64,000 nt of DNA, from positions 1 to 64,000 of the forward strand of contig CAWDSQ010000014.1 in the NCBI GenBank assembly GCA_963804955.1. Reading direction: 5' to 3'. The translations under genes and the position numbers were made by a program. The notes under the pieces were generated by a model. The model worked only from the letters and a program-made list of their open reading frames with translations. It was not told where the DNA came from and searched no databases. This document shows positions 1 to 64,000 of this stretch, one piece after another. Origin of the DNA: an uncultured delta proteobacterium (GTDB lineage: Bacteria > Desulfobacterota > WTBG01 > CAIYCZ01 > CAIRTM01). Numbering within the stretch: the stretch's first letter is position 1; each line of letters starts with the position of its first letter.

Positions 1-40
1 CAGACGGTAGACAGTATTCCCTGGCGCGTCGAAACGAAAT

Positions 41-363
41 TTAGCGCAGGCTGGCCATCACCTGCGCCATTGCCAGCGCGGTCTGCGCGGCCTCGCGGCC
101 GCGGTTGTGCTTCGGGTCCAGGCAGCGCGCGCACGCCTGCTCCTCGTTTTCCAGCAGCAGCACTTCGTGGACGACCCGCACCTCGTGCTCCACTTGAATC
201 TCCATCAAGGACCGGCTTACGGCTTCGCCGATGTGCGCCGCATGGACCGTCTGCCCGCGCAGGATTACGCCCAGGCAAATGATGGCGGAGCGTGCGGCAT
301 GACGGGTGATACGGGATGCCAGAGCAGAGGATTCCCGGCAAGTCGCGCCGCCACGACCGGAAT
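41..363 (-). pseudogene. ribH: 3' half of 6,7-dimethyl-8-ribityllumazine synthase (5'-truncated, probably chimeric)
   Basis: Minus strand reads IPVVAARLA, then after a frameshift AIICLGVILRGQTVHAAHIGEAVS...HEVLLLENEEQA..RC...HNRGREAAQTALAMA*, matching lumazine synthase motifs. No N-terminus is present. Confidence 0.75.
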
Positions 364-1643
364 CCGTTGCCATTCGCCGCATTGCGCAGAAGCATCTCAG
401 TGAACCGATGCAGATAACCACAAAAGTGCGCACCACGACAGCCGACACAATCCGCCACCGCTACTGGATGGTCAGCGGCATCCATAAGCTCGATGCCCTG
501 ACGCGCATACTGGAGTCTGAGACCTTCGACGGCATCATTGTTTTTGTGCGGACGAAAAGCAGCACGGCAGAGCTTTCAGAAAGGCTCCAGGCCCGCGGCT
601 ATTCTGCGGCGCCGCTCTGCGGAGATATTTCCCAGAGCACGCGGGAAAAAACCATAGCGCAGCTGAAAGCGGGGAAGCTCGATATCCTGGTCGCCACCGA
701 TGTGGCGGCCCGCGGCCTCGACGTTGACCGGATCAGCCATGTTATCAATTACGATATTCCCTATGATACCGAATCCTATGTCCACCGCGTCGGGCGCACG
801 GGCCGGGCCGGGCGCACGGGCGACGCCATCCTGTTTGTAGCACCCCGCGAGCGGCATATGCTGGGAGCCATAGAGAAGGCCACACGGCAGAAGATCGACA
901 TGATGCAGCTGCCCTCGACGGAACTGATCAACAACAAGCGCATAGCCCGCTTCAAACAGCGCATTACCGATACGCTGTCAGCAAATGATCTGGGCTTTTT
1001 CTCTCAGCTTATAGCAGGCTACCGCCAGGAGCATAATGTGCCTGAGCTTGATATTGCCGCCGCCCTGGCAAAACTGCTCCAGGGAGATGAGCCTCTTTTA
1101 TTAACGGAAAGAAAAAAACAGGAGGCCCTGAGGCCTGATGACAGACCCCGGCAGACGCAGGAAGACTTCAGGCCGAGGCGCGGCGCCATGCCTGCTGACA
1201 GGCCCCGTCAGGGCCGCGACGACACCCGGGCCCGGCGTGCCATACCGCCTGACAACCCCCGGCAGGCGCACGACGCACCAAGGCCCAGGCGCACCGTCCC
1301 GGAGGCAGCCACGGAAAAAGGTATGGAGCGGTTTCGTATTGCCGTCGGCCGCATGCACGGCGTAAAGCCCGCCAATATTGTCGGCGCCATTGCCAATGAA
1401 GCAGGCCTTGAAAGCAAGCATATCGGAAGGATCGATATCTATGATGATTTCAGCACGGTTGACCTGCCTGAAGGTATGCCGCGCAACATCTTTAATTCAC
1501 TGAAAAGGGTCTGGGTTGCCGGACAGGAATTAAAAATCGCCAAGCTGAGCAGCCCCGAAAAACAGCCCTCCGCTCACAAGACACAGAAAGCAGCGCCTGC
1601 GGAGAAAAAAGACAAGAAGCCTGCACGGAAGTTTGATGATTGA
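364..1643 (+). CDS. deaD: DEAD-box RNA helicase DeaD/CsdA, 5'-truncated
   Basis: Motifs ILVATDVAARGLD and YVHRVGRTGRAG, plus a DbpA RNA-binding C-terminal domain (GVKPANIVGAIANEAG). Motifs I-III are missing upstream of ~364. Confidence 0.92.
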
Positions 1644-1789
1644 TGCTCAGCGCCTGCACGGCAGGGCATCCCGGTAGATAAAATTGATTTTGCCCTGAAA
1701 GGGCGTGAAGAGATTTCAGGAGATACCTCTGTTGCCCGCCGCACATAAAAGGGGGCTGCGCTCAGAAAAATTACAAAGGAGCCACTGGT

Positions 1790-2017
1790 ATGAATGATAA
1801 AGATTTTTCTGAAGTGCTGGCCTGCTTTAAAGAAGCCGGACAGATCAAAACCGGGAGCAAAAAGCCTGGCAGGGTTTCTAAAATCGATCCGCCCGCTGTC
1901 AAGCCGGTTCACACGAAACATTCTTGTGCGCAGGGCAATAACAAAACCATAAGCGCCAAAACCTCAAGCAAAAAATTCACGCCGCATAAAGACATTAAAA
2001 AACCCCACGGTCTTTAA
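1790..2017 (+). pseudogene. Degenerate XRE/HigA (NadS-like) antitoxin remnant
   Basis: N-terminus MNDKDFSEVLACFKEAGQIKTGSKKPGRV..DPPAVK resembles HigA2/NadS N-termini, but no HTH follows. AAGGAG RBS upstream. Confidence 0.45.
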
Positions 2018-2119
2018 AAATCGGGTTAGGTCCTCATTGACAAGTGCGCGTGCGGTTAGCAGCCTGCTGGCCCAGCATTCTCTGTGACTCGAGCGAAGCG
2101 GGCGGTGCAAAGCCTAAGC

Positions 2120-2671
2120 CTACTCCTGCAAAAGCCGCTCGACAAGCTGCACAGCGGCCTGCACGCCTGCATCATCAAGCCTGCCTGCATGGGCAAAACG
2201 CACCAGCCCTTTTTTATCAACAATGATTATATTGCTCTGGTCATCCGCCATTTTAAAATCGCGAAACATGGCGCCGTCGGAGTCGGTGTAGATGATGAGG
2301 TTTTCTTTTTTGGAAACAGCGGCAACGCGGTTTGCGCAGATGGAGCGGGCAAAGCCGAAAAAGGAAAAGCAGTTGATGACCGGAACGATGGCGGGAGAGG
2401 CGCTGTCTGACTGGCGCCAGCGCTGCAGCACGGCCTGCTTAAACGGGCGGTTCACCTCGGCAGTGCCTTTTGTTTCATAGGTGATGATGGCGACACGGCC
2501 TGCGATATCCCTGGACGAGAGAGCGCTCTTTTCAGCCTGCACGGTAAACGGCGGCATTGTGTCGCCGGGCTGCAGCGCAAAAGCTGCAGTCTGCGACAAA
2601 AAGAGAAACAGGGCCGCGGCACACACAATGCCCGGCCCTGCATGTTGATACTGTTGATGCCTGCTGTTCAT
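2120..2671 (-). CDS. Secreted thioredoxin-fold protein (YtfJ/redoxin-like)
   Basis: Signal peptide (AFA|LQPGD), then TDSDG and IIIVDKKGLVRFAHAG. Overlaps the upstream crtI-like stop (ATGA). Confidence 0.7.
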   Translation of the reverse strand: MNSRHQQYQHAGPGIVCAAALFLFLSQTAAFALQPGDTMPPFTVQAEKSALSSRDIAGRVAIITYETKGTAEVNRPFKQAVLQRWRQSDSASPAIVPVINCFSFFGFARSICANRVAAVSKKENLIIYTDSDGAMFRDFKMADDQSNIIIVDKKGLVRFAHAGRLDDAGVQAAVQLVERLLQE

Positions 2672-4196
2672 GACAGCGGTTTTTTCGACGTCAGCGTCGT
2701 GGGCGGAGCAAAGGCAATGCCGTGTTTTTTACAGAGCAGGTTGGCGGAAATCCGGGCCGATTCATATATGGTGGGCAGGCCGCTGCCGGGATGCGTGCCG
2801 CCGCCGGTGAGGAAGCAGTTGTCAAACTCCTCAAACTGGTTGCGGGGCCGGAAATAGAGCATCTGGCTCCAGTTATGCTTCAGGTTGAAAGTTGCGCCGA
2901 CGCAGACATTATAATCGTTCTCCCAGTCGGCAGGCGTAATCATCTTTTCCACCTCTATGTGCTGCCTGATATCTTTCAGCTCCGTCCTTTTCTCAATCCG
3001 GTCAAGCAGCCTGTTTCTGAAACCGGCCTTTTCAGCCTCCCAGTTGATGCCGCCACGGTTGTTGGGAGCGGGCACAAGGACGTACAGGGCCGATTTGCCC
3101 TCCGGGGCAAGGGTCGGGTCGGTGATTGAAGCGTTCTGGATATAGAAGGAAAAATCCTTTGAAAGCACGCGGCGCACGAAAATATCGTCGACATTGGTCT
3201 TGTAGTCATCGGCGAAAAAAACATTGTGATGCGGAATATCATACACCTTGTCAAGGCCAAGGTAGAGCATGAACGTGGAGCAGGAAAACTCCATGCTGTC
3301 GATACGCTGGCGCGAGTACTTGCGCAGGTCCGCGGGGTCAAAAAGCTCCTTCATGGCATAGCCGAAATCGGCATTGATGATAAACTCGTCTGCCGTGTGG
3401 GTCTCGCCGTTTTCAAGCTCAATGCCCGTGATGGTGCGGTCTTTCACAATGAAGCGCTTGACCGGCGCATTCTTCACCACCCTGCCGCCTTCCTCTTCAA
3501 TGATTTTTTCCATGGCACAGGGATATTGCGTTTAAGCCCCCCTGAACATGATAAATGCCGTAGGCATGCTCAATCAGCGGAATAATGGTAAAAAAGGCCG
3601 GGCACTCCCAGGCCGACATGCCGAGATATTTCGCCTGAAACGTGAAGGCAAGGCGCAGGCTGTCGTGGACAAAATAATCGCCGAGCTTGTCAAACATGGT
3701 GCTGCCCACAGCCAGGTAGGGAACGGCGCGCAGGAGCTTCAGATCGAGAAAGTCGGAAAGTTGCGAATAGGGTTTCTGTATGCAGGGGAAGAGCTTTTCA
3801 AAGCGCAGCAGCTCTTCCTGCATGAAAATATCATAGCCGTCCGAGCTGCCGGGAAACACCGAGGCCAGCTCTTCCTTCATCTGCTGCCGGTCGCCCGTCA
3901 TCTTCAGCTCGAAGTCGCTGAACTTGAGCCGGTACATGGGGTCGAGCCTGGTCACCTTCATATAGTCTTCAGGCTTTCTGCCCGTTTCTTCAAACATCTC
4001 CCGCAGGATGAAGTTCATCATGAGAAATGTGGGGCCCGTATCGAAGGTGAAGCCGTCGAGCCTGATCGGAGCATTCCTGCCGCCCACCTCGGCTGCCTTT
4101 TCAAACACGGTGACCTTGAAGCCCCGGTGCGCCAGAAGCATGGCACTGGTGAGCCCGCCGGGACCTGCCCCAACGATAATGACCTCTTTTTTTCAT
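2668..4196 (-). CDS. crtI: Phytoene desaturase family (CrtI/CrtN-like) FAD oxidoreductase; frameshifts near 4190 and 3510
   Basis: IIVGAGPGGL FAD motif, FDTGPTFLMM, and C-terminal GGGTHPGSGLPTIYESARISA. Split across ORFs 3497-4141 and 2668-3513. Start ATG is displaced by an extra A in an A7 run. Confidence 0.85.
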
Positions 4197-4289
4197 GGAT
4201 GGGCTCCTGCTTGTTTTATTTGTTTTAATATTATAGTATTGAATAAAAAAAACAACCTTACTTTTCGAATATGCCTTTAATAGGCTCTG

Positions 4290-5236
4290 TTGAACAATGC
4301 CTGGCTACATGCTACAAAAAGACATGACTCTCACCATCTGCGCTTCGGGCTGTGCTGCCTGTTTAAAAATGAGCCGATCACGTTCAGACGAACAACGGCA
4401 GGATTCCTGCTGAAAAAGCAGCCCGACGAGCAGAAAAGCCTTCTTGCCGCACTCTGCCTGCACAATGCCCGGTCGCTTCTGGCAGCGCTCTCCTATTGCC
4501 GCGATCACGGCATCGGCTGCTTCCGCATCAACAGCCAGATTCTGCCGCTCAAGACGCATCCCGAAGCTAGGCTATGCAGTCAGCGACCTGCCGGGCGGCA
4601 GCGATATAATCGACAGTCTTCAAGGCATGCGGCGCATTCTGCCGGCGCCATGATCTGCGCACCACCTTTCACCCCGATCAGTTTATTGTGCTCTCATCTC
4701 CTGATCCGGGCATTGTGCAGCGCTCGGTTGCCGAGCTTGTGTATCAGGCAGAAGTTGCAGGCTGGGTGCATGCCGATGTCATCAACCTGCATGGCGGCGG
4801 GGCCTATGGCGATAAAAAAACAGCCCTGCACCGCCTGGTGCGCGTCATCCGCAGTCTTCCGCAAAAAGTCCGGTCCCGGCTCACGCTTGAAAATGACGAC
4901 CGCGTCTACACGCCCGCCGACCTGCTGCCGGTCTGCCATGCGACGGGCGTGCCCCTTGTCTACGATGTGCATCACCACCGCTGCCTGCCCGACGGCCTGA
5001 GCGTGGAGGATGCCACGCAGCAGGCCCTTGCCACCTGGAACCGCGAGCCGCTGTTTCACCTCTCAAGCCCGCTTGGCGGCTGGCATTCCGGCACACCGCG
5101 CAGCCATGACGATTATATCGACCCTGCCGATATGCCTGCATGCTGGCGTGATCTGCAGATAACGGTCGAGGTGGAGGCAAAAGCAAAAGAGCTGGCAGTA
5201 AAAAAACTCATGCAGCATATGACTCAACAGCCATAA
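4290..5236 (+). CDS. uvsE: UV DNA damage endonuclease (UvsE/UVDE); frameshifts near 4570 and 4620
   Basis: RFGLCC, FRINSQILP, FHPDQF, HGGGAYGDK, RLTLENDD, YDVHHH and VEVEAKAKELA are spread over three frames. Start codon uncertain. Confidence 0.88.
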
Positions 5237-5366
5237 TGCAGCCGGTGGCAGAGGACCAAATAAACATTTCTTTCACGCTCATGTCATGCTAGCATTGACA
5301 GAAAACTACGAGGCGGCACAGCCCCTGCATAACCGGCAGGCAGCAAAACACCTTTCATAATCCGCG

Positions 5367-8300
5367 ATGCAGTACGAAGCCACGCAAGAAAACCCTGGAT
5401 ATTTCAAGGCACAACGATACATGCTCCATCATCACGGCAGAATACTTTTTTTCATCTCCCGGCTATGCATGCTCCTGCTGGCTCTAGCCCTGCCGGCAGC
5501 GGCCCGGGGAGCCGGCATATCCATCACGAGCATTGAGCAGCTGCAGAAAATAGGCCGTGATCCTGCCTATCCTCTTTCGGGGTCCTATGAGCTGGCAGGC
5601 GATATCGATGCAGCAGGCACAAAAACCTGGAACAATGGCGCAGGGTTTTCCCCCATCGGCACTGCCACTGCCGGTTTCACCGGCAAACTGAATGGCAGGG
5701 GCCATACGGTGCGGGGATTGCACATCAACCGGCCCGCAACCAGCCATATCGGATTATTCGCCTCAATTGGCCCCGGCGCAGCCATCAGCAATACCGGCAT
5801 TGCAGATGTTTCAATAACGGGCGGCTCTTTTGCCGGCAGCCTTGCGGGTTCAAATATGCGGGGCGCCATCACAAACTGTTTCAGCTCGGGCACAGTACAG
5901 GGCATGTCGCGTGTCGGCGGACTTGTGGGCACTACTGCCGGCGCCATAACCAACTGCTTCAGCACGGCGCAGGTAAAAGCAGCGGGTACTGATGCCGGAG
6001 GCCTTGTCGGATATAATGCGGGCGGGACAATCACCAATTGCTTCAGTACGGGCGCCGTCAGCGGCAAAGGCGCCTCTGTGGGCGGCCTGGTAGGCGCAAA
6101 AACCAAAGGCGCCGCAATCAACTGTTTCTGGGACACGCAGACATCAAAGCGCACAACCTCAGCCGGCGGCACGGGCAGAACAACCGCAGACATGATGTCC
6201 CGCCAGACTTTCAGCAAAGCCGGATGGGATTTTATTCATGTTTGGAAAATGTTGCATGGCCGGACCTATCCATCGTTCCGGAGTGCAAACGATGTGCCCG
6301 CAGCAACAGCAGACCTGTACAGCGCAGACATGCACACGCCGCTTGTGATTGCAGCCCCCGGCGTGCTTGCCAATGACACTAACCCGGGCGGCGACAATCT
6401 GACGGCAGCCATGGTACGGGCCCCGTCGCACGGGACCCTGAGCCTGCAAGCCGACGGTTCATTCGCCTATACCGCCGATGGCGCATTTACCGGCACTGAC
6501 AATTTCACCTATTCGGCGCATGCTATCTCGTCAAAAAGCGCGCCTGCATCAGTCACCATACACGTAGAAAACAAAGGGCCATCGGCTGCTCCGGACAGCT
6601 ACCGGGCCCGCAAAAACAACCCGCTTTCGATTGCCGCGCCCGGCGTACTCGGCAATGATACAGATCCGGGCGGCGACAATCTGACGGCAGGCCTTAAAGC
6701 CGCCCCGGTGCACGGAACTCTTGATTTACATGCAGACGGCTCGTTTATCTATACCCCTGCTGCAATCGGCTTTACCGGCGCCGACAGCTTTACCTACACG
6801 GCAAGAAACAGGCTGTATGCGAGCAATACGGCAACCGTCACCGTGGTATTGGAAAACCAGGCGCCCCTGGCTCATGCCGACAGCGTATGCACGGAAAAAA
6901 ACGTCTTTTTGATGATGCCCGCGCCCGGCGTGCTCGGCAATGACACGGATGCAAACTGGGATAATCTGACGGCAATCATAACAGGCAACCCGTCGCATGG
7001 AACACTTGTCTTGAGTGCGGACGGATCATGTATCTATACCCCGGCTGCCGGCTTTACCGGCACCGACAGCTTTACCTATATGGCAAACGACGGCACGCTC
7101 AACAGCGCCCCTGCACAGGTCACGGTAGCCGTCACCAGCCACAGAATTTCTGCTGCTGCGGATGGCTACAGCACGGTACAGAACAAACCGCTTTTTGTAA
7201 TTTCGCCCGGCGTGTCTTATAAATGACGCCGATGCGCAGGGCCATACCCTGACCGCACTGCTCACAAGCCCGCCGTCGCATGGAACGCTTGCTTTGAATG
7301 CGGACGGGTCATTTCTCTACACCCCTGCCGCCGGTTTTACCGGCGCTGACAGCTTTACCTATACGGCAGGCGACGGCGCGGAATACAGCGCCGCTGCAAA
7401 GGTAACGGTAACCGTCACCAGCCACGAGCTTTCGGCAGGCGCAGACAGCTACAGCACAGAAAAAAACATTCTCATTTCGGTCGATCCGCCCGGCGTGCTT
7501 GACAATGACTCCGATTCCGAGGGACACAGGCTGCAGGCAAACCTGGAAGTCGCACCCGAGCACGGCATTTTGTCGCTGAATACCGACGGTTCATTCATCT
7601 ATATTCCAACGACCGGTTTTGCCGGCATCGACAGGTTCACCTATACTGCAAGCGACGGAGCGGATCACACAGCCCCTGCAGCAGTCACGATAACCGTGAG
7701 CACTCCTGCGCTTGTGGCGGCAGAAGACACCTACTGGACGGAAAAAAACTCCCGGCTTTCAGTGCCCGCTCCGGGCGTGCTTGATAATGACAGCGACCCG
7801 AACGGCACTGGCCTGACCGCAATCCTGGTACGGGCACCGGCACGGGGGATCCTTGCCTTGCAGGCAGACGGCTCGTTTACCTATACCCCTGCCGCTGATT
7901 TTACCGGCATTGACAATTTCACCTACAGGGCGCACGATAGCGCTGACAACAGCACAGCAGCGACAGTCGTGATAGCTGTCTCGAGCAGTCAGCTTACTGC
8001 TGCTGGAGACAGCTACGGCACGCAAAAAAACACGGCACTGTCGGTCGCTTCGCCCGGCATACTTGCAAATGACGCTGCCCCAAAAGGCGGCAGCCTCTCA
8101 GCGCTTCTCATAAGCAGCCCTTCGCAGGGAAAACTCTCCTTAAAAGCGGACGGAGCATTTATCTATACCCCTGCTGCCGGCTTTACCGGCCCCGACAGCT
8201 TTATCTATCAGACAAGCGACGGCATGCACAGCAGCCCCCCGGCCGCGGTTACGATAGCCGTAAACAGCCACAGGCTGTCGGTTGAAACAGACAGTTACAC

Positions 8301-10515
8301 CGTTGAAAAGAACACCCCTTTTCAGATTCCCGCCCCCGGCTTACTGATCAATGATACTGATGCGCTGGGCCATACTCTGACGGCGCTTCCGGTAGCAGAT
8401 CCCTCGCACGGAACCCTTACCCTGAGCGCCGACGGCGCATGTATCTATATACCGGACACCAATTTTACCGGCACCGACAGCTTCACCTATAAGGTAAGCG
8501 ACGGCGAGGAAGACAGCTCTACCGCAACGGTCGAAATAACAGTTGCAAACAGCGCGCCGGAGGCATATGAAGACCGCTACAGCACAGAAAAAAACACCCT
8601 GCTTGCGGTTGCAGCTCCCGGCGTGCTTGACAATGACAGTGATCCAAATGGCGATACCCTGAAAGCAATCCTGGTAGCTGGTCCGGCCTCTGGAACACTT
8701 ACCATGCAGGCAAACGGCTCATTCACCTATATCCCCTCTGCCGATTTCAGCGGAACAGACAGTTTTACCTACACGGCAGCCGACGGCGCCGATACCAGCA
8801 CGGCTGCGACAGTGACGCTCACAATCAACAACTACAGGTTTGCTGCTGCCGAAGACAGCTATCGCGGCGAGAAAAACACCCCTCTTTCTGTTGAACCTCC
8901 CGGTGTGCTTGCCAATGACAGCGCTGCTGAAGGGAGCATGCTGAGAGCAAACCTCGTCAGCAGCCCTTCGCTTGGCTCCCTTGTTTTGAATGCTGACGGC
9001 TCATTCACCTATACCCCTGATGCGGATTTCAGCGGAACAGACAGTTTCACCTACACGGCAACCGACGGCTTCGAAGACAGCCCCCCTGCAACGGTCACGT
9101 TAACCGTCAACAGCCACAGGATTTCGGCTGGCGCAAACAGCTACAGAACAGAAAAAAACAAGCCGCTTTCAGTTGCTGCGCCCGGCGTGCTGGGCAATGA
9201 CAGCGACGCACAGGACCATCCCCTGACAGCGCTTCTTGTACAAGCCCCGTCGCACGGAACCCTTGCCCTGGGCGCAAATGGTTCTTTTATCTATACCCCC
9301 GATAAAGGCTTCTCGGGCACCGACAGTTTTATCTACAAGGCAGGCGATGGCATGGAAGACAGCTCCCCTGCAGCGGTCACCATAACCGCAGCAAACAGGG
9401 GCCCTGCGGCTGCCGCAGACAGCTGCACCGCCGACAAAAACGGCTTGCTTTCGGTGGCAGCCCCCGGCGTGCTGGGCAATGATACCGATCTGGACGGCGA
9501 TCCTCTGACAGCAATCCTGGCTGCCGCCCCGTCGCACGGGGACCTTACGTTTAATACGGACGGCTCATTCACCTATATACCTGGCCGTGATTTCAAAGGG
9601 ACAGACACCTTTACCTACAAGGCGGCCGATGGCGCTGACAACAGCACTGCAGCCCAGGTTACGATAGCCGTCAAAGCACAGCCTGCGGCTGCAGCCGACA
9701 GCTACAGCACGCAAACAAACACCCCGTTTCTGGTCGCATCCCCGGGCGTGCTTGAAAATGACGGCGCTGCAAGCAACGGGGAGTTGACGGCAATGCCCCT
9801 GCGCATGCCGGCACATGGCTCCCTGGCTTTAAATTCTGACGGCTCATTTCTCTATATCCCTGATGCCGGTTTTACCGGCACCGACAGCTTTACCTATACG
9901 GCAAAAGAAGAAGCGGCAGAGGCGCCCCCGGCCGCGGTTACGATAGCCGTCAACAGCCATGTGCTTTCGGCTCGCGCAGACAGCTACAGCACAGAAAAAA
10001 ACAACATCCTTTCGGTTGCAGCTCCTGGCGTGCTTGACAACGATACCGATGCAAACAGCCATAGCCTCACGGCACGTACCGACAACGCCCCGTCGCATGG
10101 CACCCTGGCACTGAACACCGACGGCTCGTTCATCTATACCCCCGACAAAGACTATAGCGGCACGGACAGCTTCACCTACAAGGCTCATGACGGAGCTGAA
10201 GACAGCGCCCCGGCAACCGTCGAACTCCAGGTCACCGCATATGCCGGTCCTCCGGAAACAATCTACGGTGAGAGCTTCGCCGGCCCTGAAACGATTCGCA
10301 TATACCGCGACAGGACGCTTGCGCACACACCGCCAGGCAGGGCCGCGCTGAAGCTGTATGACCGTATGGCTCCTGCGATTGATACACTACTGGGACAAAG
10401 TGATTTGCTCCGGCGGGAGGCTGGAAGGATGATCGAAAAACTGCTGCCGGCGCTGCAAAAAAAAACTGAAGGCTCACACAGCACGCAGGATAATGACACC
10501 GGGGCGAAACGGTGA
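5367..10515 (+). CDS. Large surface protein/adhesin: GLUG/M26-like N-terminal domain, 14 Ig/cadherin-like (tandem-95) repeats, C-terminal CFI-box-CTERM-like domain; frameshift ~7215
   Basis: Signal peptide, GGLVG repeats, and ~94-aa repeats (PGVLxND...HGTLxLxADGSFxYTP...FTGTDSFTY). One extra base at GGCGTGTCTT splits it into ORFs 5367-7226 and 7294-10515. Confidence 0.88.
6290..10240 (+). repeat. 14 intragenic tandem ~280-bp Ig-like domain repeats
   Basis: Recurring gacagctttacctat and cccggcgtgcttg motifs at ~280 bp spacing. Confidence 0.9.
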
Positions 10516-10537
10516 TGTGCGTGCCGGCACTGAAGCA

Positions 10538-11458
10538 TCAAAATGAAATGGTTTGATCCTCGGGGATATAGACCACTTCCCTTTCAAGCATGACACCGAA
10601 CTGCTCACATACGCGCCTCCGCCCGGTCTCGATAAGCTCTTTCACGTCACCGCTCCCGGCCCCGCCCGTATTGATGATCCAGTTTGCATGCTCATGGGAC
10701 ACCATGGCCCCCCCGCAGCGCAGGCCCTTCATGCCTGCCTGCTCAAGGTACCAGCCTGCTGAATGTTCTGCACCGGCTGGATTTTTAAATGTCGATCCGA
10801 ATGTATGGCGGCTGTGGGGATGGGCGGCGCTGCGCCGGGCAAAAAGCGCCTTTATATCTCCCAATGCCTGGCCGGGCACGGTATCCCGCTGCTCCGGCAG
10901 CCTGAATACGGCTTCAAGAATAATATGCTGTGTCCGGCAGACTATACTCGTCCGGTACGAAAACTGTAAGTCCCCATGCTCCAGCCAGTGCTCTTCGAAG
11001 CTGACGGGATCAAACACACGGGCCCGCAGAAGATGGCATGCAATCTCCTGCCCCTTACCAGTGCCTGCATTCATACGAACGGCGCCGCCAATGCTCCCGG
11101 GAATAACACCCATATACGCGCACCCCGCATATCCCTGCCGCGCCAGCTCCGCCCCCAGTTTTATGAGCGGCGCACCCGCACCGGCAGAAACCGTTCCGGC
11201 GCTTTTTTGAAACAGCACCTCCCTGAATGCGCCGGAGAGAACCGCCACAACGCCCTGAATACCATCATCGCGTATGAGCACATTTGAGCCATGGCCCAGC
11301 ACATACAGCGGCAGCCTCCTTTCACGGGCAAAGGATGCAACCTGCCGCAAGTGGGGCATTGACGCAGGAGCAGAAAAATAACGGGCCTGCCCGCCGATGC
11401 CAATAGTGGCATATGCGCTCAGGGGATGATGTTCAGCTATGCAGCCGGGAACCGTCAT
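10538..11458 (-). CDS. murB: UDP-N-acetylmuramate dehydrogenase
   Basis: IGGQA, LGHGSNVL, GVIPGSIGGAVRMNAG, GSTFKNP, HANWIIN, LEREV. Confidence 0.95.
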   Translation of the reverse strand: MTVPGCIAEHHPLSAYATIGIGGQARYFSAPASMPHLRQVASFARERRLPLYVLGHGSNVLIRDDGIQGVVAVLSGAFREVLFQKSAGTVSAGAGAPLIKLGAELARQGYAGCAYMGVIPGSIGGAVRMNAGTGKGQEIACHLLRARVFDPVSFEEHWLEHGDLQFSYRTSIVCRTQHIILEAVFRLPEQRDTVPGQALGDIKALFARRSAAHPHSRHTFGSTFKNPAGAEHSAGWYLEQAGMKGLRCGGAMVSHEHANWIINTGGAGSGDVKELIETGRRRVCEQFGVMLEREVVYIPEDQTISF

Positions 11459-11530
11459 TATGCACGCACCAAAAATTAAAAATATTTATTATTATCCCCT
11501 GTAGTTTTCAAAGAGTCAATCCGTTTGCGC

Positions 11531-11560
11531 TTGACACTGTCACGACTCATGGCCTAAACT
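11531..11560 (+). promoter_or_regulatory. Candidate sigma70 promoter
   Basis: TTGACA-N18-TAAACT, 35 bp upstream of the epimerase start. Confidence 0.45.
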
Positions 11561-11594
11561 CTGCCTGTAAGATCAATCTTAGGGACTGCATTCC

Positions 11595-12647
11595 ATGAAA
11601 ATTCTGGTCACCGGCACCGCTGGATTCATTGGATTTCATCTGGCAAAAAGGCTGCTTGAGCGCGGCGATGAAGTCATCGGTATCGACAGCATCAACGACT
11701 ACTATGACATCAATCTTAAATACGGCCGCCTGGCAGAAACAGGCATACAGCGAGAACAGCTGCGCTACGGCAGGCCTGTTCAAAGCTCCGCATACGGGCA
11801 GCATGCTTTCATCCAGCTCAAACTGGAAGACCGCGAAGCACTGCTCTCTATTTTCAGGGAGCACCGGTTCGACTGCGTCTGCCATCTTGCCGCGCAGGCG
11901 GGAGTGCGCTACTCACTCACCAACCCCGGTGCCTACATCGACAGCAATATCACCGGCTTTATAAATATTCTTGAGGCCTGCCGGAACAATCCCGTGAGGC
12001 ATCTCTCCTATGCCAGCAGTTCAAGCGTCTACGGTCTCAACCAAAACATGCCTTTTTCGACCCATCATAATGTCGATCATCCCGTCAGCCTGTATGCCGC
12101 AAGCAAAAAGGCAAATGAGCTCATGGCCCATTCTTACAGCCACCTCTACGGCATCCCGACCACGGGGCTTCGGTTCTTCACCGTCTACGGGCCCTGGGGC
12201 AGGCCGGACATGGCGCTGTTTCTCTTCACCAAAGCCATTCTTGAAGAAAAGCCCATAGATGTCTTCAACAACGGCCGGATGCGGCGCGACTTTACCTATA
12301 TCGATGATATTATCGAAGGCGTTATTCGCATCATCGACCAACCGCCTCAGGGCAACCCGTCCTGGGACAGCCAGAACCCCGACCCCGCATCAAGCAGCGC
12401 TCCGTATAAAATCTACAATATCGGCAACAGCTCTCCCGTTCGCCTGCTTGACTTTATTGAAGCACTTGAAGTCGAGCTTGGCAAAAAAGCTAAAAAAACC
12501 ATGCTGCCGCTGCAGCCCGGGGATGTGGAGGCCACCTGGGCCGATGTTGAGGACCTTATGGCCGCTACCGGCTACCAGCCTTCAACGCAGGTACAGGAAG
12601 GCATCAGGCGGTTTGTGGCATGGTATAGAGAGTATTACCGGGTTTAA
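11595..12647 (+). CDS. NAD-dependent epimerase (UDP-glucuronate 4-epimerase family)
   Basis: [38 protein letters not shown]. Confidence 0.95.
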
Positions 12648-12849
12648 GATTCGCCGGACAGGCACGGAGCATACGCCATGCGCATGCTCCCCCCCTTCAT
12701 ACATCACCCCGTTGCAGGACCTGCCGGAAGCAGTAAACAGCTAAAAGCATGCGCACGGTATCTGCTTATCCCGAACACGCAGTGGTTGAGTTGCCTTCTT
12801 CAGGCACCATGCCATAGGCGATGGTTTTCCGAAGACAATAAAGGCCTGC

Positions 12850-13038
12850 TCAGGGCTGTGCCTGCTCTGCCTCAAACTTCGTAGCCTCATCAATCAGCAT
12901 GATGGGTATATCATCCCTGATGTGATACACCAGCTTACATGCCTCACAGATGAGTCCGTCGCCAGCCTGGTTCAGGAAGATAGCCCCCTTGCATTTGGGG
13001 CAGGCGATAATATCAAGAAGTTCTTTGCTGATGGCCAT
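12850..13038 (-). CDS. Trm112/YcaR family protein
   Basis: LLDIIACPKCKG...LICEAC.LVYHIRDDIPIMLIDEA; GAGG RBS. Confidence 0.93.
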   Translation of the reverse strand: MAISKELLDIIACPKCKGAIFLNQAGDGLICEACKLVYHIRDDIPIMLIDEATKFEAEQAQP

Positions 13039-13119
13039 AGACAGGTATCCTCTTTAAACGATCGATAAAATGCATACGCTCTATGCTATAGGCGGACGGC
13101 TGCATGCAGAGGCGCAGGT

Positions 13120-14175
13120 TCAAGGCGCCTGACACAGATACTGCGAGCAGACCTGCAGCACGTCTTCAACGGGTATATCGGCCATGCAGCGATGATGGCC
13201 CTGCGGACATGTTTTTTTTCTATAGCAGGGGCTGCAGGCAAGCTCTTTTCTGATAACACTGTGACACGAGCCGAAGGGGCCGGTCCGCCACGGCGCCGTG
13301 GGGCCGAACAGCGCCGCAACCGGCGTGCCGACGGCACAGGCAAGATGCATGGGGCCCGAGTCCATGGCGACCATGAGCGCTGAGCGGGCAAGCAGGCAGG
13401 CCAGCTCCCGCAGCGTTGTGCGGCCGGCAAGATTGAGGGCAGGTCCCGTCATGCTGGAGATGATGCTGCCGGCATGCATGTTGTCTGATGCTGCACCGAC
13501 AAAAACGATACGGGCATCATACTTCTTTCGCAGGCTGTCGCAGACCATTGCAATATTGCCGGCATCCCAGCATTTGGTCGGCCAGGCTGCAAAGGGATGT
13601 ACACTGATAAGCGGGCTGCTGGTCTGAATCTCATGGCCGGCAAGAAGCCGTTGTACGCTTTTTTCCTCCGGCTCTCCCCAAAGCGGAGAAAAAACAGCGG
13701 CATCATCATCAATGCCAAGCTGCCGCAGCAGGCCCATATGCCGCTTGATCGCATGATCATTAAAATCCGGCGCCGGTGCCCGCTCAGTATAAAAAAGGGT
13801 GGCAAACTCACGGGCGTTGGTAAAGCCTATTGTGCGTTTTCCGCGGGCCAGGCCCGCAAGAACAGCGCTTTTGAAAAGCCCCTGAAAATCAAGAACCAGA
13901 TCATACTCGGTGTTTCTCAACCGGCGAAAAAAAGCGCCGGCTTGCGCGGAAGCTGCAGCAACGGCTCCTGTCCGCACCAGCCGGAGCCATTCTGTTCGTT
14001 GTGAGACGAGCAACGAATCTATTCCCTCATAGCCGTAGAGCAGCTCCGCCGCAGCCTGCTCAACAACCCAGGTGATATGACAGCCGGGCAGATATTTTTT
14101 AAGGAGATGCACCGCCGGCAGAGTATGCACGACATCGCCGATGGCGCTGAGGCGTATGATTAAAACCCTCATCAT
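13120..14175 (-). CDS. LPS heptosyltransferase (GT9, WaaC/WaaF-like)
   Basis: IRLSAIGDVVH, DFQGLFKSA, DSGPMHLA, ALFGPT. Confidence 0.92.
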   Translation of the reverse strand: MMRVLIIRLSAIGDVVHTLPAVHLLKKYLPGCHITWVVEQAAAELLYGYEGIDSLLVSQRTEWLRLVRTGAVAAASAQAGAFFRRLRNTEYDLVLDFQGLFKSAVLAGLARGKRTIGFTNAREFATLFYTERAPAPDFNDHAIKRHMGLLRQLGIDDDAAVFSPLWGEPEEKSVQRLLAGHEIQTSSPLISVHPFAAWPTKCWDAGNIAMVCDSLRKKYDARIVFVGAASDNMHAGSIISSMTGPALNLAGRTTLRELACLLARSALMVAMDSGPMHLACAVGTPVAALFGPTAPWRTGPFGSCHSVIRKELACSPCYRKKTCPQGHHRCMADIPVEDVLQVCSQYLCQAP

Positions 14176-14282
14176 GCAGCGTCAGCAAATGGTTTTCAAA
14201 AGAAGTGAGGATAGGCCGGGGGCAGTACCGTGTCAATACAAAAGTTGCCGCAGGCCGCGAAACGCTCCCGCGGCGGCAGTAT

Positions 14283-14314
14283 AAAAAACGACCGCCGAAA
14301 ACCCCTGGCGGTCA
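14283..14314 (-). terminator. Rho-independent terminator after ugd
   Basis: GACCGCC/GGCGGTC stem followed by a T6 run on the minus strand. Confidence 0.65.
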
Positions 14315-14340
14315 TTCACAAAAATGTTATTGTTAAAGTC

Positions 14341-15732
14341 TTAATAATGCTTGTGGGCAGGCTTCCCGATAGAAAAAACATTAAACCCTATATCAAAAAG
14401 CTTCTTATGATCCAGAACATTCCTGCCGTCAAATATGCACGCCGGCTTTTCCATGCTGTCAAATATCCTCGTATAATCAAGGGCCTTGTACTGCTGCCAC
14501 TCGGTACAGATTGCAATGGCATGGGCGCCCTGAGCGGCCACGTACGGATCGCTGACCATTTCCACCTTGTCAAGACAGTCTGCAAGGTCGATTTTTGCAT
14601 TATCAAGGGCTTCCGGATCAGTAATAACAACCCGTGCGCGCTCTTCCAGAAGCTGCCGCACCACGTCGATTGCAGGGGATTCGCGCGTGTCGCCGGTGTC
14701 GGCCTTGAAGGCGAACCCGAACACGGCAATTCTTTTATCTGCCACCGTGTTGAACATGGCCGCTATCATATTGGCGACAAAGCGGCGCTTCTGGTAGTTG
14801 TTCATAAGAATGACGCTCTCCCAGTAGCGGGCGACTTCATGCAGGCCGTAATTTTCTGCTATGTAGACAAGATTCAGAATATCCTTTTGGAAGCAGGAGC
14901 CGCCGAAACCGACGCTCGACGAGAGGAACCGCGGGCCGATACGCGAGTCCATACCGATAGACCGGGCTACTTCGGCCACGTCGGCCTCGGTCTTTTCGCA
15001 CAGCGCGGAAATCGAGTTGATCGATGAAATGCGCTGCGCAAGAAAGGCGTTGGCAACGAGCTTGGACAGCTCCGCGCTCCAGACATTGCTCGTAATGATC
15101 TTGTCGCGGGCGACCCAGTTGGCGTATATTTCAACAATCACATCACGGGCCTTGATACCGGCGGGGGTGTCCTTCGCTCCGATAAGAACGCGGTCCGGGC
15201 TCTGCATATCAGCCACGGCCGTGCCTTCGGCAAGAAACTCGGGGTTCGAGAGAACCTCAAAATGCAGGCTTTTGTCATTGGCGTTTAAAATGCGCGACAT
15301 GGCGGCAGCCGTTCTGACCGGCAGCGTACTCTTTTCAACAATGATCTTGGGCTCGGTTGAAACCCGCATGATCATGCGCGCTGTCTTTTCCCAGTACTGC
15401 AGGTCGGCAGCCTTGCCCGCACCCGCGCCGAATGTTTTTGTGGGCGTATTGACCGAAACAAAAATTATCTCTGCGTCTTTAATGGCAGCCTCAACGTCGG
15501 TGGAAAAGAAAAGATTGCGGCCCCGCGCCTCTTTGACAACGTCAAGGAGCCCGGGCTCGTAAATAGGCAGATTGTCTGAATTCCAGGCCGCAATCCTGGC
15601 TGCATTGATATCAACAACGGTCACCTTATATTGCGGACAGCGTGCCGCTATCATGGCCATAGTCGGGCCGCCGACATAGCCGGCGCCGATACACAGAATG
15701 TTTCTGGCAAATGCTGCGGTAGATACCATCAC
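14341..15732 (-). CDS. ugd: UDP-glucose 6-dehydrogenase
   Basis: [34 protein letters not shown]. Confidence 0.96.
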
Positions 15733-15824
15733 AGAGTCCCTTCTCGTGAGATTATCAAAAAAAAAGCATCGGCTGCAATACTCTCCATGGCAACCATATG
15801 ACTGCGGCAGGCTGGTGTGAAGTC

Positions 15825-17117
15825 TTATTTAAACACACGCTTAAAAATCGTCTCGACATGCCGCGTAAAAAATTCAGGGGTGCAGAGGCGCTTGATTTCC
15901 TCGGCAGGAACAACAGCCGTCACCTCGGCATCCTGGCAGATGGTAGCAACGAATGTTGACCGGGTTTCCCATGCTGCATGGGCATTTCGCTGAACCAGGC
16001 GGTAGCCGTCCTCCCGGGAAACGCCGCGCTGCGTCAGCTCAAGCAGTATCCGCTGCGAGTAGAAAATACCGCCTGTTTTGTTCATATTCTCCAGCATGTT
16101 CTCAGGATACACGAGCAGTTTTTTCAAAAGCCCGGTGAACCGCGCAAGCATAAAATCAAGCACAATAGTGCTGTCAGGTCCAATGACGCGCTCAACCGAC
16201 GAGTGGCTGATATCGCGCTCATGCCACAGCGCCACATTCTCCATGGCGGCAAGAGCATTGGCTCGCAAAAGGCGGGCAAGGCCTGATACATTTTCCGAAA
16301 GAATGGGGTTCTTTTTATGCGGCATGGCCGATGAGCCCTTTTGCCCCGGCGAAAAATACTCGGACACCTCGGAGACCTCGGTGCGCATGAGGTGGCGTAT
16401 TTCAGTTGAAAACTTTTCAAGCGAGCAGCCCACCTGCGCCATGGTGCAGAAAAACTCGGCGTAGATGTCCCTCTGCACGATCTGCGATGATACCGGCGCC
16501 GGCTTCAGGCCGAGCTCCGCGCAGACATACTCCTCCACAAAGGGAGGGATATAGGCAAACGTGCCCACGGCTCCGGAAATTTTGCCGACAGCGACATTCT
16601 CAGCTGCGGCCTGCATCCTGTTTTTCTGCCGCTGCATTTCATCAAACCACAGCGCCATCTTGAGGCCAAACGTGATTGGCTCGGCATGAATGCCGTGGCT
16701 GCGGCCGATCATGACGGTATCCTTGTACTGAAAGGCCTTGTCCTTAATGACCGCCAGAAGATCGTCGATATCCTGAAGAAGAATCTCGGCAGCCTGCTTC
16801 AGCTGCATGCTGAAGCTTGTGTCGAGAACGTCTGAAGAGGTCATACCCCAGTGAATATACCGGGCCTCTTCACCCACATACTCGGCTACGCAGGTAGTAA
16901 AGGCAATCACGTCGTGCTTGGTTGTTTTTTCTATTTCAAGAATGCGTTCGACATTGAAGTCGGCCTTATCCCGTATCGTTTTCAGCGCAGCCTCGGGCAC
17001 CTGCCCCAGTTTGCACAGCGCCTCGCATGCTGCAACCTCGATCTGCAGCCAGGTCCTGAACCGATTCTCATCGGACCATATGCGTTTCATTATCTCGCGG
17101 CTGTAGCGGTCTATCAT
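15825..17117 (-). CDS. purB: Adenylosuccinate lyase
   Basis: [36 protein letters not shown]. Confidence 0.97.
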
Positions 17118-17283
17118 GATGCATCCTCCTGCTTGTCTAGAGTCCGGCTCATAGTTTTAAAAGAAAAGCCGTCCCCCGTCAATATAAATCAGCCCGATCC
17201 GCCGGGTGTCGACGTCGGTCTGTACATTTTTTGGTTTTTGCTATAGTATTTAAAATATATTATCATAGTATCAGGGCATATCT

Positions 17284-19002
17284 ATGGCAACAAATCGAAT
17301 CACCAAAGATGTCAATGCCTGCATCAGGCTTTTGTATACGGCCTCGGAGCAGGGCATTTTTTTTGTTGATGCCGCCGGGCATCTCCTTCAGGCAAACGCT
17401 GCTTTCTGCGATATGCTGGGGTATGCCGAGCACGACCTCACGGGCAAAACGTTTTTTGAAATCAACCAGGGCATGCTTCCGAATCTCGACGAATCTGTGC
17501 GTGATGGCATTGCCGATTTCGGCCTCTACTATTTCTACCTTGCCGAGCATGCCGCCCTGCCCGTAAAGCTCCTTTCAAGCGACGGAACACGCATTCTGGT
17601 AACCATGCGCTCCGTTATAACGCGCACCAGGGCCGGTGAGCCCGCTGTAGCCGCAGGCATCATCCGGCGCATGCAGGTACAGGTGCCGGATGAACAGCCC
17701 TGTGATCAGATTGACATGCAGGGCAACTGGGAGATCGAGCAAAACTACCGCAATATCCTGCAGTACTCGGGCGACGGCATTATGATCACCGATTTCAACA
17801 GCAGGATAGTCACGGTCAACGACTCGCTGGTGCGCATACTCGGCTATGAGAGCTGCGAAGATATCGTGGGAAGATATCTGCTGGAACTCGCTTCATTTGA
17901 AGGCGCCCATATGTGCACCACCGGTGAGCTGCTCTGCCTCGATAAAGACTATTATGATAAGCAAATCGAAGTCACCAATGAGCTTTTTGAAACCGGCCGT
18001 GCGCAAGGCATGTTTTATATGAATAAAAAAAACGGCATTGTCGTACCCATGGAGGCGACACTGTCGCTGCTCACAGACCCTGACGGCAACCGCCGCGGAA
18101 CCATTGCCATCTGTCGCGATATCACCATACGGGTCAAGGCTGAAAAACAGCTTCTCAATACAAAGCTTTTTCTTGAAAACATCTTCGCCACGACGCGCGA
18201 CGGCATCTATGTGTCCAACCCCCAGGGCCAGTGCATCATGATCAACCGGGCTTTCTCCGATATTACGGGATATACGCAGGATGAGCTTATCGGCTGCTCG
18301 CCGGCATCGCTGCTGGCTGATGACTCTGATGCTGAACTCTCTCAGCAGATAATGAAAGCCATGGACAACCAGGATGACCTGAGCCTCTTTGAAGCCCGCT
18401 GGAAGCGCAAAAACGGCGAGGTTTTTCCTGCCGAGGTCCGGCTTGCGGTGCTGAAAACCGAGTCGGGCGATTACAACGGCATTGTTGCATCCGTGCGCGA
18501 TATAACAGAGCGCAGGCGCGTGCTTGAAGAGCTGCGACGATCACATGAGCAGCTTGAAGAAAAGGTGCGCGAGCGCACCGAAAACCTCGAAGAGATGAAT
18601 ACGGCCCTGCGTGTTTTACTGCAGGGCCGCGAAGAGGACAAACAGACCCACGAGGACAAAATACTGGGCAATGTCAGCGAACTGGTGCTGCCCTATCTGG
18701 ATCGGCTGAAAACAACGCGTCTTGACGAACGGCAGCGTTCGTCCATCGCTATTATTGAGGCTAATCTGAAGGATATCGTTGCGCCGTTTGCCGGCAGGAC
18801 GGCTTCACGCAACCTGTCGCTGACGCCCGCGGAGATTCAAATAGCCAACCTGATCAAGCATGGCATGACGGCCAAGGAAATCGCCGGTATCACCAGCCTC
18901 TCACCCCGCACCATCGAATGCCACCGGGCAAGTATCCGCAAAAAGCTCGGCCTCATAAACCGCAAGGTAAACCTGCGCGCCTACCTGCTGTCGTCAGGCT
19001 GA
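17284..19002 (+). CDS. Multi-PAS plus LuxR-HTH one-component regulator
   Basis: Three PAS segments (two ending RDIT), a coiled coil, and LTPAEIQIANLIKHGMTAKEIA...TIECHRASIRKKLG. Confidence 0.92.
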   Translation: MATNRITKDVNACIRLLYTASEQGIFFVDAAGHLLQANAAFCDMLGYAEHDLTGKTFFEINQGMLPNLDESVRDGIADFGLYYFYLAEHAALPVKLLSSDGTRILVTMRSVITRTRAGEPAVAAGIIRRMQVQVPDEQPCDQIDMQGNWEIEQNYRNILQYSGDGIMITDFNSRIVTVNDSLVRILGYESCEDIVGRYLLELASFEGAHMCTTGELLCLDKDYYDKQIEVTNELFETGRAQGMFYMNKKNGIVVPMEATLSLLTDPDGNRRGTIAICRDITIRVKAEKQLLNTKLFLENIFATTRDGIYVSNPQGQCIMINRAFSDITGYTQDELIGCSPASLLADDSDAELSQQIMKAMDNQDDLSLFEARWKRKNGEVFPAEVRLAVLKTESGDYNGIVASVRDITERRRVLEELRRSHEQLEEKVRERTENLEEMNTALRVLLQGREEDKQTHEDKILGNVSELVLPYLDRLKTTRLDERQRSSIAIIEANLKDIVAPFAGRTASRNLSLTPAEIQIANLIKHGMTAKEIAGITSLSPRTIECHRASIRKKLGLINRKVNLRAYLLSSG

Positions 19003-19046
19003 ACCAGGCACACATAGCAGTGCAAACGCTGCGCATAAAAGACGCA

Positions 19047-19085
19047 AAATCATGCTGTGCAGCCTGATGCCGCACAGCATGATTT
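19047..19085. terminator. 14-bp stem hairpin between convergent genes
   Basis: AAATCATGCTGTGC...GCACAGCATGATTT. Confidence 0.6.
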
Positions 19086-19099
19086 ATTCAGAAACAGCC

Positions 19100-20218
19100 T
19101 CACCCTTTATGTTCAAGCACAATGCGAAGGATGCGGCGGATCGGCTCGGCCGCCCCCCACAGAAGCTGATCGCCGACGGTGAAGCAGGTCAGATAGTCGG
19201 GACCGATGTTCATTTTATGGATTCTGCCCACAGGAACAGTAAGCGTACCTGAGACCGCAGCAGGCGTCAGCTCCTTAAGCGTTTCCTCTTTGGTGTTCGG
19301 AACGACCCTGACCCACTGGTTGTCCGCGGCAATGATAGCAACCAGCTCGTCAAGGGGCACATCTTTAGAAAGCTTAATTGTGAGCGCCTGGCTGTGGCAG
19401 CGCATGGCGCCAACGCGCACACAAAGACCGTCGATGGGAATCGGATGTGACTCCCTGCCCAGAATCTTGTTGGTCTCAACAAGGCCCTTCCACTCCTCGC
19501 GTGTCTGGCCCTGCTCGACAGCGCGGTCGATCCAGGGGATAAGGCTTGCCGCCAGCGGCGCGCCGAAGTTTTCGGTGGGCAGGCTGCCGTCGCGAAGAGT
19601 TGCCGTCACCTTCCGGTCAAGGTCGAGAATTGCCGATGCCGGCTGTGCCAGCTCGGCCTGCGAGGCCTGGCCGAGGCCTGCCATCTGCGCCACCAGCTCG
19701 CGCATGTTTTTCGCGCCGGCGCCGGATGACGCCTGATAGGTCATGGAGGTCATCCATTCGATAAGGCCCTTATGGAAAAGCCCGCCCAGAGCCATGAGCA
19801 TCAGCGACACGGTGCAGTTGCCGCCGATATAGTCTTTGATCCCGCCGGCAAGCCCCCGATCGATGACGTCACGGTTGATCGGGTCAAGCACGATGATGCT
19901 CTCCTTCTCCATGCGCAGGGTCGAGGCCGCATCGATCCAGTATCCCTTCCAGCCCGCGGCGCGCAGCTGCTTGTAGACGCTGCCCGTATAATCGCCGCCC
20001 TGACAGGTAACAATGATATCCAGGGCTGAAAGTTTTTTTATGTCATGGGCATCCTGAAGCGGCGGAATGGCAACGCCGATATCCGGGCCCTTCTGCCCGA
20101 CCTGGGAGGTGGTAAAAAAAAGCGGTTCAAAGCCCTTGAAATCCTTTTCAGCCAGCATGCGCTCCATAAGCACCGAACCGACCATGCCTCGCCAGCCCAC
20201 AAATCCGACACGTATCAT
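19100..20218 (-). CDS. asd: Aspartate-semialdehyde dehydrogenase
   Basis: [34 protein letters not shown]. Confidence 0.97.
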
Positions 20219-20605
20219 GATGTTCTCTCCTTACACTTCTAATTAATAACCAAGGGTATTAAAACCCATCTTCATAAAAAACCATACCCATCAAGGGCGC
20301 GGGCTGCGCCTTGTTAACAGGGGGGACATTATATATTTTCGGCTGAAGAAATCAAGTTTCTAATAAAACCCTGCCCCGGCGCGAATGGCCGGGGCTGAAT
20401 GGCAGCGGTAGCGACTGCATTGATTGTCCGGTACAGTCGCTACCGGCAAAAACAGAGAAGAAAACCATTGACTGCCCTGCGCAACAAGGGCATAGAGTAC
20501 ATGTGGTTACAGTTGTTACCAGATGGCGAGCTGGAGTTTTTTAAGCCAATTTTAGCGATATTATCTAAAAACAGCACCGAAAGGTACTCCTAAAGGGAAC
20601 ATGCC

Positions 20606-22474
20606 ATGAATGCTTCTGAGACTTCCAAACTAACAAAGGATCGCCTCCTGCAAGAAAATTATTATCTGAGAAGTATCTTCATGACCATGGAGGAAGGGCT
20701 GATTATTACCGATAGGAATGGCTTTATACAAAAGGCAAACACCGCCATGGAAAAATTATGGGGCTACACTGAGGAAGAACTCATAGGCAAGCACGCTACG
20801 TTTCTCTCTGGGGGGGATTGTACTCTAGGAGAAAAACCTGCAAGCATAAAAAAACTTTATGCCGAAGGTTCAATGAAAAATATGGAGGGCATCTATAAAA
20901 AAAAGGATGGTTCTGTTTTTTATGCCTCGGCAAATTTGCAAATTTTGAAAGAAGCCGATGGCACAGTCATAGGGGCTATCGGGGTCTTGCGCGACATTAC
21001 GGAAAGCAGGCAACTATACGAAGCCTTACGAAATGCAGAAAGACATTATCGCATCATAGCCGATTTCACCCACAACTGGGAGATATGGGTGGATCCTCAG
21101 GGAAACCTTAAATACGTGTCCCCATCCTGCAAGAGCATCACCGGCTACTCACCCCAGGAATTCTTCCTTCGTCCTGATTTTCTCAAAGAGCTGATCCTGC
21201 CGGAAGATATCGAGCCATTGAGAAAAGCCCACAAAAAAGCCTCTAAAGCAAGGAAAGAGCTTGAAATACAATTCCGCATCCGGCGGCGCGACGGACAGAT
21301 ACGCTGGATAGAGCTCACCAGTCAACCCGTCGTGATTGAAGGACGCTACCTGGGCCAGCGGGGAAGCGGCCGCGACATCACCAAACGCAAGCAGGCTGAA
21401 GATTCGCTGCGCCAGAGCGAGGAACGTTACCGCATTCTAACTGATACAGCGGCGGATGCCATCATTACAGCCAACGGCCAGGGATGCATCGTGTCATGGA
21501 ACCATGGCGCGGAAAAATTGTACGGTTTTAAAGCGAAAGAAATTATCGGCCGGGACTGTGTTCTGATAATGCCGGAAAATAAACGTGAGCAACATACTAA
21601 AATTTTTACCATGTTGATTAAAGCAGGAAAGCCAATGGCCAGTGACGTGCCTGTCGAAGGGCTTGGCCGCAGGAAGGACGGATCGGTATTTCCCGTTGAA
21701 CAGACCTTCAATTTGCACTGGTCCAACAATGAGCCGTTTTTTACTATAATCGTGCGTGACATATCCAGGCGCAAGGAAATTGAAAAGAAGCTCTATGAAA
21801 GCGAAGAGCTGTTCAGGCTGAATTTTGAAAACTCTCCAATCTGCATCGCCATTTTTGATCAAGACGGGGTATTGATAAAAGCCAGTACCTTCTGCGAACA
21901 GTGTTTCGGCCGCAGCAAAGATGACCTCGCGCGGCATGGCCTTGACACGTTTCTGCATCCGGAAGACGGCGGGAAAGGCCTTCAAGTCTTTACGACTGAC
22001 CACGAAAGGTTACGACAGAATACTATCGTTGAGAATCGCTATATTGCCGGCGATGGCCGAACGATTTACACGAAGCAGAACATTCAAGGGGTTTTTGACA
22101 AGGATGGGAACCTTGTTTTTATTACCGTGCTCACCGAGGATGTTACGGCAGCTAAGCAGTTAAGCCTTATGAACAGTGCAATTATAAATAAACTCAAAGA
22201 CGTTCATAGCCAACTCAAAGAATTTAACGACTTGCTGCCAGGCAATAAGCAATTTTTATCAACTAAATCTCTAAGCGATTACAGCCTCAGCCCCATGGAA
22301 CACCGGATAGCATCCATGATACACCACGGAAACACGAATAAAAAAATCGCGCAGCAGCTCTGCATCGCAGAGAATACTGTCAAGCATCATATAACAAATA
22401 TCTACAGTAAGCTGCGCGTAAAAAACCGGCTTGAGTTAAGCAATATGCTGCGAAAAAACCGCATTCTACCGTAA
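20606..22474 (+). CDS. Four-PAS plus LuxR-HTH one-component regulator
   Basis: PAS/PAC units ending RDIT, RDIT, RDIS and EDVT; C-terminal NKKIAQQLCIAENTVKHHITNIYSKL. Confidence 0.92.
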   Translation: MNASETSKLTKDRLLQENYYLRSIFMTMEEGLIITDRNGFIQKANTAMEKLWGYTEEELIGKHATFLSGGDCTLGEKPASIKKLYAEGSMKNMEGIYKKKDGSVFYASANLQILKEADGTVIGAIGVLRDITESRQLYEALRNAERHYRIIADFTHNWEIWVDPQGNLKYVSPSCKSITGYSPQEFFLRPDFLKELILPEDIEPLRKAHKKASKARKELEIQFRIRRRDGQIRWIELTSQPVVIEGRYLGQRGSGRDITKRKQAEDSLRQSEERYRILTDTAADAIITANGQGCIVSWNHGAEKLYGFKAKEIIGRDCVLIMPENKREQHTKIFTMLIKAGKPMASDVPVEGLGRRKDGSVFPVEQTFNLHWSNNEPFFTIIVRDISRRKEIEKKLYESEELFRLNFENSPICIAIFDQDGVLIKASTFCEQCFGRSKDDLARHGLDTFLHPEDGGKGLQVFTTDHERLRQNTIVENRYIAGDGRTIYTKQNIQGVFDKDGNLVFITVLTEDVTAAKQLSLMNSAIINKLKDVHSQLKEFNDLLPGNKQFLSTKSLSDYSLSPMEHRIASMIHHGNTNKKIAQQLCIAENTVKHHITNIYSKLRVKNRLELSNMLRKNRILP

Positions 22475-23069
22475 AGATTCACCGTGCTGCCTGCAGCCTC
22501 CTGCCAATGGCACATTAGTGCCTAAAAAATAGCCTCTAGGGCTATTGCTATATTCAAAAATAAAATTTACTATTTGTCCAACTACAGCCATTCGGAAGAA
22601 TATATGGCTAAATAAAATACTCTGTTTTTTACTTCCTTCATTGCATGTAAGTAAAAAAGATAGCCATTCTGGGCTTTTAGGCACTTCGATGAACAGGCTT
22701 TTTTGTATTATTATCGACGCAGGGGTAGTTATCATATTTCTGATAACTGAATTGATGCCCGCCAAAATGCGTGATTCCATACTGGACGTGCTGTTTCACC
22801 CTGTAAGGTTCGCGCCGTTGTCTCATATCAAGGAAGCGACTGGCGCCCCGCATACAACTGAAAAAATCAACTCTAACTAATAGGTACTTCTTGAATAAAA
22901 AAGCCTCTTCTCATCGCCCGGCATTCGATTGTCGTGCATGACAGGGGTATAAAAATTTTTCGCCTAAACTCAGGGCGCTTTTCAAAAACAAGAGCAGTAT
23001 CATCCGGGAACACCCTATATGTACAGATCTCATACGAGTGCCGAAATACGGTCAGAAAGAAATTTTTCG

Positions 23070-23183
23070 ATGAGTGTCAAGAAAGGCAAACAAGTCCTTA
23101 AACACAAGACCCCTGTATTTCATCTAATCCTTGCATGGTCTATCGTTATAGCGCTCATGATTGCACTGGAGCTGTTATGGTAG
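23070..23183 (+). CDS. Putative 37-aa single-pass membrane microprotein
   Basis: MSVKKGKQVLKHKTPVFHLILAWSIVIALMIALELLW*: basic N-terminus plus a hydrophobic helix. Confidence 0.4.
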   Translation: MSVKKGKQVLKHKTPVFHLILAWSIVIALMIALELLW

Positions 23184-23342
23184 CCTGCAAAGCCCGGCAA
23201 GAAAAATCGGCCAGGCGCATTGTGCAAACAGAATCCGGCATGTGCTGAGGCGGTCGCGTCAGATGGAATGTTCGGGTTTCATCCCGAAGAAAACAAAATG
23301 CCCCGTGAGACAAACAGTATGCGGCCCAATGTTGATGTTTAA

Positions 23343-23516
23343 ATCTGCTGCTCATGCAAAAAAATCAGGGGGGAGCAGGGAGCCTGGCTGAAAATTGAAG
23401 CATATCTGAACAAGCATTCGCAAGCCGAGTTTTCGCACGGAATTTGCCCGGAATGCTCAAAAACGCTGTATCCGGAAATTCATTCACAAATCAATCCGGA
23501 AAAAAAGAGGGCGTAG
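23343..23516 (+). pseudogene. Orphan CxxC...SHGICPxC zinc-finger-like domain, normally C-terminal in signalling proteins
   Basis: ICCSCKKIRGEQGAWLKIEAYLNKHSQAEFSHGICPECSKTLYPE, preceded by an in-frame TAA at 23340. Confidence 0.7.
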
Positions 23517-23573
23517 CTTCAATTGTCACATACAAGCGATTGGCAGCCACGAACTGAAGTCGCTTATATGTTT

Positions 23574-23636
23574 GCAGGGTGAGCAGTGCGCACCGAATGA
23601 GCCTCCAGCCGCGGTGGTGCGAGGTTCGCACCCTAC
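23574..23636. repeat. Inverted pair of GTAG-type REP-like elements
   Basis: GCAGGGTGAGCAGTGCGCACC ... GGTGCGAGGTTCGCACCCTAC. Confidence 0.6.
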
Positions 23637-23709
23637 CAGCTTTTTTATATTCAAAAAATCAACGTATATATTGTTTATGAGCCTTCTAACGTGCCGGCCT
23701 GCTCTCTTG

Positions 23710-24663
23710 CTAGGCGACCGGCTTACCAATGCCTGCACTGCTGCCCTGTTCCGTTCCCTTCATAACCGTGAGGGCGGTTGAAACCATGGTAGAGATATCC
23801 GTAAGATTTGAGGGGACGATCATGGTGTTGTTGGCCTTGGCAAGATTGCCGAACTGGGCTATGTACAATTCCGCAATCCGCAGGTTGACTGCCTGAGGTC
23901 CATTGTTCAAACCGATCGATTTGGCTATCTCCGCGATACCGGCAGCGGTGGCCTCGGCCACAAGCGTTATCTCTTTGGCGCGGCCTTCGGCCTCGTTGAT
24001 GCGGCGTTGTTTTTCCCCCTCTGATCGCAGGATGAACTCCTGCTTATCGCCTTCCGACCGGTTGATCTTCGACTGCCTTTCGCCTTCGGATTCAAGAATG
24101 AGTGCGCGCTTCTCTCTCTCGGCGCGCATCTGCTTTTCCATGGCTTCGCGGATCGTCTGCGGCGGCACAATATTCTTTACTTCGTAGCGCATGACCTTCA
24201 CGCCCCAGGGCTCGGAAGCTTTATCGACTGCCGACACGATGGAGCTGTTGATGGTCTCGCGCTCTTCAAAAGTCTTGTCCAGAGGAAGCCTGCCGATAAC
24301 GGAGCGCATCGTGGTCTGGGAAAGCTGGACAGAAGCGAACTGATAGTTGCTGATGCCGTAGCTGGCATTTTTCGGGTCGATAACCTGAAGATACAGAATG
24401 CCATCAACCTCCACAGGGATATTATCATTGGTTATACAGGTTTGGGGCGGGACATCAACAGCCTGTTCCTTGAGCGTGTGCTTGTATGATACACGGTCGA
24501 TAAACGGTATGAGTATATGAAAGCCGGCTTCAAGCGTCGAAGAATATTTTCCCAGACGCTCGACAATGAATGCGCTTTTCTGCGGCACAATCATGACGGT
24601 TTTGAGAAATGCCACAACTATAAAGATGACCAGGCCGGTTAAAATTATAGTAGAAATTCCCAT
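23710..24663 (-). CDS. SPFH/stomatin-like protein (QmcA/paraslipin)
   Basis: IVERLGKY, TTMRSVIG, MEKQMRAEREKRA; GGAGG RBS. Confidence 0.95.
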   Translation of the reverse strand: MGISTIILTGLVIFIVVAFLKTVMIVPQKSAFIVERLGKYSSTLEAGFHILIPFIDRVSYKHTLKEQAVDVPPQTCITNDNIPVEVDGILYLQVIDPKNASYGISNYQFASVQLSQTTMRSVIGRLPLDKTFEERETINSSIVSAVDKASEPWGVKVMRYEVKNIVPPQTIREAMEKQMRAEREKRALILESEGERQSKINRSEGDKQEFILRSEGEKQRRINEAEGRAKEITLVAEATAAGIAEIAKSIGLNNGPQAVNLRIAELYIAQFGNLAKANNTMIVPSNLTDISTMVSTALTVMKGTEQGSSAGIGKPVA

Positions 24664-24742
24664 CGTAGATACCTCCTGTCGTAAGTGTTAGTAGCGTAGA
24701 GTATCCTGTTGCTGTGATACTGCCGTTTACATGTGTATAACG

Positions 24743-24768
24743 GCAGGGGCGCACCTGCATGTCCGCCC
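24743..24768. repeat. Single REP-like palindrome
   Basis: GCAGGGGCGCACCTGCATGTCCGCCC. Confidence 0.45.
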
Positions 24769-24787
24769 GATATAGCCGCCGCGCCAT

Positions 24788-25243
24788 TTACAATGGCACG
24801 ACCTTGAGCTTCAGGCCATTTCTGTCTATAATCCTGACGCGGGAATCGACATCAATGCTGTTATCAGACACAGCATCCCAGGCGACACCGTTAAATTCAA
24901 CTTTTCCGGGTTTGCCGGGCTCTATGCGGGCCAGCACTACGGCCTCCTTTTCTAAATAATCATCGATATTCTGACCGGAATTTTGTTTTGATGAAACATA
25001 CCCGAGAAACACCGGCTTGAGTTTTTTGCGCAGAAAGACAAGCAGCACGATGGATGAAACGGCAAAAACGCTGAGCTGCGCCGGGAGCCCTATGTTGAAA
25101 AGCAGGTAAAGCACCGTCACGATCCATGCCCCAAGCCCGAAAAACATCAGGATAAGGGACGGGGCGAACAGCTCCGTGAGCAGCAGTGCCAGGCCTGCAA
25201 TAAACCATAACAAACCGGGGTTGCTCAGCATTTGCACAGACAT
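24788..25243 (-). CDS. NfeD family membrane protein
   Basis: WFIAGLALLLTELF transmembrane segment; C-terminal OB fold GKVEFNGVAWDA; adjacent to the SPFH gene. Confidence 0.92.
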   Translation of the reverse strand: MSVQMLSNPGLLWFIAGLALLLTELFAPSLILMFFGLGAWIVTVLYLLFNIGLPAQLSVFAVSSIVLLVFLRKKLKPVFLGYVSSKQNSGQNIDDYLEKEAVVLARIEPGKPGKVEFNGVAWDAVSDNSIDVDSRVRIIDRNGLKLKVVPL

Positions 25244-25406
25244 ACGCCGCCTCCATATAGTGTGCGTTGATGAAAATTGTTTTGGATGAGCAGAGTATAG
25301 GCCCGGGCCGGTTGTGTGTCAAAGAAAAAGAGGCCAACAAAAACCCCGAATTGCCATCACGGTCCGTTCGCATAGCCCCGCCCGGCTGCAATGACAGGCC
25401 GGGAGA

Positions 25407-26201
25407 TTATGCGCGGGAGTCGATAACCTTTTTGAGCAGGCGGGGATCGTCGGTGATGATGCCGTCGACACCGATATCCAGCAGGCGGTTCATGTCGGCC
25501 TCCCTGTTGACGGTCCAGACATGGACACGGAGGCCCTTTTTTCGCACCCGGCGCACCATGCCGGGAGCTGCAACATGCCAGTTGCGGTAAAATTCCGGTA
25601 TCTGGAGGGCGTCGGTCTCCAGAGCCTTCTTTGCAAAAAGCAACCCGCTTCTGTAAAGAAAAAAAACACCCGCCACCTCGTTGTGCGAGGCTGAAGTTGC
25701 CATCTCCGGCATAAGGCTCCTCACCGCCTTGAGGTTTCCGGTGAATTCCGATGCCGTCAGCACCCTCTCCGCGGCATTGCAGCGCCTGATGAGGGCGCAA
25801 TAATCAGCAGCCTGAGATGGGTCATCGGCTTTAAGGTCAATGTTGAATCGCTGCTGTGGAAACTCCCGCAGGGCCTCATCAAGGGAGGGAATGGTTATTC
25901 TCTTGCCCCGAAACGGGAAGCTCTCGCCCTCGGCAGAATAGCGATAGCCTGCATCAAAGCGCTTCAGCTCATCCAGCGTGTAGTCGCCTATCCTCCCGGA
26001 TCCCTCGGTAATCCGGTCGATGGTGTCGTCGTGGAAGACCATGAAGTGCCCGTCTCTGCTTCGCTGCACGTCAGTCTCGATCACATCGGCGCCGATCTCG
26101 ACGGCGCTTTCAAATGAGGGGAACGTGTTTTCAGGAAAATGAGCGGTGTCGCCGCGATGGGCGAAAATTCCGGGTTCAGGGATGAAAAACTGCTTCTGCA
26201 T
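25407..26201 (-). CDS. Glycerophosphodiester phosphodiesterase
   Basis: FAHRG..PENT, IETDV, FHD, WTVN, GVDGIITDDP. Confidence 0.93.
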   Translation of the reverse strand: MQKQFFIPEPGIFAHRGDTAHFPENTFPSFESAVEIGADVIETDVQRSRDGHFMVFHDDTIDRITEGSGRIGDYTLDELKRFDAGYRYSAEGESFPFRGKRITIPSLDEALREFPQQRFNIDLKADDPSQAADYCALIRRCNAAERVLTASEFTGNLKAVRSLMPEMATSASHNEVAGVFFLYRSGLLFAKKALETDALQIPEFYRNWHVAAPGMVRRVRKKGLRVHVWTVNREADMNRLLDIGVDGIITDDPRLLKKVIDSRA

Positions 26202-26238
26202 TGTGTGTTCAAAAGCTCACTTCGGGTTTCTTAAAATT

Positions 26239-26383
26239 AGAATTCCGGAATCCGGAATCCAGAATAAGAAAAAAAACAGCACTGCCATTTCACAAGCCGT
26301 TTGTGCCAAAAGAAACCGGCACACACTACGGAAATCCTCGTGAATCTTTTCTTCTGACTCCTGAATTCCGACTTCTGGCTTCT
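26239..26383. repeat. Inverted heptamer-repeat tracts
   Basis: agaattc-cggaatc-cggaatc-cagaata ... ttctgac-tcctgaa-ttccgac-ttctggc. Confidence 0.65.
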
Positions 26384-26393
26384 TCTCTGCTTT

Positions 26394-26849
26394 TCAGCTT
26401 GCCTGCATGAGCCTGTCGAGGATGAGGCCGTAAAAAGAGTTCTGGTGCCCGGTATAGCGCCAGCCCATATGAGTGGCGCATGCACTGCACAGCACGGCCT
26501 GCCAGACATACCCGCGAAACCAGCTCCATTGGGCCTCAGGCGGGCTTGCATCAACGCAGCCTTTTACGCGCCTGAAGCAACCGATCTGAAAAAGAAGGCC
26601 CAGCGGATTTGAGAATGTGTGTCGATGGGAGCCCTGAACCCCGATGCGCTCTGCCGGGCTGGTGATTACCTGCATGCATTGACGGCAAAAAATTTTCTCC
26701 TCCCAGTGAGGGTCTTTTCCCTCTTCTTCATACCGGCAGGCCTCCTCGTCGATCTCGCCCAGGGGTTTGTTCGGATCTTCCCTGCTGCGGCGGGACTCTC
26801 CAGGTAAAGCCGGGCAACGATTGCAGATACGCTCAACACAGGGCTGCAT
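26394..26849 (-). CDS. Cereblon family (CULT domain) protein
   Basis: CRQC...HTFSNPLG..FQIGCF...SWFRGYVW..VLCSACATHMGWRY...FYGLI: Zn cysteines and tri-Trp pocket. Confidence 0.92.
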   Translation of the reverse strand: MQPCVERICNRCPALPGESRRSREDPNKPLGEIDEEACRYEEEGKDPHWEEKIFCRQCMQVITSPAERIGVQGSHRHTFSNPLGLLFQIGCFRRVKGCVDASPPEAQWSWFRGYVWQAVLCSACATHMGWRYTGHQNSFYGLILDRLMQAS

Positions 26850-26851
26850 GG

Positions 26852-27739
26852 CTACTGCCCATCAATGAACTGTTTAATAAACTTGAAATAGTCTGAGCCA
26901 CCGAAACTCAGAATGGAATTATGATCGGCCCGGGGAATCACCTTAAGCTGTTTACGAAGTGCCGGGCAGTTCTTCATAAGCGTTTCCGCATCCGAAACAG
27001 GGATAAACTGATCCAGCTGTGCATGGATAACGAGCAGCGGTTTTTTAAATTCCTTGATTTTCTCGAAATTCCCGAAGCAGTCGGCCTCGGTGATACCAAG
27101 GCCCTGCGTGTCAACGCCAAGAAACCGCAGCAGGGGCTCGGTATAGGCAAAGCCGCTTTCGATAATGAGGCCTGCAACCTCCGCTTCATAGTGCACGGCA
27201 AGCTCAATGGCCGAGACGCTCCCGAGCGAGCGGCCCATCACAAAAAGGTGGCCGGTATGTTTCTGCTGAACGCGCCATTTCTTGACTTCGTTAAAAAGCC
27301 TGTGGGCATCGCTGATCATGGCGCTTGCAGTAGGCTTTCCGGTGCTTCGGCCATAGCCCCGGTACTCGACGGCAAGCAGGCTGATGCCGAGACGATTGTA
27401 CATCATGCCTATTTCTTCATAATCTTCAACGGTTTCGCCATTGCCATGAAAAAAAAGTATGGCCGGCGCCCGGGGCCCTGCAGAATAAAATCTGCAGGCG
27501 ATGATGGCATCCGCATCCACGGGAATGGCATAATCCACAGCTCCCTGTATGGGTTCTGACGGAGGCTCCTTTCTCGGATGAAACAGAAACTGAAGAACCT
27601 GTGGCTGGTCAAGCTTCGGATAGGATGCACATTTTTGCTGCATGGCTCCTCCTGCAATGAGCAGGCAGGCTATCGCCGCGCCTGATAAAACTGCTCTTTT
27701 AAAAAGAGCTCCGGGGTCAGCTCCGGTGCGGGTCGTCAA
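26852..27739 (-). CDS. Alpha/beta hydrolase (ABHD13/17-like)
   Basis: FFHGNGE, EYRGYG, GRSLG nucleophile, catalytic Asp and His (ADHN). Start may lie downstream. Confidence 0.92.
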   Translation of the reverse strand: MTTRTGADPGALFKRAVLSGAAIACLLIAGGAMQQKCASYPKLDQPQVLQFLFHPRKEPPSEPIQGAVDYAIPVDADAIIACRFYSAGPRAPAILFFHGNGETVEDYEEIGMMYNRLGISLLAVEYRGYGRSTGKPTASAMISDAHRLFNEVKKWRVQQKHTGHLFVMGRSLGSVSAIELAVHYEAEVAGLIIESGFAYTEPLLRFLGVDTQGLGITEADCFGNFEKIKEFKKPLLVIHAQLDQFIPVSDAETLMKNCPALRKQLKVIPRADHNSILSFGGSDYFKFIKQFIDGQ

Positions 27740-27956
27740 GACTGCCCCTCCTGATTTTTTTCAGCTCATTATAAAAGCTCAGCTGGAATACAAAAAGGCC
27801 TGCAAACAATATGCAGATGACAAGGTACAAAACCGCAGCAGCATGCGTCTCGCTGGTGATAGCGATGCAGAACGACCACAGCGCAATCACGCACTTGAGC
27901 ACAAGGCTGATGCGTATATGGCTCAGGTCAAGCTTTGAATAGTCCTGGTTCTGCAT
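27717..27956 (-). CDS. Small two-TM membrane protein
   Basis: 79 aa with two hydrophobic helices; co-oriented and overlapping the next gene. Confidence 0.55.
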   Translation of the reverse strand: MQNQDYSKLDLSHIRISLVLKCVIALWSFCIAITSETHAAAVLYLVICILFAGLFVFQLSFYNELKKIRRGSLDDPHRS

Positions 27957-28030
27957 AGGGCTTCAACTCTTATTTTCTGTTTGTAGCTCAGGTTTTCACA
28001 AAGTCAACCCTAAATATCCAAGAATTATGT

Positions 28031-28058
28031 TTTACATCCTCGCCGTATAGAGTATAAT
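28031..28058 (+). promoter_or_regulatory. Candidate sigma70 promoter of the surA-like gene
   Basis: TTTACA-N16-TATAAT. Confidence 0.5.
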
Positions 28059-28145
28059 CCAATAAATGACCATGCCCTGCATACTGCTAAACAAGATTAT
28101 AAATCAGACAACATACATCTCATCGGCCCAGAGTTCACTGCATGC

Positions 28146-29138
28146 ATGGAACTCCGGCTGAAAGGAGTACTATCCGTGAAGAAAACCTGCATAGCCCTTG
28201 CGCTGGCACTGCTGATCAACAGCACCCCGGCTGACGCAGCCCGCGTCACCGTCGACCGCATTCTGGCCACCGTCAACGGCGAAATAATTACGCAGTCTGA
28301 ATTTGAAAAGTACAAAACAATGCTGCTTATGGGAGCGCAGGAACTGCCGGCCGACATAGAGGCCGACCGCCAGCTGCTGGGCCAGCTCATAGAAAAAAAA
28401 CTGATCCTGCAGGAGGCAAAAAAACTTGAGATAACGCTGAAGGACAAGGACATTGCCAATGCCCTTGATGAGGTCCTGCAGCGCAACAAGATCGATCTGA
28501 AAACGCTTGCCAAAGAACTTGCCAAGAAGGGCACAACTGTTGAGGATTATAAAAAAATCCTGGAGGGTGAGCTGATCCAGTCGCGCACCATCGGGCGTGC
28601 AGTTCACTCAAAAATAACTATAACAGATAAGGACATGCTGGAGTTTTACGAACAGAACATGCGCGGGAGCAACAAGGCCGGCCCCCGCGTGCGCATACAG
28701 CAGATACTGCTGCTCATCCCCGGCCAGGCATCGCCGGCCAAAATCGCCGACATTGAAAAAACCGCAAACGACCTGCACAGGAAAATACTGGCCGGCGAGG
28801 ATTTCGGGAAGCTTGCCGTTAAGTACTCACAGGGAGCAGGCGCTCAACTGGGCGGCGACATCGGCTATTTCCACAAAGACGAGCTGATGCCGGAAATTGA
28901 GCGAATGGCCTTCAGCCTGCAAAAAGACCAGGTAAGCCATGTGTTCCGCACGGAGATCGGCTTTCACATCATCAAGGTAATCGACAAGGCCGGCGGCGGC
29001 AGTGACAATGCAACCGGAGGCTCATGGCAGGATCACAAGAGAGATATCCAGAACGCCCTCTATGGAGCACAATTTGAAAAAGAGATGACCCTGTGGATGC
29101 AGAGCCTCAAGGAGCGGGCCTACATCGAAATTAACTGA
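28146..29138 (+). CDS. surA: SurA-like parvulin peptidyl-prolyl isomerase
   Basis: VDRILATVNGEIITQSE, FGKLAVKYSQ, GGDIGYF, GFHIIKV. True start is probably GTG at ~28176 (after AAGGAG). Confidence 0.88.
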   Translation: MELRLKGVLSVKKTCIALALALLINSTPADAARVTVDRILATVNGEIITQSEFEKYKTMLLMGAQELPADIEADRQLLGQLIEKKLILQEAKKLEITLKDKDIANALDEVLQRNKIDLKTLAKELAKKGTTVEDYKKILEGELIQSRTIGRAVHSKITITDKDMLEFYEQNMRGSNKAGPRVRIQQILLLIPGQASPAKIADIEKTANDLHRKILAGEDFGKLAVKYSQGAGAQLGGDIGYFHKDELMPEIERMAFSLQKDQVSHVFRTEIGFHIIKVIDKAGGGSDNATGGSWQDHKRDIQNALYGAQFEKEMTLWMQSLKERAYIEIN

Positions 29139-29166
29139 GACTATTATTTCAGTACAAACTTATATA

Positions 29167-29205
29167 AACCCTCTTCAGCAATCGAAGGGGATTTTTATCT
29201 TTTTT
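29167..29205 (+). terminator. Probable terminator
   Basis: CCCTCTTC...GAAGGGG imperfect stem followed by a T-rich tract. Confidence 0.5.
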
Positions 29206-29257
29206 ATTCAAATAGCGTTTTTAAACCTGTTATTTTACACAGCATCAAGTCAAACCA

Positions 29258-30127
29258 TTATTGCATTTCGGCAATCACCGACAGGCCTATGGGTATGTCC
29301 TTCTTCTCGGGCTTGAGCCCCAGAATCACGTCCTGAAACTTGGTGTCGAAACGCTCCTGCAGATCTTCCGTGCGATAGTTGCGACGGCCCATATAGGGCA
29401 CGCGCCTCACAACGCCGCCCGTTCCGAGATACTCCCTGGTTTCCGAATCATAGACCTTAAAAACCGCATCTGCCTTCACCCTGTCTTTCCAGAATGATTC
29501 AACGGCAAGGCGCACCCAGAGCCGCGTTGCGCCGAGTATGATCTTCGAGTTATCGCCGGCCTGCAGGGTTTCGCCGATGCGCACATCGAACTTGTACACG
29601 ACGCCGTCGATGGGCGAGCGCAGCACGGTTTCTTCGAATTTGGCCTTGGTCACATCAAGCTCGGACCCGGCCACCTTGAGCCGCTTCAGCTCCATGGCAT
29701 TCTGCAGCTGCGCCTGGGTGAATTTATATTCCGAATCAACCTGCTTGGCATACAGGCTGCGGGTGCGGCTGAGATCATCGTTTGACAGTTCCAGCGATTT
29801 CTGCGCCAGCGCCATCCGGGACTCCGCAAGGTTCACCTGCTCCTGCTCGACATTGCTCTCCAGCGTGCACAGGCGCTGGCCGGCCTTCACCGCATCGCCT
29901 TCCTTCACAAACACCTCGATGACGCGCTTGCTCATGGTCGGCCCAACCAGCACCTCCCGGCCTTCGGGCTCCACCATGCCGTACAGCCGCATGGGCGCAT
30001 CGGCAAGGTTCGGAGGCGGCGCAACCTGGGGCGGCGCCGATGATTTTTTCAGGCTCGACAGGATGAACGCGAGCCCCGCAATGCAAACGGTTATAATAAC
30101 GATGGACTTGAATGACAGTTTCATCAT
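29258..30127 (-). CDS. Membrane fusion/periplasmic adaptor protein (HlyD/DevB-like)
   Basis: N-terminal TM, VFVKEGDAVKAGQ, coiled hairpin, LRSPIDGVV. Confidence 0.9.
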   Translation of the reverse strand: MMKLSFKSIVIITVCIAGLAFILSSLKKSSAPPQVAPPPNLADAPMRLYGMVEPEGREVLVGPTMSKRVIEVFVKEGDAVKAGQRLCTLESNVEQEQVNLAESRMALAQKSLELSNDDLSRTRSLYAKQVDSEYKFTQAQLQNAMELKRLKVAGSELDVTKAKFEETVLRSPIDGVVYKFDVRIGETLQAGDNSKIILGATRLWVRLAVESFWKDRVKADAVFKVYDSETREYLGTGGVVRRVPYMGRRNYRTEDLQERFDTKFQDVILGLKPEKKDIPIGLSVIAEMQ

Positions 30128-30834
30128 GCCTCCTGTGCGCCCTGCGGGCGCGAATCGTAGACAATGGAGCCGTTTTCAATTTTAATCAAACGATCCGCAT
30201 ACGGAAAAACGCGCGGATCATGCGTAACCATGATAAGCCCGCGCGTCGTATCTTTTGAAAGCTGCTTGAGCGCGTCGAGCACGATGGTGCTGCTCTCGGA
30301 ATCAAGGGCTGAGGTCGGCTCATCGCATAAAAGAAGTGCCGGCGCATTGATAAGCGCCCGGGCTATGGCCACGCGCTGCTTCTGACCGCCGGAGAGCTGC
30401 TGGGTGGTCATGGAAAGGCAGTCGCCCATGCCGAAACTGTCGAGCAGTTCGCCGGCTTTTTTGCGCAGGCCTGCCGATACCCTTTGTCCCTGAATGCCGC
30501 TTGCCACCACAACATTGTCAATGACATTGAGCGCAGGCAGAAGCTCTGCCTGCTGAAACACAAATCCGTACTTCTGCTGCCGCACCGTGGCAAGCCTGTT
30601 TTCCGGCAGATGTGTCACCCGCTCGTTTTGAATGCTTATTTCCCCCTCGGAAGGCTTCAGAATGAGCCCCATGATGGTGAGCAGCGTCGTCTTTGCCGCT
30701 GCCGGACGGACCGGCGATAATGGTGAACTCGCCGGGAAAAATCGACATATCTGTCGTATACAGCACGCGCCGAATCTTCCGGCCGTCGGAAAAATCCCGC
30801 GTGATACGTTCAAGTTGAAAATGGGCTGCAGCAT
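30124..30834 (-). CDS. ABC transporter ATPase (LolD/DevA-like); compensating frameshifts ~30818 and ~30690
   Basis: Walker A GPSGSGK in the alternate frame; LSGGQKQRVAIARA, DEPT, VTHD. Confidence 0.9.
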   Translation of the reverse strand: MLQPIFNLNVSRGIFPTAGRFGACCIRQICRFFPASSPLSPVRPAAAKTTLLTIMGLILKPSEGEISIQNERVTHLPENRLATVRQQKYGFVFQQAELLPALNVIDNVVVASGIQGQRVSAGLRKKAGELLDSFGMGDCLSMTTQQLSGGQKQRVAIARALINAPALLLCDEPTSALDSESSTIVLDALKQLSKDTTRGLIMVTHDPRVFPYADRLIKIENGSIVYDSRPQGAQEA

Positions 30835-30864
30835 TTTCTAAAACCTTTTCGACGGAGCGTAGAT

Positions 30865-30965
30865 GTTCAAGGTTCAAGGTTCAAGGTTCAGGTTCAAGGG
30901 TTCGGAGTTTAACTTCTGGCTTCCGCCTATGCCCCTGCTACAGCCTACAGCCTAAATACCTACAG
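30865..30965. repeat. Heptamer tandem repeats
   Basis: (gttcaag)n followed by (ctacagc)n-like units. Confidence 0.7.
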
Positions 30966-30976
30966 GCTGTTTCTTT

Positions 30977-32098
30977 TCATCTAAACACCGACGCAGGCTC
31001 AACACTTATAGCCTTGCGCATGGCAAGCAGTGAGCCGAGCAGGCACATGGCAAGCGTTGTGCCTGCCAGCACGGGTGCAATCCAAAGAGGCAAATAGCTC
31101 GGCAGGGGCGAGTCGAGCGTGCCGCGCAGGAAACCGGCAAGCAGCAAAAAGCCGATAAACACCCCCACAACACCGATCATCAGCGACTGGGCAAGAACGA
31201 TGATAAAAATATCGAGCTTGCGCGCCCCAAGGGCCCGCAGCACGGCAAAATCCTTCTGCCGCTGCAGTACGCCCGTGTACATGGTAAGGGTGATGATGAT
31301 GATGCCCACCAGCGCGCCGATGAGTGTTGACAGTCCGAAGCTGCCGCCCATGCCCGTATTTTTAACATAATAAATGCGCGTCATGCGCGAAAGCTCACCG
31401 GCGCCCAGCACTTCGGCTGCAGGAAGCACGCTGCGCACGCGCGCAAGGCCGGCCTGCAGGCTGACGCCATCCTTTAATTTCACCAGCACGGCCTTGCACC
31501 GGCCGGGCGGGCTTTTGATAATTTCCTGGGCCTTGACCATATTGGTAAAAACCAGGCGGCCCGCAAAGCCTTTCACGCTCTGCGTAATGGCGCTCACGCG
31601 CACGCGCACATTGCCGATTTCGATGCTGTCGCCTACCTGGGGATTGCCGTAGAGCTTGGCATCGAGCCGCTCGATGGTGGCCCCCTCAAACTCGAGAAGG
31701 CCATCCTGCCCTCCCTGATAGAACCGCCACGGCCCTGCAGCCCCCCGCGGATTACGCAGGCCGACCACCTGCACGGCCTCATTTTTTCCGTCGCGCGTCA
31801 CCAGGCTTGCACCGCCAAACAGCAGGGGCTCGGCCCACGAAACCTCGGCAAGGCCCGATACGCGGTCCACAAACCGCTCGGGAATATAGCCGGCGCCGTT
31901 GATATTATCGGTGTTTTTGGAGCATACCCAGATATCGGCGCCGCCATGGTCAACAAGAACCGACATATAGGTAAACAGCCCGAACAGCACCGAGATCTGC
32001 TGTCCGACGAGAAATACTATGGCTATAACGCCGATGAGGGCTCCTGCGGTGGTGGAGCGGTCATGCAGGAGAATTTTGAGAGCTACGCGGCTACGCAT
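30977..32098 (-). CDS. ABC transporter permease (FtsX/MacB/DevC-like)
   Basis: N-terminal TM, periplasmic domain, DFAVLRALGA, three C-terminal TMs. Confidence 0.92.
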   Translation of the reverse strand: MRSRVALKILLHDRSTTAGALIGVIAIVFLVGQQISVLFGLFTYMSVLVDHGGADIWVCSKNTDNINGAGYIPERFVDRVSGLAEVSWAEPLLFGGASLVTRDGKNEAVQVVGLRNPRGAAGPWRFYQGGQDGLLEFEGATIERLDAKLYGNPQVGDSIEIGNVRVRVSAITQSVKGFAGRLVFTNMVKAQEIIKSPPGRCKAVLVKLKDGVSLQAGLARVRSVLPAAEVLGAGELSRMTRIYYVKNTGMGGSFGLSTLIGALVGIIIITLTMYTGVLQRQKDFAVLRALGARKLDIFIIVLAQSLMIGVVGVFIGFLLLAGFLRGTLDSPLPSYLPLWIAPVLAGTTLAMCLLGSLLAMRKAISVEPASVFR

Positions 32099-33152
32099 CG
32101 GGGATCACCTTCTTCAAAAGCTCGCTGTGGCCGTTCTCAAGCCCGCTGATGAACAGATCGACACTGGCGGCAAGGCTCTCGCGCGCAAGCAAAGCCGCCC
32201 GGCCATGAACGGCGAGTTTTATCTGCGGATATTTCTCGCGGATCTGGGCGATGAGGCGCTGTGCCTCGGGCAGGCCCGCTATTGATGAAACGGCCAGCAC
32301 GACGGACTGCGGGCTGTTCTTCAAAATGGCATACATGATGTCCTCATCGGACACATCGCTGCCAAGGAAGTAGACGGACCAGCCCTTGATTTCAAGAAAA
32401 TTGGCAAACACCTCCACATCGAGCGCTTCCTGCTCGCCGGGCATGCAGGCCACAAGCGCCCTGAAGGGAAAGCGGCGCTCGCCGAAAATGCTGTCTATGA
32501 CCCGCAGAATCACATAGCGGCTGATATCATCAGCCGCGCGCTCATCAACTGCGCTCACTTTATTCTGCAGCCACAAAAGGCGCATGCGCTCAAGGGCTGG
32601 AAGCAGGATGTCTTCATACACGCGCTCAATAGAGGCGCCGTCGCGAATGCGGGAAAGAATATGTTCGGCTGCGAACTTGCGGTTTTTGGCCATGAGCAGA
32701 TCGAAAAACGGCTGTGCTTCGGCGGGAAGAGCCTCCGGCGGCGTCTGAAGCCGCTCGTACAGCACAGGCAGCTGTTGGACAAGATGCTGCACGGCGGGGA
32801 TAAGCTGGTCTGCAGCCTCCCGCTTCACAAGGCACTGTATGGCCATGATCCATGATTTCAGCAGGGCCTCGACAAACTGGGGCTTGATGCCGCGGCTGTC
32901 AAGGGACGCGATATGGGCAGAAGCCTCCTCAGGCAGATGCCCGACCAGATCGAAGCTGTAAACGCCCAGAAGAAGGTCGCCGAATCGCCGGGTGAACTCG
33001 CGGGCAATATCCATGTGTTTGCATGCGACGCCGTCGCAGGCAAAACGGTTTTCAAGGGCGAACTTGTCATTGACAAAAACGACAAGCTTGGGCAGGGCCT
33101 GGCTAAAAGCCTGTGCTGCGCTTGCTGCTGTGCTGGTTGGACCTGCCGCCAT
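32091..33152 (-). CDS. Cobalamin-binding-fold protein with helical N-terminal domain; B12 ligand residues substituted
   Basis: Cap domain (VYEDILLPAL...W-x9-ER) plus Rossmann domain (ACMPGEQEALD...GWSVYFLG). Confidence 0.8.
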   Translation of the reverse strand: MAAGPTSTAASAAQAFSQALPKLVVFVNDKFALENRFACDGVACKHMDIAREFTRRFGDLLLGVYSFDLVGHLPEEASAHIASLDSRGIKPQFVEALLKSWIMAIQCLVKREAADQLIPAVQHLVQQLPVLYERLQTPPEALPAEAQPFFDLLMAKNRKFAAEHILSRIRDGASIERVYEDILLPALERMRLLWLQNKVSAVDERAADDISRYVILRVIDSIFGERRFPFRALVACMPGEQEALDVEVFANFLEIKGWSVYFLGSDVSDEDIMYAILKNSPQSVVLAVSSIAGLPEAQRLIAQIREKYPQIKLAVHGRAALLARESLAASVDLFISGLENGHSELLKKVIPDA

Positions 33153-33248
33153 AGCCGTTTCAGTAGTTTGGAATTTTAGATTTTGGATTTTGGATTTTCG
33201 GCTCCTTGGGCAATTTCTGAATTCCGCAAGCCAAAAGCCGCAGTCTTA

Positions 33249-33878
33249 TCACTTGCGCTTTGCGCCGGTGACGATAACAGGCTCAACAGGCACATTCTGA
33301 TGCCCGCCTGTCGTGGCCGTCTTGACCGCAGCGATCTTGTCAACGACATCCATGCCGCTCACCACTTTGCCGAACACGGCATAACCGAAATCGCGAACGC
33401 CGTGGTCAAGAAAGCTGTTGTCGGTAAGGTTGATAAAAAACTGCGCCGTGGCGCTGTCCACAACCCCTGTGCGCGCCATGGCCAGCGTGCCCCGGCTGTT
33501 GCGCAGGCCGTTGTCGGCCTCGTTTTTAATGGGCGCTTTTGTCGGTTTTTGCGTCATATCTTTCTTGAAGCCGCCGCCCTGAATCATAAAATTCGGAATA
33601 ACACGGTGAAAAATCGTGTCGCTGAAAAACCCCTCATCCACATAGGCCAGAAAATTTTTCACGGTTATGGGGGCCTTGTCGGCATACAGTTCAATCGTAA
33701 AGTCACCCTGATTTGTTGAAAAAACGACCTCGATATTCTCCATTTTTTTGCTCTCCATTTTCTTGATAGTTTGATTATCCGGCACAGCTTGTGCCTCGTG
33801 TGCAGCAAAAAAAAGACCTGAAAACAATGCTGCTGCAAACAATGCCACGACGGGAATACATATTTTTTTTCTCTTCAT
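33249..33878 (-). CDS. Cyclophilin-type PPIase (periplasmic PpiA-like)
   Basis: Signal peptide; [34 protein letters not shown]. Confidence 0.95.
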
Positions 33879-34153
33879 AGCGCACCTGTTGTAAAGTTAT
33901 TGAACTGAGGCTGTCGGGCTTCTTATAACCAGGGAGCTGCCCCTGATTATTTTCATCCTTATTTTTAACGCAAACACTAATTATATTTTAGATACATACT
34001 ACATAATACAAGGTCAAACAAGCACAATAAACAACTGCCCGGGGCTGATTAAAATCAATGAACACACCTGCGTTTTTACAACTATTCTGTTGACCTCGTC
34101 AGGGGTCTGTATTAATAAAATAACTTCTGTTTTTTACTATAAAGGTTAGCGGC

Positions 34154-35111
34154 ATGGGCTCTTCCAGTCAATCCTGCAGGCAAAAACCAGCGTCATTCTT
34201 CAGAAACATACTCTGCTGCGGCCTTGCTGCTTTGCTCTTCTTCCCGGCATGCTCAATTAATACACATAGCCGTCAACTCGTTTGCCGATGCCCTCGGGTC
34301 AGGGGCAGGCACAACCTTCACCTCTGAAAGCGATCTTGAGCTTGTTGAAGGCTCACTGCCCTTCAGCCTCAAAACCATGGAGGCCCTGCTTGAAAAAACG
34401 CCGAAGCATAAGGGCCTCTGCCTGTCGCTTGCTCAAGGGTATATGCTCTACGGCTATGCATTTTGTGAGCTGAAAGCCGATGAGGTAAAAGACCGGGATT
34501 TTGCCCACTACCAGCTCCAGCGCGACAGGGCCAAGCTGTTCTACCAGCGCGCCAACGGCTATGCCCGGCGGGGGCTTGAGCTCAGCTCTCCCGGTTATGC
34601 CAAAGCCTGCGCGGCAAACTGCGTCGAGGCTGTTAGGCTGGTTGACGATAAGGCAAGCGTACCGTATCTGTACTGGTCAGGCGCAGCCCTTGCCAAATGG
34701 ATAACCCTTGCCAAGACCGATCCTGCGGCAGCTGTTCGCCTGCCCGAAGCCGCAGCCACTATGCAGCGCGCCCTCGAGCTTGACCCTGACTATGACAACG
34801 GTTCCATTCATGAATTCTTTATCTCCTATGAAGCCCGGGGGGCCAGCATGGGCGGCGACGCGAATAAAGCAGTCGAGTATTTCAAAAAGGCCGAAGCCCT
34901 TGCTGCAGGTAAAAAGCTCTCGCCCTGGCTCACCTATGTGGAAGCGGTCAGCATCCCCGGCCAGAACAAAAAAGAGTTTGACGAATACATTCAGAAAATA
35001 CTGGCATTTAACCTTGACTTCTGCCCGGAGAACCGGCTGGTGAACGCCATTGCCCGGAAGCGGGCACAGTATCTTCTGCAGAAAAAAGACGACCTTTTTC
35101 TTGGAGAATAG
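34154..35111 (+). CDS. TPAT transporter TatT lipoprotein; frameshift ~34262
   Basis: Lipobox-like FPAC in the frame starting at ATG 34154. ESDLELV..SLPFSLKTMEALL, TPR-like helices and PENRLVN follow. Directly upstream of dctP. Confidence 0.85.
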
Positions 35112-35114
35112 ACC

Positions 35115-36134
35115 ATGAAGCTCACAAAATTTTTCGCGTTCCTGTTTGCAGTACTTTTTGTCCTGCTTGCAGCTCCGGCCTCCCGCGCGGAGCAGCAGCC
35201 CCTGACCATCAAGCTTGCAACCCTGGCCCCGGAAGGCACCATTTTCTATGACTCGCTTCTGAAAATGGCCAATGAATGGACGCGCCTGTCCGGCGGAAAA
35301 GTGAAGATAAAAATTTATGCAGGCGGCATTGCCGGCTCCGAGGATGACATGGTGCGCAAAATCCGCATCGGCCAGCTCCATGCAGCAACCCTGTCTGCCA
35401 TCGGCATGATGCAGATCGACGCCTCCTACACGGCGCTGCAGCTGCCTGGCATGATGTCCACGTACGAGGAGCTCGACTATGTTCGCAGGCAGCTCGCGCC
35501 GCAGATAGAAAAACGCTTTGCCGACAAGGGCTTTGTTGTCGCCAATTACTGCGATCTGGGGCATATGTACTTTTTCACCGCAAAAAAAACCGGCTCCATC
35601 GCAGAGCTGCAGAAGAAAAAGATCTGCACCTTCGCCGGCGATCAGGCCAGCAAAGAAATATGGGCCAAGGCAGGCTTCAACGCGGTTGACGTCCCCATGA
35701 GCGAAATGATGACGGCCCTGCAGACCGGCCTCATCGACGGGTTCATGAATACCCCGGTATTTGCCCTGTCTCTCCAGATTTTTGCCAAGGCCCCGAACAT
35801 GATCAATGTCAGCTACGGCATAGCCATTGGCGCCACCATCGTGCAGAAAAGCGTCTGGAATAAAATCGATCCGGATCTGCAGAAGGCCTTTATAAAAGCT
35901 TCGCAGGACCTCGTGGCCCAGTCGCAGGCCGAGGTGCGCAGCATGGATGAGAAGGCCATTGCCGAGATGAAAAAATACGGCCTGCAGATGACCGAGGTTG
36001 CACCTCAGGACGTAAAGCTGTGGATAGACCCGCTGCAGAAAATTTATCCGGAAATCCGCGAGAAGCTCATTCCAAAAGACATCTTCGACAAGACCATCGA
36101 GCTTCGCAACCAGTACCGGGCGGAGAAAAAATAA
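35115..36134 (+). CDS. dctP: TRAP substrate-binding protein DctP (TatP type)
   Basis: IKLATLAPEGT, KIYAGGIAGSEDDMVRKIRIGQL, ALQTGLIDG. Confidence 0.93.
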   Translation: MKLTKFFAFLFAVLFVLLAAPASRAEQQPLTIKLATLAPEGTIFYDSLLKMANEWTRLSGGKVKIKIYAGGIAGSEDDMVRKIRIGQLHAATLSAIGMMQIDASYTALQLPGMMSTYEELDYVRRQLAPQIEKRFADKGFVVANYCDLGHMYFFTAKKTGSIAELQKKKICTFAGDQASKEIWAKAGFNAVDVPMSEMMTALQTGLIDGFMNTPVFALSLQIFAKAPNMINVSYGIAIGATIVQKSVWNKIDPDLQKAFIKASQDLVAQSQAEVRSMDEKAIAEMKKYGLQMTEVAPQDVKLWIDPLQKIYPEIREKLIPKDIFDKTIELRNQYRAEKK

Positions 36135-36182
36135 TATTTTGGTGGGCGCAGCGCACTTTTCTAATGAGCAATTTATCCTTAC

Positions 36183-38003
36183 ATGCATTCTATGGTACGA
36201 CGCTTCATAAATTTCGGTGAATTCGCCTGGCGCAGGTTTGAAAACGTTTCAACCGTCGCCGTCATGTCCGTCATGGTGGTGCTGCCGGTTCTGGAAGCAA
36301 CGCTTCGCAAATTCTTCAGCCTCACCCTGCCGGGCGCCGCCGAATACGTTCGCCACGGCACGCTCTGGGTTGCCTTCATCGGCGCTGCCCTTGCCGCACG
36401 GGAGGGCGTTCATCTCAAAATGGCCTCCGGCGACTTCATCAAAAAAGAGCCTTTCAAAACAATCCTGTTCGTCTTTCAATCCTCTCTTGCCGTTGCCGTT
36501 TCAGCAGGTTTTGTCATCGCCTGCTTCGAGCTCATTTCAGCGGAGCGGGCAAACCTCATGAACGTAGCGCCGTTTCTGCCAACCTGGATAGCCCAGATAC
36601 CCATGCCCGTGTGCATGGCCATGGTGGCGGTAAGCTTCACGCGCAAGGCTCAGGGTTGGGCCGCGCGCGTCACCATCCTCGCGCTTGCCGGGGCCATGCT
36701 CTGCATCGGCTTTGTGCCCGAGGCAAACCGCGGGGCACTGCTCATGCCCACGATCATCGTATTGCTGGCGGGGCTTCTGGCCGGCGCCCCGCTGTTTACC
36801 GTCTTCGGCGGGCTGGCGCTCTTTCTCTTCTTCATGGACGGCATACCCCTTGCCGCGGTTCCTTCGGAGACCTACCGCGTGGTAGCATCACCCACGCTCC
36901 CGACAATACCGCTCTTCACCCTTGCTGGCTATATTCTTTCGGAAGGCGGAGCGTCAAAAAGGCTCGTGCACCTGTTTCATGCCCTTTTCAGCTGGATGCC
37001 CGGCGGTGTGGCCGTCGCCACGGTGCTTGTCTGCGCGTTCTTCACCACGTTTACCGGAGCCTCGGGAGTAACGATTCTGGCTCTCGGCGGACTTCTGTTT
37101 CCCATGCTTGTAAAGGAAGCCTACCCGGAGCGATTCTCTCTGGGGCTGGTGACAGCATCGGGCTCCATCGGGCTGCTCTTCCCGCCGTCGCTGCCCATCA
37201 TCATCTACGGAGTGGTGGCGGCTATTCCTATCGACAGGATGTTCATCGCCTGCCTTATTCCGGGGCTGATGCTGGTAACGCTGGTGTCGGGCTTTGGGAT
37301 CGGGCTGTCAAAATTCAAGCGTATCGCGTCAACGCCGTTTCACTTCTCGACCCTGAGGCGTTCGATTTCGGTTGCCAAGTGGGACCTTCTGCTGCCGGTC
37401 ATCGTCATCGTGGGGATTTTCGGGGGATTAACGACCATTGTGGAGGCAGCGGCTTTAACCGTGCTCTACGCCATTATTCTTGAATGTTTTATTCACAAGA
37501 CGCTGACATTCACCGTGGGGCTTCCCCGCACCATGGTAAAATGCGGCGAGATCGTGGGCGGCGTGCTGATTATTCTCGGTTTTGCTTTCGGACTGACCAA
37601 CTACCTGATCGATGCCGAAATTCCGGCGCTGCTGAAAACATGGGTGCAGGCAACGATCCATTCAAAATTCCTCTTCCTCATCATTCTCAACCTGCTGCTC
37701 ATCGTGGTTGCCTGCATGATGGACATCTTCAGCGCCATCGTGGTGGTGGTGCGCATCATGCTGCCCATTGCAACGGCCTACGGCATCGATCCGGTGCACC
37801 TGGGTGTCATGTTTCTCGTTAACCTCGAGCTTGGCTATCTCATGCCGCCCATGGGCCTGAACCTGTTCTTCTCGGCCTATCGGTTCGAGCGGCCGCTGAC
37901 CGATGTCTACCGCGCAGTCGTCCCCTTCCTGATACTTGGCGCCATTATCGTGGCACTGGTTACCTATGTACCCTGGCTGTCCCTCTGCCTCATCGGGAAA
38001 TAG
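36183..38003 (+). CDS. Fused TRAP permease DctQM
   Basis: DctQ-like N-terminus; IPLFTLAG, TGASG, GLLFPPSLP, DPVHLG, PPMGLNLF. Confidence 0.93.
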   Translation: MHSMVRRFINFGEFAWRRFENVSTVAVMSVMVVLPVLEATLRKFFSLTLPGAAEYVRHGTLWVAFIGAALAAREGVHLKMASGDFIKKEPFKTILFVFQSSLAVAVSAGFVIACFELISAERANLMNVAPFLPTWIAQIPMPVCMAMVAVSFTRKAQGWAARVTILALAGAMLCIGFVPEANRGALLMPTIIVLLAGLLAGAPLFTVFGGLALFLFFMDGIPLAAVPSETYRVVASPTLPTIPLFTLAGYILSEGGASKRLVHLFHALFSWMPGGVAVATVLVCAFFTTFTGASGVTILALGGLLFPMLVKEAYPERFSLGLVTASGSIGLLFPPSLPIIIYGVVAAIPIDRMFIACLIPGLMLVTLVSGFGIGLSKFKRIASTPFHFSTLRRSISVAKWDLLLPVIVIVGIFGGLTTIVEAAALTVLYAIILECFIHKTLTFTVGLPRTMVKCGEIVGGVLIILGFAFGLTNYLIDAEIPALLKTWVQATIHSKFLFLIILNLLLIVVACMMDIFSAIVVVVRIMLPIATAYGIDPVHLGVMFLVNLELGYLMPPMGLNLFFSAYRFERPLTDVYRAVVPFLILGAIIVALVTYVPWLSLCLIGK

Positions 38004-38078
38004 TTTTCTGTGGGGGAAATATGATTTTACCAGAGTGCTTTTCTTTATTTTGTAGCCCCATTCTACATGCATGGCAAG

Positions 38079-38176
38079 TCCGTTCGTGGTGAGCCTGAGC
38101 TTGACGAAGGGTCGAACCATGAACGGAAAGTCTACCTTCGACCATTCGGCCCTTCGACAGGCTCAGGGCGAACGGA
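38079..38176. repeat. Inverted palindromic repeat pair (CCCTTCGACAGGCTCAGG family)
   Basis: TCCGTTCGTGGTGAGCCTG...TCGAACC vs CCCTTCGACAGGCTCAGGGCGAACGGA, between convergent genes. Confidence 0.7.
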
Positions 38177-38234
38177 TGGAGCTTTCATTTTGCTCGGTGG
38201 TTTTTATAAAGGCTACAATATTTAGAAAAATGCT

Positions 38235-39560
38235 CTAATAGATGGCTTGTAAGGCAGCACCCCGAAAGTAGTGGGCAAGGATGGCATCGTAGCGGTAGCC
38301 CTGTGCCGCCATGGCTGCGGCACCTATCTGGCAGAGTCCTACGCCGTGGCCCCAGCCTGCGCCGCGAAGGGTAAAGCCTGCCGGCATTCCGTCTTTCTCT
38401 CCGGTGGTTTCAACAATGAATGCCGAACTGTACAGATGCGACGGTGACAGAGCCCTCCGGATGGCAAGCTCTTTTGCGATAATCTTTTCAGCCCTGGTGC
38501 CGGTAATTTTAAGTTTATAAATACGGCCCGAGTCGCCGCGGGCAAGGGGTATAAGCCCTTGAATTGCGCCGAAGTCGATGCCTGTCTTCTGCTTCAAAAG
38601 GTCCTGCATCTCGTTTTGCGAAAGCGTGACACTCCAGCGGAAAAAATGCTGCGTCTCACAATCAAAGTCCGGAAGCACGCGGGCAAGAAGTGTGCGGTCC
38701 GTCACATTGCAAAAGGCCGGCGGGCTTGCAAGGATAAACTTTCGCGCATCGTCCTCGCTGCTCACGGGAGGATTGAAGACTGCCCTGCCTTGAGCGCAGT
38801 CGGCAACAGGGGAGAGATATTGGAAATCCACATCCTGCCAGCAGGCGGAAAAGCGCTCGCTGATGCCGCCGCAGCATTTGGAAAACCGCGTGTCGCAGAT
38901 TTTTCCACCAAAAACAAGTACCTGTCCCCGCGTTTCGGCAAGGGCCTGCTGCGCAGCCGCATTCACCCGGCTCATGCCGTGATAGCGCTGGCAGTGGTCA
39001 TCGTTGCAGACATCAAAATTTTTATGGGCGGCCGCATCGGTAAAGGCCTCATCAGCAGGGGCTGCGGGCATGCGGGCTGAGCGTTTCAGCTCAAGCTGCG
39101 CCAGCAGCCAGCTGCGGGAGATGACGCAGTGGGCCTTTAAAAATTCAGCGTCGCTTTCCGGGCTCATCTCAGAACAGATCACCGCTTCAAGGTATGCTTC
39201 AAGCCCGATGCGGTTTACCACCGTGATGCCGCTCGTGCCGAAGGTGTCAAAGGCAATCTCGCCGCGAAAGCGCTGGCTTTGCAGCCGCTCCCAGTGAAAG
39301 TCCCTGCCGATGGCTACATTATGGAGGGTGAAGAAATTTTCAGAAGCCGCTGCCGGGACATACTGCAGCCGCGCCGACCGCTCAAGCTCACTGCCTCGGG
39401 CGTCGGACAAAACAATGCAACCGCGGTCAAAAAAAGAACGGTAGCAGCCCGCGCGGACTACCCTGCCGCCGAGGCTATAATCGCCCTGGAGCTCGAAATC
39501 AATCTGCCCTGCCACTTCAATAAGGCCAACGGCAATAACCGGTTCGCAATCAAACATCAC
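38235..39560 (-). CDS. SpoIID/LytB domain protein
   Basis: LEAYLEAVICSEM, DVCNDDHCQRY, FSKCCGG, GWGHGVGLCQIGA. Confidence 0.92.
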   Translation of the reverse strand: MMFDCEPVIAVGLIEVAGQIDFELQGDYSLGGRVVRAGCYRSFFDRGCIVLSDARGSELERSARLQYVPAAASENFFTLHNVAIGRDFHWERLQSQRFRGEIAFDTFGTSGITVVNRIGLEAYLEAVICSEMSPESDAEFLKAHCVISRSWLLAQLELKRSARMPAAPADEAFTDAAAHKNFDVCNDDHCQRYHGMSRVNAAAQQALAETRGQVLVFGGKICDTRFSKCCGGISERFSACWQDVDFQYLSPVADCAQGRAVFNPPVSSEDDARKFILASPPAFCNVTDRTLLARVLPDFDCETQHFFRWSVTLSQNEMQDLLKQKTGIDFGAIQGLIPLARGDSGRIYKLKITGTRAEKIIAKELAIRRALSPSHLYSSAFIVETTGEKDGMPAGFTLRGAGWGHGVGLCQIGAAAMAAQGYRYDAILAHYFRGAALQAIY

Positions 39561-39590
39561 GGCAACCCCTGTTCATTGAACTCCACATAG

Positions 39591-39622
39591 ACCAAATCGG
39601 GGACAGCTGTCCCCGATTTGGT
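39591..39622. repeat. Perfect 32-bp palindrome
   Basis: ACCAAATCGGGGACAG|CTGTCCCCGATTTGGT. Confidence 0.9.
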
Positions 39623-39696
39623 TGAATATATACGACAACCAGGTCTGGTTGAATGTTTCCAGCCGGCCTGCACAATCTTTTCTGTTATGAATCCTG

Positions 39697-39924
39697 TCAG
39701 GTAGTATCGAAAGATTCCCCCGTATCGGAGGTAAGCCTCCTGAGTTTCATTGCGTCTCCAATGATCTCAACATGCCCGCAGTTCTTGCACATAAAGGCTT
39801 TTGTCTGAATATCCCCGGTTTCAAGCGTGAGGAACTTGGATCCCTGCGGCCGAAAGGAGGTCCGAATCGGGCTGTAAACAGCGCCGTTTACAACAGCTTC
39901 GCTTCCACACCGAATACATTTCAT
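39697..39924 (-). CDS. Small zinc-ribbon protein
   Basis: MKCIRCG...CKNCGHVE; GGAGG RBS. Confidence 0.75.
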   Translation of the reverse strand: MKCIRCGSEAVVNGAVYSPIRTSFRPQGSKFLTLETGDIQTKAFMCKNCGHVEIIGDAMKLRRLTSDTGESFDTT

Positions 39925-40132
39925 CGAAACCTCCTTTGGATTGGGTAATGCGTATGTGATCCTGATACGAAGGCGCCTTACGCTGCGGAGAGTATAGAAA
40001 AAAATGCAAACCTATGTCAATAAATGATTCCCTGACTCTCTGGCTGCACGCACACTCGCCGGCATAAGGCATGGATAAACAAAACCTCTTTTTCAGTCTG
40101 CAAAAAATATCCGGTTCAGCACACCTCGGCTT

Positions 40133-40552
40133 TTATTCTCCTATGATCTTCACAAGAACACGCTTTTTTCTCCGCCCGTCAAACTCACCGTAGAAAATCT
40201 GTTCCCACGGGCCCAAATCAAGCTTCCCACCAGTAATTGCAACTACTACTTCACGACCCATAATTTGCCGTTTCAGATGCGCATCACCGTTGTCCTCACC
40301 GGTGCGGTTGTGCTGGTACTGCGACACAGGCGCATGGGGCGCAAGGTGCTCAAGCCATTTCTCATAATCCTGATGCAGCCCCGCCTCGTCATCGTTAATA
40401 AACACAGAAGCTGTGATGTGCATCGCGTTGACAAGAGCCAGCCCTTCCCGTATGCCGCTTTCCCGCAGGCATGCTTCCACCTCGCAGGTTATGTTGATAA
40501 AAGCGCGGCGCGTTCCCGTGCTGAACCAGAGCTCTTTACGATAGCTTTTCAT
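40133..40552 (-). CDS. YjbQ/UPF0047 family protein
   Basis: [38 protein letters not shown]. Confidence 0.93.
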
Positions 40553-40674
40553 GGCCGCCCCCGGCTTATATGTCGTCAAAACACCCATCTCAAAAGAAAG
40601 CACAGAACACGCGCCCTGCACCCCGGCATGCACCCAGCTGCACTTTATTCGATCAAGTACGCATCAAGAAATGT

Positions 40675-42006
40675 TCAGGAACTGCCGATCTGAAGAGCAT
40701 CCTGCACTGATACATCGCTGAAACGTTTGAGCGTTGCGGCAAGGGCGGGGCGCTCGTTCTCTATCTGAACCAAATGATTGGAAATTGCCGTGCGCATGGT
40801 CATGGGCTCTGAAAACTCATTAACAAAGCCCTGTATATCATCGCCGGCGGTAAGGCCGAACAGATAATCGATATCAGCGTCATCAAGCACATGCAGGCCA
40901 AAACCCTGCGTGGAAAGCTTGATTTCCTCGGGGTCATTGTACTCAAACGAATTCTTCCACGACCGGGCATACTCATCAAGGCCCGTGCCTGTTTCGAGCT
41001 GTTGTGCAATGGCATGGGCTGCCTGGTAGCCGTACATGATGGCGCCCTGCACATAGGTCTCGATAAATGCCGCGGCATCTCCAACCACAACCACATTCCC
41101 TTCCACAGGATCTATAAGGGGGGTTGCGAAATTAAGCGCTGCAGCCCGTGTGTCAATAATCCTTGCATGCTTAAACCACGAAGCAAAATTTCCCCGCTTG
41201 ATAAAATGGTCTATCTCCTGCTTTGGCGAGAGCGCCGGCGGCCCGAGCGCGGGAACGCCCACGGTCAGTTCATACACCATATCTGTTGCCCCGCCATGCG
41301 GCTTGGGACACATATATATCTGCCCTCTGCCGCCGAGGGTATGCCCCTTGCCCATGAAGGTAATCCATGAATCGGGGTACGGGCAGTCCACGCCTGCCAA
41401 GTGGCAGGAGGCCACCATGAAACGCCCAAAAGCTGTACGCCGTGTTTTATTCAGCCCCAGGCTTTCTACTATACTCGAGTTGACACCATCGGCTGCTACG
41501 GCAATGCGGCTGACGGCAGCACATTCACGGCCTCCGGATCGCAGCGTCACCGCAACACCTCCCGCCGTATTTTCAGCCCTGAGAGCCTGCGTTTCAGGCA
41601 TGATTTCGATAGCGCTGCATGCCGCAACGCGCGCAAGCATGCCCTGCAGCAGGGCCTCTTTCTCAAACGAGACAGCAACATTGCCTTCAGGGCTTTTGCC
41701 GCCGATAATCAGCGTTTTGCCTCCTGCCGAAACCTTGACACTGCGCTTGAGCTCAATGATAGAACCGCTGTAGGGGAGGGAAAATTTATTCTCGGCAAAA
41801 TGAAACGCGCCTTCGGCATAGGTGACCAATTCCCGGTGCGTCCCCGGCTCGATGATTAAATTGGCGCAGCAGGCACGGTAGACCCGCGCAATGTCCTTCT
41901 TCATATCGACAAGCAGAACGCGTGCGCCTTTTTCGCCCAGGATCTGCGCCGTCATAAGGCCCGCAGGCCCGGCGCCCGCAATGATCACATCGTATTTTTT
42001 TTGCAT
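40675..42006 (-). CDS. FAD-dependent oxidoreductase (FixC/geranylgeranyl-reductase-like fold)
   Basis: GAGPAG, AADGVNS, VGDAA. Confidence 0.85.
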   Translation of the reverse strand: MQKKYDVIIAGAGPAGLMTAQILGEKGARVLLVDMKKDIARVYRACCANLIIEPGTHRELVTYAEGAFHFAENKFSLPYSGSIIELKRSVKVSAGGKTLIIGGKSPEGNVAVSFEKEALLQGMLARVAACSAIEIMPETQALRAENTAGGVAVTLRSGGRECAAVSRIAVAADGVNSSIVESLGLNKTRRTAFGRFMVASCHLAGVDCPYPDSWITFMGKGHTLGGRGQIYMCPKPHGGATDMVYELTVGVPALGPPALSPKQEIDHFIKRGNFASWFKHARIIDTRAAALNFATPLIDPVEGNVVVVGDAAAFIETYVQGAIMYGYQAAHAIAQQLETGTGLDEYARSWKNSFEYNDPEEIKLSTQGFGLHVLDDADIDYLFGLTAGDDIQGFVNEFSEPMTMRTAISNHLVQIENERPALAATLKRFSDVSVQDALQIGSS

Positions 42007-42098
42007 TAATTGCTATCCCTGTATTTTGGATTTTTTCAACCTGGAGATGGGATGCCTCTCCGGCAGCTGTATGCCAATCCAAAATCAAAAATCCAAAA

Positions 42099-42263
42099 TC
42101 AATTTCCCGGAGCTTCAACACCGCACACCTGCGCGCATGTGCCGCAATCCGTGCAGGCTGCTTCATCAATAATCGCCCTGTCATCGATGAAGCTGATCGC
42201 ATCAACCGGACACAGGTTGACGCAGCCGCCGCAGCCCACGCATTTTTTCGCATCTATTTTCAA
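42099..42263 (-). CDS. 2x[4Fe-4S] ferredoxin
   Basis: CVGCGGCVNLCP and CTDCGTCAQVC; TTG start assumed. Confidence 0.9.
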   Translation of the reverse strand: MKIDAKKCVGCGGCVNLCPVDAISFIDDRAIIDEAACTDCGTCAQVCGVEAPGN

Positions 42264-42270
42264 ACGCAAC

Positions 42271-42696
42271 TCACTCTTTTGGTTGTCCGGGCTCAAGCAC
42301 GTGCATCCGCCCTGCATAATTGCAGCCGGCCGTTGCCGCCAGGGCTGTACTGCCTGCCACAAGCACTGCCGCGTTCATGCCGTTTGAAATCTGAACCGCA
42401 AGCAGCGATATCGTGCCGCCGATGCAGACGCTGCTCAGCAGCGATCCCAGCAGGCAGACAAAACCGCAGCTTGTATGGAACAAGCGGGTATAGACAAATA
42501 CAAAAAACGCTGCTGTGCAGGGAGCAAACACGTACAGCAGGCTCAGCGAGGGGGTCAGGCAGCCGTCGCACTGAAGGATAATGCCAAAAGCATCGTAAAA
42601 AAAGCGGTCGATATGCGGCCACAGAAAAGCATAAAAAAATCCGCCGGCAACCGATCCGGCCGCGGCGGCAAAAAACTGCACAACTATTTTTTTCAT
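42271..42696 (-). CDS. Hypothetical multi-pass membrane protein
   Basis: About four hydrophobic segments; AGGAG RBS; lies between marR and the ferredoxin. Confidence 0.6.
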   Translation of the reverse strand: MKKIVVQFFAAAAGSVAGGFFYAFLWPHIDRFFYDAFGIILQCDGCLTPSLSLLYVFAPCTAAFFVFVYTRLFHTSCGFVCLLGSLLSSVCIGGTISLLAVQISNGMNAAVLVAGSTALAATAGCNYAGRMHVLEPGQPKE

Positions 42697-42814
42697 GCTA
42701 AAACTCCTCAGCGGTTCCGGACCCGAGAGGCTGTACGGCTCCAGCCATGCAGAAGAATCGCCGTGCGCACGTTAAAAAAAAGACTCTATTTTCAAAAACA
42801 GCCAGACTGACTGC

Positions 42815-43279
42815 TCACTTGTTCTTTTTATCCAGACGGTCAGAAAAAGACTTACCGAAAATAACACAGACATTTTCAAGCGATTTGAGCAGCGTGTCGC
42901 GCTCCTTGTCAGTAATATGAGCAAAAATATCCTCGGCGACCTTGTGGCGCTGCAGAAGGAAACCGTTGCGGATCTCCTTGCCCCTGGGTGTAAGCGTAAC
43001 AAAAACCTTACGCCGGTCTTCCTGTCCACGCTCACGCTCCACGATGCCTTCGTGCTCGAGTCCGTCGACAATCATGGTCATATTAGGGAATTTCACGCCG
43101 AGATTTATGGCGAATTCTTTCATGGTGATGCAGTCCTGATCGCGGAAAGCATACAGTGCCTTGAGCTGCGAAAGCTTCAAATCAGACTGCAGCGGTATAT
43201 TGCCCTCCATGATCGACTGAGTATACACGCGGCTGAAGTCACGCAAAAACGACAGGTACTTAAAAAGTTTATCTTCCAT
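42815..43279 (-). CDS. MarR family regulator
   Basis: ITMKEFA...IVDGLEHEGIVERER..EDRRKVFVTLTPRG; GGAG RBS. Confidence 0.92.
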   Translation of the reverse strand: MEDKLFKYLSFLRDFSRVYTQSIMEGNIPLQSDLKLSQLKALYAFRDQDCITMKEFAINLGVKFPNMTMIVDGLEHEGIVERERGQEDRRKVFVTLTPRGKEIRNGFLLQRHKVAEDIFAHITDKERDTLLKSLENVCVIFGKSFSDRLDKKNK

Positions 43280-43761
43280 ACTGCTCTCCTTAATAATGCC
43301 ACATAGAACGATTTTACACATGAGTTGGCTTGCGCCACATCTATTTAGTTAAACCGCTGCACGCCGCAGGCTTCATGGTCTGCAGCGCCAGTTCAGGTCT
43401 AAAAAGTCTCATCTTCTGTGCATGCTGCTGCCGCTCGAAGCATGCTGTAACACAACGCACATAAGCTATTGATTAACACACTAATTATTATACAGTAAAA
43501 GGCTTATTAAATCAATATATCACCATATGTGTTTAAAATTTTATCAAGCATAATTGTTATATTTTAGCATCTTCTTACTTTTTCCGTGTTTTTAGGCAGG
43601 CAGAATACGAAAAAATTTTCATTACCAGGCAGGAAATAATTCGCAAAAAACACCCTTACTGTTCTGAACGAGCCGGGTGATTTCAAGCAGCACTGCAGCA
43701 GCATGGCTCTTCACTGCGCTCGAAACAGCACTGCCAGCACGTGCTACTGTTAAAAAAACAG

Positions 43762-44839
43762 TCAGCTGTTTTTTTTCAGGATTGCAGGAAATTTTGATCG
43801 CAGGATGAGCACAATAAGAATCATTGAAAAAGCGACGGTGAGAATTCCTCCGCCTTCATGATGCTCGGCACTTATCCAGCCGGTTATGCTCAGGGAGGCC
43901 CTGCTGTAAAGGGCGTTGACGGCCATACCCAACAGTATCGCGACTGAAGCGATTACTGCCACATACACCGCGGCAATACGCTTGCCTAAAATTTTTGCCA
44001 CGAGTATGATAGTTGCGGCATTCGTTGCCGGTCCTGCAAGCAGAAAAACAAGGGCTGCTCCCGGCGAAAGGCCTTTGAGCGCCAGGGCGGCAACGATGGG
44101 CGTTGATGCCGTGGCACAGACATACAGCGGTATGCCCACCAGCAGCATAACCAGCATGGGGCGCATGCCGCCCCCCAGGTTCTGCTCGATAAAGCCCGGC
44201 GGCACCAGCGCCGAAATCATGCCCGCAATAAGGATACCGAAAAGCAGCGAGGGCCCCATGTCTGCCAGCAGGCCTCCGAAAGCGAAAGCAAGCCCTGAGC
44301 GCATGCGCTGCAGCAGTGACTGTTTATGAGGTGCATGCGTGGTTATGATCGCCCTCATGAGCGCCTTCCGCTTCCCCGGAGCAGCAGGAGCAGGCGGGCT
44401 CGGGAACTTCCCCATTTTGTTTATGCTCAGGAACAAAGTTTACAATAATACCCGTGACAGTTGCCGTGATGAATGCCGCAAGCGGCCGCACAACGGTCAT
44501 GATGGGATCAAGCAGAGCCCAGGTAACGGCAATGGAGTCAACGCCCGACTCTGGCGTTGAAATGAGAAAGGCCGTGGTCGGGCCCTTGCCCGCACCCTGT
44601 TTTCGCAGACCCATGGCAACGGGTATGACGCCGCAGGAGCAGATTGGCATAGGCACGCCGATAAGCGATGCCTTTATGACCGAAGTGATATTGTTCTTTC
44701 CGAGGTGCTTGAGCACAAAATCATCAGGCATGAACGCCCGCAGCAGCCCCGCCATAAAAATGCCGAACAGGCAGTAGCCGGCAGATTCATTAAGCACAAG
44801 CCAGCTTTCCTTTAGTATATTGATCAGCAGCTCAATCAT
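43762..44839 (-). CDS. SO_0444/ArsP-like metal permease; frameshift ~44330
   Basis: PICSCGVIP, FLISTPESGVDS, Cys/His-rich linker, PLYVCATASTP, LAGPATN. Confidence 0.88.
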
Positions 44840-44894
44840 ATAATTTTATCTCCGGCCTCGACTTCTGCATTCCTGCTCCCGGCTTCTGTCTCAC

Positions 44895-45257
44895 TCACCC
44901 CTGCTGCACATGCTCAAGCCCCTGCTCAAACAGGGACTTCACATGATCATCATCAAGGCTGTAATACACAACCTTGCCGTCTTTGCGGTACTTCACCAGC
45001 CGCGCAGCGCGCAAAAGCCGCAGCTGATGAGAAACCGCCGACTGTGTCAGATCAAGCACAGCCGCCAGGTCGCACACGCAGAGCTCTTCTACCGACAGGG
45101 CCTTCAGCATGCGCACACGCGTGACATCCCCCAGTACTTTAAATATGCCAGCAAGCCCCGCACAGTCGGCTTCCGAAGCCATACACTTACGCGTCCGGGC
45201 TATCTTCCCGGGATTAATGCACGTGACTTGACAGGTATAATGATTTTTATGCGCCAT
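44895..45257 (-). CDS. ArsR/SmtB metalloregulator
   Basis: FKVLGDVTR, ELCVCDL, QSAVSHQLR, SLDDDHV...EHV. Confidence 0.95.
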   Translation of the reverse strand: MAHKNHYTCQVTCINPGKIARTRKCMASEADCAGLAGIFKVLGDVTRVRMLKALSVEELCVCDLAAVLDLTQSAVSHQLRLLRAARLVKYRKDGKVVYYSLDDDHVKSLFEQGLEHVQQG

Positions 45258-45268
45258 GGCTTACATGA

Positions 45269-45320
45269 ATATATGAGCAATTGTTCATATATATGTATCA
45301 TGCAGCCGGCAGCCTGTCAA
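45269..45320 (-). promoter_or_regulatory. SmtB/CzrA-type operator overlapping the promoter
   Basis: Inverted repeat ATATATGAGCAA/TTGTTCATATAT (45269-45292, 1 mismatch); TTGACA on the minus strand at 45320-45315. Confidence 0.8.
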
Positions 45321-45680
45321 GATACGTGTTTTAGATTATGTGCGAACCCGCATGCGCTACCCGAAATTTACCATCCCGGCACAGGCTCGGGGGATCAAGT
45401 CAGTTACGGATTGATACATGAATGACGCGCAGGTATTTTCATGTGACAATACGAAACGCTGGCTTTTTATTGACGTTGCAGCACCCAATCAAAACGCGTT
45501 ACAGGCAGGTCAATTAAGGGTTCTGCTCCGGACGGGCGTTACAAGTAATCCCAGGGCATCAATTTTATATTGACAAATTGCGCAATCATGGCACTTAGTA
45601 TTTTATGGCTGACGCCAAACCTGCTTGCCCGTTTTTGTGGCTGCGTGAAACGATTACATCATTTCAAAAGGGAGGAAAAA

Positions 45681-46316
45681 ATGAAGGGATTTAAAATTGC
45701 ACTGGCAGGCTTAGTATTTCTTTTTACGACCAACACCGTCTCTGCTGCCGTCATCACAAATGCTTTCATGACCGATGTTGTTCCAACCAACTGTGAAGAC
45801 TCACTTATTCCCATCGTTACTACTTTTTATGAAAACGATAAAGCCGCGACTTTTTTTGTTTCGTTTATTCTTGATGAGCTTGGCGATACCTATCAAACAA
45901 AATGGTATCATGAAGGTGTCCTCTATATAGAGGGCGACATCACCACGGTGGATGCTGCAAGTCTTCAGTGCATGAGCAGAACCATGAAAATATTCGGGAC
46001 CGAAACAATGAATATGCCAGGCACCTGGCAGGTTCAGTTTTATTATAATGGTCAAGTACTCTTACAATTTGATTTCGAACTTAAAGAGCGGTGCGCCGCT
46101 CAGGTTGCGCTAAACAATGACAGCCGCAGCCTGAATACGCTCCGCGCATTCAGAGATCAAACCCTTAATAAAACACGCTGCGGCCAGAAGGCGGTAAAGC
46201 TGTTCTACGAGTATTCCCCCGCTCTTGTCAAAGCCATGGAAGAAAATACCATGCTGCAAGCCAGTGTCAGGGCACTGCTCACTGCCTGCGTCACGGTAAT
46301 CAACAGGTTTAATTAA
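45681..46316 (+). CDS. Secreted protein with C-terminal CFI-box-CTERM-like domain
   Basis: GGAGG RBS, signal peptide, Ig-like beta domain, and CAAQ..LRAFRDQTL..T..G..AVKLFYEYSP. Confidence 0.8.
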   Translation: MKGFKIALAGLVFLFTTNTVSAAVITNAFMTDVVPTNCEDSLIPIVTTFYENDKAATFFVSFILDELGDTYQTKWYHEGVLYIEGDITTVDAASLQCMSRTMKIFGTETMNMPGTWQVQFYYNGQVLLQFDFELKERCAAQVALNNDSRSLNTLRAFRDQTLNKTRCGQKAVKLFYEYSPALVKAMEENTMLQASVRALLTACVTVINRFN

Positions 46317-46540
46317 CCCAACCGGCTATGGAGCCGCTGAAGAGACGAGTATAAAACAAAAATACAAATCTGCATGTGGGCTTTTCTGTCAGACTGCATA
46401 GATAAAAAAACATTCAACTCAGTTCTCATGGCGGCTTCGCGTTGCGCGATGCCGTCATTTATAATTCTGGATAAATTTCAAAACATGACGTATAGCCTTG
46501 CCGTAAACAAGCCGCAACCCTTCGGAGGAAGGCCCCAGAA

Positions 46541-46924
46541 ATGGATGATTTTAAGCAGGATGCCGGTTCAACAAACAAAGCCGTGCTGTCTCAGGATGAA
46601 AAAAACTGGGGCATGTTCTGCCATGTGGCGGTGTTTGCCGGATGCATAGTGCCGCTGGGCAATATCATCGGGCCGCTGGTTATCTGGCTGATAAAAAAAG
46701 ACCAGTACGGCTTTGTCGACTACAATGCCCGGCAGGCCATGAACTTCCAGATAACATTTCTCATCGCGATGCTGGCAGGCGCTCTGCTGTCTTTCGTGCT
46801 GATCGGCATTCTTATGATGATCGGCTTTGGCATCTTCGCCCTTGTAGCGACAATAAAGGCAATCGTGGCATCCAGCCGGGGCGAGTATTACCGCTACCCC
46901 TGCAGCATACAGTTTATTCGGTGA
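46541..46924 (+). CDS. DUF4870 membrane protein
   Basis: WGMFCH, GPLVIWLIKKD, ARQAMNFQIT, GEYYRYP. Confidence 0.88.
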   Translation: MDDFKQDAGSTNKAVLSQDEKNWGMFCHVAVFAGCIVPLGNIIGPLVIWLIKKDQYGFVDYNARQAMNFQITFLIAMLAGALLSFVLIGILMMIGFGIFALVATIKAIVASSRGEYYRYPCSIQFIR

Positions 46925-46960
46925 TTGCCCCTGTTGCTGTCTCACGTAAGCGAAGGCGCA

Positions 46961-48742
46961 TTAAAACGGCCAGATCCGGGGTATGAGGCCGATGGCCAGA
47001 GCGCCGACAGCGAGGCTCATGGGTATACCGATTTTCATATAATCAGTAAAGCGGTAGCCGCCGGGGCCGTACACCATAAGGTTGGTCTGGTAGCCGATGG
47101 GCGTGATGAAGCTTGCGCTTGCAGCCACCATGACCGCAAATACAAAAGGCTCATGGCTGACACCCAGGCGATGGGCGGTTGCAAGAGCAGGAGGAATCAT
47201 GACTGCTGCTGCGGCATTGTTGGTGACGACTTCAGTGCAGATGACCGTGGCAACATAGATGAGCGCCATCGCCCGCCAGGGGTTGTCGCCCCCGAGGCTC
47301 ACGGCATAGCCTGCGAGCATTTCAGCAGCCCCGCTGGCAACCATGGCTTCGCCCAGGCCGACGGCAGCAGCTATGGCAAGAAGGATGCCCGCGTCAAGCG
47401 ATGCGCGGGCATCGTTCCATGACAGCACCCGCAGGCCGATAAGCAGAAAGGCCGCGGCCAGAGACGCCTGGAACATGGTGAGCACCTCGCAGGCCGCAAG
47501 GACGATCATGGCAATGAATATGGCCAGGGTCACCCGCACATGGCGCGGCTCGGTAGGGGCAAGCTCGGGCCGGTCGGTGACAACATAAAAATCAGGGTTG
47601 AAGCGATGCTGCCAGATAAACCCCGGCGCAGCCTCCACCAGCAGCGAGTCGCCTGCCTGGAGCCTCCAGCCCTTGAGCCCCTGCCGCTCAACTCGCTCGC
47701 CATGGCGCGCAACGGCAATGACCGCGGCATTATAGCGGCGGCGGAAACTGCCGTCACCGACCGAATGCCCCACCAGCGGGCAGCTGTGACTGACGACGAT
47801 TTCGACCTGGCGCCTGCGCCGCTGCGGCTCATCGGGTCCGAACTGATGGTCGCGGGCGCTGCGCAGGCCCGGTATACCCTGGGCTTCTATGATATGCCCC
47901 GCCTCGCCGGCAATAACAAGCCGGTCGCCTGCCTGCAGAATCTCTCCGCCCTTGGGCGCCGGGATAATTGTTTCTCCGCGCTCGATTTCAACCGGAAACA
48001 GCCGCTGAAAAGCTGAAACGTGTATTTCGTCGAGGCGCTTGCCTGCCAGGGGCCCGTCAGGCTCGACGATAAACTCCGAGGTGAAAGAACGCGGGTCTTC
48101 TCCCAGCAAGTCCTCCGGCGTCCGGCGGGGAAGCAGCCGGCTGAGAGCAAAAATAAGCAAAAGGCCGACAGCACAAATTGGCAGGCCTATTTTGCCAACC
48201 TCAAAAAAACCGGGAACGGGAAGCCCTGCGGCTTTCACCATGCCGGCCACGACAAGGTTGGTGCTCGTGCCAATGATGGTACAGAGCCCGCCGAGTATCG
48301 TGGCATAGCTGAGCGGTATGAGCATGAGGGAGGCTGGAAGCTGTACTGCGCGGCACCAGCTGCGCACCACCGGCAGCAGCATGGCCACAATGGGGGTATT
48401 GTTGAAAAACGCACTTGCCCCTGCCACGGGTATGAGCAGCCGCACCTGCGCAGGCAGCATCTTGCGCGTCGTTCCGAACAGCAGACGTATGGCTGTTTCC
48501 ATGATGCCGCTGCGGCGCACTCCTTCGGCTACTATGAACAGCAGGGCAACAGTGTGCATGCCCTGATTGGCAAAACCGCTCAGCGCCCGCGAAGGATCAA
48601 TGACACCCAGCAGCATGAGGAGGCCGAGCGCGCCGAACAGGGCGAGTTCTGCACGGATAATCCCTGCGGCCATAACAGCCAGGGCGCCAACAATACAGGC
48701 GATGGTGATAAGGGCGGCAGCGGTCATAAAAGGCCTGTGCAC
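46961..48742 (-). CDS. SLC13 family permease with TrkA-C domains
   Basis: SAFFNNTPIV, TIIGTSTNL, TPIGYQTNLMVYGPGGY. Confidence 0.93.
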   Translation of the reverse strand: MHRPFMTAAALITIACIVGALAVMAAGIIRAELALFGALGLLMLLGVIDPSRALSGFANQGMHTVALLFIVAEGVRRSGIMETAIRLLFGTTRKMLPAQVRLLIPVAGASAFFNNTPIVAMLLPVVRSWCRAVQLPASLMLIPLSYATILGGLCTIIGTSTNLVVAGMVKAAGLPVPGFFEVGKIGLPICAVGLLLIFALSRLLPRRTPEDLLGEDPRSFTSEFIVEPDGPLAGKRLDEIHVSAFQRLFPVEIERGETIIPAPKGGEILQAGDRLVIAGEAGHIIEAQGIPGLRSARDHQFGPDEPQRRRRQVEIVVSHSCPLVGHSVGDGSFRRRYNAAVIAVARHGERVERQGLKGWRLQAGDSLLVEAAPGFIWQHRFNPDFYVVTDRPELAPTEPRHVRVTLAIFIAMIVLAACEVLTMFQASLAAAFLLIGLRVLSWNDARASLDAGILLAIAAAVGLGEAMVASGAAEMLAGYAVSLGGDNPWRAMALIYVATVICTEVVTNNAAAAVMIPPALATAHRLGVSHEPFVFAVMVAASASFITPIGYQTNLMVYGPGGYRFTDYMKIGIPMSLAVGALAIGLIPRIWPF

Positions 48743-48819
48743 CTGGAAGCGACTAAAACCACATATTCGGATAGTGTATGCTTGAATTGGAAAAACACTA
48801 GGCCATCAGGGCAATGGTG

Positions 48820-49554
48820 TCAACTTAAAATAGCCTTTCGCTGCTGGGCTGCACTGAGGCCGCCGAGATAGAGCAGACGCTCCTCCCGGGCAAACCGCTC
48901 GATGGCATAGCGCAGCATGGTTCGGGGCATTCGGCTGCAGTGCTCCCGTAAAAAAGCCTCTTCGGCTTCACGGTCGCGCTTGCCCACCTCCCGCAGCATC
49001 CAGCCAACGGCCTTATGAATCAGATCATGTTTGTCATCAAGAAGCATGCCGGCAATTTCAAGAGCGCCGTCGAACTGATTGCGCCGGATAAAATAAAATG
49101 TGGCCACAATGGCTATGCGACGCTCCCACAGCAGACCGGAGCGAGCCAGGCGGCGCAGCGGCGCCCGCCTTCTGTCAAACAGGTATGCCCCGACAATATT
49201 GGGCGCGGTCGCGTCCACAAGATCCCAGTTGTTGATGAAGCTCGTATTGGCAAGGTACAATTGGTAAATCCGCCTCCTGACTTCTGCGCTGCCTTTTTCA
49301 AACTTCGCCACCAGAAAAAGCAGCCCCAGCAGCCGGTCTTCATGATGGCCTGCATGCAACAGTGTTTCTGCATCAGCAAGGGGCAGGTCGGGATATTTTT
49401 TCACAAGTTGCCTGAGCACCGGCACCTTGATGCCGCGGAACACATCCCCTTCCCCATACTGGCCAGGCCCGGTCTTGAAAAAACCCCGCAGCACCGCGGC
49501 CTGATCAGGATCGGCAAGCTGTGCAAGCTCATGGGTGATTTTTTTAAACATCAT
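48820..49554 (-). CDS. DNA alkylation repair enzyme (AlkD-like)
   Basis: FFKTGPGQYGEGD, NNWDLVD, LIHKAVGWMLREVGK, MPRTMLRYAIE. Confidence 0.92.
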   Translation of the reverse strand: MMFKKITHELAQLADPDQAAVLRGFFKTGPGQYGEGDVFRGIKVPVLRQLVKKYPDLPLADAETLLHAGHHEDRLLGLLFLVAKFEKGSAEVRRRIYQLYLANTSFINNWDLVDATAPNIVGAYLFDRRRAPLRRLARSGLLWERRIAIVATFYFIRRNQFDGALEIAGMLLDDKHDLIHKAVGWMLREVGKRDREAEEAFLREHCSRMPRTMLRYAIERFAREERLLYLGGLSAAQQRKAILS

Positions 49555-49699
49555 GAACCTCGTGATTTCATCAAATTCTTAGCGTAAAGCCCTACAAAAA
49601 AGAAGGTGGGAAATTCCCCCTGAGCAAAGAAGGGTTAGGGGAATTTGTCAGGTTGCAATAAATCCCCCTGTATCCCCCTTTTTCAAAGGGGGATTAACA

Positions 49700-50022
49700 C
49701 AATACTGTTCATTTAAGCAAAAAACCTCCTCGCACCCGGCACGGGGGAGAGGATCGAAGTGAGGGGACCGTTTTTTTTTGCTGTGTTTTCAACACCCCTC
49801 ATTCCTGAATCACGTTCAGGACAGGCTCTGACCTTCTCCCCTCAAGGAGCCTGTGTCGCAATTAACTTTGCTGTCATCTCGACCGAAGGGAGAGATCTTT
49901 GTAGTAAGTAAAATCAAGGGCTTAAGATTTCTCACCGCCTGCGGCGGATTCGAAATGACATTAATAAATCAATTGCGACACAGGCTCAAGGGGAGAAGGA
50001 CCCTCTTAAATGAACAGCATTG
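49700..50022. mobile_element. Outer MITE with 18-bp terminal IRs and ~9-bp target duplication
   Basis: CAATACTGTTCATTTAAG / CTTAAATGAACAGCATTG, flanked by GGATTAACA and GGATTAAACA. Confidence 0.75.
49847..49987. mobile_element. Inner MITE with perfect 17-bp IRs and AAG target duplication
   Basis: GAGCCTGTGTCGCAATT / AATTGCGACACAGGCTC. Removal restores the hairpin CCTTCTCCCC-TCAA-GGGGAGAAGG. Confidence 0.82.
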
Positions 50023-50104
50023 GGATTAAACAGGCATATTTTTCCCTCTCATAATTACTAGTGCCCCCTTGTTTGCAGGACACTGTGCTTAGCCGCACAT
50101 AAGT

Positions 50105-50140
50105 AAAAAAGAGCGCCGGAACCGGGGCTCGGGCGCTCTC
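50105..50140 (-). terminator. Rho-independent terminator of the kor-hdr cluster
   Basis: GAGCGCC/GGCGCTC stem plus T6 on the minus strand, 25 bp after the hdrA stop. Confidence 0.7.
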
Positions 50141-50164
50141 TGCATTCCGGCACAAGAAATTTTC

Positions 50165-52591
50165 CTATTTCCGCAGCGCCTTGATCGTCGCTTCCACTTC
50201 GCCTGTTGTCACGCCCTGGCGGAGCTTTTCCATCTGATGCATGACATCGGCAAAGCGAATGCCTTCTGCCGCGCTCACCCAGGCAAGCTGCAGCCGCTCG
50301 GTCCGCAGGCCGAGTTTCTCCATTTTTTTGTGCATTTTCTCGACGCGCTTTTCCGTCCAGTGATTTGCATTTATATAGTGGCAGTCACCGATATGGCAAC
50401 CGCTGACCAGTATCACCTTTGCGCCTTTTTCAAAACCGTGCCAGACGAATTTTTCATCAACCCGGCCCGAGCACATGGTCCGGATGAGCCGCACATTGGG
50501 CGGGTACTGAACCCGCGACACGCCGGCAAAGTCGGCCCCGGCATATGAGCACCAGTTGCAGGCAAATACCAGCACTTTATCCTGCGGGTTTTCTCCGAGC
50601 ATGGCGTCGATCTGGCCGGTGATCTGGCCGTCGGTATAGTGGTTCATGGTTATGGCGCCGAACGGGCACTCGGCAGCACAGGTTCCGCAGCCTGCGCATG
50701 CTGCCGTGGTGACTACGGCGGGCGTTTTTTTCTTGATATCCACCGTGATGGCATTATAGGGGCAGACCTCGACACAGCGGCCGCAGGCTTTGCACTGCTC
50801 GGCATTAATAACGGATGTGATAGGCTCGGATGAAATCTCACCCTTATGCATAAGCCGCACGGCGCGCCCGGCTGCGGCTGAAGCCTGCGTGACTGAATCC
50901 TTTATGTCCTTCGGGCCTTCTGCACAGCCGGCAAAAAAGATGCCCCGCGTTGCAGCATCAACAGGCAGCAGCTTCGGGTGGGCCTCAAGGTAGAATCCGT
51001 CAGGAGTCAGCTGCAGGCCGAGCATTTCCTGAAGTTTCCGAAAGTCTTCAGACGGCTTGACCCCTACGGCAAGCACCATCATGTCAAGATCATAGTTTTC
51101 TATTTTACCGGTAGCGCCGTTCTCAACGACAACATGAAGGCTCTTGTCGGAATTCTCCTGTACCGCGCCGGGAAGGCCCCGCACATAGTTGACGCCGAGC
51201 CTGCGGCTGCGCATATAGAGATCTTCAAACCCCTTGCCGAAAGCGCGCATGTCGATATAGAACACCTTGATATCAATATCGGGATAGTGCTCCTTGAGCA
51301 CCAGCGTGCTTTTCACCGTATTCATGCAGCATACATTGGAGCAGTACGCGCCGCCTTTTTTCATAGACCGGGAGCCGACGCACTGAATGAATCCGATGGA
51401 GCGGGGAGGCTTCTTGTCAGTTGGCCGCATCAGCTCACCCTTGCTCGGCCCGCCTGAATTGACCAGGCGCTCAAACTCAAGGCTGGTAAGCATGTTTTCA
51501 AACCGCGTGTACCCGTATTCATCCATCTCAGCGGGGTTGTAGGCGTCAAGGCCCGTAGCCACCACAATGGTGCCCACCTGCTCGGTGATCTGCTCATCCG
51601 ACATATGAAAGTTGATGCACTTCTTCTGGCAGGCTTCAACGCATTTCGAGCAAACCGCCGGGTTATAGCCCAGGCATTCGCTGCTGTTGATCAGAAACGC
51701 CGCCGGCACGGCCTGAGGGAATGGCCGGTAAATAGCTTTGCGTGATGACAGGCCGATATTGAACTCATCGGGGCGCACCACAGGGCAGACCTTTGCGCAG
51801 TCGCCGCAGGAGGTGCATTCTTTTTCATCGACATAGCGGGCTTTTTTCTGAATCGTCACGGTGAAATTGCCCACATAGCCCTTCACATCAACGACTTCGC
51901 TCATCGTATACAGCTTAATGTTTGGATGCCGACCGGCATCCGCCATCTTAGGCCCGAGTATTCATATCGAGCAGTCCATGGTCGGAAATGTCTTGTCAAG
52001 CTGCGCCATCCTGCCGCCTATGGAAGGCTGCTTTTCCACGAGCAGCACCTCATAGCCGTTGTCGGCAAGATCAAGCGCGGCCTGTATGCCTGCAATGCCG
52101 CCGCCGATGACCATGGTACGCTTGGTCAGCGGCAGAATGTCCTCGTACAGGGGCTCGAGCTGCCGGACGCGCTCAACCGCCATCTTTACCAGGTCAAGGG
52201 CCTTGTCCGTTGCAGCCTGCGGCTCATGCATATGCACCCAGCTGCACTGCTCGCGCAGATTGGCCATTTCAAGCAGGTAGGGATTAAGCCCTGCCGTGAG
52301 CAGCATCTTGCGGAATGTGGGCTCATGCAGGCGGGGAGAGCAGGATGCCACCACAATCCGGTTGAGAGCGCTTTCGGCAATGTCGTTCATGATTTCCTGC
52401 TGGCCGGGCGTGGAACAGGCATAGGTTATTTCCTTTGCCACCACGACATCGCCCAGCTTGGCTGCAGCTTCCGACACAGCCTTGCAGTCTACGGTCTGCG
52501 CGATATTGAGCCCGCACCGGCAGACATAGACGCCGATGCGGGGCGCATCCTCAACAGGGGCACGCGTCTTTGACTGAGTCCGTATCTCCAT
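50165..52591 (-). CDS. hdrA: Selenocysteine-containing heterodisulfide reductase subunit A fused to a C-terminal MvhD domain
   Basis: [41 protein letters not shown] in frame, QCVGSR, CSNVCC, ferredoxin motifs, [18 protein letters not shown]. Confidence 0.93.
51924..51964 (-). promoter_or_regulatory. UGA(Sec) codon and bacterial SECIS hairpin
   Basis: UGA at 51964-51962; GGATGCC-GGTC-GGCATCC stem-loop starts ~20 nt downstream. Confidence 0.85.
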
Positions 52592-52616
52592 GTATCCTCC
52601 ATGTGTAGGAAATCAA

Positions 52617-52795
52617 GAGTTCAGAGTTCGGAGTTCGGAGTTCAAAAGTTCAAGGTTAAAAAAAACCCTGAATCCTAAAAAACAAACCCAAATTCCAAAT
52701 TCTGAACTTTAAACTTCCGAACTTTGAACCTTTGAACCCTGTTGTATTACTCCCAACTCCGAACTCTTAACTCCGAACTATTTTGCCTTTGAACC
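52617..52795. repeat. Inverted heptamer-repeat tracts
   Basis: (gagttcR)n ... (actccga/actttga)n. Confidence 0.72.
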
Positions 52796-52797
52796 CG

Positions 52798-54372
52798 CTA
52801 TTCCCACCGGATCGTTTTCACCAGCACGCCGGTCAAATCCATCATATCCATTTTAATCGCATCCGCCTGCATGGGGTCTTCCATGGCGCAGGTCAGGTGA
52901 ATCCGGCATTTCGGGCATGCGGTGATCAGCAGATCGCTGCCCGTGGCGCGCGCCTGCTTCAGGCGCAGAACCTGGAGCTTTTTGCTGTAAGCGTCGCAGC
53001 CCGTCCAGGCGCAATTGCCGCAGCACAGGGCGGCAGCGCCGAAATCCTGCATTTCCTGAAAGCCCTGCGTTTTAAGGCGGCTGATAAGTTTGCGTGGAAG
53101 ATCGGCCTTGCCCTCAAGCCTGCTCAAACGGCAGGGGTCCTGAAACGTGACAGCACGCTCAAGCTTTTTAAAACCCACAGCGCCTTTATCGATTTCCTTT
53201 TCCAGAAGGTCGTAGAGATGCGTAACCGTGCAGGGAAGCTCAATACCGTGAGCCGGATAATCATACACAAACGTGCGGTAGCATTCCGGACAGGCGGTGA
53301 TTATTTCCTCAATGCCGCGATCCTTGATAGCCTGCGCATTGAGCCGGGCAAGGCGCAGAAAATTTTCCTTGTCGCCCGCCCAGAGAAGATCATGGCCGCA
53401 GCAGCGCTCGTCTTCAAGCACTGCGGGCTTTATATCGAAAAAGTTAAGCAGTTTCAGGCTGTCGACGAGAATGTCACGGGTTGTGACGGCAAGAAAATTC
53501 CGGAAAAAATAGTCGAAATAGGCTGCGCAGCCGCCCCAGAAAAGCGTTTTACTTGCGGGGTCGATGGCCACATCTTTGCCGAGCCACTGCCACTTGCGGG
53601 TGGTGAGGCCGGGAGATGCCATGGTGCGCATGAGCGACTGAAAAAACCCTTCATGCGCCTCGCGGCCGGTTTCGGTATCGGGCAGCTCAAGGCCGCGCAA
53701 ATCGCGGATAAATTCGGGAAAGTTTACATCCGAGGGGCAGCGCTCATGGCACAGGCCGCAGGTAAGGCATGCCCTCACGTCTTTCTGCACGGCCTCTGAT
53801 GTCGCACCCCCGGTAATAACCGCATTTGCAATGGCCCGGGGCGAATAATTTTTACCCGTGAGGGCAAGAGGGCAGGCAGACGTGCATTTGCCGCAGTCCT
53901 GACAGGCAAATATGTCGCGAGCCGCAATGATTGTTCGCACCAGCGCTGCCGTATCGGCACTATCGGTCTGCACAGCCTGAGGTGCAACCGGACTTTTGCC
54001 AAGAGCCCTGATGTCATCGCTGAATGTCTTTAAAAACTGCAGAAGCTGCGGGGCTTCATCGGGCAGAGACATTCCCAGGCGCAGGCGCTGCCTGCCGATG
54101 CCCAGCAGATCAAGAATCTCCTGCATGTCATCAATATTGCCGATAGCTGTTTCAGTGCCGCTGCCGTAGCGGCAGGCCCCTGCTGCGCACCCCAGAAGCG
54201 CTACGCCGTCAGCCCCCATTTCAAAGGCCCGCAGCAGCAGAGCCCGGTTGATCCTGCCTGCGCAGGGCACCCGGATGAGGCCGATTTCATCGGGAATGTC
54301 GGCGCCCTGTTCCTGCAGCGTATGCATGGCGGTATGGGGCCCCCAGTTGCAGATAAAAACAATAAGTTTCAT
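52798..54372 (-). CDS. MvhD-like domain fused to HdrD-like (2x[4Fe-4S] plus two CCG domains) protein
   Basis: FICNWG, RVPCAGR, GC...CRY; CQDCGKCTSACP, CLTCGLCHERCP; RCCG, TACPEC, QDPCRL, LCCG, TACPKC. Confidence 0.88.
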   Translation of the reverse strand: MKLIVFICNWGPHTAMHTLQEQGADIPDEIGLIRVPCAGRINRALLLRAFEMGADGVALLGCAAGACRYGSGTETAIGNIDDMQEILDLLGIGRQRLRLGMSLPDEAPQLLQFLKTFSDDIRALGKSPVAPQAVQTDSADTAALVRTIIAARDIFACQDCGKCTSACPLALTGKNYSPRAIANAVITGGATSEAVQKDVRACLTCGLCHERCPSDVNFPEFIRDLRGLELPDTETGREAHEGFFQSLMRTMASPGLTTRKWQWLGKDVAIDPASKTLFWGGCAAYFDYFFRNFLAVTTRDILVDSLKLLNFFDIKPAVLEDERCCGHDLLWAGDKENFLRLARLNAQAIKDRGIEEIITACPECYRTFVYDYPAHGIELPCTVTHLYDLLEKEIDKGAVGFKKLERAVTFQDPCRLSRLEGKADLPRKLISRLKTQGFQEMQDFGAAALCCGNCAWTGCDAYSKKLQVLRLKQARATGSDLLITACPKCRIHLTCAMEDPMQADAIKMDMMDLTGVLVKTIRWE

Positions 54373-54499
54373 GGCAGCAGCATTTTTTTTCACAAGCACC
54401 TGTCCCGGATGTGCCGCGCAGGCGGCACGTATTAAAAAGTCAATCGTATCTACCGGGATGCCCCGCATTGCAGGCGGGGAGCATCACTCCTGTTTTTAA

Positions 54500-57400
54500 T
54501 CAGCGCTCCAGCAGCAGTTCGCCGAGCGCGCGTTCGAGAAAAGCCTGGTTGCGGTACGGGCTGTCCGCAGCATTTGAGGGGCAGACCGAAATGCAGTTGC
54601 CGCAGCCTTTGCACAGAGCATCATCAACCGTTGCGCGCCAGGCGCCGTTTGGGCCGGGCCCGAGGGTAACAGCCTGATAGGGGCAGTGCCGCACGCAGCG
54701 GCCGCAGCCCCGGCACAGCTCTTCATCAACGCAGACGGTAAAGCCCCTGCTTGCGCGCGGGCCCCGCGGCATGCCTGCGGCTGCCAGCACAGCCGCTGCA
54801 GCTCCTTTTTCGCGCTCGGAGAGTTTGACCCCGGGGAAATCGGCCATATAAACGCCGGAAACCGATGTTGCACCCGGATATAAAAACGATATGCCGGTCA
54901 CTCCCTGTTGCTGCATGACTGACGAGATGGTGCGTCCCGGAAGCTCCTTCTGATGGATGCAGGTTAGTTTCTTGGCCTGCCTGCCGCCGAGAATCACGGC
55001 GCCGGCCTGAACGGTCTGCGTATCCTGATCTCCCATTTGAAACGATATCTGAAAATCGCCCCTGGAGCCGTTGATTGCGCTGACCGTGGCGCCCGTAAAA
55101 CGGTGAATATTGGCTTGAATGACTGGCGGTTCATCGCTGTCCTGCAGCGGGGCAAAAAGCAGCACCTCAAAGCCCATGCCGGCAAGGGTCAAAGCGCTCT
55201 GCCGGGCGGCTGCGGAATCACCGATCACGGCGGTTGTGAAGCTGTAGTTATGAGAAGGCGTAGGCAGAAGCTTCAGGCGCCGCGCACGGTTGATGGAGCT
55301 TTCAATAAGGCTTTCAAAGCGGTCAGTTGCGCTATCGGGGCTGCTTTTTACCAGCCGCAGCACCTCGCCGCGCAAATTGCATGCCTCGACCATGGAGCGG
55401 CTCACGCCCGTGCCCGTAAAAAGCCTGTTTTTCAAACGGCTGCGCTGCTCCGTGCAGGAGCTGCACACGAAGTTAAGCGAGCAGCAGACGCATGATGCCA
55501 GAACGGCCCGCGTAATGCCTTTTTCACGAATCGTGCGCACAATTGAGGAATAGCCCTCGGGGACGCAAACAGCTGTTAAAATTTCCGCATGGACGATATC
55601 GGGGCGGGTGGAAAGGCCTTCCATATAGTGCGTCATGCTGTCGAGCCACCCTTTAGAGTCATTGCAGCGGCAGGCAAATACGCCGATGCGGATATCGGGC
55701 GACAGACCGGGATCGGGAACAGAGAACGTCATGCCGTGGCCCCTGGGCCGGGCGCCGCTGCCCCCGAGCAGAACCATGGCCTTGGCGGCAGCGGAAAAAC
55801 CGCGCGCCATAAGCGCGTACGACATCCTCTTTTGATGACTTCGCGTCATAGGCCCGTATCACATCCTCGCCATTGATCTGGCCGGCAGCGTCCTTGTCGG
55901 CAATGATGACAATGCCGGCATTTTCCGTAAGAGCTTCTCCCTCCTGATTATGCAGTATCGCGCCGACAGCTTCGCATGCATCGCTGCACTGCAGGCACTG
56001 GGAGCAGACGCCGCATTGAAGGCAGCGCTGCGTCTCTGCCATCACCTGCTCGCGGTCAAGCCCCAAAGCTGTTTCCAGAAATGTAGAGCGCCGAACTGCA
56101 GGCTCAAGCTCGGCCATGACTGGCCGCAGAGTTTTCTGCGCAATGACGGGAAGGGGGTCAAAATCGCGATCCTGAGGGCGAACAGGCCTATCTGCCGGTG
56201 CTGCGTCGCGGTGCATATGGCTCAGCAGCCCGCGGGCCGCGCTGCGGCCTGAGGCCATTGCTTCAACGGCCGACGTGGGGCCGCTGACACCGTCGCCTGC
56301 GCCATACACGCCGTGCAGATTGGTGCGCTGCTGCGCATCGGTTTTGATAAAACCATTTTTTGTCACATGGAGCCTGCCGTGGGCATCCTGTTGTTTCAGA
56401 GGGCCGGACTGGCCGATTGCAACGAAAGCCATGTCAAAGGGAAGTTCACAGCCCGTTTTTTTCGGGTCTATCACAGGCCAGGGGGTACCGCCGGCATCAG
56501 GTTGCCCGGGCTTTGTGGCAGCGCATTTCAGGCTGCGCAGTTTACCGCCTGCGCCCTCAAAAACCGTCACCTGGCATGAGGCCTTTATGGCAACGCCTTC
56601 CTCGATTGCCGCCTTCACCTCGTCTGCGTCAGCAGGGATTGCATCTTCGGAAAACCAGGAGATCAGGGTCACCTCGGCGCCAAGGCGGCACAGGGCCCGT
56701 GCCAGATCAAAGGCGCTGTTGCCGTCGCCGATGACGGCAGCCCTGCCCTGCAGTTCTTTCACATCACCGCGGTACATGCGATTTAAAAATGCCAGGCACC
56801 CTTCAACCCCTGCAAGATCTTCGCCGGGTACGCCCAGTTTTCGGTCAAGCCAGGTGCCGGTTGCAACTATAACGCCGCTGTGTTTCTTCGCCAGTGTTTC
56901 AAGCTCAAGGGAAACATCAACCGGGTGATTGCAGATAAAGTGAACGCCGAGGCTTTTGATATAGTCGATATCGCGGTCAAGAATATCCTCAGGCAGGCGG
57001 TAGCGCCCCACGCCGTAGCGCAGAAGCCCACCGGGCAGGGGCTCTTTTTCATATACCGTGACGCCGCAGCCTGCACGGGCAAGCTCGGCAGCCGCGGCCA
57101 GGCCTGCAGGGCCGGAGCCGATAACGGCAATACCGGGGGCATCATGGGCTGCCTGTTTTTTGACAGGGGCAGTGGTGGCGGCGTTATCGGTGATAAACCG
57201 CTTGATATCCTTGATGGCAATGGCCTGATCAAGCTCTGCCCGGCGGCAGGCTGTTTCGCAGGGATGCGTGCAGATGCGGCCGCAGATGCCGGGCAGCACA
57301 TTGTCCTGCCGGATAATATCCAGTGCTTCGCCGTATTTTTCATCTCCGCACAGAGCGATATAGCCCTGTGCATTGACGCCAAGCGGGCACTCTTTCTGGC

Positions 57401-57861
57401 AGGGCGGATCGTTGCGCTTTTCAATCACGACCCTGCCGGGAAGGCTCTGGCGCCCATTGTAGATTATTGCTTTACGGCCGGTGTCAAGCTTTACCGGGCA
57501 GCTGTCATGGCAGCGGCCGCAGAGAGTGCATTTTTCCAAATCAACAAAAGTCTGAGGCCGGGTGATTTTTATGGAAAACCCCTGCGCTGCTGTGCTTGAC
57601 AGCATCGACCCGTGCCGGCATATGCAGCCGTATGTCGGGGTTGCGCAGAATACGAATGAGGCCCGGACGGTGGGCGTAATTGAGCCGCACACCCGATTTC
57701 AGCATCCATTCATCGCGGGAAAATTTTGCGTCAAGATCAATGGCCGTATCGATGAGGGTGACCGGTATGCCAAGCTCGCCGAGCTTATTGGCGGCAGTCA
57801 CGCCAGAGGGCGTGGCGCCTATGATGGCTACGCGGTGCAGGCGTTCTTTGGCTTTTTTCAT
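54500..57861 (-). CDS. HdrL-like multidomain flavoprotein (HdrA-like plus GltD/NAD(P)H-binding module); frameshifts ~57580 and ~55825
   Basis: ORFs 57541-57861, 55659-57692 and 54500-55849 join. Motifs: GATPSG, ferredoxin, CGRICTHPCE, GSGPAG, GDGNSA, IGVFACRCND, C-terminal CRGCGRC/CKGCGNC. Confidence 0.82.
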
Positions 57862-58466
57862 GACCCAACTCCCGCATGGCCCGCGGCCTTTTTCTCGCGG
57901 CCTTTGAGCATGGCGGCGCCATAGTCCCAGCCTTTTTTGAAAGCGTTCAGATTCATCTCCTCGGTCCCCTTGGGCACCGAATCCTTCACCGCTTCCTCAA
58001 CCGCCTTGCGCGACACGGCCTGCGTGACAGAGGAAAAAAAGCCGAGCATGACGATATTGGCTATCATCTTGCGGCCCATTTCCTCGGCAAGGCGCGTTGC
58101 AGGTATGGAAAAATAATCGCGGTCAAAACCCGTCGGCTTCACAAGATCCAGATCGGTAATGAGCATGGTCGTATCACAGATCATATTGGCATACTTGTCG
58201 TAGCCGGTCTGGGACATGCAGACCAGTATGTCGGGCCGGCGCACATACGGGTACTGTATCTGCCTGTCGTCGATTATGACCTGGGAGCAGCAGTAGCCGC
58301 CGCGCGACTCAGGGCCGTAGGACTGCACCTGCGTGCTCTCGCGGTGATCGCCCAGAGCCGCGGCTTTACCAAGTATGCTGCCGATAAGCACGACACCCTG
58401 GCCGCCGAAGCCCGTGACCAGTATTTCTTTTTTTGTTGTTATTGCTGCTGCTTGTGTCATCCCCAA
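57858..58466 (-). CDS. korC: 2-oxoacid:ferredoxin oxidoreductase gamma subunit
   Basis: GFGGQG, SYGPESRGG, NIVMLG. Confidence 0.9.
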   Translation of the reverse strand: MGMTQAAAITTKKEILVTGFGGQGVVLIGSILGKAAALGDHRESTQVQSYGPESRGGYCCSQVIIDDRQIQYPYVRRPDILVCMSQTGYDKYANMICDTTMLITDLDLVKPTGFDRDYFSIPATRLAEEMGRKMIANIVMLGFFSSVTQAVSRKAVEEAVKDSVPKGTEEMNLNAFKKGWDYGAAMLKGREKKAAGHAGVGS

Positions 58467-58534
58467 TGCGCCTTTAAAAGTAGTTCTCCTGCACTATCTG
58501 CAGGGTGGTTCTTATAAATGTATAGGTCTTTAGA

Positions 58535-58711
58535 AGAAGCCAGAATCCAGTAGTCAGAATCCAGAATAAAAGGCACATTGCACACTTTGGCTCTGGCGCC
58601 TCGACTGAACTCCGGGCAGGTTTAAAACCTGCCCCTACATGAATTTTTTTAAATCTTGAATCCGGAATCTTGAATTTCTTTACTACTGAATTCTGGCTCC
58701 TGACTTCTGTC
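58535..58711. repeat. Inverted heptamer tracts enclosing a GTAG REP-like element
   Basis: agaagcc-agaatcc-agtagtc-agaatcc ... ttctggc-tcctgac-ttctgtc; CGGGCAGGTTTAAAACCTGCCCCTAC at 58613-58638. Confidence 0.72.
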
Positions 58712-58732
58712 TTCCCGTGCCAGCCTGAAATG

Positions 58733-59572
58733 CTATTCTTTGTGGTACAGTTTATTATAGGTCTCGGTAAAAGTCGGCCTTTCGACATCGACAAAGGTGC
58801 CCAGGACAACCCGCTTTTTAAAATCAACGGCAAGCTCTGCCGGGTTGGCGTTGTTTTTGATAATCGTTTTATCCTGATACATCTTCAGGGTGTCAAGGGG
58901 CCGCTCCTTATTGCGCCTGCCGTAGTTGACCGGACAGGGCGCCAGCACCTCGACGAAGGAGAAACCTTTTCTGGTCAGGCAGGACTGAATGGATTCGGTA
59001 ACCTCGCGGGTATGCAGCATGGTCCAGCGGGCGATATAGGTTGCACCTGAGGCATAGGCAAGCAGCGGCAGGTTAAACGGGCTGTCCGGGTTGCCCAAAG
59101 GGGTCGTGGTGGTGCGGGCAAGGCTCGGGGTTGTGGCCGCCACCTGGCCGCCGGTCATGCCGTAATTGAGATTATTGATACAGATGACGGTCATATCGAT
59201 ATTTCTGCGGGCGGCATGAATAAAATGATTGCCGCCGATGGCAAACAAATCGCCGTCGCCGCTGAAAACGATCATATGGAGGTCGGGGTTGGCGATCTTC
59301 ATGCCCGTGGCAAAAGGAATGGCCCTGCCATGGGTGGTATGAAACGAGTCGACCTTTGCATAGCCGGCGCCGCGTCCCGAGCAGCCGATGCCCGAGACCA
59401 TGACGGTTTTATCCAGATCGATGCCGCTAGCAAGCATGGCATGCAGGCATGATGAAAAGACCGTGCCAATGCCGCAGCCCGGGCACCAGATATGGGGCAT
59501 CCGGTCAGTGCGAATCAGATCGTCAAGAGGATGCTTCTGCTCGCTTGTAACCTTTTTGGCCTGTGCTGCCAT
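58733..59572 (-). CDS. korB: 2-oxoacid:ferredoxin oxidoreductase beta subunit
   Basis: WCPGCG, SGIGCS, GDGDLFAIGGNH, YGMTGGQ. Confidence 0.93.
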   Translation of the reverse strand: MAAQAKKVTSEQKHPLDDLIRTDRMPHIWCPGCGIGTVFSSCLHAMLASGIDLDKTVMVSGIGCSGRGAGYAKVDSFHTTHGRAIPFATGMKIANPDLHMIVFSGDGDLFAIGGNHFIHAARRNIDMTVICINNLNYGMTGGQVAATTPSLARTTTTPLGNPDSPFNLPLLAYASGATYIARWTMLHTREVTESIQSCLTRKGFSFVEVLAPCPVNYGRRNKERPLDTLKMYQDKTIIKNNANPAELAVDFKKRVVLGTFVDVERPTFTETYNKLYHKE

Positions 59573-59644
59573 GTTTCTTATGCCTTTCGGGACACTGCAT
59601 GCAGGTGCGCTCCTCAGGGCCGCGCCTGCTGTGTCCCCGTATGA

Positions 59645-60803
59645 TTACTGGTTCGATGTCAGCTCTTTGAGCGCGGCATATACGCGCTCCGGCGGTATGA
59701 TGGCGCCGCCGGCATGACCTACCAGCACGGTCTCTGCCCTGCCGCAGGCGCAGCGCTCTACTTCGCGGTGTATCTGCCCCATATTCATCTCAACGGTCAC
59801 AAATGCTTTGACCCGCCGGGACAGCTCCTGCACCAGCGCATCCGGAAAAGGCCAGACAGTTATCAGGCGCAGCAAGGCCGACCTTAATGCCGTCGCGCCG
59901 CGCGTCCTCAACTGCGGCATAGGCTGTGCGGGCCGAAGCCCCATAGGACACGATGCAGATATCTGCGTCATCCATCAGGTACTGTTCGGTGCGGATGATG
60001 TCGTCCAGATTATTTTGAATTTTGCCGACCAGGCGCGTCATCATGATTTCCTGCGCTTCAGGGGACATGGCCGGATAGCCGCGCTCATCATGAGTAAGGC
60101 CCGTTATATGCACCCGGTAGCCGTCTCCGGCTGCGGGCATGGGGGCAACGCCATAGGCTGTTGTTTCATAGGGCTTGAACCGGTCTTTGCGGCCCTTTGG
60201 CTTGATTCTTTCGAAGGTCTTTATTTTTTTCGCATCCGGGATAATGACCTTTTCGCTCATATGGCCGATGATTTCATCGGACATCACCAGAACGGGCAGG
60301 CGGTATTTCTCGCTCAGGTTAAAAGCATCTATGGTGTGGTAAAACATTTCCTGCGCCGACATGGGGGCAAAGGCTATAATCTCATAGTGGCCGTGGGAAC
60401 CCCAGCGGGCCTGCATCATATCGCCCTGAGCGCCAAGGGTGGGAAGGCCGGTGGAGGGGCCTGCGCGCTGCACATTCACCACCACGCAGGGGGTTTCGGT
60501 GCAGATGCCCAGGCCTATATTTTCCATCATGAGGCTGAAGCCCGGGCCCGATGTTGATGTCATGCTTTTCCTGCCTGCCCATGACGCGCCGAGAATTGAC
60601 GCCATGGCCGCAATTTCATCCTCCATCTGGATATAGGTGCCTCCGGCCTGAGGCAGGCGCGAGGACATATGCTCTGCTATTTCTGTTGCAGGCGTTATCG
60701 GATAGCCGCCGAAGAACTGGCACCCCGCGGCAAGCCCGCCTTCTGCGCAGGCCTCGTCGCCTGTCATATAATGTTCGCCCGTTAAAACTGCTGGATTGCT
60801 CAT
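59645..60803 (-). CDS. korA: 2-oxoacid:ferredoxin oxidoreductase alpha subunit; frameshift ~59870
   Basis: GYPITP, QMEDE, TSGPGFSLM, QRAGPSTGLPT; C-terminal VWPFP...EMNMGQ in the second frame. Confidence 0.92.
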
Positions 60804-60874
60804 GAAAGTGCCGCTATCTAATAAATAAAAAGTTTATATAGTCTGCGCAATGCGCCGCTCCACTCCTGTCCGGT

Positions 60875-61198
60875 CTATTTTACCGCAGGGCAGCAGGCGC
60901 CAGCCGCATCACCCTGCTGTGGCTGGTCGCCCGGCTCTGTGCCCGGCGCTTCAACCGAATAGATGGCAAGCTCTGGGCAGATAATCTCGCAGAAATGGCA
61001 GTTGACGCATTCCTCGGGTTTTGTAACCTCAGGCGGGTGATAGCTTTTTTTATTGAATCTCGTGGAGGTTTGAAGGATTTTTTTCGGACAGAACGCAATG
61101 CAGTACCCGCAACCCTTGCAGCGGTCATCAACGATATGAACTATACCTCGCGATACGATGACCTCTTCGGCATCAAGGGGCACTCTCCAGAAATCCAT
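60875..61198 (-). CDS. korD: 2-oxoacid:ferredoxin oxidoreductase delta (ferredoxin) subunit
   Basis: CKGCGYCIAFCP, CVNCHFCEIICP; GGAG RBS before MDFWR. Confidence 0.88.
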   Translation of the reverse strand: MDFWRVPLDAEEVIVSRGIVHIVDDRCKGCGYCIAFCPKKILQTSTRFNKKSYHPPEVTKPEECVNCHFCEIICPELAIYSVEAPGTEPGDQPQQGDAAGACCPAVK

Positions 61199-61582
61199 TG
61201 TCTTTGCTCTCCAATATCTTATTGCAAAGACGACAGGATATAGAATTTTCATAAAAAGTCAAGGCAAATGAAAGCATTGCCGCCATTGCTCATGCTTTTT
61301 TGACTGGGTATGGCCTTTTTCGGTGGCGATATGACTATAAATGACTTTATGGTGCCCTGCCTAAATATAGCAAAACAGGTGTTCCTGCAGGGTACAGACA
61401 TGTTTCAAAGCCATATACCCCTTGAAAACCCCCTTGTTTCAGGGGGAGGTGTGGCGTATTGCCAACTCTGATTGTTCATAATGCACATAAAGCTATGAGT
61501 CCGGCCAAATTTCATTTGCATATTGGCGCAACAACAACTAAAATGAACCATATAATAAAAAAATGGTTCAAGGGAGAGTGCC

Positions 61583-61840
61583 ATGAAATCAATAACCATA
61601 CATAATCTCGATGATCCTCTTGATAGACTGCTGCAGGAAAGGGCGAGAAGTCAGGGAATGAGCCTCAATAAAACAATAAAATCTCTGCTTGCCGAATCGC
61701 TGGGTATACGGCCAAAAAAACCAGCAGGGCATAAAGATGAATTCATGGACCTTTTTGGTTCATGGTCTGAAGCTGATGCCAGATCATTCAGGCAGACCGT
61801 GAAGGATTTACAAAAAATAGATGCCGAAGACTGGTCATGA
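61583..61840 (+). CDS. Ribbon-helix-helix antitoxin (FitA/VapB-like)
   Basis: MKSITIHNLDD...GMSLNKTI; ATGA overlap with the PIN gene. Confidence 0.85.
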   Translation: MKSITIHNLDDPLDRLLQERARSQGMSLNKTIKSLLAESLGIRPKKPAGHKDEFMDLFGSWSEADARSFRQTVKDLQKIDAEDWS

Positions 61841-62241
61841 AAAAAATCATCCTTGACACCAATGCCTATGTCGCCTTTCTTGCCGGTGACAGCGCTGTTC
61901 TTGATGCGCTTGCCCAGGCCGAAATCGTCTATATATCGGCAATCGTGCTCGGGGAATTATACGCCGGCTTCAAGGGCGGCAGAAAAGAATCTGACAACAG
62001 GACGCAGCTTGATGTTTTTCTAAAAAAATCAACGGTGCATGTCGTCAATGTCACACAGGAGACAGCCGATGTCTTCGGCGCAATAAAAAGCAGCCTTAAA
62101 AAGACGGGGACTCCCATTCCGATCAACGATGTCTGGATAGCCGCACACGCTACCGAGACTGGCGCTGTGCTCATAACCTATGATACGCACTTTTCCAAAG
62201 TGCATGGCTTGCGCCTCTGGAAGAGACATCAGGGGATGTAG
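61837..62241 (+). CDS. vapC: PIN-domain toxin
   Basis: LDTNAY, LGELYAG, PINDVWIAA, ITYDTHF. Confidence 0.92.
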   Translation: MKKIILDTNAYVAFLAGDSAVLDALAQAEIVYISAIVLGELYAGFKGGRKESDNRTQLDVFLKKSTVHVVNVTQETADVFGAIKSSLKKTGTPIPINDVWIAAHATETGAVLITYDTHFSKVHGLRLWKRHQGM

Positions 62242-62346
62242 CTGTTTCACCCCCCATGCTTTTACATCTGATAAGTCCAACTTAGACCCCTTTTCCTCCT
62301 TCGGTTAACCCTCCGAATTCCGAACGCCCTACGAAACCCGAACTGT

Positions 62347-62838
62347 TTACTTTTTCAAACTGCTCAGCTCACGGATGGTCTGAATCTCCTGCTCCTTTTC
62401 CCGGCCCCGCTTGTCCTGCTCCCACACATAATACCAGTAGCCTTTTTGGGGCACCTGCTCAAGCAGAACCATTCTGCGCGGCGCAACAAGAATCAGGTTC
62501 AGGACCTTGCACGCCTCCCGCAGTTTTTCGCTTTTTTTAGCTTCTGCAAAAAGATAATCTGCATGGCGGGCATCGCCGGCAGGAACAACTTCAGCCCTGC
62601 CCCAGATCTGCAAACCCTTAAGCGGATGACTGGTCGAGTGCAGCGCCAGAGCCACATTGGGGTTCTTTTTCAGACAGGCAAACTTGCGCGTAAACTTTTC
62701 GGAATAAATAACTATGTTCATGCCGTCGGTGGCGTAGCGTACAGGCGTTGCCCGAACATCATCTCCCGTGCCGGTGCAGAGAACGCAGTACTGGTTTTCG
62801 CCGAGATACCGTAGAATCTTTTCTTTGCTTGCTCCCAT
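62347..62838 (-). CDS. Pyridoxamine 5'-phosphate oxidase-like flavin-binding protein
   Basis: CVLCT..VRATPV, TRKF..LKKNPNVAL, GLQIWGRA. Confidence 0.8.
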   Translation of the reverse strand: MGASKEKILRYLGENQYCVLCTGTGDDVRATPVRYATDGMNIVIYSEKFTRKFACLKKNPNVALALHSTSHPLKGLQIWGRAEVVPAGDARHADYLFAEAKKSEKLREACKVLNLILVAPRRMVLLEQVPQKGYWYYVWEQDKRGREKEQEIQTIRELSSLKK

Positions 62839-63110
62839 GACGCCCTTTCTCCCTGTTTTTTTGTTCTTACCTGCGTTTGCAGCAAAAAAACTTCAAACTC
62901 TTATAAAACAATTTTTGCACATTGAAAACATCTTCCGGCGCGGCTTTGAAAAAAAAACCGGCTCTTGCAGTTGTTCCGGGAATATAAAAACAGAAAAGGG
63001 ATAATTTTTGTATATGCAAAGCAATGGAGTACCTGCTGGTATTTTCATGCAAAACGCTGTTATTTTTTTGCTGCTTGCCTCGGTAAAAGTTTGACGCTAT
63101 AGTACAAACC

Positions 63111-64000
63111 ATGCGTAAAAAAAATCCACCGAAACAGGTCAAACATAAACGGCCCCCTGAGCATACAGTTCAGGCAAGAAAGACCGAAAGCCATGCAAAG
63201 GGTCTGCCCGCCATCGCAGTGATACAGGAAGAAATCAAGGCCGCCTATAAACGCGCGTTTTTAAAAAAAACATTCGCCCTGCTCGGATTATACGCAGCAG
63301 TGGCGTGCTTTGCCACCTGGCCGCTTATAGCCAATCTGAAAAACTGCATGCCCATCGGCGGGGTGCGCTATGGCACGATAGTTTTATTCAACCTCTGGAC
63401 GCTTGACTGGAACGCGCGCATGCTGGGGCATGAGGGCTATTGGGACGCTCCCATTTTCTATCCGGAAAAAGGGGCCTTTGCACTGTCCGAACCAATGCCC
63501 GTTACCGGTCTTTTGTATGCGCCGTTCAAAGCTCTCACGCAAAACCCTGTTACCGCCTACGACCTTGCCCTGCTTGCCATTCTGACACTGAATGGTTTTA
63601 TGGCATACCGCCTGCTGAAGCAGCTTGGCGCAGGTGAGAGCGGTTCTATTCTCACCGGCGTGCTCGGGGTTTTTACGCCCTTTGTTTTCGACCAGCTCGA
63701 AGTCCTGCAGCTGACGGTGCTGTTCCCTTTATTCGGCGCGCTGACGGCCCTTCACGCTTGCGCAAGCAAGCCGGAAGTGCGCCCCGCATTGCGGCTGGGG
63801 TTGTGGGTGTTCATAAGCTTTGCAACCTGCACCTATTATGGTTTGTTTCTGAGCGTTTTCATACTGCTTGGCTGCGCCTTGCTGCTTGAGCGCCGCCACC
63901 TGCAGCTGATCACGCTGCGCAATGGCATTTTGGGAGCGCTTCTGGCAGGCCTGCTGCTGCTGCCGATGGTGCTGCCCCAGATGAACTACACCAAAAAATA
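63111..64000 (+). CDS. Polytopic membrane protein (GT-C/YfhO-like), runs off the window end
   Basis: Reading frame from ATG 63111: ATWPLI...FNLWTLDWN...YWDAPIFYPEKGAFALSEP, with multiple TMs. Confidence 0.7.
   Translation, partial: MRKKNPPKQVKHKRPPEHTVQARKTESHAKGLPAIAVIQEEIKAAYKRAFLKKTFALLGLYAAVACFATWPLIANLKNCMPIGGVRYGTIVLFNLWTLDWNARMLGHEGYWDAPIFYPEKGAFALSEPMPVTGLLYAPFKALTQNPVTAYDLALLAILTLNGFMAYRLLKQLGAGESGSILTGVLGVFTPFVFDQLEVLQLTVLFPLFGALTALHACASKPEVRPALRLGLWVFISFATCTYYGLFLSVFILLGCALLLERRHLQLITLRNGILGALLAGLLLLPMVLPQMNYTKK

Follow-up and report, generated by a model that had tools for sequence, protein, structure and literature searches.

The window analysed here, a 64,000-nucleotide stretch of DNA from an uncultured delta proteobacterium, carries seven co-oriented genes on its minus strand at positions 50165 to 61198. 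Their order is korD-korA-korB-korC-hdrL-(mvhD-hdrD)-hdrA(Sec)-mvhD, in which the kor genes are predicted to encode a 2-oxoacid:ferredoxin oxidoreductase (OFOR) and the remainder an Hdr module. The initial annotation had proposed this string, and all seven genes were present with matching Pfam domains. Also confirmed were the overlap it described between the korC stop and the hdrL start (ATGA, 57858 to 57861) and the terminator it placed after hdrA, an intrinsic one made up of a stem-loop followed by a run of six T at about 50103 to 50141 of the minus strand. The folding energy of this region was -27.8 kcal/mol (78-nt stretch folded), and a consensus terminator scanner made no call for it because the loop is long. 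The cluster had been stated to contain no hydrogenase, formate dehydrogenase or flx genes, and domains of these types were absent from the 53 other window ORFs scanned. The cluster has MvhD (FlxD-like) domains only, with no flxABC beside hdrABC as in FlxABCD-HdrABC, and the cytochrome b subunit HdrE of membrane-bound HdrDE was found neither in the cluster nor in its flanks.

Two spacers within the string are lengthened by copies of dispersed repeats: the 266 nt between korB and korC (58467 to 58732; 28 genomic blastn matches including its own locus) and the 206 nt between hdrD and hdrA (52592 to 52797; 15 matches, likewise including its own). The korB-korC spacer measures 40-90 nt in most other lineages, and contigs of other strains skip 104-114 nt of it; in one contig of public run X2, 131 nt of the hdrD-hdrA spacer are replaced. 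Internal signals could lie in these repeat-filled spacers. Judging from gene anatomy, the kor-hdr string is predicted to be one operon, and we infer that its seven genes are co-transcribed.

The four kor genes together encode the delta, alpha, beta and gamma subunits of an enzyme of the KorDABC/OorDABC type. The delta subunit KorD (60875 to 61198) has two Pfam Fer4 domains with two [4Fe-4S] motifs, whose eight cysteines are invariant in 21 orthologues. We placed its start at the ATG at 61198, giving 107 aa; GGAGAG lies 8 nt upstream, and in tblastn relatives align to the longer ORF from residues 11-19 onward. The alpha gene korA (59645 to 60803, two overlapping ORFs) covers POR_N and two PFOR_II halves and, at 499 bits, exceeds the NF006412 cut-off (411). 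The beta (TPP) subunit KorB (58733 to 59572) matched TPP_enzyme_C and the gamma subunit KorC (57858 to 58466) matched POR. Enzymes acting on 2-oxoglutarate provided both the best equivalogs (NF007207, NF007206) and the solved relatives (8ys5, 6n2n), with KorB and KorC both under the NCBIfam cut-offs (241 < 364 and 345 < 579); the best solved relative of KorB was 8ys5_C, the beta subunit of a 2-oxoglutarate:ferredoxin oxidoreductase. Por and Vor models scored far lower, and the weaker NCBIfam matches included subunits of NADH-dependent phenylglyoxylate dehydrogenase. The genome contains at least three further OFOR loci.

Downstream, hdrL (54500 to 57861, about 1120 aa, identified by Pfam and NCBIfam) is deposited as three ORFs; in 23 relatives it is uninterrupted, with a length of 1099-1150 aa. 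Its Pfam domains run from a Rossmann piece and Fer4 through a GltD-like Fer4_20 and Pyr_redox_2 to an HdrA-like part with two Fer4, so that an NfnB/GltD-like FAD/NAD(P)H module is flanked by HdrA-like pieces; the GltD-like NAD(P)H-binding insert claimed for this protein is thus borne out. The top Foldseek matches were NfnABC, StnC and NfnB, and the closest relatives of the insert are those bifurcating subunits of Nfn/Stn enzymes that bind NADPH. It has the Fer4_20 clusters, the FAD motif GxGxxG and the NAD(P)H motif GxGxxA; these glycine motifs (G248/G250/G253 and G378/G380/A383) show no variation across 23 sequences, nor do 30-odd cysteines. The two Rossmann motifs of the HdrA-like pieces depart from the usual pattern (GATPxG and GxSxAA in the consensus). 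The HdrL insert resembles the bifurcating-flavin subunits of NfnAB, NfnABC and StnABC (4ylf, 5jca, 9n5u, 9bov, 8oh5) both in fold and in its Fer4_20, FAD and NAD(P)H motifs, but in HdrL the module is embedded in an HdrA-like scaffold. It also differs in the loop after the second beta strand, where all five solved NfnB-type relatives shown have Y-R-R, a loop with a role in binding the 2'-phosphate. The window HdrL lacks Y-R-R at this site and has S-W-F instead, as do 24 kor-linked relatives; Y-R-R occurs in 13 and [AG]-[IV]-E in 11, and S-W-F is invariant among the 23 aligned sequences of the window's subtype. The electron donor of HdrL is uncertain because of this substitution.

The mvhD-hdrD fusion (52798 to 54468; FlpD, Fer4_17 and two CCG matches) combines an MvhD [2Fe-2S] domain, an HdrC-like dicluster domain and two HdrB-like CCG domains (PF02754 x2). 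As in HdrBC and soluble HdrD-type proteins, there are two CX2CX2CX3C motifs and two CCG domains with five cysteines each. All 43 sequences compared retain the eight ferredoxin cysteines and both sets of CCG cysteines, except at one position, which is retained in 39 of the 43.

The last gene (50165 to 52591) encodes an hdrA(Sec)-mvhD fusion of 808 aa with Pyr_redox_2, Fer4 and FlpD matches and one in-frame TGA. The protein was claimed to be an HdrA-type flavoprotein, in agreement with its score on the HdrA2 model NF040770 (1198 bits; curated cut-off 1100) and its full-length alignment to a solved HdrA (5odc_A, E 8e-233 over residues 16-665), with MvhD chains matching residues 670-787. Like HdrA2-type fusions it has ferredoxin inserts, a C-terminal MvhD and the FAD motif, here GGGIAG. 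The TGA (51962 to 51964) aligns with Cys197 of 5odc_A, and a SECIS-like hairpin with a 7-bp stem and a GGUC loop follows 20 nt later (51924 to 51941). TGA stands at the equivalent position in all 37 relatives in which the motif was found, whereas three paralogous HdrA copies have TGC. The GGUC loop is kept in 37 of 38 sequences, and one stem pair varies in a compensatory manner (C-G in 18, U-A in 15, U-G in 5). With a tRNA-Sec on contig C25 of the genome, reading this codon as selenocysteine is well supported.

As deposited, korA forms two ORFs and hdrL three, owing to 1-nt insertions near 59874 (an extra T, in korA) and near 57585 and 55820 (in hdrL). All three show against the relative G002, in which korA and hdrL are single frames; single frames are also found in G004. 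Three real frameshifts within 11 kb might suggest a decaying pseudogene cluster, and the korA site is not covered by independent contigs. Contigs of three public runs (X2-X4), however, omit exactly one letter at both hdrL sites. In this assembly the essential gene rpoB is likewise broken by a frame change, and the window also has a split ArsP permease. Stop codons or other damage have not accumulated, the motifs are intact and identity to G002 is 86-97%. Given the relatives, the independent contigs and the broken rpoB, we read the insertions as assembly errors and regard decay of the operon as very improbable.

We evaluated conservation of the string in a phylum sample of 401 genomes by classifying the best locus of each genome with an HdrD orthologue (E<=1e-70). 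Orthologues were found in 73 genomes, and all seven genes were present at 39 of these loci. Seven more had kor, hdrL and hdrD (five ending at a contig edge, two without hdrA nearby), six had hdrL-hdrD-hdrA on a contig that ended before kor, one was too short to classify and 20 belonged to a different, hdrA-rich cluster without kor. Thus kor adjoins hdrL in 46 of the 401 genomes, spread over 17 families, and among the 73 loci kor was missing from none that had hdrL, an hdrD orthologue and upstream DNA. The synteny check that the initial annotation had called for therefore found a strongly conserved adjacency. Within the class, the HdrD orthologue turned up in 12 of 42 genomes, and the gene order is the same wherever contigs allow. 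The seven-gene order and the tight korC/hdrL junction hold down to 28-38% HdrL identity, and HdrA(Sec)-MvhD, 59-78% identical across the phylum, adjoins at 43 of 46 kor-bearing loci. In G074, a complete genome, kor is accompanied by a short GltD-like HdrL, mvhD and hdrD but by no close hdrA, so HdrA is dispensable in some variants.

The flanks of 48 loci held no ORF family of at least 70 aa in more than two, nor, within 2 kb, one of at least 40 aa in more than three; no linked ferredoxin or thiol-carrier gene was found among their conserved ORF families. For both KorB and HdrA, whose trees agree, vertical descent within the window's family is rejected (monophyly, p-AU 7e-57 for KorB and 6e-06 for HdrA). 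The HdrL nucleotide-loop label requires no more than the smallest possible number of changes, two, on either tree. From these sequences, the Kor and Hdr parts have been co-inherited, and the cofactor sites (HdrD cysteines, HdrL motifs, Sec codon and SECIS) are under selection.

Parts of this arrangement are known from other systems. The methanogen MvhAGD-HdrABC and the assemblies of formate dehydrogenase, Hdr and formylmethanofuran dehydrogenase (5odc, 7bkb, 8rvu, 9sw2-6) share with it the full-length HdrA, MvhD domains, an HdrC-like dicluster and Sec or Cys at Cys197. In 7bkb, a polyferredoxin hands low-potential electrons directly to an enzyme that reduces CO2, the logic that we propose for Kor. 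The window cluster differs from these assemblies in that the donor would be NAD(P)H through HdrL rather than H2 or formate and the acceptor an OFOR; HdrB and HdrC are joined into HdrD, which carries an additional MvhD, and the host, a bacterium, has no CoM/CoB. Methanosarcina HdrA2B2C2 (NF040770), which uses F420H2, has the same HdrA-MvhD fusion, but the window cluster has no F420-related subunit.

Among bacteria, HdrL of Desulfobacterium autotrophicum is likewise described as a large protein resembling HdrA that contains an NAD(P)H module of the glutamate-synthase kind and whose gene precedes a coding region for MvhD, the layout found here (Strittmatter 2009, PMC2702500). According to a figure legend of that paper, its hdrL loci adjoin dsrABC, fdh or hdrA, not kor, and two of its HdrL proteins contain Sec, unlike that of the window. 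In tubeworm symbionts and Thioflavicoccus mobilis, korABCD and tfrAB are interspersed with flxABCD-hdrABC in rTCA clusters, and a complex shuttling bifurcated electrons directly to 2-oxoglutarate:ferredoxin oxidoreductase was proposed (Rubin-Blum 2019, PMC6315080). As described there, the genes of Kor are linked with those of an Hdr module that oxidises NADH, with FlxABCD as NADH input, HdrA, HdrB and HdrC as separate subunits and a thiol:fumarate reductase; the window instead has an NfnB-like HdrL input, HdrB/HdrC fused with MvhD, and neither flx nor tfrA. A cluster of this kind appears once in print, as 'HdrAL/POR (Sfum_0012-0018)' of Syntrophobacter fumaroxidans, in one sentence of a paper that reports its proteins as 'not detected' under the conditions tested (Sedano-Nunez 2018, PMC5947623). 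By that description it is of the same kind (seven genes, an HdrA/HdrL-type Hdr with an OFOR, same phylum) and is probably orthologous, although the authors name a pyruvate enzyme where the best matches of the window are of the 2-oxoglutarate type. The literature searched contained no biochemistry on a kor-hdrL-hdrD-hdrA cluster, which accords with the earlier statement that no complex of this composition has been characterised, even if the cluster itself has been named.

The initial annotation proposed that Kor may be the redox partner of the Hdr module and gave DsrC as an example of the disulfide. From the conserved adjacency, the HdrL module, the HdrA match and the HdrD cysteines, a dedicated partnership of Kor with Hdr is a reasonable reading; the DsrC part was not supported. 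DsrC-dependent Hdr-like systems of sulfate reducers rely on DsrC and DsrAB encoded in the genome. This genome, which is 87% complete, has no match to dsrA or to the DsrC/TusE family (TIGR03342), and DsrC is therefore an unlikely disulfide partner in this organism. Only one of the 12 genomes of the class that bear the cluster has a DsrC-family match; the 11 others include genomes that are 94-100% complete. In the phylum sample, dsrA is missing from 10 of the 52 genomes that bear the cluster or are consistent with bearing it.

The couple of 2-oxoacid with acyl-CoA and CO2 has a potential near -500 mV and NAD(P)H one near -320 mV, while couples of the heterodisulfide type are much more positive; these are the three potential levels that HdrA-type bifurcation connects. 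We give roughly even odds (about 0.5) to the reading that the seven genes encode one soluble, reversible, flavin-based electron-bifurcating complex with three arms, in which NAD(P)H would feed both Kor and a disulfide. The NfnB-like flavin of HdrL would oxidise NAD(P)H as the mid-potential input, and the two CCG clusters of MvhD-HdrD would reduce a disulfide, here probably other than DsrC, as the high-potential, exergonic arm. Low-potential electrons from the flavin of HdrA(Sec), the NfnB-like flavin of HdrL, or both, would pass through Fe-S clusters to KorD and on to the TPP site of KorAB, where they would drive an acyl-CoA to be reductively carboxylated; this is most probably succinyl-CoA, which with CO2 would give 2-oxoglutarate. 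A free pool of reduced ferredoxin would be unnecessary. In the reverse mode, oxidation of a 2-oxoacid and of a thiol would yield NAD(P)H.

The same genes might encode two separate enzymes, Kor and an NAD(P)H:ferredoxin:disulfide oxidoreductase of HdrL, HdrD and HdrA analogous to FlxABCD-HdrABC, linked by free ferredoxin, whose reduced form Kor would produce or consume, and joined in an operon for co-expression only. OFORs of four subunits as a rule work with soluble ferredoxin, the delta subunit KorD is of the ordinary two-cluster kind, and synteny denotes functional linkage rather than contact. Yet gene order and the korC/hdrL junction stay fixed at low HdrL identity, the Kor and Hdr parts are co-inherited, no ferredoxin gene is linked, and the other OFORs of the genome are available for general ferredoxin metabolism, so we hold this to be rather unlikely. 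In a simpler arrangement, modelled on the NAD(P)-linked OFORs of Azoarcus and Thauera, Kor and the GltD-like module of HdrL would form a non-bifurcating 2-oxoacid:NAD(P)+ oxidoreductase, with HdrD and HdrA as a side branch dumping electrons on a disulfide. The phenylglyoxylate dehydrogenase matches and the reduced gene set of G074 fit such an enzyme; the near-constant presence and identity of HdrA(Sec)-MvhD, however, imply strong constraint, and MvhD and HdrD, needless for a simple dehydrogenase, are kept even in the minimal variant. It is quite doubtful on these grounds.

The complex might also run oxidatively, merging low-potential electrons from a 2-oxoacid and high-potential electrons from a thiol to reduce NAD(P)+. 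HdrA- and Nfn-type enzymes are reversible, and dsrA is present in 42 of the 52 genomes just mentioned for the phylum sample, which marks these as sulfur-metabolising organisms. Hdr complexes of S. fumaroxidans are said to 'most likely confurcate' in the passage concerned (Sedano-Nunez 2018, PMC5947623). On the other side, a genome with neither a dsrA nor a DsrC match offers no evident source of reduced thiol, and direction is not derivable from sequence; confurcation as the working direction is likewise quite doubtful. We thus favour the three-arm bifurcating complex. The seven-gene unit travels through many families of sulfate-reducer relatives and points to an enzyme complex that has not yet been purified.

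The cluster occupies positions 50165-61198 of the window on the minus strand as a run of co-oriented reading frames, which we identified by Pfam and NCBIfam profiles. The 2-oxoacid:ferredoxin oxidoreductase (OFOR) is encoded by korD (60875-61198), with two [4Fe-4S] motifs; korA (59645-60803), with POR_N and PFOR_II domains (NF006412, 499 bits against a cut-off of 411); korB (58733-59572), the TPP-binding subunit; and korC (57858-58466), with a POR domain. These are followed by hdrL (54500-57861), which encodes a large HdrL-type protein, mvhD-hdrD (52798-54468), with FlpD, dicluster and two CCG domains, and hdrA-mvhD (50165-52591), which is read through one TGA and matches the NF040770 'HdrA2' profile at 1198 bits (cut-off 1100). 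The hdrL start overlaps the korC stop in an ATGA at 57858-57861, the remaining intergenic gaps measure 71, 72, 266, 31 and 206 nt, and a strong hairpin with a T-run lies 3' of hdrA (about 50103-50141). No hydrogenase, formate dehydrogenase or Flx-type protein was found among 53 other ORFs scanned in the window. The seven-gene string described in the initial annotation was thus borne out in its domains, its overlap, its terminator and its lack of such input genes. A simple consensus scan for promoters and terminators gave nine promoter-like sites against 7.6 expected, which is chance level, and did not pick up the real terminator after hdrA, and an Rfam scan of 49000-62500 at E ≤ 1 returned zero matches.

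Short dispersed repeats (MITE/REP-like) fill 49555-50164, downstream of hdrA, and the spacers at 52592-52797 and 58467-58732 (86, 15 and 28 blastn matches genome-wide, respectively, own locus included). One repeat has inverted ends of about 30 nt around 49850-50000, and the repeat stretches are partly skipped or replaced in contigs of other strains. A FitA-like antitoxin and PIN-domain toxin pair (61583-62241) lies directly upstream of korD on the opposite strand.

In the deposited sequence, korA reads as two ORFs that overlap, and hdrL as three. Alignment with a genome of the same genus (G002) revealed that the window has one inserted base at each of three places, near 59874, 57585 and 55820. 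Both genes are single frames in this genome and in another relative (G004), HdrL is one ORF of 1099-1150 aa in 23 relatives, and in three public runs, which come from two studies, the contigs have exactly one letter fewer at 57585 and 55820; the korA site is not resolved by these runs. The public runs listed for this stretch include none of RNA, and no run contains over a quarter of the sequence words sampled. The essential rpoB of the window's own genome is also split into two frames (contig C30, 222099-226147), with rpoC intact, and the ArsP permease at 43762-44839 consists of two overlapping ORFs. Because of the relatives' single frames, the run contigs without the extra letters and the split rpoB and ArsP genes, we treated the korA and hdrL breaks as assembly errors and regard gene decay as highly improbable. 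Programmed frameshifting was rejected, since the three sites have no common motif and the relatives have plain single frames. The assembly (GCA_963804955.1; 87% complete, 36 contigs) carries indel errors, and its gene calls therefore need care. Elsewhere in the window, a UvdE-like ORF (4290-5000) covers only the first quarter of its profile, and two large neighbouring ORFs at 5367-10515, of 619 and 1073 aa, are made up of bacterial Ig/cadherin-like domain repeats and may derive from a single adhesin gene interrupted by a frame break.

We evaluated conservation with the MvhD-HdrD protein as marker (orthologue cut-off E ≤ 1e-70), fetching the best locus per genome, mapping the window's proteins onto each and then classifying 73 loci. 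An HdrD orthologue was found in 12 of 42 species genomes of the class and in 73 of 401 genomes in an even sample of the phylum. All seven genes were present in the window's order in 39 of these 73 genomes, the window counted. Five others showed kor, hdrL and hdrD at a locus cut by a contig end, and two had these genes with hdrA absent within 4 kb. Six had hdrL-hdrD-hdrA on a contig that ends before kor could appear, one locus was too short for judgement, and 20 had a different, kor-less cluster with tandem hdrA genes. The kor-less type also occurs in the window's own genome (contig C5, 149000-164200), where an HdrL-like gene and an MvhD domain accompany several hdrA genes in tandem. Wherever an hdrL and hdrD orthologue and upstream DNA were available, kor was present. 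Conserved kor-hdr synteny, the test set by the initial annotation, was thus found in 46 of the 401 sampled genomes, spanning 17 families; because kin are not independent, the numbers indicate how widely the synteny is spread and do not amount to a statistical test. Conservation stops outside the seven genes, which are the whole unit: no flanking ORF family of ≥70 aa occurred in more than two of 48 loci, and none of ≥40 aa within 2 kb in more than three of 48.

As for the two genomes without a nearby hdrA, G276 has an hdrA orthologue on another contig, and G074, a one-contig genome, has nowhere an hdrA closer than 44% identity. A reduced variant is found in G074 (locus L093) and in G112 (locus L090), with korDABC, a short HdrL of only the GltD-like module and ferredoxin tail, and then separate mvhD and hdrD genes.

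The kor-linked HdrL proteins differ in a loop after the NAD(P)H-binding strand (residues ~399-405; window ~56480-56500; loci L020-L093). In the window and 48 kor-linked loci, S-W-F (the type in the window) occurs 25 times, Y-R-R 13 times and [AG]-[IV]-E 11 times. When this label was mapped onto FastTree phylogenies of KorB (48 rows) and HdrA (40 rows), each tree needed no more than the minimum of two changes, and the S-W-F group forms one side of a branch with a support of 100 in both. Each loop type is tied to one clade of the whole cluster and may reflect a different nucleotide preference. In the trees, the window's genus joins f4, another family of its class, and within its own family the remaining genera with the cluster, g7 and g8, have the I-E version together with family f23. 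Monophyly of the family's copies was rejected for HdrA (p-AU 6e-06) and KorB (p-AU 7e-57), the group being a taxonomic one but tested after the first tree had been seen. Since loop label, tree branches and AU rejections agree for KorB and HdrA, the Kor and Hdr parts share one history, including replacement or transfer of the whole string.

Both sequence and fold place the HdrL insert nearest to the flavin subunit of the bifurcating transhydrogenases Nfn and Stn (9n5u, 9bov, 8oh5, 4ylf, 5jca), and its FAD (GxGxxG) and NAD(P)H (GxGxxA) motifs, along with some thirty HdrL cysteines, are present in 23 of 23 sequences. At the position of the window's S-W-F, each of the five solved relatives shown carries Y-R-R; NADPH is therefore not to be assumed as the donor, and NAD(P)H is the better notation. 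Because neither of the two HdrA-like Rossmann starts in HdrL is typical (GATPxG and GxSxAA), the protein may hold only the NfnB-like flavin. The AlphaFold2 model of HdrL (mean pLDDT 62.9, pTM 0.43) was too weak for domain packing and served solely to match the central module with Foldseek. In HdrD, the eight ferredoxin-type cysteines and the two sets of CCG cysteines are retained throughout the 43 sequences, apart from one position kept in 39 of 43.

HdrA residues 16-665 align to the solved HdrA (E 8e-233), and the C-terminus aligns to MvhD chains. In the alignment to the solved protein (5odc_A), the TGA at 51962-51964 falls on Cys197, and this codon is TGA in all 37 relatives where the motif was found; the paralogous HdrA copies have TGC in three cases and TGA in two. 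A 7-bp hairpin with a GGUC loop lies 20 nt downstream of the TGA. The loop is GGUC in 37 of 38 sequences, and one hairpin pair alternates between C-G (18), U-A (15) and U-G (5), a compensatory change across the coding region. A tRNA-Sec is present in the genome.

DsrC, which had been put forward as an example of the disulfide, was not supported as the partner in this organism. Neither dsrA nor a DsrC/TusE-family protein had a match in the 87% complete genome, and dsrA had none in any of eight sampled genomes of the family. Among 12 cluster-bearing genomes of the class, a DsrC-family match was found in G021 only, and the 11 without one include 94-100% complete genomes. Across the phylum sample, dsrA was present in 42 of 52 cluster-bearing or cluster-consistent genomes and absent in 10, against a background of 204 of 401. 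The module is commoner in sulfate/sulfite reducers, yet independent of them.

The 2-oxoacid/acyl-CoA + CO2 couple lies near -500 mV, NAD(P)H near -320 mV and a heterodisulfide-type couple well above, and bifurcation of the HdrA and Nfn types connects these three redox levels. Our best reading of the gene content, to which we assign a probability of about 0.5, is that NAD(P)H oxidized at HdrL would deliver electrons both to a disulfide through HdrD and, at low potential, to Kor. The high-potential path would lead from MvhD by way of the HdrC-like clusters to HdrD, whose CCG site would reduce the disulfide, and the low-potential path would lead from the HdrA/HdrL clusters to KorD for reductive carboxylation, probably of succinyl-CoA. 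As G074 keeps only kor, a short GltD-like protein, mvhD and hdrD, its minimal variant suggests, speculatively, that the NfnB-like flavin itself could be the bifurcation point, with the MvhD [2Fe-2S] cluster as high-potential outlet. We more tentatively propose a self-contained, horizontally mobile supercomplex that would incorporate CO2 into a 2-oxoacid using no reductant other than NAD(P)H, with the low-potential electron passing from flavin directly to Kor without free ferredoxin and the reduction of a disulfide other than DsrC paying the cost. Its bifurcating flavin would be the NfnB-like one in HdrL, an HdrA-type one, or both in series. If so, the S-W-F, Y-R-R and I-E loops would be versions tuned to different pyridine-nucleotide pools.

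Kor and the Hdr module could instead be separate enzymes joined through free ferredoxin, which we consider rather unlikely. A complex prediction for HdrL residues 1-700 with KorD (both as alignments) scored 0.18 against a mark of 0.32, in a run without controls, and speaks neither for nor against contact. The KorD of Hdr-linked clusters has an N-terminal motif, M-x-[FY]-W-R-x-P-[LF]-D (window 61172-61198), with W4, R5, P7 and D9 invariant in 21 aligned orthologues (alignment A2); a KorD-like paralogue on contig C7 of the same genome does not have this motif, which could be a docking or subfamily signature. No linked thiol-carrier or ferredoxin gene was present in the flanks of 48 loci. It is improbable, in our estimate, that the cluster encodes a plain 2-oxoacid:NAD(P)+ oxidoreductase with the Hdr proteins as a side branch. 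The overall reaction of the preferred bifurcating complex would be reversible, and we give little weight to its use in the oxidative direction.

Related systems have been described in part. HdrL was defined by Strittmatter 2009 (PMC2702500), and the HdrL loci shown in that paper neighbour dsr, fdh or hdrA genes, not kor. An 'HdrAL/POR (Sfum_0012-0018)' of S. fumaroxidans, 'not detected' in proteomes, is listed by Sedano-Nunez 2018 (PMC5947623) and, by that description, is the same kind of cluster as the window's. Rubin-Blum 2019 (PMC6315080) describes korABCD and tfrAB interspersed with flxABCD-hdrABC, and suggests that electrons are passed directly to the 2-oxoglutarate enzyme. Full-text literature searches turned up no biochemical work on a Kor-HdrL-Hdr enzyme, and kor-hdr linkage is absent from Nobu 2020 and from the Desulfurivibrio paper.

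The seven-gene operon is real and intact in nature; across the phylum it is mobile and widely distributed, with only passing mention in print. By its gene content, it is a predicted variant of Hdr/Nfn bifurcating systems that has an OFOR built in as its partner. The hypothesis is testable at the bench, because such a cluster is carried, as one paper describes it, by cultured S. fumaroxidans, and by 46 of the 401 sampled genomes.

Reductive carboxylation by 2-oxoacid:ferredoxin oxidoreductases requires electrons near -500 mV. For the reverse and branched TCA cycle, the source of such electrons in anaerobes short of reduced ferredoxin is an open problem. If true, direct coupling of Kor to a bifurcating module fed by NAD(P)H would add a new class to the flavin-based bifurcating enzymes. 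HdrL, unexplained since 2009, would gain a function, and the operon would point to a thiol/disulfide carrier in bacteria without DsrC.
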